A stretch of DNA of 62,252 nt, counting the filler, from Rhabdomonas costata (taxonomy: Eukaryota): assembly GCA_019059605.1 (NCBI GenBank). It is 32 parts of 32 records of this genome, joined end to end, with 100 filler letters (N's around TTAATTAATTAA, not from the genome) between each part and the next. Parts side by side here need not be neighbours in the genome. Positions count along the whole stretch, not along the records: positions 40,924 to 42,772 come from JAHMHO010008244.1; 31 more parts are not named here. One strand, given 5' to 3'. The notes below the pieces were generated by a model. The model had not been told where the DNA came from. It saw only the letters and a program-made list of their open reading frames with translations, and searched no databases. The position numbers and the translations under genes are program-made. Of this stretch, positions 1-62,252 are shown in pieces (the first letter of the stretch is position 1; each line of letters begins with the position of its first letter).

Positions 1-1
1 G

Positions 2-250
2 TTTGTTGTGTTCGAGGCCCTCGCCGCGCCCACGGGGCGCCGGAAGCTCTCCCGCCGGGCGGTGACCCGAGTGCTACTGCCTGTGGTTGCCGTGGCAAAC
101 GCCTTCTACGCCTTTGCCGAGGACCGCCTCACCACACTAGCACACGGGCTGGCCCTGGCCATGGGCTGGGGCTGCGGGTGGCTGTCCTGGAAGTTCCCAG
201 GCGGGACAGGTGGGGATGGTGGACGTGCTGGTGGCGCGGATAGGAGATAG
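2..250 (+). CDS. Partial exon of a membrane protein, possibly rhomboid-like C-terminal TM segments
   Basis: GC3-rich open frame with two hydrophobic stretches (VLLPVVAVANAFYAF; LAHGLALAMGWGCGWL). AH...G...G weakly resembles rhomboid TM6. It ends either at AG|GT (209/210) or at the stop at 250. Confidence 0.3.
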   Translation, partial: FVVFEALAAPTGRRKLSRRAVTRVLLPVVAVANAFYAFAEDRLTTLAHGLALAMGWGCGWLSWKFPGGTGGDGGRAGGADRR

Positions 251-1312
251 TATGGTCGGAATCGTTATGGCTACCGTGGGAGCTCCAGGGGAGCAGAGTG
301 CGATGTTTGGCGATTTGCTGTTGTCAGCGGGCCCACCGTGTGGCGAATCTCCCTGCTTTTGCTTCTTGTTACCCCCAGTTATCAGTTGGCCGGCGACATC
401 GTCAACCGCCGTTACCGCTAGGTGGGCGGACGTGGTGGAAGTCTGCGCTGCAGTGCCGTTCTGTGCGTTTTGGCTTCACTGCGCGTGTGTGGGTAGCAGC
501 TCACAAAAATCCATTATCAGGTATCAGCCACTAAAAAAATGCGACGTTGCACATGTGATTGCGGAAAGAGAAATAGTGGGAGGGGATATCACGTATCAAC
601 GAGGCCCCTCAACTTTCTTTGCCTGCCTCCTCTTCGCCCCACTTGGTCTGAATCCCCACCGCAAACCCCATCCGCCCGAGTTTTTGTGATATTTTCACCA
701 TGGTGCTCCCGAACGTTCCGTTGTCAGCCCCGTCAGTGAACCACCCGGAAACAGAAAGGGCAATTCCACAATGCCGCAAAGTTCTCGGACCCATGGGTTT
801 TTTGGCCTTTGATCCCTTCGGCATGCTTTGCGCGTTCGAAGTATGCTAACAGAGTATAAGGTTCCTCCGCCTCCTTGTTCCTCTGCCCTTTCTTCGCAGC
901 ATCGTCTCTGTTTTGGTTGTTGGCCTTCCGTTCCTATTCGTTTTCCATTTTATTCGCACCCCTGTCTCTCTGCCCGCTTTCCTTCCTGGTCACTGCTTTG
1001 GCAGTGGGCACCCACCCTCTTTGCCTCCCACCCTTCGTTGATCGCAGCCTCAGTAGTCCAGCGAGCTGGGGCCTCCGGGTGCGCTCCCCCACCCCCCCGC
1101 GAGTGGGTGGGAGCTTCGAGGAGGAGGAATTAGTTTTAATGTAATATTGAAAAGAAATGCACTGCACATTCAATCCGAAGCTAGCACCCGGCCCCTTCCT
1201 TCCGAAAAGGGAAGGTCTACCCACCCCAGGGGCCGCAGATTCCGAAGGCACCTGCTACGCACTGAAGATCACGCTGTGCTCTTAAACAGCTAAACCCACC
1301 GCACAGACCGAC

Positions 1313-1411
1313 CTGCACATTGGGGTTCGCCCCCGCGGCGTGCAGCGCACCGAAGACCTCCACGAGGCCCCGGGACGCGGCTTGGTGCATCAGGGTGGAG
1401 CCCTCGGCATT
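1313..1411 (-). CDS. Ankyrin-repeat exon (99 nt, 33 aa)
   Basis: T-rich tract + CAG acceptor, then NAEGSTLMHQAASRGLVEVFGALHAAGANPNVQ, then GT donor. Matches the ankyrin consensus G-T-LH-AA--G--EV---L---GA-PN. Confidence 0.8.
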
Positions 1412-1849
1412 CTGCGCCCCATACAAAAAAACCAATGCACACGGCGATTCTCCCTTCCAACGGTGTCCGACCTACACCAGATCATCCAACACCAAGGCGA
1501 CAGCCGTTCTCTAAACTGTGCCCATTGCCCTGCATGGGGTGGGTGAACAAAGGGTGGGTCCGTTTGTATGATATGCTCGGCTGTCTTGTGACTAAAAGAC
1601 TACGGGCATGGATACCCCCCACCCTCCCCATACAGCCGCCACACTTCTCCTCTCTTCCAGGCGATGCTGCCTGCCCAAGGCATACGCCGGGTGAGACATC
1701 CATCAGCTCCACGGGAAGTGTACGGCAACAGTGGGGACGGGGTTTTTCTGCGGCCACTGCCATTGACCGCGGCCCATTCGCGCCACTACACCCCCTTCCC
1801 CCTCACACAAACCAAATATGGTACTGTGGTTTTTGTGTTGAGCTCAAAA

Positions 1850-1949
1850 NNNNNNNNNNNNNNNNNNNNNNNNNNNNNNNNNNNNNNNNNNNNTTAATTA
1901 ATTAANNNNNNNNNNNNNNNNNNNNNNNNNNNNNNNNNNNNNNNNNNNN
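1850..1949. other. Artificial contig spacer (first of 31, recurring about every 1.95 kb; last at 60303-60402)
   Basis: N-run, TTAATTAATTAA (stops in all six frames), N-run; identical at every junction. Confidence 0.99.
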
Positions 1950-2619
1950 TGTGTTGGGTGTGGGTGGGTTGTTGTTGTATATTCGCAGTGAGTGTGATCA
2001 TTTTTTAACTCTTTGCCATTTTTTCCAACGGGGAACTTGATTTTTTGTTTCTTCGTTTTTTGTATGGTGGTTTTCCTGTGCCCTCCCCCTTCACTGTGAC
2101 GGCTCCCCCACTGCCCCACATTCCCAAGAAAAACCGAAGTGTTTTCACTGAAGCAACCCCAGCTGTCATCATTTGAAACCAGCTTTTCTGGTGGAGTAGG
2201 CTCCCACCGCAAGCACAGCAATCATTAGTCTGAGTAGGCACCTGCAACCTGCAGGACCAGCGCGACATTGGGTGGGGTGAAAAGCCAATTCGCGGCATGA
2301 GGACATTCTTGGCAAAGTATCTAAGAGTTGTCCCAACATCAACCTCACATCCAAAACGGGCTGCATCTTGGTCGAGGAATCGTTTTGGAGGCATAAACGT
2401 ACATGCTCCAACGTAACTGCGTAGAAGCTGGAGGGCTGCTTGTGGCAATCCAGGGCGACGACGCTGGTTATCGAACAAACCTCTTGCCTCCCACAGGGTT
2501 TTTCCCGACTTGTCAGGTGCCACTATCTCATCTTACTTGCAAACTGCTGGTCATGGTCATCTGCCGCACGAGCGTCGGTCTTCTCAGTACAAAGCTTGTT
2601 CCGGCCGACCTGTTTCTTC

Positions 2620-3010
2620 CCTCACTGTGACATGTGATGACTGTTGGTCTTGCTCCACGGCAGCGTGAGGATTCTCCCCCCGCCACACCCGACACTTGTG
2701 CATGTGAACACACCCATTGAAATAATAATTTGCTTCAAATTTGCATATGCTAACAAGCATATGCCTCCGGAAGCGGGGGCGCCTCCACTTGCCCAGCAAC
2801 CACCGACAAAACTGCAAGCGCTTAGCTCTATCTCCGCGGTGCAGCCGTTGTCTTAGCTGTAACTTGTAAGGAAAGAGCCCAAGCTCATACCGCAACAGCC
2901 GATGAACGGTGGTTTGGTGAAGTCCTGTCTTAGCGCTCAGCCTCCGGACTGACATTCGAGGTTTACAACGGATGGCACGTCGCGAGCATGTGGTCACCAT
3001 GTCACGTCGC
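2620..3010 (-). mobile_element. Degenerate Tc1/mariner-superfamily transposase fragment (HTH + start of catalytic domain)
   Basis: PRMSVRRLSAKTGLHQTTVHRLLRYELGLFPYKLQLRQRL...DRAKRLQFCRW...EANYYFNGCVHMHKCRVWRGENPH...HVTV. Typical Tc1/mariner pattern, but the first catalytic SDE is mutated and the domain is truncated. Confidence 0.8.
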
Positions 3011-3384
3011 AGGCCACATTGGTCCGTCCAGTGTGCGCAGGGGTCGGCTCCTGTGTTGGGCCCCAAGCACACTCCCCTCCTCCTCCCGTAACTCTCGGAC
3101 CCACCTTCTCAGTGCCTCCCTGTCCCTGCCGTTTTGAACTATCCTCCACCAAATCCATTTTTGTCACCCTCACATTTCCTGTCCTGTTTCAGTCTTTGCA
3201 TTAACATTAATTTTGTGCTTTATCATCTTTGTTTCTTTTGTGCTTAGTTCACCCCTGCTATCTGTCTCGCGTTTCTTCCTGTAAATTTTTTGTTTTTTGT
3301 GTTGCACTCTCCCCGTGCCTGTGCCGCAGTGCCGTGACTGACTTAAATTTATAGTGATTGATTTCATTTGTGCTTCTGATGCTT

Positions 3385-3779
3385 CAGCAGTGCTGTCTTC
3401 CCATTCGTCTCGGAGGGCTCGGCATTCAAAGCCCTTCCCTGACCCACAGTGCCGCCTACTTCTCTTCGGCTTTGGCCGACTACTCGGGAGCGTTCTCCAC
3501 GGAAAGTGAATCGTTCTCTCCAACAGCAAACCCATGGTCCTCTGCCCGCACCTTCTGCGACCAGTTAGAGTCTTCGGAGCTAGTGCAATGGCTTGCACAG
3601 GGCGCCCTCCCTCAGCCGAGTGAGATCGTTAAGGATCAGCTGTTTGCTCAGCACTACTGCGCTGACAAAGTGCATGTGTTCCTTCAGAAGGAACTTCTCC
3701 CTCTCCGGGACTAGGTGAGACTTCTGAGCTTGGGCAACCGTCATGCAGGTGCACGGCTGGGTGTGGCTCCAAACACCAA
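3385..3779 (+). mobile_element. Non-LTR retrotransposon fragment (CRE-like, post-RT region), pseudogenised
   Basis: QCCLPIRLGGLGI...AAYFSS...RD*VRLLSLGNRHAGARLGVAPN: LP-R-GGLG and RL-S...AGAWL--P motifs of RLE-type non-LTR elements, with an in-frame TAG at 3712-3714. Confidence 0.75.
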
Positions 3780-3885
3780 NNNNNNNNNNNNNNNNNNNNN
3801 NNNNNNNNNNNNNNNNNNNNNNNTTAATTAATTAANNNNNNNNNNNNNNNNNNNNNNNNNNNNNNNNNNNNNNNNNNNNGTTGTG

Positions 3886-4040
3886 TGGGACAATTCATCG
3901 TAGAGTATAAATTCTCGTCAACAAAAAAAGGCTGGTCGAAGCTTTGTGGGAATCCTTCTGCCCCGCCTCATTCATACCAAGCAACTTCGGCCAGCCTTTT
4001 TTTGTTGACGAGAATTTATACTCTACGATGAATTGTCCCA
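3886..4040. repeat. Long inverted repeat: 56-bp arms (3886-3941, 3985-4040), 43-nt loop
   Basis: Arms are reverse complements at 55/56 positions; the single difference gives a G-T pair. Confidence 0.95.
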
Positions 4041-4221
4041 TCCAAAACAGTTTTTCTGCAGTTTTAAAAGGACCGGAACTTTTTATGGGGGAGGGATAGG
4101 GTGCCTTACGTCATGCAACATGTGACTCGGTGTATAACAGGAAACTCAGCGACCGAAATCTTAGGTGAAGCAGTCACCAGAAAAAAGGAATCTAACACAG
4201 ATGGATGGGCAGTGCGTGCAC

Positions 4222-5230
4222 CAGAAGGAAGTGCATCCTGGCGGAGGAGGAGTTCGCCTCCAGGGCCTCCTGACACACCCCAACCGCGGCGTCGGCGTTG
4301 CCCGCAGAGAGCAGCTCCGCAGCGGCCTCTGTTCGAAGAGCAGAGAGAGACTACTCACAATCAAACGAAGATGGGACGAGCTTCCATATTTGCTAGCAAA
4401 CCACAATTCAGGTGGCGGTCCCACCAAAGGGGTTGTGTCGTCCCCCAAAGAGAAGCGCAGACAACGCGGTCGCAAAAGGATTTGAGCATGACATGGCCAA
4501 AAAGAACGCAGAGGTTACACGGCAACACATGGGATAGGAAGGTGGAAAGGGAAAACCCGATTTCCAACCCAAACGACGGAGCATTGAGGACTTTCGAATT
4601 GGACCCTGTCAGGTCATTCACACCCGCTCCTCACCACTTGTAACGCATTGGTACTGCTCAGATGTGAAAACCCTCTATATATCCGAAAGTGTATGGCTTT
4701 TGGAATGTGGAGCATAGAGCAATCACAACTTCAAAAGCTTGCCAAATAAAACGGTGTTGGTTCTTGTGATATGCTGGTTGTGTTCCGGTGGGGGTACCCG
4801 GTACCGGTAGCAGCGAATACTATTAGTAGCAGGGACCACAGATATTTGTTGATTTGACCGGTGAAGGATCCAATGATTCAAGCAAATAATTCGCAGGGTG
4901 TTGGGTGACGATTCACGTGCCCCCAGGGATTCCACTAGTAGCTTTTGCAGAAAGGTGGCGACGCATGATTTCCATAATATAAGCGACAAGCGTTTATCGC
5001 TGGTTCTTAGATATTCTCTTGGGTACCACTGGTACCGGGTATCCCTTCCGCGCACTATTTGACGAAACCGACTAACCTTCGCCATCACAACCTGGTGACA
5101 CCAGAGTACTCACACGGCAGGACTTCACACCTGCCAGGTCCACTGGGGAGGAGGAGCTGGAGGCCAACCCTAGGACGACGAGGGTGAGCAAGGCCAGCAC
5201 ACACCCGCAGCGGGCTGCGCCCCCTGCCAT
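4222..5230 (-). CDS. Signal-peptide + TPR-like protein, exons 5230-5131 and 4328-4222 (3'-partial)
   Basis: Phase-compatible GT-AG splicing gives MAGGAARCGCVLALLTLVVLGLASSSSSPVDLA-E-AAAELLSAGNADAAVGVCQEALEANSSSARMHFLL: hydrophobic N-terminus plus TPR-like helix pair. Confidence 0.7.
4791..5045. mobile_element. Putative MITE (~255 bp) inside the TPR-gene intron
   Basis: Terminal inverted repeats GGGGTACCCGGTACCGGTAGCA / TACCACTGGTACCGGGTATCCC (18/22 match). Flanks share TTCCG, a possible decayed target-site duplication. Confidence 0.4.
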
Positions 5231-5285
5231 CAGGGGGGAGCCTTCACAAAAATCCAAAAAGCAGAATCAAAAAAAGAGAGATGCT
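5231..5285 (-). promoter_or_regulatory. Polypyrimidine tract + AG, candidate SL trans-splice acceptor upstream of the ATG at 5230
   Basis: Minus strand reads CTCTTTTTTTGATTCTGCTTTTTGGATTTTTGTGAAG|GCTCCCCCCTGATG. Confidence 0.4.
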
Positions 5286-6053
5286 CTGTGCAGCGTGATG
5301 GATTGCTCTGTGGGATGGGATATTCCCGGAATAATGCTCCAATGCTGGGGATTCTCATCAAACGGTTCCCCGATGCTCAGCAAAGCCTCCGCGTTGGAAA
5401 TGCAGTGTGGACTTGTTGTGGTGCAGGCACATTATCAAACCCGGCAATCTTCGGGAAGGTTGACTACACATAACACCTGCAGAACACAAATTGGCAAACT
5501 TCGTTGGGTATGCGTAAAACGGATGAGGAATCTCGATGACATTCCGAAAAAGGGAAGCTTGCCAGGTAGCACCTCCCCAGGTTGCTTTCCCCTTTTCCAG
5601 ACCGGTCGCTCGGTACTGAGTTTCTTAGAATGCAGTGGTGAGGCAGACAGCTCAGTCGTTGCAGTCCATCTACGGCAGCGACAGCGGAAAGGAGGCAAAG
5701 GCTGAGCTGTCTGCCACACCACCACCACNNNNNNNNNNNNNNNNNNNNNNNNNNNNNNNNNNNNNNNNNNNNTTAATTAATTAANNNNNNNNNNNNNNNN
5801 NNNNNNNNNNNNNNNNNNNNNNNNNNNNGGGGTTGGTGGACGACCTTAGGAAGCTCACTGGAAACCCGGCAGAAGGAATAACTTGAACGATGGGTGATCA
5901 CGAGTTAGGTTAGGTTGGTGTGGTGTGGTGAACCATTGACTGAGTTCGTCCCCGATTGATAACTATGGTTGTTGGAAAACGGTGACCGGTGACATCGCAC
6001 CGCGCGCGCACACACACATACACAAACAAGCACAAACACAAACAAACAAACAC

Positions 6054-6839
6054 CGTCATCTCTGCGGCTTGCTCGAGGTATCCCGAAGAGCCTCGCAACA
6101 GAATGCTGTCCACCACCACCCCCAGCCTCGTCGCGCAGCTCAGCGCGTTCATCACCGCCACGTGCTGCCCAGGGACATCCCGCGAAACCTGTGCACACCG
6201 AATCGATCCAGAAACGTCTCTGCACCCCACCCTCGAACTCATAGTACATCGATGGAGGGCGCCGTATTTCTTGCAGAAGCCGAAAGCAGAGGTGACTGAA
6301 AAGCTTCCAGCAGGACGTCCGTGCCTCCAAAGCCAATTGGCTGTCATTCAACAGGATAGCCACCCGCACTCCTGCGCAAATGAACTGTAGCGGCAATTCA
6401 CATCACGCACCATCTTAGCAGGGAGGGAAGGACGGATATAAAGAGAAGACAAACCAAGACGCAGAGAATCTGCGCACAGGTCGGGACGCCGCCCCCGCCG
6501 CTGCCGCCCTGTTCTGCCCGCACCTTTTGCACCCGGCAAAGGGCGAGGGACAGGGCTGAGGACAGTGCGCAGCCCTCAGGGTCCGCCTTGACCTGTACAC
6601 GCGTTTCCAAAGACACTCTGCTCTACGCGGCAACGCTTGCTGCTCCGAGCACAGGTATCAAATGCCTGCGAATAGGCTAACGAAGAGCTAACGAAGTGCG
6701 GCTTGGCCATCATCTCCTCCCATGACTTTCCCTTTTTTTTCTGTCTGCACTTCGTGGTGTCCTCTCCTTCTTGCTAGCTGATTTGGTTGCTGCTTTTTTC
6801 CGAGGGACGTGTTGCTGTTCTAACCTGGATCAAAACTGT

Positions 6840-6871
<32 letters not shown>

Positions 6872-7677
6872 CCTCCAAATTCAGCACAGGCAGAATGTCA
6901 TGATCCACCTATCCACTGTTTCCGTGCAATCATGAGGAGGCAGCAGATCACCTGGGCGACCCTTTCTCGGCTCTGCTCAACGAAGCAGTGCACCCCGGAC
7001 AGCATGGCGGCCTGGAAACCATCGAATGCCGCCAACAGGGTGGAGCTCCTGCCCGGAGTCGGTCCGGAGCCAGGGAAGCGGCACAGCGCAGGGCCTACTT
7101 TTCCTTCCTTGCCCTCGGCCGCTTCTTCCTTGACTTGGGCTCCAGCCTTGGAATGTGGAGAGGTGGTCGGCTCTGGCTTCACAGGAAGAGCCTCCGCTCC
7201 TGGCAATTGTGGAGAAACAAAATGAGTGGATAACCCCCCAAAAGAACCGTTGTTACTCACTGCCACCATACGCAAGGGTCTTCATCCAACGAGCAAGTGG
7301 GAGATGGCAGAGAAGTGGAAATGCAAAGGAGAAAATCCGTCAGGCGGTGTATTGATGGTTTTTGCTCATCAGCCTTCATCAAGCCTTCCTCCAATTCCAG
7401 AATTGGGTAAAGGCAGGTCTATGGCAACACACAAAGGGGCAACCCTACCTCCCCCTTCCCCTTCCCGCGCCCTCCTAAGCCGTAAAGCAGCCAAACCAGA
7501 ACACCTGAACAGCTCACCGGCGGAGGGCATGGCGCAGTAGGGTATACCACGCTGGCCCCGTGCGGGGAGGCCCCCACCACGCTCACCGTGTTCGCCGGGC
7601 ACAGTGCCGCGAAGGCCCGCACCCCAAGCAGCACCGCCCGCAGCACCGCGCCCAGCGACAGCGAGCCAGAAGCGGAG
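6054..7677 (-). CDS. TFB4: TFIIH subunit TFB4/p34 (GTF2H3), partial; exons 7677-7518, 7279-7261, 7199-6952, 6592-6455, 6188-6054
   Basis: Spliced product includes LRAVLLGVRAFAALCPANTVSVVGASPHGASVVYP, ALSSALSLALCRVQK, ILCVLVSRDVPGQHVAVMNALSCATRLGVVVDSILLRGSSGYLEQAAEMT, matching Tfb4 vWA-like motifs. All junctions are GT-AG and in phase. Confidence 0.85.
6840..6868. repeat. (CA)n microsatellite in a TFB4 intron
   Basis: About 14 CA units, read directly. Confidence 0.95.
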
Positions 7678-8959
7678 NNNNNNNNNNNNNNNNNNNNNNN
7701 NNNNNNNNNNNNNNNNNNNNNTTAATTAATTAANNNNNNNNNNNNNNNNNNNNNNNNNNNNNNNNNNNNNNNNNNNNGGAGCGGATCGAGTGGGCTACGC
7801 GGGGAAGTCGCAAGAGCCACGTAATTGGTCCGAGCCCGCCGTGCCGTCTGACAGTCGGCGGCCTTGTTCTTGATGGGGTTCTTGGTCTCGCTGGGAGGCC
7901 GTCGTTCTCAGAGAACAAACTAGGACAAAACTCTCCCCTCGAACCTTGCTTGAGGGAAACCACTTTCCCTTTTGATCTCATCCGCTGCCTTGTCTTGGCT
8001 TTCATCCGCTTTTGAATCAAGTCGTGCTTGCATCAATGGCTTCCCTAGCCACTTTCTCCCTCTCAACCTAACTTTTCACTATTCGTTCCCCATAAATCAA
8101 AATACCGGCACGAATCTAGGTAAGTTTAAAAAAGCAGAAGCACAAAAGGCCCGTATCTAAGAGTAAGGCTTATAGGAGAGGCGCGCTGGCAAGCGAATAA
8201 AATAGTCCGGAGGCGCAGTGCAGAAGACAAAAGTCTCGATTTGTAGACGCTGGGCGAGGCGTTCCACTAAACGCGGTTTTTCGGAAGTAGGCGGTATTTT
8301 CGGGGGATTGGTTGGCAAACCGCGGCTGAACAAAGGACTTCGGCCCACCGAGGCACGGACGCACGGCTATGTCAACAAAAAGGCCTTTCCTACTGTTGCC
8401 TTGCCTTGCTTTGCAGTGTCCTGCTTTCACCTCTGCTACCAGGTATTGCAAACCCCGACCCGCAGGGGAATCAGCCCCGCACCGCCCCCGGCCCACTCCA
8501 CAAAGGTCCACACCGGACCGGCCGAAGGGAACCAGGAGACTAACTGTGCCAGGTTGCCTCTTTTCAGGGAGGACGGGGTGGAGTTCCGCGGCCAGATGTG
8601 CCATGTGCAGTTTCATTTTGTCTGTTTGTGTTCCAGAAATTCAGGGAGTGTAACCGAAGAGTTCTTGATGTTCTCTGTTTGTCACGAATTTAGAGCCGCG
8701 ATCTGACCCTGAATTAAAAGCAGCTCTTCTTCCTTCCAACCACAACTACGACTTGGTGTGCAGTGCGTGCGGCTTGCGAGCGGTCGTTGGTAAGCTTCCA
8801 CAATCCAGCGAAAGTTGGTGGTGTTGCGGAGATGTTCACTTTACTGTCCAATCACCGCTTCCTTCTCAGGAGATTCCCTGTTCTACCACACTAGATTGCT
8901 GTCAACGGTAAACAAACAGCCCACACAAAGAGAAGGGGATGTGACAGGAAGTGTTGGAG

Positions 8960-9627
8960 ACTCCACATGAATCAGCACCACACTCGAAAGAAAGACGAGG
9001 GCCCACTGTTGCGCTCGAGACGCTGCACTTGCTTGTGTCACACTTTGTGCTTCATCAAGCCGAGGGATCAATTTCTCCCCGAGAATCAGCTGGGCTTAAC
9101 TCCGGGGTCTAAAGGAGCCCAGACAGCAATCTACATGGTGCACGAATGTGACAACGACCTCAGGACAACTATGCTGTGCAATGTGGATCTTCGCAACGCC
9201 TTCAACCAAGTCAGTAGCCAGGCCTGCTGCCAGACCCTTGCCGACATCGACCCACTGTTGGACGTCCCGCTGGTCTGTAGTCAGTGGAGGCTTCACTTTT
9301 AGCGCCACCACGGGAGTGCTTCAAGGATACCAACTGTCGCCCACTCTTATGTATCGCCCTCGCGCCAATTCTCTGGGGACTAGGCCTGGAAGGAGCGTGC
9401 CGGGACCTATGGTACATGGACGACGGGGTAATCAACGCAGAACCACGAGGAGTAGAACTCTCTACCTCAATGATCTACTCCACACTATAGGGCTTGACAT
9501 CAACGAGCGCAACTGCGAGATGTACTACGACGATCCTGCTCCTGCTCCACATGGCCTCAGTCAAGTGCCATCAATCCAACAGAAATACGAGCGCACCTAC
9601 CTGTGGGCGCCACTAACACCCCAAACC
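8960..9627 (+). mobile_element. Non-LTR retrotransposon reverse transcriptase core (CRE-like), frameshifted pseudogene
   Basis: Across frames: PTVALETLHLLV, LPENQLG, VDLRNAFNQVS, GVLQGYQLSP, WYMDDGV, IGLDINERNCE, covering most of the RT core motifs with several indels. Confidence 0.85.
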
Positions 9628-12600
9628 NNNNNNNNNNNNNNNNNNNNNNNNNNNNNNNNNNNNNNNNNNNNTTAATTAATTAANNNNNNNNNNNNNNNNN
9701 NNNNNNNNNNNNNNNNNNNNNNNNNNNGGGGGTGTGGGGGTGTGAAAAATCACCTCTTGTGGGAGAATCTGAAGGAGTTTCAGTGGAGATATAACCTTCC
9801 TGACAATGCTGACCCCTTTTTAGTGCTACTGGACTGTGTGCGACGTGGCCACTTCCCCTCTTAATGCTCTTCCCGAAGGTAGGTACATTAGTGCAGTTAT
9901 GCCAAACAAATATATAAACGGAATTCTTGATTTTTCGACTGTTTTATGCTCCCCAATGGAAAAACTACCCGTGTGAGTACCACGCGCCACACAGCTTGCA
10001 TGCGCGTGGTAGCATTCCAGATGGGTTCGAAAGCGCGAGCAACACAAAACAAGACCTTTCTTTCATACGGGTGCGAACGAAAATGGCAGGGGGAGCGGCG
10101 GGATCGTAAAAACGACAAGTACGGGAGGTTCCCAGAGGGGCCTCGGTCGGAGTGTGTGGGCGTTTATGGGAGTGGACTCCGTTGTAGTTGCTGCTGTTGT
10201 CTTGGTTCACCAGTGTCTTCCTTCATTGACTGCTTGAAAGTTTTGTTATTGTTCCTCCCTTCAAACTGTACTGTTTTCCCGCACTCACGTTCTCTTCTCT
10301 TTGCATCTGTGCGGCTGTTGTGTGCGCCGGACTTTGAACACTGGACTTGTTGTGTTCATGGACAAATATTACACCGTCAAGTTCGTTATTAAGTGATCGT
10401 AAAAATTGTCCTGCTGAAGTCGATGGCAATTATATAGGGTCCGCGGGGACGTGGTTTAAAAGGGCATACGTTCCTCTGTGTTTCGAGGTTTAACTATCCT
10501 TGCCATACAAAAGGGCACAAGCGGGTCACGGTACACCATTCGGAGCATGCAGCCAATCTAGAGCACTGTGCGTCACATGATCGCTTACTACATTTTTAGG
10601 TAAGGTTAGAAAAAACGACCACCCACAAAATCCGGACTCTCAGGGAAAGGGTGGTGGATCCACAATGCCCCCCCCCCGAACGTTGTATCACCCACACAAG
10701 AAATGCTCAAATAGTCTTCGCTTGGCACGTTTTTCAACAGGTGTGGATTTAGGAAGAAGAAACGCCAAGGCTGCAGCAACAAACAGTCCATTGTCCAAGA
10801 GCCCGCACATAGCACTTGCGGCAAACCTGCAAAGAGAGAGTAGGAGAAGAAGGACGTTAAGAAATTGCGGTTTGGCACCCCTTTCGTGCGGGCGTTCCAT
10901 TCATAAGGTCGTGGTTCCTGTAGCAAAAAAAAAGTGGAAAGAAACTAAGACTGGATGTGAGGGGAGCGGTTGCATATGAGAGAAGAGATGGATAATGTGG
11001 GTGCACATGACATTGAATCCGAAGAGGAAGACGGAATGCCAAACACACAACTGCTGAGGCGGGGAGAGAACGGGAGATATCACGGCACGTCAGCCATGGT
11101 GGACCATGTTGACGTTTGAGTTTTTTGAGTAAGTATGCGCTGGGATCATTTAGCAAGGCACTTGCTGGGTCCCCTCACTGGGGCCCACCGCCCATACTCA
11201 GGCGTCTTCTCCATCAGCCCACACTTGCCGCCGCTGCTCTCTCTGCGCTGAGCCCGGCGGGATAATTCCTGGTCCCGAGCACTCTGGAGGAGGCCCCCCG
11301 TTCGATTCTTTCCGCAAACTCTGCTGCCAAACATGTACGAATGCGGACCTGATCCAGGAAGGATCGTCTTCTACTGCGCCCTCGGCCCGCTAGACTGCAG
11401 GCCTGATCAGTCGCCTTCCTCCAGAAAACCTCTCTCCAGTTGCCGAGCGACACTGTATACACCAACTCTTCTGAGAGTATACCACTACTCATGGGCAGCG
11501 TCGGCAAAGGGATCGTTTCGTTTGCCCCGAGCTTCACAACATGCCCGAAAATGTCTTTTTCCGCTGGACCCCACAACNNNNNNNNNNNNNNNNNNNNNNN
11601 NNNNNNNNNNNNNNNNNNNNNTTAATTAATTAANNNNNNNNNNNNNNNNNNNNNNNNNNNNNNNNNNNNNNNNNNNNGGCAGACGTCTGGGTTCAGGATG
11701 CTGTGGCGGGCCTGCTTGTCTGGATGTGGCTCAGAGGAGGCTGATGTTTTAGATCGTGCTGTCTGTGCTCCTGTGGTGCCGTTGATTTGTTTCTGTCACA
11801 GAGACGTTTGAAAAGCGGCACGGTGGACGAAAGCTGCTTAGTAGACATCTATATCATGCTTGTTTCCTACTGTACCTCTGCATAAACCTACTTTCTGGTG
11901 AAAGCAGTCAGACCACATGGACTGCCAGCCATAACGATTCCGCCGCCGTGACTCCAGCACGCTTCAGCGGATGGCCCTGTTGTCTAACTTCAAGGGCTCT
12001 GTGACGTTTGCGTGGCCCTCATCCACCGCCTTGACCGACTTCTCAAATTGTTCTGTGTCCTGGTAGGTATTCCGGCTTTATTGCCCATCAACAGAGCAAA
12101 AATGGTCCCACTTCCCAGCTTTGGGAAGTTTATATATAACCTCTTACCACCTGGAAGCCACATCCCTGACATCCTCCTGGAGCAAGTGGCCACGTGACTG
12201 GCATGGATCACGCTGATCACCAATGTCTCCTCCATCGTCCATCTTTCCAGCGGCCCATCTTTGTTGTATCGGAAGTTTACAACCTTTCGGCAGCCACTAA
12301 CCTCAGCTAAGTCATATCCTGGCAAGCAAGTGAATCAACCAATCAAAGCGCAGATTCCGCAACAGGGCAACGCGGGGTACATAAACTGGCAAATCGCGCT
12401 GACAGTAAATGAGGCCATCCTGTATTTCAAACGGCTGACATGAGCCTTCACGTGCTGCGAGACGTGCTTCGACAGTCTCCTCCACTGCATCCTACTGGCC
12501 ATGTCGCGCAGAGCATTGATGGTATATATGGTCCCTCGTGTCCTTCGAAAGATGTCAACTACTGGATGTAACTCGTTATCGCCGTTTAACTTCCACAGTC

Positions 12601-13648
12601 TGTTATTATTGGAGGTCCTCTTCCACCAAATGAATTAGTCTGCTAAACTGTTGGCAGAGCTGGCATTATGCGAGCGCCTGTAGAGATTGGCGGCGCACAG
12701 CACAGCAGCAGTAATGGAGTAAACACAGCACCTCCAACAGATTTAGCTCAACCCATGACTCGCAAGCATTCTTTTCCACATCTATGAGGCCACTCCCAAA
12801 CCTGGTTGCGTCGCGGTGATGTAGTGCTGCGCTTCTCTTCCCACCAAAACCACCACCACTAGTCACACATCATTTTGAACCACGTTCACTAACTCTCTTG
12901 TGCAAACCACCATTCTATGGTTTGGTAAGACAAAAGCAACCACCAATAATCAGTTACCTTGTTATTTTTCATGTTTACCGATTTCTCCTCCAACGATTTT
13001 GTGATCAATTAATCACAAATGTTAAATCGTCCCCTTTGAAGCCCAAATTTATTTAGCTCGTTTTCTTTGCAATTGCAAGTGATGTAACGCAACCTCAGTC
13101 AAACTCAACAAGTTAGACAAGCAAATTGTTCCACATGTTTGGTCACAACCCACAAGAAGTTGTGGCTAACGGTCTCAGAAGGACACTGCGGTTGTTCCAA
13201 AAACAACAACCATCCGTAAAACTCATTCGCACATTCATACGCCACGTTTTATTCATGATGCACACAAATTCAGCATAAAGCAGTGCAAAACAATCTGCAA
13301 TATCAGGAGTGTTATCCGCACAGCTGTTGCCACACTTGAAATTTCAGGCACATGAGCCAGTTTGTGGAAGCCCAGTGAAGACCTCCAGGTTGATCACCGC
13401 AAGCATTGTGTTGTGGAATGTCATGGCAAGCAATCTGGACATTTTATTACCAAATAACGTTTCCTGTGCTTATCCGTTGACATTGGCGTGAAACTTGCTG
13501 GAACCACATCCTTACTCCCCACACCACNNNNNNNNNNNNNNNNNNNNNNNNNNNNNNNNNNNNNNNNNNNNTTAATTAATTAANNNNNNNNNNNNNNNNN
13601 NNNNNNNNNNNNNNNNNNNNNNNNNNNGGGTTGTGTGTAGGGCGCGAC

Positions 13649-15477
13649 CTGTCGGTTGGGGGGCAGAGCACGACGAAGGTGCTGGTACAGGGAGGCCTTG
13701 AACTGGCGCACCGTGGAGGGTTGTCTTGTGGAAATCACCACGGCGGGGCAGAGCCGGCCCCCTGCCTTCCGGGCAGAAGTTATGGAGGCCTCTTGAGCTT
13801 CTGCGGAAAAGGACAAGACCAGGCGGAGCTGCTGCCTGAACAGGAACAGAGAAGCTCCTCGCATCGAAAGACCTTCCTTGGAAAAGTGTGTGGCTGGATC
13901 TTCGGGGTGTTCAGGCAACCAAGGTATTGATGGCGGCAGGGTGCAGGAATGCACTAGAAACGCACGAGCCAAAACACTGACGAACCCACTCCAATCCTCA
14001 GGTATAACGTGGGTATTGGGCAAGATGATACCAGCATCCCGAGACAGGGGAAGGAGTTTGTCTTGCTTGGTAGGCACCGCCTTCAATTATAACACTGGTG
14101 ACCCACCACGAAGACCGCTCCCCATTAATGGCCTGTATGACAGCAGTTCGGGGAGCAAAGTGAAGCAATACAGGAGGGGAGGGGCTCACGGCTTGAACAC
14201 TTGCCACACACCTGGGACTTTGGATGGGAAGGGGGTGAGGGGCCGAGAGTCAACTGGAATGGTGTCGGAAGGTGCATGACGGTGTCCCGAACACTCACCC
14301 CTCCTTTACTCCCCACACCGGCAACACTGGGACTCGGCTAACCAGGGCTCACCGCATACCCTCCGCTTCAGCAGTAGTGCTTACCAGCCGGGATTTCAGC
14401 CCCAGCTCACGCAGCTCTCGAACCAGCTGCGAGGCACGGGTGTGCACCGCCTGCCCCTCGGTCTCGTCAGCCTTTGTGAGGGCCACCACGGTGGGAATTT
14501 TGTGCTCCAAAATCAACGCGACGGCCTCCTGAACGTACACAAGTGAGCCCATTGCACCAGTTCACAATTTGCAGCATGACCTCTGATCATCCGCCACATT
14601 TCACATAGCACAGATAGATGCATTGCGCGAAACCCGACACCACTGGAAAGCTGCAGAGCTGCAGGAACCCCAGGATCACCGCATATCTGCCGATGGTGTG
14701 GGTGCATATCCACCGTCTCGATGACGTTCACATCCAACGTCCAGACACTTAGCTGAAGCAAGTTACATCCCGAAACTCAGTTTGGTATGTTAAGAGTTTT
14801 TCACTGAAGTCCAGGGGACGCTTCAAAAAATGCCGAGGGGTTTCGACAGGTGCGTTTTCCCATTCGCCCTCACTGAATTCCTTTAGCTTACACAATGTGT
14901 CCTCAAAGGCCGCTTCGCAAGAACAGTGACTGGCGTGAAGCGGAGCTACCTTGGTCTGTTCCTGCACGCCCTCCCCCAATGAGACCACCAGCACAGCCGC
15001 GTCAGCCACCACCGCAACGTTTTCCCGCATCTGAGCAAATGGGGGTTGCCCAGGGCAATCTAAGGCCACGGCATAGCGCTCCATATTCCTGTCCACCCGC
15101 GCGGACTCGGAAGGGAGGTCCGCAAACCCAACCTTGAACGCCGCCATCGTCTGATTTGGTACCAGGGCAGCATCCGCCACAAGGGCATCCTCAAGTCCTG
15201 CCTCGCCCGTCTCCAGATCCGCTCCCAGGCCATGACTCAGCCGCATTGCGTCCAGCAGGGCTGTCTTGCCGTGCCCGGAATGTCCGAAAAGGGCAACAAC
15301 GGGAGGGACGGAGAGGCTCTGCTCATCTTCCGGGCGCCAGAGGACATCCATTTCCACGTACTCGATCTTCGCCTCTGGGGCGAGACGAAGGATGAGGTCC
15401 TTCGCAGTGGCAAAGGGGATGACGATCTTGGTGTGCTTCTCTCGGTGCTTCACAAAGGTGAGGCCATACAACCCCAC
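13649..15477 (-). CDS. Divergent (probably mitochondrial) translation initiation factor IF2-like GTPase, partial; exons 15477-14950, 14528-14360, 13800-13649
   Basis: PPVVALFGHSGHGKTALLDAMR, DCPGQPPFAQMR, ADAAVLVVSLGEGVQEQTKEAV, IPTVVALTKAD, GGRLCPAVVIST follow the IF2 G-domain layout. Splice phases are consistent. Confidence 0.8.
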
Positions 15478-16312
15478 NNNNNNNNNNNNNNNNNNNNNNN
15501 NNNNNNNNNNNNNNNNNNNNNTTAATTAATTAANNNNNNNNNNNNNNNNNNNNNNNNNNNNNNNNNNNNNNNNNNNNGGGGGGGTGTGGAGGGTATTACA
15601 GCCACCCAGGCAGTCGAGAGGTAGTCGAGGGCAGGCTTGCCGAAGGAAGCGGGCTTGCTCCCTTCACCCATGACCCCATTGCTCTTGTGCCTCGTCATTT
15701 TACCGCACCAACGGAAAAGATGCGCATCATAACTTTCCCATTATTCCTTCCCACGGGCCGCCGGAGGACTGTGGCTATACACAGCCCCGCACACAGAAAC
15801 AAATTCGCTGGGAACAAAGTGAGCCGCCCACTGGGAGCACTGCTGGTGCGCCAAAATAATACGAATTCCACATTCTGACAAGAAAAAACGGCTAAAGGTG
15901 ACCCCTCGCAAGGTTTAAAAGTCTCGGCCTGAAAAAGCCTCTGGAGAGGCAGCAGCCAAAAAAATAGAATTGCTGGCTCACGGGTCTTTTTCGGTATACT
16001 GAGCCTGGGAAACACTTAAGGCTCCGATCTTGGGCTAGAAAGCAAGAAAAATAGTTTTTGTCGACGGCTATCAACAGCCAGAACTTTGCCACTTTCATTA
16101 GAGTTCTTCCATATTCCTCCATCTCAGAAAGCGGGCTCTGACGTACCAGTCGAGCTTGAGCAATGACACTCCGGTCAGGTCCGGTTCGATCCCCGCCACC
16201 CCCGACTATTAGCGCAAACTCCAGAGGCGGGCTGAGATTAAACGAGTACATGGCAATTGCTGAAGAACACCCCAGAAAAATAAGAAAGAGACGCACGATA
16301 ACGCGCACAAAC

Positions 16313-17172
16313 CAGTGGTGGTCCATCTTCAGGATACAACGGTCGCAAAGGTGGCAGTGGTGCGTACGGGGAGGCTTGTGAGCCTGCAAATCGGCAAAAC
16401 GGAGGCAATCCCCCCCACCGTTCCCCGCAACACTGGTAGCGTATTTTTCAGGAACAGTACACGTGCGGAAACGGATCCCTTGAATCCCTTGAAAAATCTT
16501 TTTCGGAAGTCTGCAGAGCTTAGTCTGAAGCACGTCCGCTGAAGAAACAAATGAAGAGTCCCACCACTGTGCATCCACAATTTAAGTTGGGAGCTGACGG
16601 AAGGTGTTGTGCACATGCAAGCCATCAAAGTGATTTTCTGAGGTTAGGATATCCTGAAATATCTAAGTAACTTTAATTGGAAGTCCAGGGGGTGGCCTTG
16701 AAACCCTGAACCCGTGCAACCACCTGCAGGTAAAGGATGAAGGAACGTAAAAACAGCTACCCTTCCGCCAGTAATTGAAAAATCTACTGCCCCACGCCGC
16801 CTGGCTTCCGCTGAATACGATGGATGGGCACTGTCTGAAAAGGTCAGAATAAAAATATACTCATAATCGTACATAAAAAATCGTGTGGAAAAAGCTCAAC
16901 CTTACAACTTACACAGTAGGTGCTCCACCGGCGGCCTGGCTCGGGGCCGCCGGTCCGAGCCTCTGAGCCCTCTGCGCTGACTTCCGACGCAGGACTCTCT
17001 GAGCCAAAGGATGGTGCGGCAGAGGCAGGGGCGAGGACAGGGGCGCTGAGACTGGAAACGGGCGGCTGGCCTTGGGTGATTCCGGCAGCAAGAGCAGTTT
17101 CGGAGGAATAACCCGGGGAAGTTCTCAATACCATGAAGTAGTGGAAGCACATGTTAAAGGTGACCCAACATC
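16313..17172 (-). CDS. DHHC palmitoyl-acyltransferase, partial; exons 17172-16901 and 16383-16313
   Basis: FNMCFHYFMVLRTSPG...YCVSCK|AHKPPRTHHCHLCDRCILKMDHH(C): canonical DHHC-CRD, with the Cys codon split by an intron (TG|GT). Confidence 0.92.
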
Positions 17173-19144
17173 CTGTAAGAGCAAGGGGGAGCCAAGCATC
17201 AAATCAGAAACGCCAAATTGCCTCTTATTTTTTCTTCCAAGGGCCAACATGCCCGCTTCGCGCGCGTCTGTTCTGGACGGTTGCAACCAACCCACGAATA
17301 CAAATAATTTATGTGTCATTCCTTGAACAGCGTGACACCAATATTAGAGGAATAAGGATAAAGAACAATGCTAAACGGAGCAATGTTGATTAATCGAGCA
17401 ACCACCAAATAGCAAACATTATTCACANNNNNNNNNNNNNNNNNNNNNNNNNNNNNNNNNNNNNNNNNNNNTTAATTAATTAANNNNNNNNNNNNNNNNN
17501 NNNNNNNNNNNNNNNNNNNNNNNNNNNGGGTTTGGGTGGGAGGGGTGCGGTCAAAGTACATACAAGCAGAAGGTGTACCGTGATAATGGTGGCCCGATTC
17601 ACATCAAAAGTGAATGCTTTCCCAATCAATTCAAGCATGACATATATGAAGCAGCAACGCACCAACACACGCCCCATTTCAGTTTCGGTTTGGGTGTGGC
17701 GCCGTCCTGCTGAAACCAGACTTTGGTTTGCCGTGCTCATTGATCTGAGGAAGAGACCAAGAGGTCCCCAGGTAACCCAGGTAACGAGGAAGGGACTCAA
17801 GCTCAGCCCCACCATTCAATTATGGAGAGGCTTTGCCATTCTTGCTCATAATTGGCATTAGAGTTTGCTATCAGGTCATTTACTCCAGAACACCCGGTAA
17901 CCATACGGCCTATTGGGAAAAACTGTGCGTACTAATTTGAACTAAGTTCATCAACTCCATCTAATTTCCAGGGGAATAACCATAACAATGCTGGCACCTA
18001 TAGAAGATTGTTCTTCGCACAAACGCGCGTTTCTGAGGGACCTTGTAGCTCATAGTTTCATCCATGGTCGCAGATAGTGCAGTGTTGGACGCACACACAC
18101 ACAACGCCTCCACTACCACCCACTCACCCACCAAGCCAGCCAGCCAGTGAACCTTCAGCACAAGGCAGCTGCAGCCACAAGGTGCAGAGTGACCCCCACC
18201 ATTCAATAGCATGGCGCAGCGAGAGACAAAGATGAGGTGCTTGGGATCGACGTTCGCACCTCATCACCTCATCATGGATGATGCTGATGATGTCATCTCG
18301 ACAAAGCCCGCAAAGGCACACACACACACACATACACACCAGAGTATCTTCTTCAATGGATTGATAAACAAAGGGTATCAGGCAAGAGAGTTTCAGATCC
18401 CAGAAGCAACTATTGAAAAACGGGATTGCACTTCACAAAAAGGACAGCCTCAGTGGGGAACCCTCTATTTACAAAATGGACAGTGCGGAGGATCACAAAG
18501 TCAACGCCATGCAACGGAAACCACCTGGGCAGTGTGCAATGAGCTGAACATGTCTGGCAGGAGCGAGCAGCAGAGGCACGGCTAGAGGGATCGAGAAAGG
18601 GGCCACGAAGGTGTCATCACATCATCAAAGGTCAAAGTACATGACAAAGCAGCACACTCAAATACCCAACCGGGGCGATGCAAAGGGAAGCGAACATGCC
18701 AAAGGGGAAGCCCTGCACAACCAAAAAACAGGCAACTGAACCAGTTCAAAGGCGCCGGGCCTGTGAGGCTCTGGCTGAAGAAAAAATAAAAGCACGGTCG
18801 TCAGCGAAGAAAATGAGCAACGTCATCGCGCCATCCATTCAGGGATCCTGCCCATGACCTGGGCATAACCTGGTCATGGAAGAAAATCACAGTGAGTTTT
18901 ACAGTACAGGAAACGATGAGAGAGTGCCCAGAGCCGATCGGCTGTACATACGAGGGAATACGGAAGGGGGGGGGAGTACACGGGTGCTTACACACTAATC
19001 CTGCGCCTATATAGTACAACAGCAGGTGGTGAGACCCAAAGTACATACCTTCGCAGCCGGTCAGCACCGCATTGGGCACATGAAGGGGACCAGGACAAAC
19101 ACTACAAAACTCACGGAGGAGCCCACCCAAACCACCACGTGAAC

Positions 19145-19236
19145 CGGGAGCCTGGAGGCGAGTCCTCTTCGGGCTTCTCACAAAGCTCCATCAGTTGCCT
19201 CGCGATCTCGTCTCGCGGTGCGCTTGCGAGGTAGGC
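19145..19236 (-). CDS. Isolated internal exon, unknown protein
   Basis: TTCTCTCTTTGCAG acceptor, AYLASAPRDEIARQLMELCEKPEEDSPPGS, GT donor; coding-like codon usage. Confidence 0.4.
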
Positions 19237-19888
19237 CTGCAAAGAGAGAAGAAAACTAACGGTACGCGTTAATGTAGAGTTATCCCAATCACCCTGGGTC
19301 AACTGTATGAAGCACAAAGAAAGGTTCACCACAACAGGGCAAAATCCTGTCCAAAGTAATACGTGCCCCCCACACACNNNNNNNNNNNNNNNNNNNNNNN
19401 NNNNNNNNNNNNNNNNNNNNNTTAATTAATTAANNNNNNNNNNNNNNNNNNNNNNNNNNNNNNNNNNNNNNNNNNNNTTGTTTGTTGGGCGCATTGCGCG
19501 CTGGCTGTTGGTGACCACTGTGGACTGATTGGCGCACGCCCCCGTGGTACCCGTTGCTGAAGGATATTTCGGTTAGAAGTGTGGAATGGCAAGGAAGGCT
19601 ATATTTGGATAAATCTGGGAAGTTGAGATTTGGGTCTACGTTGTTTTCCTAGGTGGTTACGTGGTAGGGAAAGAAGTGGAAGGTATATGAGCATTTGAGA
19701 AAAGACCGGATATATGGAGTCTTACGCGAGGTGGAGCAGCGAATATACGTGAACAGATCGGATAAGGTAGACGATTTTGGTTGTTCATTCATGTTGATTC
19801 TTGTTGTCCTTTTGTTTCAGCTGATGAAGTGCAGCCAAAAGTGGACTAGGCGACCCATGTTCAGAGGTGATAAAAAGATGATAAATTG

Positions 19889-19915
<27 letters not shown>
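19889..19915. repeat. (GA)n microsatellite
   Basis: About 13 GA units, read directly. Confidence 0.95.
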
Positions 19916-19922
<7 letters not shown>

Positions 19923-20459
19923 AAGAATGGAGTCAGCGAGGAGACAAGACATTTCGAAAGCATGAAAGGATAAATGTGCGAGAGAGGGAGTGAATCAAGA
20001 TACACTGTGGAGTGGAGCTGAGCTATATTGTGAGGCGAGCCGTAAAAGTGATCTGTCGTCGGTCGTCAGAGAGACGCCGTCCGCCCTAGCAGGGGAGTTT
20101 GAAACGGCTCAGGACACGTAGGAGAGTCTTCGAGTGGTTAAAAACATAAAGAACACACTGGTGTTCGTAGTCGTCAATATTCTCAGAGCCGTGTTTGACG
20201 AAGTGAATAGAGTGGTCGAAATACGAGATTTGAGAGGAATGGTTGACAAGCTGAAGATTGGAAATTCAGCGCATGAGTGGAGAAGAGAGGAGAGCGTTGT
20301 TGATCAAGAGCAGAGACAAATTCTGTTGGTGAGATGAGACTTCAGAAAGCTCAAGAGTTGATGAAGCAGCGATGCATTTGGATAAAGCCATTGGAGGAAG
20401 TCACAGGAGATATATGGGAGCAGTTGAATGGAGAGAAAATTGAGGACAAAGAGACCAAG

Positions 20460-20950
20460 AACATGGTGTAATATGGTGTAGGTATGGTGTAGGTGTAGGG
20501 TATGGTGTGTGTTCTGTAAGGTTTGGTGTTGGAGTTGGTCCTGTGGGTGTTGGAGTTTGTGCTGTGGGTGTTGGTGCTGGGGTTTGTGGCTGTAGCGTAG
20601 GGTTGGTGCGTAGGGTGTGTGGGTCAGGTGTTGGGGTTGGGCTAATCGGGTGGAGGGTGTGGTGTGGAGAGTGTGGGGCTGTGTTGTGTTGTTGTTGAGC
20701 TTTGGTGTTGGGTGCTGGTGCTTGGCGGTCCGTGGGGCTGATGGTGGTGTCGTTGGGGTGGATGGTGCGTTGGGTTCATGCGTAGGTGGTGTCAGCGTAT
20801 CATGTGCTTGCGTGGTCTTTGGTGTCGCGTTCGGTCTTCGCTTTGGGTTCGTGTGTCGGGTTCGGCCTTCGTATCTCGGTGTCGCCCTTCTGTCTCCGTC
20901 TCTGTCTCCTTCTCACATACTTGCTGTAGGCTATTCCGTTGTTTGTGGGT
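20460..20950. repeat. G/T-skewed low-complexity tract with short tandem units
   Basis: Repeated (T)ATGGTGTA(G) at 20463-20510 and a ~21-bp unit GTGTTGGAGTTKGTSCTGTGG near 20527-20577; A and C are strongly depleted. Confidence 0.7.
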
Positions 20951-21578
20951 AAGGTGTCCGGGGCTAGGTTTCGTTGTTTCTCTGGTGGACTTCGGCGTGA
21001 TCCTCAGATGCTGCTTTCCATACGTTGTCTCTTTTCCTATATTACCATCCGTCCGTTGAAGCCGTTGAGAGCTGTGTTGAGCAGTGGTCCGAACGAGCTA
21101 TTTCAGGTACGCCTGGCAACACGGGAACATACGGATGAGGCCGCTGGAAACAGTCAAGGCAAGGTCGTGTAGGAACGGTACAGGTTACTCAACTACACGC
21201 AGTACGCTGAAGCTGAGTGACAGAGGGTGAGCCATTGACGTAAACCACAGGTTGGCACACGTCACATGGCCCTCTGTAACAGTCCACACAACACAATCAT
21301 GGTTGTAGGCTAAGGACCAACATAGGNNNNNNNNNNNNNNNNNNNNNNNNNNNNNNNNNNNNNNNNNNNNTTAATTAATTAANNNNNNNNNNNNNNNNNN
21401 NNNNNNNNNNNNNNNNNNNNNNNNNNCAAACCCCACAACCTGAACTCGCAAAAGCTTACGTTTAAGGTGATGTAAAGCTTTCCCTGGCGTACCTGTATTA
21501 TCATACATCCTACCATATCATATCACAGATCACAGATCAATTTGTGATACAGACCCATAAACTTTTTCGCTTGTGCAG

Positions 21579-23079
21579 GGTGTCCTTTTCGACTGGTGCT
21601 GAGGTGCCCAAAGATGCCGGCTCTGCTTCACCACACTCGAGTGCACAGTCGTCCAGTCCCGTAGAGGGAACTGGTGCGGGAGCTGCCCCCGCGATTACCC
21701 TGCCCAAGCCGTTCTACGTGAATACCCCGGAGGAGGTTGCCGCGATGGTAGCCCATCTCAAGGGGTGCGGTGGGGTGGTGGGAATGGACTGCGAGGGGCT
21801 CAGCTTGAGCCGCAACGGGGCCCTGCTGGTGATGCAGCTGGCATCGCGGGACTGGGCGTTTGTGGTGGACGTGCAGACGCTGGGCCGGAAGGCCTTCAGC
21901 GAGGTCAGTGTTTTTTGTGCAGTTTTTTGTGCAGCTCGGCACAGGTGTTGCTCAAAATACTGCAAGAACGTTGACAACCCACTCACATGTGGCTCGACAG
22001 TATGAATGGTTTGTCTGAATTAATGGAATTAATAAAGCGGGTGCGACGCCCAAAGCAACGCTTTACCCCTTTTCTAGCTTTGCGCCTAGGCGAGCGTTGA
22101 CTACGTTTGCTAAGAATGGGGTCGATAGGCAGCACACAAGCTGTTGCCTTAACTTAAAACGGGCGCTGAACTGCACGGCTTGCCCCTTGCGTGCGATGAT
22201 GGGAGCTCAAGCACCATATAATCAGATGCTGCGTTCTCGAAGGAGGCCGAGGTCAGCCCCAGTAAAACCACACGGGAATACCCGCGTTTGAGCTCTCCTT
22301 TGGGATGAGAGCGAGCCCCAGTGTTGGGAATGGGGCGCTAAATTGGCGGTATGTCGATGAATTGATGGTAATCAATTTGAGCGGTTTACCTGTGAGAGAT
22401 GTTTTATTTGCTGCAGGAGTTGGTTGAGCTCCTTCAGGGGGAGCAGCCCACGAAGGTGTTGTTTGACTGTCGCAGCGATGCGGACGCCCTCCAGCACCAG
22501 TTTGGCGTCACCTTGAGGGGAGTGGTGGATCTTCAAGTGGCATACGTCTTGCTTCGCTTCAGGTGAGTGCACGCGTTTGCTTGACTGGGTTGACTTGAGG
22601 GCAGATCCCCAGACAGTTTGTCGGCAAAACCGAGCAATGGCTGCCGCTCCCACCCCCCCCTTCTCCCACCATATCCTCCATTGACTTACCTCCCACCTTT
22701 GTTGAATTGCAATTGCCATCTGTAAAACCCATGCGCATATGTTCGTGCATATCCAGACATGGCATCCAGGAATGGGAAGATAATGCTGGTCGAGAAAGTT
22801 GTGTGCATCGTGAAAACCCGGACAAAGAAGACCTGCCAAAGAAGAGCCTGCGAGTGATGTGCTCGACGTGTACACCCTCAAACAACAATTCTCAGGAAAG
22901 TCATTCCGCCGTACAACGCGAGCTCCGGAGGCACCGGGGGAAACCCGCTGCGGCTTCGCAGCCTGTTCCAACTGATGATGGAATTTGCGCCCTCCCTCTC
23001 CCAGGAGCTCGCTCTGAAGGGTGAGATTGCCGAGGAGATGAAGAAGAACCCTTCTGTGTGGGAGGCCAGGCCGCTTTCG
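21579..23079 (+). CDS. EXD1/egalitarian-like (RNase D, DEDD) 3'-5' exonuclease, partial; exons 21579-21903, 22417-22562, 22896-23079
   Basis: VVGMDCEGLSLSRNGALLVMQLAS...VDV, KVLFDCRSDADALQHQFGVTLRGVVDLQVAY, WEARPLS. GT-AG junctions in phase. Confidence 0.9.
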
Positions 23080-23116
23080 GTACTGGCATTGCTTCGGGAG
23101 CTCTTTCGCCTCCGGA

Positions 23117-23155
23117 TGGTGGTGGTAGTGGTAGTGGTGGTGGTGGTGGTGGTGG
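23117..23155. repeat. (GGT/AGT)n trinucleotide repeat, intronic
   Basis: Read directly; it explains the poly-H/T/P/V ORFs in the track. Confidence 0.9.
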
Positions 23156-23653
23156 ATCGGCAGCTCTTGTCCTCCCTCCTCCCCCCACACATTTTGGGGT
23201 TGCAAAGAGGCGAAATATCTAATGTACAAAAAGGCACATGCACACGCAAGCCACGCTCGCACACGTTGCCCATTGNNNNNNNNNNNNNNNNNNNNNNNNN
23301 NNNNNNNNNNNNNNNNNNNTTAATTAATTAANNNNNNNNNNNNNNNNNNNNNNNNNNNNNNNNNNNNNNNNNNNNCCTCCCCCTCGCCGTGCATCACTTC
23401 AACCATACCTCGGATGCCGATCCCCTTTTAAGTGGCCTAATAAGATCGTGAACAAAACAAATATCGTGGCTTTGGGGTTTGGATTGTTAGAAGTTTCGTT
23501 TGAAGTCACCCCCATGGGTGGGGACGACGCGAAGTGTTTATTTGGAGTCTCACTGTAAAAGGGCACCCGATACCATAATAATGCCTTCTTGGCGACCCTG
23601 GCGACAGCGGTCTTACGTGTGGGTGCTATGAGTGCCGCGTGGGTGGGTTGGAC

Positions 23654-25136
23654 CTGCAAGTCACGTAGGGTCTCGCGGTAGCGGTGCAGGCTGGGGTCCA
23701 GGGTCTCCTTGCAGAAGCTGATTTGGTACTCCGTGCTGCGGATCTGCCGCTCGGTGTCCTCCAGGCGCTTGGTCTTGTTGTAGATCATCTCGCCCATCTC
23801 CCCGTAGTACCGCCGGAACGCCACCAGGAAGAACTTCTGCTCCTCCAGCGCCAGCGCATCACCTATATTTGTATTTTTTTCTTTTGCAAAAAGCTAGCAG
23901 CTAGCAGCCAGTATACACACCCGCTGACGTTTACCACGATGTGTGTGGTGGGGTGGGACTGAGAGGATCCAGATGGAGCGTCTTCCATCGGATCCGACTT
24001 TTGATCTGGGGTGGGGTCGTTGCTTTTCCACTTCATAACTTCGAAAGTTGGCTGTATGTCAACATCAAAAACTTCCCCCTACGAATTTGTGACCCAAGAA
24101 GCTGGGCCGGACTGGATGCAGGCGGCGTTTCAGAAGATTGAGTCTGACTCTCGATGGGTTTTCCTGAGTCACCATCCCTCTCACGCCGCGGCGGCGTTCT
24201 ACAGCTCCCCGTTTGAGAACGCCCTTGCACTTGCCCTCGACGGAATTACCCTACCACGCCAGCCGAACACTGGGCCTGCGAGAGATCGCCCATTTTGCGA
24301 TGGGAAGCCTTGAACAATGGGTGCGTGTAAAGAGGATGGTAACCACGGAATGACCCCCCACACACCTCAAGAAAAAAAGGGAACCGAGAGTGCCAAAGAA
24401 TGCTACAGAAAAGACAAGGCGGCCAGAGCAATGTCAAAGGAATGCCGGAGTTTTGGAGGGGTGAGTCAGAGGGAAGGGTGTGTGGTTGTGTGTGTGTGCT
24501 TGTGTTGAGGGACGAAGGTAGGCAGCAAATTGTTGGGCCTGAGGCGCGGAGGCGCACGGGGGGGGGTGCGTACCCTCGCTGCTGGCGGCGTTGGCAATGT
24601 CCGCGGCGACCTTGCTGGCCTGCTTGAAGAAGTCGTCAAGGTTCTTCATCATGTGATCCTAAAAGATATATGCGCAGATGTATGCGAGAGACAGAAGCGG
24701 AGAGGGGGGCGGGACAGGTGCACCAATTCACATACAAGCGCAGCAAAATAAATCATCCCACGATGAGGTCGCCAAAAAGCAGCAGGCAGAGATGCAACCC
24801 GCCCAGCACGCTCAACTGACAGAAAACGAATCTGAGATTCACCCCGCCGCCTGGTGTGCTCAGCAGAATACACCCTTTACCAACAGAGTCTGCTGTGGCA
24901 CCGCCTTGGCTCTCCGGGCTAGAATTTGCCACAAGCACGTGAACTGTGGATGATGCACAGTACTCAAGGCACACAAACCAGCACACACACACACACACAC
25001 CGCGGCCTCGCAGTCGTTCATCAGCTGCTTCAAGGTTGTGACGTGGTCCTCGCAGGTGCGGATCGTGGCGTTGTACTCCACCTTGCGGCGCTCCTGCTTC
25101 CCCACCTCCACAGACCAGTCTTCAATGGCCTTGAAC
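23654..25136 (-). CDS. Paraflagellar rod (PFR) family protein, partial; exons 25136-25001, 24658-24574, 23862-23654
   Basis: ERRKVEY...CEDH...L...DCEAA|...|FLVAFRRYYGEMGEMIYNKTKRLEDTERQIRSTEYQISFCKETLDP parallels the PFR1/2 pattern (KRKVEY...AFRRLYKTLGQLVYKKEKRLEEIDRNIR...ETFDP). Confidence 0.85.
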
Positions 25137-25571
25137 CTGTTTTAATTGAAGAATTCCAAATGACAGGCCACAGGTGTCTGGCGGGTGCGAGATGGCGATG
25201 GATGGGGAAAGAGCACAACACCCACNNNNNNNNNNNNNNNNNNNNNNNNNNNNNNNNNNNNNNNNNNNNTTAATTAATTAANNNNNNNNNNNNNNNNNNN
25301 NNNNNNNNNNNNNNNNNNNNNNNNNGTAGTGTTGTTCCGGTTGGACAGTAATGGAAGGAAGGAGTGGAAAGTAAAAATCGTTAATCGTTTTCGTCGAATA
25401 CACAACAGCACCCGTGGAAGGACTCTCACACAGGCACACCGCGAATTCGAGCGCATGTTCCTATCGGAGCACGGGCACAGTATGTGACTTTGCACTCCTG
25501 TCTTATACCCAATGACGAAAGACAGAAGCCGGGAGGACAGAGGGCAGCGTAAGCGAGGGAAGGGCAAGGAC

Positions 25572-25772
25572 CTGTGCACTCCCCGGCGGCGAACAGCCCG
25601 AAGATGGGGCACTTCTTCCCAAACACAGAATGACCCTGGGGCAGCTTCATCTGCACCTCTGCGGAGGGGCTGATCTCCATTCCACCCATACAGTAGTGCA
25701 CCGAGGGGGTGATCTGTGCCACCACATAGGTGTCCCGCTCCAGGTCAAACCGCACCGGAAACACGCACTTGC
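25572..25772 (-). CDS. Soluble (NADH-dependent) fumarate reductase, FAD-binding domain exon
   Basis: KCVFP...VAQITPSVHYCMGGMEISPSAEVQMK...PIFGLFAAGECTG; the ISPSAE.Q insert resembles kinetoplastid FRD. CAG/GT boundaries. Confidence 0.85.
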
Positions 25773-26372
25773 CTGCCGCAACACAAAAAAAAAAAGGAGG
25801 GAGGAAAGCACGTCAAACACAACAGGAGCCGTCAACCGCCTGCTCATCGGGACAACATTGGATCTGCAGAGCTGCCAACGCGTGGTACAGGTGGCCGCTA
25901 GAGTGGGAAACACCTCCCCCCCCCCCCAACCTCTGTTTTTCTGACTCTCGTTTTTGAGGTAAAACGTACAATTTTACCGAAAAAAGACTCTGATCTGCAT
26001 TGTGGGTGGAAAATCGACCTGTCCAGGTGCTGTCGACGACTGCATATGCAACGAACCGCACGTAACCTCGCCGACCAACAGGGAACCGAAAAAAGACGGA
26101 CCATGCACGCTTTCCCAGTCAACCCAAAACGTCACATGGTGGATCACAGCAGAAGCAAACAAGCACCGAAGGAACCCCCACACACACATACGTCGAAGGG
26201 GCACACGACGTCTTCTCGATAAATCCAGTGTCCTGAACCTGCGGAGGGCGACACAAATCCACCGCAGTGGTGCAAGGACCAGTGGAGAAACGTTATTCTA
26301 CTGCCAAACCCTCCTCCCCTCAGCCCCTTTCACTGGTGTCCGCGTGCGCGTTTGTGTATTTTATGCGCGCTA

Positions 26373-26399
26373 GTGTGTGTGTGTGTGTGTGTGTGTGTG
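26373..26399. repeat. (TG)n microsatellite
   Basis: Read directly. Confidence 0.95.
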
Positions 26400-27281
26400 C
26401 TGATCATCCGTTGATACCTTTCAAACATATTCGTTGGGCAATATCCCTAATGAGCCATAGGAACCGGAGTTGCATAGGACCGGTAGATATCACAGCTTGA
26501 ATTTCATTGGGTCGCTGAAGCCCATTTTTGGTGGAATGGTGGGTCCGCTGAGTTTAACCGAAGCTTCACTGACTACTGAAAGGCGGTATTAATTTATTCG
26601 CGCCCCCCTCCAGTCGCCAACCTTGTGAGGAACTGTAAACCAATGGCTTCAAAACGACGACTTCAAAACTATCATTCTGAATCATTTTGTCACAAACGCC
26701 GTTACCAAAACCCAAAGTCACATCGACCATTGATGTGTTCGTTATAGAAACCCGAAAAATAATCTTATACTGACAGAATAACCCAAAAATCGGAACTCAA
26801 ATCACAAAGATTTCTCAATCGTTTTCATCTCAGACTGCTCAATGTTCCCTCTTCACTTTCCCATTTCAGCACTTCTGCCGTTTTTGCATTCCACCCAGAT
26901 CGCGGGTTGCTTTTCGTAAAGTTTGTTTTCTGCCGAACCCCAACCGTTGCAAAACTCCGGTGCCGCGAATTTCCCTGATCGGAACTCAAATCACAAAAGC
27001 ACCCTGCCCTCCAAAACCGAGGACATGAGGGCCTTCAACAATAAACTTGTTACCCCCATGGAGGTTGGGGGAGGGGGAAGCTCGAACAATTACCAGAAAA
27101 TCGATGAATCTATATGTCTGACGGCTGTGGATTTAAACTTCTTCCGTGGACACACAGGGCTGACTTTTTTTACCCCCAACNNNNNNNNNNNNNNNNNNNN
27201 NNNNNNNNNNNNNNNNNNNNNNNNTTAATTAATTAANNNNNNNNNNNNNNNNNNNNNNNNNNNNNNNNNNNNNNNNNNNNT

Positions 27282-28388
27282 TTGTTGTGTACCTTCGACC
27301 CCGCGGCCGAGGCCGCAGTAAGCAGTGGGAACGGGACTGCCTTGGAAGTCTTGGGTTCCGCGGGGTACGGCACAGTGCTGGCGGCGAGCTGGACGATGCC
27401 CTACCTGAACGTCTCCCTTGTGCTGGAGATTTCGGTGGCCCAGCTTCAGGAAGAGATTCTGCTGCAGCTCGGCAAGCAGGGCACCGCGATTAATGGGAAC
27501 CTAAACGGGTCCACGGACCTTCTGCTGGCCCGTGCCACAATGGTGAACGGTACGAAAGGGTTTCGTTCCTGAGCACTCCGAAGTACTACAATGAGGTCTG
27601 CAAACCAAAGTGCCCTGGTCCGGCGATACCCACGGTGAACGCCGCGGTGAAGTGCCTTACAGGGGCCGGGTTCAGCCTTGACTATCGGTATGCCGGTCAC
27701 GGTGCGCTGTGCAGCAGTTGCACGTTTGTTCTTTTTCGTGACTCAGCGAGGCATTTGCTGTTGTTATCATGTCCGTGTCCCCCTTTTTCAGAAATGTCAC
27801 TGTGCTGGCGGCCTACGTGTGCCTCCCTCGGCTGGGCGCAGGTGCCTTCCCTTCTACGCGGCGTCGTTTTATCGCGGGTGACGGGGGGATTTGATCTAGG
27901 ACTGAAGAGTTTTTGGCGAGTCAGCCGTGACACGGGTTCACAATGATCCCTCACCTAATCGCTTTTCCATCGGCCCGCACCTGAGCACCGCTCTCGTGCT
28001 CCACGGCACCCATAACCTACCATGTTTGCCAACCTTAGGGCTGGTGTACAAGGTCGACGATGTGCAGATCCTCCAGAGCAGCCTTGACAGCGTCGCGGAT
28101 TACGCCGACATCCAGAACTCGAAGGAGCCCTCCACGATGGAGCTCCTGGTGGGCCTGCCGTACCCCTCCAACACCACCGCCACCCCCACAGCGGTGCAGT
28201 ACCTCACCGACCTGCAGGATGTCCCGGATGGTTGCAGCGCTAACGTCCAGCCGCCCATTCCGCAATGCATTCGCAGCGGCTCGGGCTCGGCGGCGATGCT
28301 GGAGGCTCTTCGCGGGGGCACGGGGCTTATCGCAAACATTGACTATCATGGGACGAGCGTGTACTCCGCCTACACCTATTCCTCCCTG
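27282..28388 (+). CDS. Extracellular Cache-like repeat sensor protein (possibly a receptor-cyclase ectodomain), partial, with an apparent frameshift
   Basis: Repeated motifs AAVKCLTGAGFSLDYR and EALRGGTGLIANIDYHGTSVYSAYTY, plus LGLVYKVD and ELLVG; many N-X-S/T sites; GT donor after 28388. Confidence 0.6.
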
Positions 28389-28639
28389 GTATGTGCTGAG
28401 CCCGGCCACGACCTCTGTGCATTCATTTTCGTTCCAGTGCGGTTTTGAAATCGGTGCTATTGCTGTTATCACTTTTCCAGCTCGGGGCGGGACTGGTGCT
28501 GAAGATTTTTTTGGAGGTTTTTTTTTCCAAAATAGCTTACCCATCATTGGGGTAGCGTCTCCCTCCGGATCGCTCTATTTTTCTTTTGTTTTCGCCAGTG
28601 CTGATCTCGAAGCGAGAGTACCCCAGCCGAGCACGCCCA

Positions 28640-29129
28640 CTATTTACACAGGGAGAGGTAGGGGGTGCAGGGAGCAGGGTAGGGTATGCAGGGAGCCCGC
28701 AAAGCACGGAGATCCAGCCAGCCAGCTGGTTCTCCCAGAAGGGCGAAGCTCCGCTGCGCCCCGATGCCTTTGTGCAAGGCAACCGATACCCGCTGCCAGC
28801 ACTCCGCCTGCCGCAGGCCAGGGAAGCGCTCCAAACCCTCCGTGGACAGGCGCTTGGCATATCGGCTGAACAGCTTGGTCAAAGCTTTGTGGCTCTGCGG
28901 GCCATGTGCCCCGAACATGTCGACTCCTAAAGGGATGAAGGTGAGGTTGGCGGTGGCACACATCACAGTGGACTCCGCCACATTGTCGGCTTCTGCACGC
29001 TCAACTGCCGTCCATCCCTTTGTTGCAAGTCGTTCAGCGCGTGCACAACGGCGAGATCGACCGCAACATCGGAGCCGGGAGGCCAATTCTGTAGCAGGAC
29101 ATCAGCGGGCCGCTTGCGCCCCCAACATC
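28640..29129 (-). mobile_element. 3' end of a CRE-like non-LTR retrotransposon: restriction-like endonuclease domain
   Basis: RPADVLLQNW...DVAVDLAV (frameshift) AVERAE...C...FIPLGVDMFGAHG...WQRVSVALHKG, the PD...D RLE signature, followed by a pyrimidine-rich tail ending TGTAAATA. Confidence 0.85.
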
Positions 29130-30012
29130 NNNNNNNNNNNNNNNNNNNNNNNNNNNNNNNNNNNNNNNNNNNNTTAATTAATTAANNNNNNNNNNNNNNN
29201 NNNNNNNNNNNNNNNNNNNNNNNNNNNNNGTGGGTGGTGTACAATGGGCTCCTCTGCGGGAGTGGGTGGACGTCACGGGTTGCAGAAGCGCGGACGCAAG
29301 GGTGGGCAGCAAGTGCAGGCAGCAAAATGGAAGCAGTGGACTCCAACAAAAATGAACCGCTTGTTAAAAATGAACAGAACTCAGGTTCTTGGGCCAGGAA
29401 CAGAAAGCGTATAAAGTGGGGCGAAATACTCTTTGCTGGAGCTCAAAAGCAACCTTATTCAGTTTTGCTGGCTTCGTTGGAGTCTTTTCCAGAAGCGAAC
29501 CCTCGGGCAGGTGTCATACTAACCCTCTATGGGGGTGCCAGTCCAGCCACACCGAAATTGACTCGAAGATGGTTATTTTTTTCGGGCGCAGCGTACTGTC
29601 GCGGCGCGCCCTTTAGAAAATGTCCACCGAGGGTTCTGTATCCCTAGGTGCCGCTCCAGACTAGTGGGGTCGTGGGATGAGGAGTACCATGAAAGGACTC
29701 AGAACCAGGAGTCCAATCCCGTCGAACCACAGTCCCCACGGATCGGCAATCTTGGAAGGAAATGCAACTGTTGCAAGGTTTTTCTTTGCTATGAAAAATG
29801 CGTTCACATTGCCTCCAAAGACAAACTATCCAAAGGCAACGATGGTGCAGAACTTGGAGAGTTGCAAGTGAGTTGAGCATCAGGGGTGAACGGAGTCTTG
29901 GTGCAGGGTCAGGGTCGACACGAGCTTCCTCAATAACGCTCGGAAAGGCTGAGCAAGTTCAAAATAGCCAAGTGTTTTGTTTGGAGAGGACTCCATGCAC
30001 ACACATCCACAC

Positions 30013-30148
30013 TTGAGGAGGAGCCTCCGGTGGTATACGCCCGCACAGGGAAGCAAATGCTTCTCCGCGAGAAGCCCACCGCGGTCTCGATGGACCTCCG
30101 CCCAAGCCCCCGGGCAAGCCAAAACATCCTCGCCCTCATCGCGGCCAT
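30013..30148 (-). CDS. First exon of a probable mitochondrial protein (presequence-like)
   Basis: MAAMRARMFWLARGLGRRSIETAVGFSRRSICFPVRAYTT: Arg-rich, acid-poor, with an R-X-Y-T/S cleavage-like motif; upstream pyrimidine tract; GT donor. Confidence 0.5.
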
Positions 30149-30681
30149 TCGACCCCGGAGAAAGCAGGAGAAGGGGCAAAGTAGAGACCACAGCAACAAG
30201 GCTGCAAACAAGGCTGCAAAGTAATCCGTCCAATGCGAAACAGTCCGTTCAGATCGACGTGTGACGTCGGCAGTAACGAAGCGTGTGCTGGACAGGAAAT
30301 GAACTTCAACAAAAACGGCACAGTCCACTGTTAATCCAGCCGTGAGTTCTTCCGATTTCGGCTCGGAAACCAGGGACCCTCAGTAGAAATTCAAGAAAGG
30401 GAAGGAAGACATGACCCAAAAATGCAACTGCCACACAAGTGAGCCTTTTTGATGCAGCTGACTGAACCTTCGCTTGTCGAGCAGAACGAAGAAAAAAGCC
30501 CAATTACACTCAGTACATCTACAGTGTTCCAGCCCGTCCAATTCGCGCACTCGCACATGCACAAAAAGGGCTTCCGACTGATATCACAGAAAGCAAAAAA
30601 AAAAGGAAGGTGGATAGTCGAGGGAGCTCAAAAAATAAGTTAGCGTCTACGGCAATGGAAAAGTCGCCCACAGCACAGCAC

Positions 30682-30767
30682 TCAGGCCGCCTCCGGGAGG
30701 TTGACATCCTCGGCTGCAATGCGAATATTCTGCTCTTCTATCCACTTCTGGATCAGCACCTCGGAAT
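30682..30767 (-). CDS. Terminal exon of an unknown gene
   Basis: TTCAG acceptor, then (D)SEVLIQKWIEEQNIRIAAEDVNLPEAA* with coding-like codon usage. Confidence 0.5.
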
Positions 30768-31178
30768 CTGAACACCAGCCAGAGGTGTGAGCACAGTGGT
30801 TTTTGTTACGAACGAAAAAGGCGAGAGTCCCGTCGACTCGCTGTGATTGGATTCCGAAACCTTCGCTTCCTTTACTTCACCTAAACAATCCAAAAACAAC
30901 TGAGCCGATATATCAGGCGTTTGAAAACACATTGCAATCTATGGCATTGCCATATCTCTCGGCCGACCTGGCCGAAGCAGCACCGGTACATCTCCCACAC
31001 CCTCACAAATCGCCTCATAACATTCATGCGCCATCAATGGGTGTCGAAAGCCTGGTGACAGGGGAAGTCCAACCCCACNNNNNNNNNNNNNNNNNNNNNN
31101 NNNNNNNNNNNNNNNNNNNNNNTTAATTAATTAANNNNNNNNNNNNNNNNNNNNNNNNNNNNNNNNNNNNNNNNNNNN

Positions 31179-31950
31179 GTGGGTGGGTTTGTCGTGTTGA
31201 GTGGGTCAGGTGCTTCTGGTATTGCGTCTCACGTGGTGTTGCCTTCTGGTTCTTGGCTGGTGAATTCTGTGCTGGGTGTGCTCTTGGTGTTGACTTTGGC
31301 ATTATGCATGGTTGGCTTTGGGTTGGTGAACTTATGCATGGGATACCTTAATGTGCCCTTACGATTCCTTACGCGCGTATGCCTTATTGTAGTGTAGCGT
31401 AGTGTTCTACTCTTGGAATGTATTGTGGTGTAGGGTATTGTAGTGTTGTCTAGGGTATGGTGTGTGGTGTTGTGGCAATGTATTTACTCAGGGTAGGGTG
31501 TGGAGTGACTGTGTGGTTGGGTTGGCTATGGTGGTCGTCGTTGCGTTGGCTATGTTGGCTATCGTGTTGGTGTTGGGGCATTGGTGGTTGGGTGTGGGGT
31601 AGCGTTGGTAGGGTGTGTGCTGTTGGTCGTTGGGTGTCTTTTGGCTATGGTGGCATGTGAGTCTGTGCTTGGGTTGGTCTTGGCGTTCTTGGTGTGTCTA
31701 TTCTCGTCGATCTCACTGGCTGTTCGCGTAGGGTGTGTTGGTTTTGGTGTTGATGTTGGGACTCTTGGTGTTTGGAATCTGGACATTGGTGGTGGTGCTA
31801 GGTCTTGCTGTGTGGGTTCATGGCTGCTGTGCGGTGTTTTCGTTGTTGGGTGGGTTCTGCGTGACTTTGGCTGTGGTTGTGAGGTGACTGTTCCTCAATG
31901 TATTACCGCATGTTGGCGTTGGAGTGCTTGCTGCGCTTTGCTGCTGGTGT
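31179..31950. repeat. G/T-skewed low-complexity tract
   Basis: Strong G+T strand bias with TAGTG/GGTATGGTG-like units; ORFs here are compositional artefacts. Confidence 0.7.
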
Positions 31951-34900
31951 CTGAAAACAGAGACACCTTTTGTACCCCAACGTACCCCAACCTAGCACAG
32001 CAACTCCATTACCCAAACCCAACTCGTAGCGTGTGTACTCCGCAAAAGTACATATAGTTGGAACCTACGTAAGATCTGAATTTTCACAGCAGAAAGAAGA
32101 GTATATTTGAAGAGCACCAAGCGTCTCTACGTCAAACCACGCACAAAAAACCACTTCCAATTTCGGAAGAAAAACAGTAAAAATATTTGCATGTATTGAC
32201 ACAACGCAGAACACTGACAAACATTTCCTGTGCCACCCTTTGCTGCCTTGGGCGGCATTTTTTCGGCGTAGGGTGTTCGCTAATACGAAAGCAGCATAAA
32301 TGTCTTCCTCCAGCAAAGATGCCCCAATCGGAGAGCCCGTTCCCCTGGGTGTGTTGAAAATTATTGTTCCTTACGAGAAAATTATTTTAAAAAAATAAGA
32401 TTTGATTTAGTAGCACAGAGGCCATTTGTGGGAATTGAAAATTGATTGACTGGATAGTTGGACAGGTTTTTTTTTCAAAGATTACACAATAGGATGGGTT
32501 TGGAAACAAGAAGTATGTGATGGGTGCAAATGAACCACGCGCACGGGCAACCTATTATTGATGAGAGCTGAGAAGTACCAACGCACAAACACAAGAAACA
32601 ACGCACAAATCGAAGGCTACCAAAAAAGGCAATGAGGCCAAGAGCACTGGGACGATGAGCTCAGTTGCACACCCGGGAGGGGAACTCTACTGACCCTCAC
32701 AGTGTCTTTCAGGAAGAGGTGCAGGAGATTTCTGGGACGTTTTTCAGCATCCAGCGAGCACACCCCTGATCGAAAACAAGGAAACCTTGCTCCCAAGAAG
32801 TTCGGGAAGCCGGGAAGGGCCACTGACTGAAAATTAATATGTACGAAAACCAATACAAATGCGGCACCTGCAAAAGTGCTTCGGGGGCTTCACAGATCAG
32901 TGAGTGAAGTGGCTTAAGGACATACTTCACGGATAGCACATTCACACTGCTGTAGTAGTGCTGCTTGTACTTGCCGAACGAAGGAGTCAAAGCGCGAAGT
33001 GCCATACTGCCTGGGGCAAAACAAAACNNNNNNNNNNNNNNNNNNNNNNNNNNNNNNNNNNNNNNNNNNNNTTAATTAATTAANNNNNNNNNNNNNNNNN
33101 NNNNNNNNNNNNNNNNNNNNNNNNNNNTGTGTGTGTGGGAGGATCGGTCAAGAGAGGGCAATAATTCATTCTTCACGCAAAAAAAATGAGCAAACGAAGG
33201 GAAACACGCATCTGCAGGGAAGGCTAAGGTAAGGGAAGGGGCGGCCAAGGACTTTAGGCTGGGTCGAGCCGCTTGTTTTCGCAGAAGTGCCTTCAAAGTG
33301 TCCTGGGAGAGGGTGCTTCTGCGGTATCGGCCCACACGAGCGGGCATCGCAGTCCAAGGGGCTGCATCCAACTGGAAAAACGAATGACCAAACGGATGCG
33401 AAGGCCGCAACTTCATGAGAACTATGAACTTCTCATTCTTTGTTTACCTGCCGAGCGTCCTTCGCAACACAGATGATTTAGATGGGGACCACCTCCTATA
33501 AAACTCCGGCGCTGGTGTCTTTGTGTCCCCTAGAACGATAGATTTCGAAAGGACGCTCGTGTCCCTATACTATATGCATGGGGGGGGGGGTCCTCAACAT
33601 CCGAAAACCAAAACTGCAGTAAATGCAAAAGCCCAGGCATGATGCGAAGCTCTAGGACCCATAACACATTGGCAATACCCTGGGAAGGGATGCCCGCCTG
33701 GCCAACGAGTCCTCCACCAGAGGTGCCGCAACGCAGGCACCAGGAGCTTCCGCGAGGCTGGCGCACGCCTCGGCCTCCCCGGCAGTCATCCTGCTCTGCC
33801 CTCAGACCAGAAAGCTGTCAGGAGGACAAACTTCCAAGCGAGTGGGAATATGCGGAGGCCTTTCAAAGGGCAAACAAACAGCGAGCGCCCTAACAACTGT
33901 GCAAAAAGAATGCTGAACCACAGAAGCAATAAAAATGCTCACCGCCAACTCGCTCAAACACGGCGAGCCTCACCGCCAGCAACCTGCAGTATCGCATCTT
34001 CCCAGCCAAAGGTCGATACAAAAGAAACCCAGATGAGTCAAGAGGGCCTTTCAAAAGTCCAAGTACATAGCGCCAAACAGCCAGCCAGCCTCTGAACTCA
34101 TCTGCGGGTTTTGCACTGCACACGTTCCTTTGTGTTTTGCATCCGGAGTAGCCAAGAAACTTCGAAAGGATGTGGGGCTGGCATATGGGCGGGCACGCCC
34201 CACCTACTAGAAGATGCCAGTTGCACATCCTCTTATGTGTTTTAAGCTCCTTTTACTCTGCATTTGGGGTTTGGGCACCCTGGCTTTTCGACTCGCTTCT
34301 CAACCGAACGCGAAATTCTGCTTGGCCCTCGGATTTAGACAATCCCACACGCAAAGCAGCAAGTGGCTAGCAGCCTCAAACCTTCGCAGCGAGTCAGTGC
34401 AGCATACGGGGCAAGTCTCCACCTCCTCACAGACTTCCTGGCGAGTGCAAGCCACACATTCGGAGGCAAAGCGGCAACCACAGCAGGCGGCAAAGTTACC
34501 TTCCCCTCTTCGACGAATCGTGTTTGCCGGCACAGAGCGCGTGCACGAAAGAGTCCGCATCGGTTCCCAGCATGGGGCATCCTCGAATGGGGGGGCTGAC
34601 TGAAAGTAAGTCATTCTTATAGTGGGCGACGAATGATTCCCGGGGCGCTGGCCAACTCCCCCAGCTGCAGTGATGTTGGGGGCAGGCCATTGACTACGCC
34701 CTGGGTTGCCACCATGCCAGCCGCTAGGTGAGACAACCCCGCCGTCAAGTTCCCACCAAAAGTACGTTGCCCAGTGGCGAGGGGTGGCAAACCCTCTCCT
34801 GCGCCTGTGCGCATGTGAAGAAGGACAAAAGGAAAGATCTGCTAATGCAACAACAAGAAGCGAAGGAAGAGCAGCTCCTGTAATTCAGTTCGGCGAACGG

Positions 34901-35076
34901 TGCAGTTCCGTAGGACGATGCACGCGTCCTACGGAACCGGTTATGCGTTTTTGCAGGGGATATCTTCGTACTAGTANNNNNNNNNNNNNNNNNNNNNNNN
35001 NNNNNNNNNNNNNNNNNNNNTTAATTAATTAANNNNNNNNNNNNNNNNNNNNNNNNNNNNNNNNNNNNNNNNNNNN

Positions 35077-36409
35077 GGTGGTGGTTCATTGGGAGCGAAG
35101 TGGATGTCACCGGAAAGCCGTCCACGTACAGCTGGCCCTGTGCGGGTGCGGGGGCCACCAGCTGAACCATTGAGTACTGGGGGTCTGAGGAGCAGTTTTG
35201 ACTGGTGCACAGGGGCAGTGTGCGGCGGCTTCCCGGGATGTAGCCCACCATGGTCGAGGGCACTGGTGGGGCCCACACTCCGGGCGAGTAGGGGCTGCGG
35301 AAGGGCACGTCCCATGGTGTGCAGGAGAGCTCTGGGAAGGTGGTGGTTGACAACAGCTCCAGGGTGTAGTTTTGGGCAGAGGCTGTCGAGGTGGTGGGGG
35401 AACCCAGGTCGTTGAAGTGCCACTGCGCGACAAGGCCAGGAGCATCCTCGGGAGCGGTTTTGTGGAGGTACTGACGGATCCCTGCGGCACTGCGGGTGGT
35501 ATTCCACAGGCGAAGCTCGTCCAGATGGCCAACCCACGCTGCGGAAAAATTACCAGGATAGCGGGAGATAAGAAAATGTCACACTCGGTTTGGCTCACCC
35601 TGTGCGTGGAGCTCACAGTATCACCACCAAAAGACGTGTGCCCAGCACACACGCCTGCGCTCGGATTCACTTGCCGTCGCACTCGTATTTTAATCCGGAC
35701 ACTGGTGTGCGCAGGGAGAGCTCCCCACCCACTCCGCTCACTATCCCGCACAGCAGCACACTGCGTGTTAATCCATCACTTACTTCAAAAGCACAGCAGG
35801 TCAAACGCAAACCCCATTAAACCCGATCCTTCGTCGTGTCACGATTTACGCAGCAGGAAACGCCCCATCAGCCCGCTCCAGAAAACCTTGTAGCGGGTCA
35901 AAACTGCCCATGTACGCGTTCATGCTTTGCCCCAACACGATCATGGCATCCGCCGGGAAGAGCAGAAGGGGCTTCAGCGTGGTTTCGAACACAAGGTCTC
36001 CGTCAAAGTAGAACGAGAACGCCCCGTTGGCGTCGTGAGTGGCGGCGTAGTGGTGCCAGGCCCGGTCCACTGGTGTGTAGTACCCACTGTAGTCGTAGTC
36101 GTCCAGAAGAAACCCGATCCCAATCTCAGCAATAATGATGCCAAAGTCCTCCCAGAACCCCCTGGCGGCGAAGTAGGAGTTGATCTGGATCACAAAGGAG
36201 AGGGATTGGGGAGGGAAGGCGGAGGCCGCCCAGAGCTCAATGGTCCAGTTGGTGCCATTGGGGATCCCGTTGAAATGGTTCAGGAACACGACACTGCTGT
36301 TGTGGTGCAGGAACAGCGACATGTCAGGGAGAGTAGCAAAGTCTGTGGCACCCGTCCCTCCGAGGAGCATGCACCACACAAACACGGCAAGCAGACAATC
36401 GACTCGCAT
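35077..36409 (-). CDS. Secreted LamG/pentraxin (concanavalin-like) domain protein, 3'-partial; exons 36409-35887 and 35538-35077
   Basis: Signal peptide MRVDCLLAVFVWCMLLGGTGA; WTIELW, WHHYAATHD...FYFDG, IVLGQ...GSFDPLQ|AWVGHLDELRLWNTTRS...GLVAQWHFND. Confidence 0.85.
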
Positions 36410-39400
36410 TGTTGGCAAAAGATGGGACACAGAGAAAAGGAAAAAGGAAATTTCAGCTGTATAAAATCGAGAACATACTTCATCATACAGGAAAGCTTCT
36501 GGCGCAATGCAGCCATAATTCCCAATAACAATTCCGCTGAACGTCAGGTAAACCCGCAGCATAGCCTTGAGCTAAACCTTGTCTATCACGTCCTGGCTCT
36601 TGTGCAAAGTCCAGAGGTATAAGAAAGACCCAGCCCTTATTGACTCCTTTGAGGAGCCTTTGACGGAGTGCTTTGGCAGATATTCACAGACAGACTGAAG
36701 CACAAGCCGACCGAGAGAGAAGAATAGGTCACGGGGAGGTTGTGATTCGTTGTTCGCTGCGCTGTAACGTCGTGAGTCGATTTTGCAGCCTTTTGGAACC
36801 CTTCATTTCTTTAACCTTTGAATGGTTTTATCGTTTGACGTGACGGAAGGAGAAATGCAAGCAATGAAAAGAAAAGGATGACCGCACACCCTCGTCACAC
36901 TCAAGCCCCCACCCCCACCCAAAACNNNNNNNNNNNNNNNNNNNNNNNNNNNNNNNNNNNNNNNNNNNNTTAATTAATTAANNNNNNNNNNNNNNNNNNN
37001 NNNNNNNNNNNNNNNNNNNNNNNNNAATAAAACCTGATTTTCATTTTGCTTGTCAAAATTAGCAGCACACCTGATCTGAATAATTGGGTATTAGAGCCGT
37101 TGTGGTCTACGTCCCGTAGAACCCACGGCCGTCTCCATCCCAAGATGGAATCAACCAATGACCGGGGCTACGTTTCCGCCTCCCCATCATTTTTCTTCAA
37201 AGCAATACCTGCATTTCATTTTTCTTTAAAAACTTGCAGCTCTCATTTTACGTTATCTAAAGATCTAATCAGCAGCGCATCAGCTTGATCTGAATCAATT
37301 CTGGGTTTCAAAAAACACACGGGAACTAAAGATCACTGCTATTCTTGCAGACCTTCAGCTAGACATGGGATATGGATTCCCAATGAAATGCATCACTGGC
37401 GGTGCATCGAAAGAATTCGAAGGAAGCGAAGAAACCCTACCACCACCAGATAAGCACAGACCTGCTGCCGCAAAGCAGGCTTGTGTGGCTTCGGCCTGAG
37501 TGAAACCCCATTCAAACATACGCAGGCACACTGAGTTGGGTGTGCGGGGTAAAGAACGTCGAATCTATGTTCAAGGCAACTCCGGCCCCACCCAAAACCA
37601 GAACATAAGTTGCCACACTGCGCAAGACTAAAGGAGTCTGGAGCACCTGCAAAATTTGTGATGACGGCAATAAAAGATCACACATAAACTTTGGAACTTG
37701 GTGAGGCAGCTTTTCTGGGGAAGATTAGCGATTTATTAGCCTCTGGGCTCCCCACCCACGTTGACGGGTATCACTCCCGCCGCCCCAAACACAACCACAG
37801 AAGTAACCCTCAACTTCCATTGCTTATCTTGGGCCTATAGCGTACAGGCGAAAAACCCAGATGCCCGTGAGTATCAACTCCAACACACTCAGCACATACT
37901 CAAGACCGCACACACACAGAGCTTGGTGTGAAGGGAGAACCTGTCAGGCACCGAAGTCGGCTCTAATTCATATCACGGTCTACCACGCTGGTGTCGCTTA
38001 GGAGTTAAGCTGAAGGCAACTCTGAACCCACCCTAACAACAAGGTCTTCCCCTGTGGAACATGGGGGGTAGCAGGTGCCTGGTTGGGGACATTAGTTGCC
38101 TTGGCGCGCTTAAGTGGCCGGAGTCTCGTTACGTGGTGAAGCTTTTTGTGGCTACTGGGAAGGGTCAAACACAAGCCCATACACACAGAGCGCATACGTC
38201 TCTGGATGAGGGATCGGCAGAGCAGGAGGTGGGAAGTGCCGCTGCTGCTGCCTGCGAGAACACAACATTAAGGTCGCCATTTCTAACTTTTTCATTCGGT
38301 CTTGGTCTGTTCGCAGGAAATCCACAAGTTTCTTTTCGTTCTGGGGGGCATACCTTTCCTCCTCTGCCGGCCTCCGGACCTGTGCAACAGTCGTCAGTCA
38401 GTCTCCCACTGGCAGCAAAGGGATCGGTGCACTCCCCAGAGCAACATTCCACAAGCTGATTAACTGCGGTGCGATCCAATGCCCTTCAACGTCATCCGCA
38501 GGGATTCGAGTTTTTTTTGCTATTCTTGCGGACCAAAATTTTTATGGTAATTTTCTCCTGTGCCTGTGGGCCTGTGGGGTAAAAAAGAAAAGCTCATGGA
38601 TCAGAACAAGAAGATCTGACTGAAAAGAACGAGTTTGCCGTGGCCACGGATTTGAAACCGGTGAAACCGAAAATTTTCACAAGACTTTTCAAAAAAACAT
38701 GCAGATAAAAAACCCCTCTATCTGCCATCATCTCAATTAAGCCAGCGATTCGAAAGGAGTAGGAAGACGAAGGCCACTGGCCCTGAGGGCTGATATGGAG
38801 AGCAATTAGATATAGCTCACTTTTCTGAGCAACAGATGCGACTGGAGCAAAAGGCGCTGTGCGGGGGGGGGGGGNNNNNNNNNNNNNNNNNNNNNNNNNN
38901 NNNNNNNNNNNNNNNNNNTTAATTAATTAANNNNNNNNNNNNNNNNNNNNNNNNNNNNNNNNNNNNNNNNNNNNTGTTTCTTTTCTTTTAGGCGCGCTGC
39001 CCTCCCCCTCTCCTCTGACTGTTGGGTGGTCCAGGCGTTTAATTTTGAAAGTAGAGGGAAGCCTGATGAGGATAACTGTTTGAGTCAGCAGGATCCCCCG
39101 AGACCAGGACCTAAAGTCTCTCTACGGTTTATAGTGCATAGTGCCCTGGAATCCGAAACTTGCAGGCTTCCGCCGCGGACGCTCCTGCCGAGGACGCGCA
39201 TGAAGGAGGGGCTCAAGAATCCTCCCCCGAGGCGATTCGGCCACTGGTGCTTTCATCTTTGGTGGAGGCCGAGTTCATGGACTACGGCACGATGCGTGGT
39301 GTCCTGGAGCGTGGCATGGTGTGGCTTTGCGACTGAAGACGACCCCTGTGCTATGCCGTGCCCCATCAATTTTCTGGTTTGGATTCATCCCGAACAGTAC

Positions 39401-39697
39401 AGTCCTCCAGAAAAACTCTTTGGATTTCATCAGCATTCAGCCTTCCTTTCCTGCGATGCGATGACGGGTATTCTTTGCCAGCCATCCGGTTAGGATTGGA
39501 TGGCAGGCTTTTTTTTTTCGAACAAATGAGGGTCCAAAATTGAGGTGGTGAATCCCCTCCGGGCCTTTGTCACCAGGTCTGAGCCGGTAGCCAGAAGAGA
39601 GCGAGGCGTTGCTCCGGCCGAGACCACACTGGGAACCTCCCGCACTTGCCGGGAGTCCCTATGTTCTGAGAGCATAGAGGAGAAGCAATCAAGAACA

Positions 39698-40566
39698 ATG
39701 CAACCCGCAGCCTGGGGGGGAGGCTCGCCCAGAGAAAGTCCTATCTTGGAGGAGGAAGGGCCGCCACCAAAACACCCAGAATACATCATCCTGTCTTCCT
39801 GGCAGGCTTTTTCGAGGCGTCCCTACCACGGCCACTTCTGCCGAGATTTTTTTGTCTGCTGCTTCTTTTTGGTGTTGTATGTCGCATTGCCTCACTTGAA
39901 CCATATACTTGCAACAGAGGTTACAGCCGCGATCATGTGGAAGGTTTCCTTCCACGGCTTTGAGCGCTTTTTCCAAGGCCAGGGGTTTTGCTCGATCACC
40001 ATAGTTATTTTCGGCATGATCTGGTAATCGGCGTGCTCACAGGAGGAGGCACTGGAGGAAGATCTGGAGAAATACATCGCGGAGCAGAAACAAACCTTAG
40101 CAGTGCTCTGTGAGGAGCATTGTGAGAGCTTTCTGGGCAACATGGCGGTCGTCAGCGATCTGAGGTGGGTCATCCCCTTCATTTTTCCCGTGGCGTTTTT
40201 GGGGTCTTCTCGGAATTCTCGAGATTTTCTGCGAGGGTTTTTTTTTTTTGCGAAAGGCGGGCACTTAAGTAATAACTTTCCAAGCGCATAGTGCAGCTCC
40301 CGGAAAATTTAATGCATGGCATGCCTCCCTTCCTTTCTGTGTCGTTACCCTTGGCCCCCCGTGTCGTGTGTACTGCATGATTACATTCACTATTCGTATG
40401 AATCCTCTCATTCTGGAGGGGGGGGGACTGTTGATTTCAGTAGCACTGCAGAAACGCTTCCTGCGGAGGTGAAAGTCGAAGTCCAACGGCTCAGCTCTGG
40501 GATCCAGAACACCGCCGTCGAGCTGCACGCCGCGGCAACAGAGCTGCAGAGGCTTCGCAGAGTTCG
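39698..40566 (+). CDS. SEC15: Exocyst subunit Sec15/EXOC6 N-terminus; exons 39698-39805 (GC donor), 40043-40164, 40441-40566
   Basis: LEEDLEKYIAEQKQTLAVLCEEHCESFLGNM...VKVEVQRLSSGIQNTAVELHAAATELQRLRRV fits the Sec15 N-terminal pattern (EIE-MC--HY--F...LQ--G--L). Confidence 0.6.
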
Positions 40567-41674
40567 GTGTGCCCTCCCCCACTCCGCTCCGTGTGACCTC
40601 CCTTTCTGTGCGTATGGGTTTTCCGAACGGTGCGAGTGTTTCCTGCCTATTGGTCCTCCCCAAAAGAGTTTACGTTGCGCTGCAAGTTGGAGCACAACGA
40701 TGAACGAAAATAGGGATCCAATCGGCAGCACTGCACATAACAGGCACCAGTTCGAAGAGACGCACACGCGCGGTCGGTCGCACTCACCCACTCACTCAGC
40801 CGATTGCGAGTGATAACAAAACCNNNNNNNNNNNNNNNNNNNNNNNNNNNNNNNNNNNNNNNNNNNNTTAATTAATTAANNNNNNNNNNNNNNNNNNNNN
40901 NNNNNNNNNNNNNNNNNNNNNNNTGTTTTTTGTTGATTAGGGTTTTGCTGCAGACGAGAGGGGATGGAAAGAGCGTGAGCAAAGGGTTTGGGCTTTGATT
41001 CCATTTGTTCGTGCTTGTGTTGGTAGTGCGTTTTAATTAGGTTGCAAGGGAGAAGCGCGGAGGGGAAAGAGCCGGCGCAAAACCAGAGGGGTAGAGTGTG
41101 GGGATCGTAGCTGCTGCGGTTGTGGTTGTGAACGCTGCTGTGGTTATTGCTGCGTCAATGATGCGTCAGTCCCTGCCTGCTTGAGCGGAGGAGAGAGGCA
41201 GAAGGGGTAGCCAGAGTCACACCCATCCCGCCCCAGTGTAAAAAAGCAGAACCCGATGCCGCAATCCCGCATAAGTCAAAACACCAGGTTCCCCCATTGC
41301 AAGCCTCGTACCCCATTCCCAGTCTGTTGGTTTGCAAAAAGACTGCCGCGCTAAAGAGAGAGATTGCGTCGCCACTCCCTATTGCATAACGCACCCAAGC
41401 ACACGAGGAAAGACCGAAAAGCCTTGCACGCCTCCTCCCGTTGCCGCATCAGAAAGGACACTCTCACCTTTGACCGCGGGAGACATCAGGTTCCCTCGCA
41501 CGCCAGACTTTGGACGAAAGTCGAAGCCGTCCCGTTCGTAAGAAAGTCACGCTCTGGACACCCAAGGTAAGCTGTGACAGCGACCACTTTGCAAAAGCAT
41601 AGTCGGGATACTGCTGCTGAACACGGAGCCCGGTGGAACCACCGGCCGACGCCGGGTTACACGTAAGCGGTGAG

Positions 41675-42011
41675 GTTGTGGTACCACGTATCCCTTCGTG
41701 AAAGTTGTGGTACCACGTATCCCTTCGTAACACGTGGTAGCAGAGGATCAAGTTGAGAAGACCCTTTGTGGTGGAGCGCATCTCAACGTTGTGGTAGCAC
41801 GTATCACTTCGTGACACGTGGTTGCAGAGTTTGATTAGCCAGTGCGGAAAAGCGCAGCTCCTAATTGTGGAACCACGCGTCAGTGTGTGTGACGCGTGGA
41901 AGCAGAGGTCAACCAGAGAGATTTGTGCGGTGCAAAGAGTCCAGCGCGGAGAAGAGAGCGCGCAGCTGAGAAGAGGAACCGCGTGCAGATTCGTGGCACG
42001 TGGTGACAGAG
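41675..42011 (+). repeat. Array of ~42-nt hairpin repeats (LTR-end + PBS-like units): 41675-41703 (partial), 41704-41745, 41788-41829, 41864-41907, 41970-42011
   Basis: Consensus GTTGTGGWACCACGT-loop-ACGTGGTWGCAGAG; spacers of 42, 34 and 62 nt; identity decays 5'->3'. Confidence 0.9.
41735..41748 (+). promoter_or_regulatory. Primer-binding site complementary to an initiator tRNA-Met 3' end
   Basis: TGGTAGCAGAGGAT lies 2 nt after ...TTCGTAACA (typical LTR 3' terminus). It is complementary to ...ATCCTCTGCTACCA, the 3' end of animal-type eukaryotic tRNAiMet. Confidence 0.7.
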
Positions 42012-42341
42012 CAAAGCCAAAGGTTGAGAACTCCCTAAGTGGTGTCAGCTGAATTGCGAAAGGAGTCGCGTAAGTTTGCGAGTTTGCACATAGCGGGGAG
42101 GTTTCCGAAGAGGTGGAGAACTCAGCGAATCAAGCCGAAGTCAGAGGAGGAGTGGGGACAGCCGTCTTGCATTTGCAAGATGGAAAAGAGTGTTGTTGCG
42201 CCCCTCGGTTGCTGAGTTGCAAGCAAGACCCCGCGCTCTGTGTTGGGTTGAGTGTAGTGTTCCTGTTCCATGTACTTTTGTCACTTGGGAAGCGCAAAAA
42301 AAAAGGCTTGTGTGTATTTGTTGGGGCTGAGCTGAATTGAG

Positions 42342-42772
42342 ATGTCGGGAGAAAGTGCGCCCCAAACGCCAGAAGCTTTCCAGACTTTCTTGTTGCATGC
42401 AGCTTCGCTGTTTTGGCAGCTGGAAGCGCAGCAGAAGTCGAATCAAGAACTGGCAGACAGTCTGGTGCAGAGATTAAGAGTTACAGTGGGATGCCGTCTG
42501 GTTCCAGTGGAGGAGTTGCAGAGACAGCGGCAGTGCCCGTCACAGTTGTTCCAGGCCCGTCAGAGGCAGTGGCAGGAGCATTGCGGAAACTTCAAGAAAA
42601 AGATCCGGAATTTACAAGGTACGACGGTAGTGCAGCTAATTTTCATCCGTGGTTAGTTGCAGTGGAAGAATTGAAAGATTTTCGGAGAGTTCCGGATCAC
42701 GTTGCCATTGTGTATGCGACGGGAGCTTTAGGCTCGTTTGCAAGGGGAATCATTGCCCCGAATCAAACTTTC
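42342..42772 (+). mobile_element. Retrotransposon gag N-terminal region (LTR / Ty3-gypsy-like), one frameshift near 42465-42490
   Basis: MSGES...coiled coil LEAQQKSNQELADSL, then in another frame PEFTRYDGSAANFHPWLVAVEELKDFRRVPDHVAIVYATGALGSFA, the retrotransposon capsid-like Y/F-DG...W...E...A...L pattern. Lies downstream of the PBS and is intronless. Confidence 0.7.
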
Positions 42773-43442
42773 NNNNNNNNNNNNNNNNNNNNNNNNNNNN
42801 NNNNNNNNNNNNNNNNTTAATTAATTAANNNNNNNNNNNNNNNNNNNNNNNNNNNNNNNNNNNNNNNNNNNNACCGGGAGGCCGGCCGGGCGGGGTTTGG
42901 GGCCTCGCTGGGCCGCCTGCATGGTATATTTCCTGCAATCTGCCCTCGTGCTTTTGTATTTTCTCGTCCTTTCTACTTCGACTCGACTCAGGCACGCAGA
43001 CACACTGTGACCGTTCAGCTTTGGACAGGGGATTGAAGGGCGACGCGAGTACGAAGTACGGAGGTCTGAAGGGGAGGTTACTGAGTTTTTTGAGAAAGGT
43101 GCTTATGCTGATAGGTATCGGATCACCTGGGTTGTCCTTAGTTCCATTTTTGCCGTCCGCAATGTTCCTGCTCCGATTTCCTTGTTTTCGGCTTCTTATG
43201 ATCGCGTGTCAAGGTTTCTAACCGCTGGGAGTCACACGAACATCATCAAAACCCACTTGCCATCGAACTGGAAAAACGTCACAGCAATGGCTTCAAAACC
43301 AATGAAGCAGCTTTGTTTACGTATGTGAATACACCGTTGTAATTTGTCTGTGTGTTTGTCACCTCTGGAACCTGCTGTGGCTTTTTGTTACTTTGTCGTT
43401 CTAAGGAGGCACGGGGCGCTTTTTATGTGGCTTGCTTCGTAG

Positions 43443-43976
43443 AGTACATGCTGGTGTTGCTGTGCCGTGTGTCGGACTATGAGCTCTCCGCTGCTCAGCT
43501 GCTGGAGTTCGCCTCGGGGAAGCTCGGGTTTGCCCTGGAGCTGCTCAGCCTCGTACTAAAGGCATCTACCACCCATTGCTGAAAGGCTCCTAAGTTTTGC
43601 TGGTGATATCGGTGAGTGTTTGCATGTACGCTCTCGCCGAATGACCGTGTGATGTCTTTCTTTGAATAGTTTTTCGAGCTGTCCCATTTCGCCGCTGAAA
43701 TCGGGAATCCAGTGAGGACCTAAATCCTCCCATATGTAGTGCTGAGGTCTGCTGGTCATCTTATGGGTGTCCTCATTCAATCGTAAATGCCTTGAAGCAC
43801 ACAAGTACGGTAATAAGCGCCAAACGATATTATGACGTGGGGCGTCTCCTCCCTCGAATCGGCCGCAGGTGCCCAGCTACGAGGAGGAGCTCCGGCTGAA
43901 CTGTGCTCAGCTGCTGCTTGGCTTCACCCGACCGGTGACATACTTTGAAGGCCGGGACGGAAGCGGCCCCACCCAG
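43443..43976 (+). CDS. Two exons of a helical hypothetical protein (43443-~43561, 43869-~43976)
   Basis: YMLVLLCRVSDYELSAAQLLEFASGKLGFALELLSL(VLK)|VPSYEEELRLNCAQLLLGFTRPVTYFEG; AG acceptors and GC3-rich codons. Donor positions are uncertain. Confidence 0.55.
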
Positions 43977-44827
43977 GCATACCACTTTGCTCCAAGGGCG
44001 GAGGGAAGAGAACGAAGACTTGCTATGTGACTTTGGAGAGGGGAAGAGGTCTGAGCTGAGAAAGAATTAACGGTCGAGTGCGTGCTGGCGGAGGTGGATG
44101 CTGAATAACATCAAGCTCTGGGTGATCCAACGAGGGGAGTGCTTCCGGAGGGCTGCAGCCCAAATTGCTCACCACGCAGCCCCCATCAGCCGAGGAGGGA
44201 CCCTCTTGAGAGAGGTCCCTGGTTTCATGACAGGTATCCTGCTCCAGCGGGACCCTGACCCCTCCCGCGTCACCACCATCCATCATTTCCATACCCCTTA
44301 CCCTGAAGGTAGGAGGAGAAGACGGGAGTTCTCGTGCGCGCGTGCGCCTTTCAGGATTTTTCCGAGAAGGTGAACTTTGTTGTGCAGCAGTGCTCCCGGC
44401 TGAACCTGCTTCCCACAGTGGTGGATGCGGCACATCCGTGGTGATTTGCGTGTGAGAATTTTCATCTGCAAGCAACGGAGACCCTGAACCGAAGTCAATG
44501 AAAGGTTTAGTCCCTTCCAGCTTGCAAACGGTGACCAGTCCTTCCCGTGCGGTGAACTATCTCGAGAGAACTAGAGCTAGAGGGGTGCTTCATGGCCCAT
44601 GTTAGCCTGACACATCTACATCAGTGTCGTTCCACTCATGTAAAACCTTGAAGGCTCCTCCGTGTTCTCGCAGGCCTTCCTTGGGTTCCTGCTCAACACC
44701 TACGCCTTCTCCACCCAACCCNNNNNNNNNNNNNNNNNNNNNNNNNNNNNNNNNNNNNNNNNNNNTTAATTAATTAANNNNNNNNNNNNNNNNNNNNNNN
44801 NNNNNNNNNNNNNNNNNNNNNCGGCAG

Positions 44828-46114
44828 GAAGGGTGTGGATGGCGGGCGCATTCTGGTGGAGTGCCTGGTTGGGGATTTCGCGGGGAACCTTGACAGCGTG
44901 CGCGCCGTGGCCACCTCGGGCCTGGATGTCTTCGCGCACAACGTTGAGACCGTTGAGAGGTGCGTCCTCTACTAATGCTCTGCTTCCAGCCCTTTCTGCC
45001 CGTTCAGTTTCAGGCATCAGAAGCTCGGCGTTCAGCACGTGGTGCGTAATTGGTCGGCCCGGAGGCCGAAGAACCCGCACCCACTTCAGTTTCAGGCGTC
45101 GGGTAGGGGGGGGGCTTTTCGGATCCTTTGTTGGCGGTTTCAGCGACGGATGTGCAGGTGGCTTTGTAACACCATGATTCCCCAGACGTTGGGATTTGCG
45201 TAAATGGCAGTGCTGATAGGGGACACGTCACCTCCACGGGAGACCCCCACACGCACACCAGAAAAAACGGAAGGTTTCATGGACAGTTCGAATCATTGAT
45301 CCCCTACTTGTCGCCGACGATGTGTTGATGCCACCTCCCCCCAATCGACTCCTCCGTGTCCCAATGACAGGCTCACTCCGATGGTTCGGGACCGCCGGGC
45401 ATCCTTCGCGCAGTCTTTGCGGGTGCTGCAGGAAGCGAGCGAGGCACAGCCGGGGCTGCTGACGAAGTCCTCTGTGATGCTGGGCCTGGGGGAGACCCCA
45501 GAAGACATTCGCGCAGCATTGCAGGGCCTCCGAAGCGCCGGGGTGCAGGCAGGTAAGGAATCGGGAATGGGGGGGGGGTTGTCCCCAACATTTTTATGTT
45601 TCCCGTTTCCTCAAAATTGAGAGCTGATGGGATGTTGCCTGAAGTTCTGTTATAAAAATGCATCAATCAACTCTCAATTTCTTATGATGGGACCGAACAG
45701 TACTGTGATTATACCTGTGAACTCTGAGCTTCAGCTTTGTGGTATGCCTTTGTATCTAGGGATTCTTCGTCTTGTCTTCGCTCCTCAATCAACCTCGACA
45801 CTAGACACCCACTACTAAGCTGACCATTTGTGCCTGTCTTCCCTTGCACGCACTCAGTTACTCTGGGACAGTACCTTCAGCCCGATAAGACCCGAATGAA
45901 GGTCTCGCGGTTCGTCCCTCCGGAGGAGTTCCAGGCCTGGCAGCGCGAGGGGGAGGCCATGGGCTTCGCTTACGTCGCCAGCGGCCCCTTGGTGCGCTCG
46001 AGCTACCGTGCAGGGGAGTACTTTCTGGAGAACGTCCTAAGGGCCAAAGGAAGGAAGACCTCAGTCCCGCCGTACAAGACTCAGGTTCACCCCTCACCAC
46101 AGGCAGATTTGTAA
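44828..46114 (+). CDS. LIAS: Lipoyl synthase (radical SAM), C-terminal half; exons 44828-44959, 45371-45552, 45858-46114
   Basis: [12 protein letters not shown]...[25 protein letters not shown]...[12 protein letters not shown]...|VTLGQYLQP...[19 protein letters not shown]; all junctions in phase. Confidence 0.97.
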
Positions 46115-47023
46115 TCTGTGGGGTGTTCGTCTGGAAAAGCCGTGCTGTTGCAGTCCCGCGGTGATGGTGGTGTGGGACCTGGTGGCTGGCCCAGCTTCAT
46201 AAACTACCCTGTTCTGCAGCTGCAGTTTTTGCGAGATTGAGCCTGAATGACGTTTATGGGGATGTGTGCTCCTGCAGCTTTGTGCCCTTGCGTCCACCGC
46301 GCGGCTTTACCTTTGGACACTGCCCGTGGTGGGTCCCCTGATATGCTCTGTGTTGCGTTGCTGCCTCCAATTCATCATCCTTTTCCCGAGGGCTGTGCAC
46401 GGGTTGGCATCCAATTGTGAGACCGAGAAATCCATGCCACTATTTATACCGTCTTCTCGACGATTTGATGCAAAACCTGTGAGACTTATTGGGGGACGGA
46501 TCGCTTGTCGATTGGTTTGGGCTTGGAATTTGTCTTTCTCTGGAGCCCACCAGACCCCTGAGCATAACTGTGCATCTGTGCATCTCAACTCATCTTACAT
46601 CTCATGTCTTATTTCTGGACCTGTGGATTAGTTCTTATGACTGAGTGGTGTGGGGGGTTACCACACCACNNNNNNNNNNNNNNNNNNNNNNNNNNNNNNN
46701 NNNNNNNNNNNNNTTAATTAATTAANNNNNNNNNNNNNNNNNNNNNNNNNNNNNNNNNNNNNNNNNNNNGGGTTTGATCGAATGACGACTTTGGTTTTTG
46801 GTGGGTGCGTCCCCATTTTCGGCTTTTGGCCTATCCTCCTTCACCCGCGGAGGACCTGGGGTTGGGCTTAGTTGGCTCTTCTTTTTGGTCATCGCTGACC
46901 TTGTGGAGGGCCCCGGGGGTAAATACCCCTCCCACATTCCTCGCTGCTGCCACATCCCTCAGCCCCGAGAGGCGACGGGGCTGAGGGATGTGCTCGTATG
47001 TGTGTGTGCGCGTGCAGTTGCAC

Positions 47024-47717
47024 CGCAGTGGGGCGTTGTGGAGATGTTGGTCCAGATCCCCGAGCAGTTCTCCTGCCGCAGCGCTGATGTGGAAATGGCG
47101 CTAGCCGTGGCGGCGGCGCTGACATAGCGGACCAGAGTGGTGTTCTGGTCCAGCGCCGGGCCCAACATCCATTGCCCCATGTTGTGGAAGAGGTAGGTCC
47201 CCTCCGCGCTCTGGTAGAACGGGTAGCCCAGGTAGCTCCCCAGGAATGTGTAGGTACCCTGCAGCGAGGCCTGGCAGGTGAGGTTGCCGATCTCCACGTT
47301 GCACACTGAAGCAGACAAAAAGTAGAACCCAGACTCGGGCAGGCGGGAACAGAAGAAAGCCAATTGGAGATCCACATACCATCGGCACCCTGTTGAGGTC
47401 CTTCCAACGACACCCAAGGACACGGAACGATGCGGGCTGTAATCACAACAATCATATTTTCGAGAATGGCCAATTTCACAAGATTGCATATGCACGTCCG
47501 TGTGCTTGTGTTTGTGTGTGTGGCTGTGGCTGTAACTGTGTGTATGTGAGCGTCGCACCTGTGATGCAGCACTCCGCGAAGGTGCACTTCGTCGTAGCGC
47601 AGTACACCGTACCAGTGTGGTTCATAAGGTTCAGGGAAATTGGGCAGTCCACCGTAGCGCACGACGCAACTATTGGCAGGAAAGGCACGTGCACCCACAC
47701 CAAATGTGTTGAAAGAC
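47024..47717 (-). CDS. Cysteine-rich extracellular protein, exons 47717-47559 and 47305-47024
   Basis: SCATVDCP...YCATTKCTFAECC and LQGTYTFLGSYLGYPFYQS...YLFHNMGQWMLGP; symmetric phase-1 exons; N-glycosylation sites. Confidence 0.6.
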
Positions 47718-49024
47718 CTGCCCGAAACAAACAAAACGATGGAGGCCTGGAGGTCCCCGGAGTTCGCCGAGCCTTTGCCTGTTTTTTTTGAAATGTTCCT
47801 TTGGGCAAGTGGTAAATGGCGACAGTACCCCCTCCCTTTGTTTTGCTCCACTTACTCTCTTCCCAATTTCTCTCTCTGCTTCCCTTTTCTCGCCGTTTGA
47901 TACTCTTTGATCTCATTGTTTTCTTTTCAAAAGAAATTCACCCATTCGGCATACATCTTCGCTTCTGTGGAAAGATGTTCGCTTTGTGCTGTCCTGGACA
48001 CTGGACATTATATTGCTGTTTGCGGCATCGGACCTCGAATGCAGTCAATTACATACATTCAAATGCTTTTTCGATCAACCCTTGAGCATTCTTGGAGTGG
48101 TGCAGTCATTTTTCCTGTTGCGAATCCACAAACTCAAGCGCTGACCTCCCCCACATATTTAAGTTTTGATTCTCCGTTTGTCCTGACCACGCGTGCAATC
48201 TTCCCTTACCCAGGACGGGTACGTGGTGCCGAACCCGTGCCTCGGCACTGGCCTCATCTGCCATTATGGGGTTCAATATCATCACTGAGCTTTCACGTAA
48301 AAACACAACGGCAGGCACCGTGTGGAAACGGAGGCCATGCAACCCACAACTACTATGCTGGTGCGACTCGCTGCAAAGACCAAATTTGAGTACCCAGAGC
48401 TGGCGGAAAGATGCATTGCGCATCTAAATGGCCTCAGGAAAGTTTCCATCGTCTGCACAGCATGTGCCAAGTGCATCTGAGTCAGCGAGTAGAAATATTT
48501 CCAAAAAAAAGCGTCTTCGGGGCCACTGTGATGTCACAGGGTGAAGCTGCAAAAGAAGCATGATCGCGTTGGAGATGCGGGTTGCCTTTGTCACAGTGCG
48601 CAAAGGCAACCCCAACNNNNNNNNNNNNNNNNNNNNNNNNNNNNNNNNNNNNNNNNNNNNTTAATTAATTAANNNNNNNNNNNNNNNNNNNNNNNNNNNN
48701 NNNNNNNNNNNNNNNNTGGGGGGGGGGCGACTTCAAAAAGTGCCTCAAGATTCAAAGATTTCAAGCACACAAGTACACAAGCAGCATCCCAGGCTACCAG
48801 GAGTCATGATGACATTGAGGAGTGCGAAGCGAAGATGGACAAGAAGGAACAAAAAAGCGATGGCGGGATGATGAAGTAAAATCCTGGGTGAATGATGGTG
48901 ACAGGGAAAAGAGGAACTCCGAAACCGCACTCGCGTTCCAGCGAGCAGGAAGTGAGACACCCACAGCGAGCACACAGAAAGGAATGACGGGTGGTGATAC
49001 GCTGAATGGTAAGGAAGCGGGTAC

Positions 49025-50564
49025 ACCTCATGGACATCTATCCCTTTATACAAACGGGCACTGACCATCCCGGCTTCCTCTGGAGGATTTAGATAAGACC
49101 CAATTTTTTGTTTTTGCAATTTTTTGCCCACTGAAAGTGCTTCAACAAGACAGTACACAGGTCCCCCACGGCTTACTTTACTCACATTGTGATGAGTTGG
49201 TCTTCCCACGGAAAGAACTAGTTCTCGATGGGGGCCGATGTTTGCAGGAGAGGGAAAACGAGGGAAAAAAGGTCTGACAAATGGTTCTTCTTCCGCAACC
49301 TGTGATGCAGGCTGACGCACGGCGGGATTGTCCTCGTCGTCGGAGCTGTCGTCAACAACAGCTGGGCGAACAGAGGGAGGTGCGGCGGGGCGCTGCCGCG
49401 CAGTGCTATCGCCCCCAGTATCGTCATCGCTGCTGTCCCCGCCTGCCTTCGCTGAGAAAGCCCACGTGTGAACAGGGGTGGGAACAACTGAACTCCGACA
49501 GTCATCATTGGTCAACATATTTGATTTTGTATCTTGAGGGTAATTCCTGCAATTGATGCCTTTCATATTCTTATGAGCCACAGCTTTCGCTTGCGACTCG
49601 AAGAACGCAAGATCATGCATTAAAACCACTCTTAGCTGTTAAATCCTTGTTCACCTGTCCCTGTCCCCTTTCCGCACACAGTCCTGATTTTATTCTCGTG
49701 CTTGAGGCGCACCACTCTCCGCGTCTGAGCTCTCACTGCACCTAAATCTTGGCATCCACCCAAGCCCTACAGCGTTGCTGTGGGTGTGAGTTAACTGGAG
49801 TTTCGTAACGAGCTGTTCTGAACAAAATGGAACAAAGGACAGCATTTGCTGCCGAATTCAAGCAAGGTCCACACGAAGCTCACATGACCCACATCGAAAA
49901 AGAAATTGCGGGAACCTTGCTGCGGAGGAGCCCTTGAATGGCTCCCTCCAGGGGCAGCGTTTTCTTCGCTATCCTCAGAGTCACCGCTCTGGGCTGGACG
50001 AGGGGCAGGATCCTTCCCTTTGGCCGCTCGCCTGCTCTGCCCTTCTCCTTCACTCTCACTGCTGGTCTCTCCTGTGTGGGGTCGGCTGCCAGAGGAAGCA
50101 CCAGCGCTGAAAGAGCCTCGAATCGGAGGCAGTGAAGAGGAAGAGTCCCCACCGTGATTGCTGGGTTCGCTTCCCTTCAGTTTAGAGTCTTTCGCCTTCG
50201 CCTTTGCCTTTACCTCATCCTGCTGCTGCTGTTGTTGCCGTTGCTGAGCTGCTGCAAGCTTTTCGGCCTTCTTCCGCTGGCGGGCCTGCCGACGAGCATC
50301 CTGAGAAGCTTTCACGGAACCCCAAAACTTGGCCCAGAAGCTTCGGCCTTTGGCGGGCTGCACAGCAACAACAGGGCCAGATCCAGAAGCAGCAGCCCGC
50401 GCTGATCCAGATCCTTCCGTGTTTATCACTCTGCTTCCAGCCGGTGGGCCCGCTTGTGAGGCACCCAAAGTCACACCCGAGCCCGAAGGAAAAGGCGGGC
50501 CACCAGCCGAGAAAGAAGGCTGGCCCAGGAAGGCTTTGCCTGCACTTCCATTGGGGGCAGGTGG
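49025..50564 (-). CDS. Low-complexity / disordered hypothetical protein, several exons (partial)
   Basis: Long open frame from ~49916 to 50564 (S/E/Q/K-rich, SFWAKFWG), plus a D/S-rich exon at ~49300-49445 (GGDSSDDD...VVDDSSDDED) with GT donors. Confidence 0.5.
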
Positions 50565-50849
50565 NNNNNNNNNNNNNNNNNNNNNNNNNNNNNNNNNNNN
50601 NNNNNNNNTTAATTAATTAANNNNNNNNNNNNNNNNNNNNNNNNNNNNNNNNNNNNNNNNNNNNGTTTTTTGGATCTGCAGCGATCGCAATACGTCCTGT
50701 GACATGGAACCCTTCTTTGGCGAGCGAGCCGTGCAAAGGGTGCCCCAAAAAGTCGCTTGCAACCTCCTCTTCAGCAACCGAGCAACTTCAGCGACTTCTG
50801 TTGCCGCAAAACTCCCCACAGCGAACTTTACACGGACAGGGAGGGATAC

Positions 50850-51762
50850 CTCCTCATAGCTCGCAGTTAGCCGATCGAGCGCAAGCCTAGGGACGACGCG
50901 CCAGGCATTCAGGACCATCTCGTCGGGGTCGGGGGGAATTCCTAGCAAAAAAATAGCACAAATAAGGAAAGATTGTTCCGAGTGTCCGTGTACCACAATG
51001 GTGTAACCACCTCTTTGGTTCCTGCTACAGCAGATCGCCACCTTGGGGTAGTCCTCCGCAATTAGAAAAGCGACAGCCAGCCAGCTAAATTCCGTTCCAT
51101 CTTTCCAACTGCTTTTCACCGGAGCACAAGGGGATCCTGCACCACGCATTCAGAACGGTGTCGTCCGCAGGGATTCCTGAAAACCCGACTGCTGAATGCC
51201 AAACGGGCAGTGCTTGCTTCATCACTCGATTCCCCGTCTTCACTCTTGTGTCTTTTGGTTGGAAGGTCATCAAGTCATGGCAACCAACTCGAAACGGTTC
51301 CTGCCGGGACAATATACCCTTCCTAATAAATTCAGGAAGAATCAATCAACCAAACAACTTCAACTGATTGGTTTGTCGCCGACTTTGGGTGTCCCCCGCT
51401 CTCACGGTTCCGGCTAACCGTCGCCTCTCAGGTAAACAGATTGCAAAGGGAAAGTGCACAAGCAAACTTCAACCAAACAAACCTTCACTGGGAGATTCTA
51501 GCGCCGGAGTCACTGCCGCCAGCTTCCCGGCGCATGTTCCTTCGCGGGCATTGAAGCAGCTGTTAGAGGTGCACGGTGGTAGCGGGGGCAATATCAGGGG
51601 GTAGCGGGGTGAGGCCGCGGAGGGCAGGCGGTACAGGGGCTCGAAGACCGCAAGCACCTCGGTCTTTCCAGGAACAGTAATGCTTCCGATCCTCCGGAAC
51701 GCGAAATCGTCGTGCAGCTCGGACTGCGTAGACTCCGACACCAACGCCACCGTACCGAAAGG
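50850..51762 (-). CDS. Class III adenylate/guanylate cyclase, end of catalytic domain and C-terminal exons (51762-51483, 51176-51120, 50941-50850)
   Basis: PFGTVALVSESTQSELHDDFAFRRIGSITVPGKTEVLAVFE matches the cyclase C-terminal consensus (YGT-ILISE-T...F--R-L--V-VKGK...IYE). Confidence 0.8.
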
Positions 51763-53122
51763 CTGTGAGAGAGAAAAAGGAAACTGAGAAGGGCACCTTG
51801 ATATGGGTGAGAAAGAAATGGAAAACCTTTCACGACAACTTTTGAGGAATACAATCGTCTGCGTGGTCAAGAAGTCGTACCAAGCCAGTGCAAGAGCGGG
51901 TACTGTCGCTACCCCTTATCGAACCAAAACCAGAATTACGGTAAAGATGGATGGTAGCCTAGTGGTGATGCCCTACATCCTTATGAATGTTGTTGTTGGT
52001 ACTATGACGTCAACATTGCTACACTTTGGCGTGATGCAACAGGGATTGAGGCATTGGTAGCAGATGTCACTCCACCACCACGGCATCAACCACAGGGCAT
52101 AGGAACCTGAGGCCTTGAGTGAGAATGCCAATATCCAATACACATAGTCATACCCATAATATCCATAGTCATACCCATATGCCTGATACCCTAGTGAGAA
52201 TGTTGTCATAAGATTGTTTTTACATTCTCACTGCTCCGATAACGAATGCCCTATTACGAGCATTCCTTTTCAGGCCGTGCGTTGCTCGAAACTGGTTTCC
52301 AATTCGATTCCGAATTCTCAGGCCCACACCATTTTGGGCCTTGCCATCACAGCTGAAGTAAGACCTGCCGCGGCCATGGCCATCTTTTTTATTGATGGAA
52401 TCACTACCCTTAGCATACCTTGTTGGTGGCCTCCAGGCGGCTGGCCAGGTTGACACCATCACCAAGCACGGTGTAGTTGATGCGATGCTCGCACCCGAAG
52501 TTCCCCACCACANNNNNNNNNNNNNNNNNNNNNNNNNNNNNNNNNNNNNNNNNNNNTTAATTAATTAANNNNNNNNNNNNNNNNNNNNNNNNNNNNNNNN
52601 NNNNNNNNNNNNATTGTGAACCGCTGGGGACGCGCGGCAAAGAGCTATACTGTGACATCTGGGCTGTTGTTAAGGCACTGACAAGGCCATTGGTGTGCAT
52701 CATTAACAACGGAACCCATCTCATTTTACAGCCCATAAATGGCTGACGGCTACCACGGCAGTTGTTAGGACATAGGCATACAATGGCATTCATGCGGACA
52801 ATAATAAGACGCAGGTGCATCGTCATGCCAGCTCCAATTTGCCCTCGGGCGAGAGGACAACCCCCGAACCCTTCCACGACTTGAAGTATATGTATGCCGG
52901 AGTCGAAAGTGCGGAGCATTTGAAATTTGTTGTTTTGCGGCTGCGAGAGGATGCAGTTGGAAGTTAGAAAAGAGGCTTGCAGTTTCACCTTCAGCGGTTG
53001 AGCAGTTGAGATGGGGGAGGTTGAACAAAATTCTGAACTTAGCAAAGAAATGCTCGGTGCTTGTCAGCGGATTTTAACAATAATTTTCCTTTGGGGGTAC
53101 GTTGGGTTCGTCTTTCTCTCAG

Positions 53123-54238
53123 GAGCTGCTTCACCGCGGCAGGGACAAAAACGCGATCTTCCACGTGGCCAATCGAATGGAATACGTCCGACCGATGTTT
53201 GATGTCTGCTGGAGTGCTATGCTCGCCTCCTTCGCTGGCATGGTCGAGCATTACGACGTATGTGTCGTCTGTCTTTTTGGGTGCACCGAGCTGCATTGGT
53301 TTTCATCATCAAAAATTGGAACGAAGCACAGGATACCCCCTTGTCATCAATGGCATTAATGTGAAACTTTCATGTGAACCTTTCTCTCGTTATATTGCAA
53401 GAAGATCAGAGGCGTGTAGTCACAACATGGCTGTGGAAGCCTACGGGTAGTCATTTCCGAGGTTTGCTTTGACGGTGCAAGGAAAGGCTGCCCGATCAAG
53501 ACCCACACGTATGTGTGTTTATGTGTGTTTGGCTTTGATTACCTGAACACCTTGCCTGCCTGCCTTGCCTGGGATGCAGGCGGACGAGACCGTGGAGGTG
53601 TGCCTGCAGGGGTTCGAGGCGAGCATCCACATCTGCTGCTTGTTCTCCATGGATACGTATCGTGGTATGGGCTTCCCCACGTTGCACTTTCCACTTCTCC
53701 GTCGCTGAAAGTCGCACTGGTTTCCTTCAATTGTGGTGCGGACCTTCATCGGCTCGCCCGTTATATGCACACCCACACCCACTTATTCGAAGGTGCAAGC
53801 AGGTTGAAGACGAGAAGTCTTAAATGTGTATAGTCTTAGAAAGGAAGGCTTGTTTCGACAGGCGGGGAAAGAGACAGTTCCCATGGACCCAGTGCACTCG
53901 ATAAAGGCCGGCAAAGTGTGGAAAAGCTATCCTTGATGAGCGCCTATGGCTAGGTTCACATATTGGTGACCTCCTCCTGGCTGTGGTGTGTGCCATGGAG
54001 CTCTGGCATGCGTGGATGCGACCTCTCCCTCGACGATTACCGCGACTCCAATCGTAGCAGTTGTCGTGGTTGATGCGGCAATTTCCGTTTTGCAACAGAC
54101 GCTTTCATCACTTCGCTGGCGAAGCTGACCTTCCTGAACACCCTGCGGGAGATGAAGCCCAAGAACATCCGCAGCATCAAGCTGTTGCTGGAGGTGGCGC
54201 ACAAGGAGGCGGACGACCTAAAAACCTCCTGGCGCGAG
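53123..54238 (+). CDS. BIG/Sec7-family ARF-GEF, post-Sec7 (HDS1) region; exons 53123-53257, 53580-53664, 54099-54238
   Basis: YVRPMFDVCWSAMLASF...|VCLQGFEASIHICCLFSMDTYR|DAFITSLAKLTFL...EMKPKNIRSIKLLLEVAHKEADDLKTSWRE. Confidence 0.93.
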
Positions 54239-57200
54239 GTATACGTCCCGCTCCCGCTGGGTCGTCCCCGATCTTCACCCGATAAATGGTTCTTGAACCC
54301 TCAGTGCTGGTTCTCAGTGGGAATGGTAGGGGTGATCATGGCTTTATCCTGTGAGGTAATTTGACGCATGCTAGAATTGCACAGGTGGACGAGAAAACGT
54401 GCTTGACATCAGCATGTTTGTTGTTTATCGGTTGTGCGTGTATTGCACGGGAGCAAAACANNNNNNNNNNNNNNNNNNNNNNNNNNNNNNNNNNNNNNNN
54501 NNNNTTAATTAATTAANNNNNNNNNNNNNNNNNNNNNNNNNNNNNNNNNNNNNNNNNNNNTTGTTTTGTAATGCAATGGTTGCGGTTCCAGCCATTTATT
54601 TTTCTCTCCTGCAAAGGCTTAAAACCATAAAAAGAAAATCATCCATGAAACAACAAACCTGCATGCACTTCAAGCAACGTGGCGGCATGAGAGGTTCCCA
54701 AGACGTCAAAAAGTTTGGATAAAAAATTGTAAGTTTAAGAAAATTTTGGAAGGTGTAAGTAATTTAACTGATGTAAGCTCTGTACTCGCGTCTGTGGACA
54801 TGCTTCATCATGCGAAACCACAAGCTTGGTGGCTGACCTTGCCCGTTGGGTGGCCCGACTTAGAGCGGCCCTCGACGAGTTAAATGGGGATTAATGAGCT
54901 CAAACTTTCGCCTTCTCTACATGTGAGGATGCTGCTCATATCAAAGTCTTGGGTTGAGCAATGAAGTCAGTCTTTCGAGACTCTGCTTCCCAACTTGCCC
55001 ATGTGCAGGCTTCGTAGGAGAGAGAGAGCAGCGATGAGAAGGGGAAGAGAGGGATTCGCAAACTTGAGGAAGGGATTCCATCATATCCATGCACCCCTTC
55101 GCAAGGGGGTGCGTGGAGACCCGGGCAAAAAGAGAACCCAAAACCTTGGAGCAGCTGCCGGGAGCTACCAGGGAAAAGGATGGCCTGCCTGAAAAATACC
55201 GAGAAATGGATGGGGCAAAAGCTGACCAATTTGAGGAGCTAAACTTCCTGAACTGAAGGAGTCCTCCCGGTGTAATGTAGCGAATATCACGCGAAGAAAA
55301 TCTGGACCCCACTTGCTTTGATCACAGTTTAGTGAACGTTCCTCATGAACCATTAAAGACTATGTCGAATATCGATTCCTGTTGGGTGCTGCCAATTCTT
55401 GGGATCAGCGGGTGGGCGTTAAGTTCATAAAATTGGGGGGCCATTCTGAGGTGAAAGATAGCTGCTCTTTTGGATGGGCTGATTCTTTCGCTATCCTTCA
55501 ACCCAAGTGAGCTAATTGCCTTCATGAAGATTAATCATAGATGGGACTGTTCTTCCGAACCGCTCCTTGGTGTCGCGCCCCAATCGCCACTTCCCAACCT
55601 GCAGCAAAGTCCCGGGATGAAGAATCACTCAACGTGTACGGACATGCAACAGCGCAGTGATATGGGCGTCCGCCGAGAAACGGAAAAAAAAAGGCGGTAG
55701 TCGCTTGCGAGGAAGGTTAACACAGACAGTTCCGCAATCTTTTGTACAGCCACAGAGACGGAAACAAAAGACACAACGGAAACAACAATGCCACGGAAGA
55801 CGTCCAAAGACAAGGACACCACAAGACGATCTTCCCCTGCTAACCGAGTATTCTCCGTTCCCTCGTCAAAGGCGCAAAACTTGGCTTCACTGACATTCAT
55901 GAAGGGTACTTGTTCTATTGTCCGCATTATCACCTCACTCACCAGAAGCGTTTTCGGACTAGCTCGAAGCTAAAACGGGTGGGAAAAACAGTTAGCATCG
56001 TGTTAACATGAGAGAGCATCTTGTTCCGCGATTGACACCTCAATGGAATGCTACTGGTAAATGTAGGAAACATCGTGAAAGGTGGTCAAGAATAAAAGTG
56101 ATGTTTGCCGTGCGACGCACTTTATCCGTGAGTTTGTGTCGCTCAATATCGTTCGTTTCCTTGCCAGCCCCCGAGACATCACTGATGGGTGTGTACAATT
56201 CACTAAAAACAAGACAAAACTCGAAATCAAAAGGGGCTTGAAGTGGACAATAATTCCGCAACTCGATGCTCCCTTTTCCGACTGGTCAATATATAGGCCA
56301 GCGAGGCGCAGGTCCCGACGGGGCAATCTGCCATAAAGGTTTCGGACTCCATATTCACTGTATGGGGGGACTCGAGCAGAATTTGGTGTGAAAAATGCCC
56401 TCAAAGCNNNNNNNNNNNNNNNNNNNNNNNNNNNNNNNNNNNNNNNNNNNNTTAATTAATTAANNNNNNNNNNNNNNNNNNNNNNNNNNNNNNNNNNNNN
56501 NNNNNNNGTGTTTGTGTTGTTAATCTCTTTTCCGCAAGTCCACCAATTTTCGGTCTTTGTTTTTGTCTGCGGTTGGTTTCGAGTCGTTTTTTGTCTGTGT
56601 AAGACCAACGGCGTTCTTTCTGAATCAACTTTTTTTTAGCGCGCTTCAGAAAATTTTGCGTGTTTCTTAAGCTTCGAATTTGTTTCGGGCATGCGTTTTT
56701 CTTTTGCGCGTACACGAACGAGTGCGCAAGTGCACCCACGTCTCAGTCCAGGGGTGCTTGCGTGCAGGTGACTGTGCGTGTGCGCCCGCTGTGGTTAGCA
56801 TTCTCATCGCCTTGCCCTTTTTAGTTTGCGAGATTGTAAACAGAGTTCGGTGGACAGTGGATGCCAGCACTGCTTCCGCCAGGAGCTGGAACTCGCTCTG
56901 CTGACTGAAACCCAGCCATTCTCGAAATTTTGGGTGCGCTACTTGGTTCTGTCTCCTCCGTATCTGTCCTTTCCTCGAACATCGTCACGCCTTTTGTCAC
57001 GGACGGGGTCGGCGACCACCCGTTTCCCGTGGGACATACACCCAACTTTTTTCTTTGGGGGGGGGGGAAGTGGGTGGCGGTTCCTCGTTTCCTCTTTTCT
57101 GTGGCTTACTCTGTGGTTGGATGGTTTCTTAGAGTGAGTGAGTATGAAGTGTAGGCGTGGGAAGGGGTTGGAGACCACCCCTTTCCTTGCCGGTGCTCAA

Positions 57201-59605
57201 CCGCTCAAGCTTGTTTCCCTTTCATGTTTACCGTTTTTTCTCGGTTTCCCTCTCCACCGGGTCTTCGTTTTTAGTGCTCCATGTCCTTCTGCTGTGCACT
57301 GGGAATCGAGCGTACTGCCGGCTACAGGGCACTTCTTTTCCAGAAGCGAACCTTTTATGTGGTTCTTTTTCATCGCAGTCAATCTTTTTGTCTCACCTCT
57401 GTTCAGTTGAAGGATCTTTTCTCTGCCACCTTATTTTCAGCTCGAGCTCCTTTTGCACCACCGCCCATGCATCAGTTTGTTTGTTGTGTTAGCTTTTGAT
57501 TTTTTACAGTTCTTTCTCTTATCGCTGTTCTGGTGGTCCTTCGTGGTGGGCCTCGAATATCCTCTTCAGCCGGGCTGCGGCCCCCCACCAATCGTCGGGG
57601 GGGTGTCATCGGAAATGGGGGGGAGGTAGGCCCATTTATTTCCGCCCAAAACGTCGCCCTATTCATTCTTTGACATGCGCCATGGCTACCTCCAACCTGG
57701 GCTGGACCTTACCAGACCGTTCCGGAGACCTAACCTTGAGCTTAAAACTCTAGCTTGACGGGTTGGGCTCATATTTGGTGGTATCGTAGTGGTAGTACTC
57801 CTGAGATGAGTTTGCTGGCCGTTTTCCGCGTCCTTGTGTATGCCGAGATATGACCCATCAAGGTCCCGTTTTCGACCTTTTCGAAAAATTCAAGGGCCTT
57901 TTATGGACCTGTACAAGCCTGCACACCTGAGTCCAAGCCCGGGCCTGCTTAGTATCCCTGAGGATTGGGAGTGCTTCATTCTGGCACCACTTCATATTTG
58001 TTTAGCACACGGCTTGAAGGACCTGCATAATAAGGGGTAGAGAGGAGCCCACACCTAATGATTTGTTGTTGCCTTGACCTGTGCGTGCGACTTATAAAGC
58101 AGTAATAAGTTCAAGAGGCGGGGGACGACGAAGAGACGACGAAGCATTGGTGGAATGCTCCCCGGTGCGCTCAGGGCCGACAGCCAAGATTTTTTTTTTA
58201 CCGCTTGTTTATTCTAATCGTAAATTCGATGCCAGAAAAGCGGGGTTAGACTCTAAATCAGGATTCCGAGCCGATTTCTTTGTTTGACAGTGTCCCTTTG
58301 TACTTTACACACAACCCAATATGGATTTCCTCGAATTACCGGCTTAGGCCCAGTNNNNNNNNNNNNNNNNNNNNNNNNNNNNNNNNNNNNNNNNNNNNTT
58401 AATTAATTAANNNNNNNNNNNNNNNNNNNNNNNNNNNNNNNNNNNNNNNNNNNNGGTTGGTGAGATCCAGTGAGATTGTCAATTGCCTCAGTCAACTGGG
58501 ATATAAGTGAAAAAAGACGAAGTGGCGGAAGGGCGGTCTCTGTTGCTTTTGTCATTTATGCTGTAGACTTACCCGCCCATGTGCGGGCCTCTGGTTTGGA
58601 TTGTAGCGTTTTGTTGATAGTGCGATATGCGCCCGCCAACACCCACTCGCGGCTTTCATACCTGGCAGTGTTGGGTGGGGTTCTCTACTCCAAAGAGCTG
58701 TGCTACTGCACTTCGCTGTGCGGTGCACTGGCGTCTTTCTCTCCCAAGTGCTCTTGGGTGCGATGCTCAAACCTCTCTGCCCATGTTGCTTCGATTCTTC
58801 TTGATGGTATTCAGAGGGGCGTGGGCTCTCTGGAAGGCCCGCTCTTCTGCCCCCCCAAATTTAGGAGGTGCGATCTTCGTCTTTCTCCCAGAATGGGCGG
58901 TCGCGTGTCGTGCGTTTCGAAGGGCTTGCTCCGAAGGATTAGAATATTGGTACTTCCTCTCGAGCAGTACCGAGGGCCTGCGTTTCCACCTGATGTGTTT
59001 TGTTGCCCTTCCTTACCCTCTCCGCCCGCTGCTCTCGACTCAAAACTCTTAGGCATTGTTGTTTCTTTTTGCAGTGGTGGTGTGGGTAATACAGAGGCTA
59101 TTCGAAAACCCCACAATGACAGATGGGCACTGACGAGCTGGCTTGCCCTGCGTAACGGCTCTCTGGTAAAGGTCTCCCGATCCTCAGCACCACTGTCAGT
59201 CCCCCTGTCTCGTCTGGTTTTCGCGTTCATTTTGTTAGATCTTCGGTCCCTCCCTACTTCTGTACATATCTGTGGACCTGTGCATGAGATCGTCTGCCCT
59301 ACTTGCCGGGAACGGCAGTTTTCTTGGAATCTTGGCGTTCCTCCGACCCCCTGCTCAGTGTTTGCATATGAGACCCCTTGTGGGGTCTCTTGTCAGATTG
59401 GCAGCGGTGTGCTTTTCGAACTGTGTTTCCGTTTGGCCCTTGTTGTTTGACATGGCGGTAGTGCGTTGCTTTTGGGAAGTCCTTTTGGGGGGGGGGGGTA
59501 TGGTCCGAGTCTTCTGTTAGCTTCTGTTGAGCGCAGTGCAAAAGTGTCATCCCTCCCCTGTGCTTCCTCAATCAGTGTGAGCCATTCCACTGTCGCTCGT
59601 GTTCA

Positions 59606-59650
59606 GGGAGGTAAATCGTGATTGGGGAGGTAAATCGTGATTGGGGAGGT
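59606..59650. repeat. 19-bp tandem repeat (x2.4) with a dispersed partial copy at 60037-60052
   Basis: Unit GGGAGGTAAATCGTGATTG; CGTGATTGGGGAGGTT recurs at 60037. Confidence 0.9.
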
Positions 59651-60983
59651 TTCTTACCAAAAAACTTTTTTACAGGGCTTTGCGCTATCTTGCTTGTTGC
59701 CCCTGCGGCCTTTTCGGGTTTTTGGGGCGGGGGAGCCTTGCTGCACATAATCGCTGCGCGCCGGTCACCCGGTCACCCTTGGCCGGTATCTGCATCCTTG
59801 CGGGTGGGCAGCCGTGGGGTTGGGGTGCATCCCAACGCCCGAAATAACCAAAGTTTCGTGTGGTGTGCGCGGTGAAAATCTCTCGTGCGGACACAGGCCG
59901 CGCACAAACAAGCAAACAACAATGAAAGTGCAGAAACGTAACAGGAAGCGTTTTGGATCAGGCTTGGTGTGTCCCACAGGACAGCGCCTGGTTGAAACTG
60001 AACCACTGCCTGCACGAAAGGGGATATGAATGGCAGCGTGATTGGGGAGGTTATCCTGCCACTCGTCCTTCCGTCCGCGCGGTTTCATCCAAGAACAAAA
60101 AACTTGTTGAGTCCACTCTTGTCACTCCCGGCCTTCTGACTTGATTACTGCACGTCTGAGACGATGCTCCCCGTTGAGCCCAGGGTCAGACTTCCGCAGT
60201 ACCGGTTATGGATGGGGAAGAATAATCAATAGTGGCTCTCGGGACCTCAATCAACCGTAATTGGAATTCCAGAGGGATTTTGTGTTCATGCTCCACACAA
60301 AANNNNNNNNNNNNNNNNNNNNNNNNNNNNNNNNNNNNNNNNNNNNTTAATTAATTAANNNNNNNNNNNNNNNNNNNNNNNNNNNNNNNNNNNNNNNNNN
60401 NNGCGACCGACGGGGGCCGCCGTCACACACATGGCGCCTTGGCGCGGTGTGCTGTGGCGTGTCCTTGTGCTGCTTGTTCCGCACACCTGTTGGTTTTTTG
60501 GCGCGTTCACGGTGCTGCTGTTCGTGCTGGACGACACGAAGGGCATTGGGGAGAGTGTGCGCCGTGCCCATCCACACACACACACACCGCGCTATGTGCC
60601 CAAAACATAACCCCCGCCGTGCTGTAAGTGCTCCCTAGATTAGTGTTTTTTGATTCTCTCCTCAGAACCAGTGCTGTTTAAGAACTCGGACTAAGGGCAG
60701 CAGCATTTTTGGACGAAGGCCAGAGCCGCAGAGACGTTCAGGAGTAGGAATGTGACCTTTAGAGACCTTCATTAGAGAAAATTTGGTTAAGATTAATGTT
60801 ACCACGGGTTACCTTCGCTAGTGGACCGCTTCCATCATCACTTACTCCCTCCCCTGCATACAGCTCTGAAGAAACTCCGAATAGGTCAAAAACATCTCGG
60901 ATACTCTCCTTGGTACTCATTCAGCAGGAAGCATCGCAACCCAACCACAGGGGATGAGCGATGAGCCAGACCCACCCGGCTGA

Positions 60984-61166
<183 letters not shown>

Positions 61167-62252
61167 AGGGCCTCATCTCGGGACGGTGGTGGGCGTACGC
61201 CTTCGTGCATCGGTCCTGCCCTCCTTCGGCTTTCTTCCTTCTCCACAGCGCAGTGTGGTTGGTTGTGCTTGGTGCCTTTTTTCCCACGTTGGCTGCAACT
61301 CTTGCGGAGGGCTTTGGGCTGTGGTGGAGAGCCGATTGGGGAAGGGGCCTGTGGTGTTGTGTGCCTGCACAGTGGTGTGTGCCTGCTTCCTTGAGCCTTG
61401 GTCTTACGCTGGAAGGAGATGGCTGCCGGGAGGGAATTTTAAATGATCTCAGAAATCAGTTCTTCCTTTCCAGTAGAACTTTTCCGTGTGTCAAAAGTTC
61501 TGGCGGAAGCCTGTTTGGTGAAGCGGTGCATCGCAAGCGTTCCTAAATCTGAAGGGGTACTGGGGTACTGGGCTTCGGTAATCTGATTTTATATCGCAGC
61601 AGAACTACAGTCTTCGAGCTGGGCCTGTTTTAAATGGCAAATTCAGAAGTGGGTTCACTGCGAACCGTGAAGTGAAATGTGCAGGATATCGGTCAATTGT
61701 CGTCACGCTTCCCCTCCCCTCGCTAGCGATGGCCTTCACCTCTTATTTCCCATCGGTGTCCCCTGTTTTTGTTTTCCCTTCGCAGCTCTGTGTTGTCGTT
61801 TGTTGATAGTCTTTGCTGTGGGCTCCACACCACCTATCTATTGTTTCCCCTCTGTGAGTGTGCCTGCCTCCGTAATTGGGGGCCCCCCCTCCCGGCTCGG
61901 CGTTCGAGCGGAGGGGCCTGCGAGTACCTAAACCTTTTGAGAAGGCAACCGCACGGCGGTCGCGACCTGTCTGAGTGACCACACCTGAGTTGAAAGAGAG
62001 ACCTGTGACCTTTGTGAGTTTGTGCTGCTGCACCCTTGGCATCTTGTCGTACGTTTTCCCGAAAACTGTAGGCGCCCGGGGCGTCGAGTTTTGGGGCGTT
62101 TCTCGTCGTTCTTAGCCAGTGGCCCTCCGCTAAGCTCTGCAAAGCGGACGGTGTGAGGGCTTGCGAGTGGCGAAGCCTCTGGGGCTCACCACTTCCTCTC
62201 ATCATTGCTCTTGGGTATGCTCTCTCGCGACCCTCTCCCGCCCCCCACCACC

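Follow-up and report, generated by a model that had tools for sequence, protein, structure and literature searches.

The locus considered here raises the question of why a retrotransposon should carry its tRNA primer site, together with the hairpin that covers it, several times over. It lies within the window, by which is meant the whole stretch of 62,252 nucleotides of Rhabdomonas costata DNA that was analyzed (GCA_019059605.1; 32 parts joined end to end). By its sequence, a dead LTR retrotransposon of the Ty3/gypsy type is preserved here in its 5' part, in which a putative U5 end, a 2-nt spacer, a primer-binding site (PBS) for initiator tRNA-Met (tRNA-iMet), a leader of ~590 nt and gag follow one another on the plus strand. 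Such a layout, with the primer site and its covering hairpin in four to five tandem copies, is unusual. The explanation favored in the present work, held with slightly better than even confidence, is that the U5 end and the PBS were serially duplicated in a replicating lineage, whereby only unit 1 would prime and the distal hairpins would be maintained for the structure of the leader RNA.

The array is a diverged tandem repeat with periods of 76-106 nt across the LTR-end/PBS boundary, and it occupies ~340 nt around the boundary of LTR and leader. It opens with a partial unit of 29 nt (U0, 41675-41703), which consists of the 5' arm and loop without a PBS-like word; its initial 25 nt are identical to those of unit 1 (25/25), and its blastn identity to unit 2 is 25/27. 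Four full units of ~42 nt follow. Unit 1 (U1, 41704-41745) contains the putative U5 terminus, CG and a PBS-like word, while unit 2 (U2, 41788-41829; PBS-like word TGGTTGCAGAG) is 89% identical to U1 and has a weakened hairpin. Unit 3 (U3, 41864-41907; TGGAAGCAGAG) folds into a perfect 10-bp hairpin and unit 4 (U4, 41970-42011; TGGTGACAGAG) into one of 9 bp. The junction words quoted in the original prediction are all in place, namely GTAACA-CG-TGGTAGCAGAG at 41727-41745, GTGACA-CG-TGGTTGCAGAG at 41811-41829, GTGACG-CG-TGGAAGCAGAG at 41889-41907 and GTGGCA-CG-TGGTGACAGAG at 41993-42011. The units are CpG-rich, and TGG and CAGAG are invariant in all four of them, with three variable bases between.

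The remainder of each period is a spacer. Spacer 1 (41746-41787) finishes with the letters GCGCATCTCAAC and spacer 2 (41830-41863) with GCGCAGCTCCTA, whereas spacer 3 (41908-41969), the longest, includes GCGCGCAGCTGA; the shared motif GCGCAKCT, reported earlier for the spacers, terminates all three. The rest of the untranslated leader (42012-42341) begins with ~35 nt homologous to spacer 1 (71% identity over 35 nt), and in nhmmer alignments spacer 1 can be aligned with spacers 2 and 3 as well as with this sequence 3' of U4. The four periods (84, 76, 106 and 83 nt) align across unit and spacer. In each of them, the terminal ~27 nt of U5 are followed by CG, by an 11-mer resembling the PBS and by a spacer of 34-62 nt with GCGCAKCT at its end. 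Head-to-tail periods alignable over their full length are those of a tandem repeat, here a minisatellite in the leader of a transposable element, and this alignment of periods, spacers included, upholds the proposed repeated duplication of the U5/PBS junction.

Several searches place the repeat in this location only. A repeat search lists a 45-nt family (100/89/64% identity, plus a partial copy) and a 20-nt family (100/85/85/75% identity); the four full units and the partial one described originally are real. At a score of at least 30, the array escapes Tandem Repeats Finder, since it is diverged and contains indels. A profile built from the four periods (nhmmer) recovers U0, which was outside the training set, at 41675-41701 (E 4.6e-4), and reports nothing beyond the array below E 0.2 in the whole window. 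The covariance model finds the four units, which are its training data, at E 4e-13 to 4e-11, and its best match after them has an E of 0.07. When up to 3 mismatches are allowed, the window contains the pattern CACGTGGTNGCAGAG 10 times, against 5.9 expected; with up to 2 mismatches it is found at the four array sites and once more at 8431. Units are thus confined, window-wide, to the array at 41675-42011, and in a blastn search of 41000-42772 against the window they are the sole matches.

The junction at unit 1 identifies the primer site. The 3' end of an initiator tRNA-Met of human type, CCA included, is complementary to the 14-nt word TGGTAGCAGAGGAT at 41735-41748. An identical 14 nt open the 18-nt PBS in the Met(i) mutagenic primer of PMC1797187, which corresponds to a human tRNA that may differ from that of the host, and the claimed 14-nt match to the tRNA-iMet 3' end is therefore exact with respect to this PBS. 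The word has one exact match in the window, where by arithmetic ~5e-4 would be expected over 62 kb and both strands; if up to 2 mismatches are tolerated, 3 matches are found against 0.29 expected. Unit 1 reads ...GTAACA / CG / TGGTAGCAGAGGAT, which is the canonical ...CA / 2 nt / TGG... arrangement. The putative U5 terminus ...GTAACA accordingly ends at 41732, and the CG spacer takes up 41733-41734. A PBS complementary to a tRNA 3' end and situated 0-5 nt after a CA-ending LTR is thus present at unit 1. The junction resembles those of canonical Ty3/gypsy elements and retroviruses, with their CA-ending LTR, 2-nt spacer and TGG-starting PBS complementary to a tRNA 3' end, and tRNA-iMet is the primer type of yeast Ty3. 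In units 2-4, positions 4-6 of the PBS differ, TAG being replaced by TTG, AAG and TGA, respectively. By-eye comparison with the 18-nt PBS of PMC1797187 leaves U3 and U4 a complementarity of 11/18.

Two other readings of the junction were considered. Opposite unit 1, on the minus strand, a tRNA gene or a SINE derived from a tRNA is contradicted by the null result of ARAGORN there, and the tRNA match stops after 14 nt. The pairing partner of the PBS sits within U5, 13 nt upstream of it. In self-priming of the Tf1 type, the primer is cleaved from the transcript itself, whose first bases (the start of R) can pair with the PBS. With a partner 13 nt upstream, extension would copy the loop only, so that the geometry argues against self-priming.

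The placement of the array in a retrotransposon leader upstream of gag, as originally predicted, is supported by the coding sequence. The N-terminal part of gag (42342-42485) is open from an ATG at 42342, and the N-terminal part of the capsid (42548-42772) meets the N's at 42773. These two parts are in different frames, and one frameshift must therefore separate them; gag is lost after residue ~144, with no gag homology found in the window past 42873. The N-terminal part matches two metagenomic contigs, L002 and L003, at 47.6% over 42 aa (tblastx), and the ORF at 42341-42772 has 12 near-length homologues (E 1.3e-25 to 2.1e-7). A further homologue of 480 aa, P0013 (E 1e-13), contains a C-x2-C-x4-H-x4-C knuckle, and its tblastn match in the window is limited to 42563-42772. 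P0013 has 93 relatives, the 14 longer of which were scanned for domains: Ty3_capsid matched in 11 (6 above the Pfam cutoff), Retrotrans_gag in 9 (7 above cutoff) and zf-CCHC in 8. These domains, together with the PBS in unit 1, bear out the predicted leader. The gag fragment of the window, from which the knuckle region is missing, has itself no Pfam match at E ≤1. In a tblastn search of 105 family proteins against the window, 78 HSPs were obtained, and gag was located at 42.5-42.8 kb only; one weak extra match lies at 3012-3092.

Other parts of an element were sought throughout the window. The ORF scan comprised 69 ORFs of at least 80 aa at 37.0-50.6 kb and 138 of at least 100 aa elsewhere, those of 80-99 aa being taken from 37-50.5 kb only, and none of the 207 ORFs contains a domain of RT, RNase H, integrase or protease. 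There are no direct repeats of at least 60 nt in the whole window and no second LTR, nor were a PPT or a target-site duplication found, the 3' end of the element being absent from the window. As the copy is a 5' fragment, its putative 5' LTR cannot be delimited, and in view of the missing second LTR, pol, PPT and target-site duplication the LTR end at 41732 is read solely from the CA/TGG junction. Searches for known RNA families gave no hit at gathering score in the window and none at E ≤5 in 41400-42400.

The array had also been credited with a CRISPR-like look of repeats and spacers, which does not stand: the "spacers" share homology among themselves and form part of the repeat period. The likeness is restricted to a visual impression of polarity and of repeats between non-identical stretches. 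CRISPR repeats are near-identical, those of the array only 64-89% identical, and its context is eukaryotic, with introns. A CRISPR array is thus rejected, and no Cas-related Pfam match occurs among the 207 ORFs. The host genes of the window are eukaryotic in type and include Tfb4, DHHC, paraflagellar rod and LipA genes, the last being divided into exons.

The hairpin arms described for units 1-4 are present as claimed, and their stability differs among units when the minimum free energy (MFE) of each is compared with 200 shuffles. In unit 1, TACCACGT pairs with ACGTGGTA (MFE -13.9 kcal/mol, z -2.5, 2/200 shuffles as good), and the hairpin of unit 2 is no better than shuffles (z -1.1, matched by 27/200). 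The perfect 10 bp of unit 3, CCACGCGTCA / TGACGCGTGG, reach -19.9 kcal/mol (z -4.2), and the 9 bp of unit 4, ACCGCGTGC / GCACGTGGT, which include one G-U, reach -16.9 kcal/mol (z -3.9); neither is equaled in 200 shuffles. The hairpin reported for spacer 1 exists, yet it is also no better than shuffles (z -0.57).

Whether the hairpins were retained for structure, as had been suggested, receives a divided answer. On the one hand, the hairpins of U3 and U4 surpass in strength what random substitution would be expected to leave (p 0.001-0.02): starting from any other unit, random substitution reaches the energy of U3 in 0.1-0.3% and that of U4 in 0.75-1.85% of 2000 trials, and a test of 5000 trials gives 0.4% and 0.7%, respectively. 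A single pairing register moreover accounts for 79% of 48 cells, compared to 17-48% when the 3' partners are slid. On the other hand, only two pairs carry a double change, from T-A to C-G, as seen where a T-A pair of U1 is now C-G in U3, and covariation among the units of the array is not significant, as 118/500 shuffles do as well with four sequences and 62/500 with five. The invariant CAGAG lies outside the hairpin, and structure does not explain it.

The units also appear to differ in age. Relative to U1, U2 has 4 substitutions, U3 11 and U4 14, and U3 and U4 differ by 17 (all pairwise counts: 4, 11, 14, 11, 14, 17). The decay of identity away from the putative LTR, as originally noted, is therefore a real gradient (4/11/14). 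The relationships are tree-like, ((U1,U2),U3),U4, and since this order is also the order along the DNA, the newer copies would adjoin the LTR. The two gag frames offer a comparison of a different kind, with no stop codon in 123 codons. Neutral decay after insertion would be expected to produce 2.9, 3.9 or 5.1 stops for the U1/U3, U1/U4 and U3/U4 divergences, and the probability of observing none is 0.058, 0.020 and 0.006, respectively. The intact frames thus suggest that the older duplications predate insertion, although this dating argument is weakened by the possibility that CpG-rich units evolve faster than gag.

According to the favored explanation, the periods would have arisen by serial tandem duplication of an LTR-proximal module, the older duplications while the element was still replicating. 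A likely cause may be template switching of reverse transcriptase near the PBS, where minus-strand synthesis ends, a step proposed purely by inference; ordinary slippage or unequal exchange could have done the same. Unit 1 would have been the sole working primer site, and units 2-4 would have drifted at PBS positions 4-6. A PBS in use is re-copied from the tRNA in each cycle, which would explain why the uninterrupted tRNA match is found in unit 1 alone. In the distal units, the hairpin that joins the U5 arm to the beginning of the PBS-like word would have been kept or even reinforced, and, in the weakest step of the proposal, the stacked hairpins of the leader RNA may aid packaging, dimerization or the control of tRNA annealing.

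Relatives of the element provide little company for the array, which is known from one copy of the family only. A metagenome scan gave three loci, and the whole leader is present only in L003; an overlapping contig of nearly the same sequence, L002, begins within the leader. A separate search with an 18-nt DNA word gave one chance match in a high-GC phage-like contig, L004, which was dropped. L003, itself degenerate, has ~65% gag identity and a homologous junction, ...TTGGCA CG TGGTATCTGAAGAT, after a non-coding LTR-like stretch of ~680 nt (nhmmer E 0.041). It displays one clear unit, with one more CACGTGGTTG word 125 nt downstream, and its hairpin is not significant (z +0.79). With a single clear unit in L003, the array lacks support as a feature of the family. 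Protein scans of the viral and of the genome contig collections produced no further copy, and a degenerate 25-nt unit word has no match in either set of contigs. A protein search for other copies with the 221-aa minus-strand ORF that crosses the array yielded 0 of 191 candidates.

These observations bear on four other explanations. An unlikely, though by no means far-fetched, one is a private event after insertion, whereby an element with a single PBS died, slippage or unequal exchange in the host genome multiplied the LTR-end/PBS segment, and the hairpins, which would have no function, persisted through quasi-palindrome correction and not through selection. Quasi-palindrome correction is an established mutational process, and it would mimic compensatory change. 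The single known copy, L003 without a clear array, the non-significant covariation and the failure of the minus-strand 221-aa reading (0/191) all agree with such an event, as does the identity of U0 and U1 over 25/25 nt, which indicates that this duplication, at least, is recent. It would nevertheless have to reconcile the divergence of U3 and U4, which implies 0.16-0.29 substitutions per site per lineage, with the absence of gag stops, where 2.9-5.1 are expected (P 0.006-0.06). The U3 and U4 hairpin energies exceed what random substitution would give, and the invariant TGG and CAGAG around three variable bases do not resemble uniform decay. An enhancer or insulator in the leader, acting as DNA through repeated host-factor sites of the E-box/G-box-like form CACGTG(G), in the manner known from copia and from gypsy-group elements of insects, is distinctly improbable. 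Several spaced copies between LTR and gag are indeed what leader enhancer arrays exhibit, and three of the 11 CACGTGG words of the window fall within 270 nt at this locus, yet the word is not enriched window-wide (11 against 8.6 expected) and the conserved part extends to the tRNA-complementary CAGAG. Moreover, U3 has ACGCGTG in place of CACGTG while its pairing is kept and extended, and structure thus fits better than a fixed binding word.

The invariant TGG and CAGAG, which would pair with CCA and the 3' strand of the acceptor stem and lie partly outside the hairpin, would fit with extra units that are candidate functional tRNA-binding sites. Their TGG...CAGAG words, with 1-2-nt internal mismatches, would bind initiator tRNA-Met or its 3' fragments and serve as alternative priming sites, as a sponge for 3'-tRFs or as anchors of tRNA-bridged RNA dimers. 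Precedents exist for parts of this idea: 3'-tRFs repress active LTR retrotransposons through PBS complementarity, according to PMC12853362, and NC promotes the annealing of one tRNA to two sites of gypsy RNA, forming a tRNA bridge reminiscent of Ty3, according to PMC1635307. The complementarity of U3 and U4, however, is down to 11/18, and theirs are the strongest hairpins, which would occlude the PBS-like word. In the standard scheme of reverse transcription, extra PBS copies would favor wrong annealing during plus-strand transfer, whereby the units in between would be lost, and no such array is found in L003. Functional tRNA sites are therefore considered improbable. The same low credence is given to their fuller version, in which the leader array of a replicating lineage would be a set of working PBS-mimic hairpins that bind several tRNA-iMet molecules or 3' fragments per RNA, as a sponge shielding the true PBS from 3'-tRF silencing or as anchors of a tRNA-bridged dimer or packaging signal, and to which template switching at the PBS would add units LTR-proximally. 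Finally, the units may be a host hairpin repeat that resembles an LTR/PBS by chance and does not derive from a retrotransposon. The window contains no LTR pair and no pol, and a solitary similar hairpin with TGGTAGCA at 9978-10014 is distant from any gag relic; the rarity of an exact 14-nt PBS (~5e-4 expected in 62 kb on both strands) and its good placement, separated by 2 nt from the preceding CA and followed at ~590 nt by a same-strand gag fragment with strong homologues, render this the least credible reading, and a very remote one.

Serial duplication in a replicating lineage, the favored explanation, can be set beside known systems. The folding of U5 sequence onto the PBS start is like that of retroviral and Ty3/gypsy U5-PBS stems, but canonical elements have one PBS and one stem, whereas the module is here four to five times in tandem and differs in three central PBS bases. 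Leader arrays are familiar from the Su(Hw) sites of gypsy and the leader enhancers of ZAM, Idefix, Tirant and copia, all of which begin 3' of the PBS and bind proteins as DNA elements. The present array, in contrast, extends over the U5 terminus and the PBS themselves, and what it conserves is a hairpin of RNA type. More than one tRNA-complementary site per genomic RNA is a property shared with the bipartite PBS of Ty3 and Drosophila gypsy. According to PMC1635307, gypsy has its second site close to the RNA 3' end, where pairing involves a different part of the tRNA, namely the anticodon and T-stem regions, and the 5' and 3' sites of Ty3 are comparable. The sites of the array, in contrast, are all tandem paralogues of one word complementary to the tRNA 3' end, and all lie less than 300 nt from the 5' LTR. 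A parallel may be drawn with plant Sireviruses (Ty1/copia), in which, according to PMC2829016, multiple PPT copies upstream of the 3' LTR are genus-wide, the LTR end being linked to the terminal one of them. In both cases a priming site of reverse transcription is reiterated beside an LTR, the array being a mirror image at the other LTR and on the other strand; the difference is that a minus-strand PBS with a hairpin is concerned, in a single copy of the element, and not a plus-strand PPT. No description of tandem PBS copies was found in open-access literature text.

The PBS is the one sequence that LTR elements cannot freely change, and it is a host target for silencing by tRNA fragments. If copies of the PBS module did pass through replication, the array would match, at the PBS, the multiple polypurine tracts of Sireviruses, and it would raise the questions of how the right priming site is chosen, how repeated PBS modules survive strand transfer, and whether decoy sites can blunt a tRF-based defense. 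The case is one dead fragment, and it represents a lead for a survey of leaders in the element family rather than a demonstrated mechanism.

Several further stretches of the window recall the repeat. Downstream of the array, at 42053-42240, additional periods are not significant, since of 2000 shuffles 340 do as well for P5, 1705 for P6 and 617 in a third test, and neither nhmmer nor the covariance model reports a period there. On its 5' side, a possible degenerate unit, GTGGAACCAC...ACACGT..AAGC, is tentatively placed at 41632-41668 on the plus strand. It is without TGG, would fall within the putative U5 and is absent from the nhmmer and covariance-model output, and its local alignment with U3 scores 23, a value reached by 42/2000 shuffles. 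An inverted partial period is found on the minus strand at 44930-44988, 2.2 kb past the gag fragment in window coordinates, where TGGAAGCAGAG, a spacer of ~35 nt and CTCAACGTTGTG occur together. A lenient local alignment of the array with 44822-45300 on the minus strand is not significant (24/300). The exact words, in a post hoc test, co-occur once outside the array and in 0/300 block shuffles, and the stretch is probably a relic of the array repeat in the opposite orientation.

The array spans positions 41675–42011, upstream of the gag fragment, and on direct reading its sequence agrees with the original prediction, comprising four full units (U1–U4, at 41704–41745, 41788–41829, 41864–41907 and 41970–42011) that each join a U5-end hairpin, CG and a PBS-like word, together with a 29-nt partial unit (U0, 41675–41703). 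A repeat search returns a 45-nt family (reference 41701–41745, with copies at 41785–41829, 89%, and 41967–42011, 64%, and a partial copy at 41672–41716) and a 20-nt family formed by the four LTR-end/CG/PBS-like words (100, 85, 85 and 75%). In the whole window, with up to 2 mismatches allowed, the word CACGTGGTNGCAGAG is confined to the four sites of the array and a single further site, 8431. A profile HMM trained on the four periods (unit plus following spacer) recovers U0, which lay outside its training set, at E 4.6e-4; beyond the array it finds no match in the window with E <0.2, and a covariance model of the units finds none with E <0.07. Tandem Repeats Finder makes no call at 41675–42011; the copies have therefore diverged, with indels between them. 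The periods measure 84, 76, 106 and ~83 nt. Profile alignment shows the spacers to be mutually alignable, with the GCGCAKCT motif that they were said to share at the end of all of them, and spacer 1 is repeated at 71% in the 35 nt directly after U4; the locus is therefore a tandem repeat and not a repeat-spacer array. The CRISPR-like look that had been noted is thus ruled out as an analogy, since the spacers are homologous to one another within tandem-repeat periods. An additional degenerate unit may lie upstream at 41632–41668, where the score is reached by 42 of 2000 shuffles, and additional periods downstream are not demonstrable in the shuffle test.

For the ORF at 42341–42772, protein searches return 12 similarly long homologues (E 1.3e-25 to 2.1e-7, identity 52–72%, query coverage 31–60%) together with P0013, a 480-aa homologue (E 1.1e-13) whose C-terminal end carries a C-x2-C-x4-H-x4-C knuckle. 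A Pfam scan of the window fragment itself gives no match. A set of 1.84 billion representatives contains 93 relatives of P0013, and in a scanned sample of 14 of the longer ones Ty3_capsid is present in 11 (6 above Pfam's cutoff), Retrotrans_gag in 9 (7 above it) and zf-CCHC in 8, while two are without a match and one has zinc knuckles alone. Comparison with L002, a metagenome contig carrying a gag relative, shows that the capsid part (42548–42772) and the gag N-terminus (from the ATG at 42342) share one frame in L002 and occupy two in the window; the window copy therefore carries one frameshift. Homology breaks off at 42773, where an N mask begins, and none is picked up further along the window. 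Such masks, 64 runs of 44 N paired with 12 nt between them, recur every ~1950 nt, and the pair 42773–42816 and 42829–42872 covers this end point.

The unit 1 junction reads ...GTAACA CG TGGTAGCAGAGGAT, and its PBS 14-mer (41735–41748), which occurs once in the window, is identical to the first 14 of the 18 nt of the PBS complementary to human initiator tRNA-Met that Kelly and colleagues placed in HIV-1 (PMC1797187); the predicted match to a tRNAiMet 3' end is thus exact against this human-type PBS. The analysis confirms the retrotransposon setting as well as the tRNA-iMet PBS. Of the proposed retrotransposon leader, the gag homologues and the PBS stand, and an LTR pair, pol and a PPT were not found in the window, which has no direct repeats of at least 60 nt and no RT, RNase H, integrase or protease domain in any of 207 scanned ORFs. 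The locus is a 5' fragment of a dead retrotransposon, with a putative LTR end at 41732 that has the canonical CA/2-nt/TGG junction as its one basis.

Within the PBS-like words, TGG and CAGAG are invariant in U1–U4, and the bases between them vary (TAG, TTG, AAG, TGA) at positions that would pair with tRNA bases 71–73. Uninterrupted tRNA complementarity is seen in unit 1 alone. In the standard reverse-transcription scheme, plus-strand strong-stop synthesis copies a PBS in use afresh from the tRNA, so that this pattern fits unit 1 as the working priming site and the other units as unused paralogues.

The predicted decay of identity away from the putative LTR is borne out. Over 42 columns, U1 and U2 differ by 4 substitutions, U3 and U4 by 17, and the remaining pairs by 11, 11, 14 and 14; the unit tree, ((U1,U2),U3),U4, follows the order along the DNA, and U0 and U1 are identical over 25 nt. 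The LTR-proximal module may have been duplicated repeatedly by RT template switching at the PBS, the end point of minus-strand synthesis, which would explain why the repeat crosses the U5/PBS boundary and why the younger copies adjoin the LTR; slippage or unequal exchange would be an alternative origin. A rival explanation is private duplication after insertion, with the hairpins maintained by quasi-palindrome correction. Against its timing stand the gag frames (123 codons, 53 one-step routes to stop), in which 2.9–5.1 stops would be expected, with only substitutions modelled, had the older duplications been post-insertional and neutral, and in which none is observed (P 0.058, 0.020, 0.006). 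Their absence points to three or more units having existed in an element that was still replicating, a reading tempered by the shortness and CpG-richness of the units.

Single-unit folds have z-scores of −2.5, −1.1, −4.2 and −3.9 for U1–U4, and the spacers fold no better than shuffles. One pairing register serves all units, with 79% of 48 cells paired versus 17–48% when the 3' partners are slid by 1–3 columns; two hairpin pairs show double changes from T-A to C-G, and two cells are G-U. When random substitutions are applied at the observed difference count, a hairpin as stable as that of U3 is left in 0.1–0.3% of trials from any of the other three units (0.4% with 5000 trials), and one as stable as that of U4 in 0.75–1.85% (0.7% with 5000 trials), compared with 4–25% for U1 and U2. 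In U3 and U4, the most diverged units, hairpin stability therefore exceeds what drift predicts, yet this excess fits selection on RNA structure and templated quasi-palindrome correction alike and does not separate them. Covariation among the four units is not significant (118 of 500 shuffles reach the score; 62 of 500 with a fifth hairpin from elsewhere added). Retention of the units for structure, as originally proposed, is thus suggestive but not proven. Under the proposed scheme, priming would occur at unit 1 only, and the distal hairpins would be kept as elements of the folded leader RNA, where they would act in packaging or dimerisation or in controlling how the tRNA anneals. A further rival, an enhancer array of CACGTG sites acting at the DNA level, is a poor fit: in unit 3 CACGTG is lost, whereas the pairing is preserved and lengthened. 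Extra units serving as functional tRNA or tRF binding sites are possible but unsupported; LTR elements are repressed by 3'-tRFs via the PBS, according to PMC12853362.

In a wording-dependent search of open-access full text, no account of PBS copies in tandem came up. The nearest parallel concerns the other priming site: Sireviruses have multiple PPT copies before the 3' LTR (PMC2829016). PMC1635307 describes two tRNA-binding sites on gypsy RNA, one 5' and the other close to the 3' end, each pairing with a different part of the tRNA, and calls them reminiscent of those of Ty3; in gypsy, cDNA synthesis requires only the 5' site.

The leader was compared with three metagenome loci, of which L001 begins inside gag, and L002 and L003 are overlapping versions of a single element. 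In L003 (1991 nt), the two ends repeat each other at a 1959-nt period (30/32 nt). The contig contains, in order, a degenerate truncated gag, a ~680-nt non-coding LTR-like stretch, the PBS junction, a ~470-nt leader and a gag start, an arrangement consistent with a non-autonomous LTR-internal-LTR derivative, with a tandem array, or with a one-LTR circle that assembly has collapsed. Its junction, ...TTGGCA CG TGGTATCTGAAGAT, is recognisably homologous to that of the window (nhmmer E 0.041), and its junction hairpin is not significant (z +0.79). It has one clear unit only; a second CACGTGGTTG, 125 nt downstream, is identical to the 10-mer of window unit 2 and is not recognised by the profile. As its gag is only ~65% identical to that of the window and L003 is itself degenerate, it is evidence neither for nor against an array in the family to which the window copy belongs.

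Elsewhere in the window, a solitary hairpin at 9978–10014 (+), GTACCACGCGC, 14 nt, GCGCGTGGTAGCA, forms a perfect 10-bp stem in the register of the units, with the first 8 nt of the PBS word at its end (covariance model E 0.07, on a rough calibration). It lies 31.7 kb from the array without a gag relic nearby, has the motif GGGTTCGAAAGC 13 nt downstream, and may be what is left of the U5/PBS module of another copy. Matches to the pattern ACCACG-N5-35-CGTGG number 7, spread over 4 loci, versus 0.88 expected. At 44930–44988 (−), on the strand opposite to the array and 2.2 kb past the gag fragment, the unit-3 word TGGAAGCAGAG precedes CTCAACGTTGTG, the spacer-1/unit-2 junction, by ~35 nt, resembling an inverted partial period; this co-occurrence, found once versus 0 in 300 block shuffles in a post hoc test, suggests a second, inverted element fragment or a rearrangement. 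A second tRNA-iMet PBS-word match, exact over 12 nt (TGGTAGCAGAGG, after ...GCAATACC), lies at 8430–8441 (−), where ~0.007 such matches are estimated by chance in the window; gag relics and Pfam matches are absent nearby, and the site may represent the PBS of a further LTR element that has decayed.

The window is eukaryote-like, with a GC content of ~0.5 and coding sequence in short exons. The analysis as a whole drew on this window, three metagenome contigs, protein searches and published papers. Two exons of a lipoyl-synthase-like radical-SAM gene, at 45300–45617 (+; Radical_SAM E 3.6e-4) and 45824–46111 (+; recognised by eye only), lie 2.5 kb downstream of the gag fragment on the same strand, placing the retroelement fragment in either the upstream region or an intron of that gene. 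An ARAGORN call of a 96-nt tRNA-Tyr (anticodon ATA) at 13945–14040 (−) is not backed by Rfam, which detects no tRNA at gathering score, and probably represents a pseudogene, a misread gene with an intron, or a false positive. Host-type domain matches, all on the minus strand, include a paraflagellar rod protein (23402–23893, E 5e-15), which hints that the host is a flagellate protist, and further comprise Tfb4 (5913–6347), an IF2/EF-Tu-type GTPase (14752–15477), DHHC (15895–16581), FAD_binding_2 (25429–25812) and Laminin_G_3 (35849–36571).
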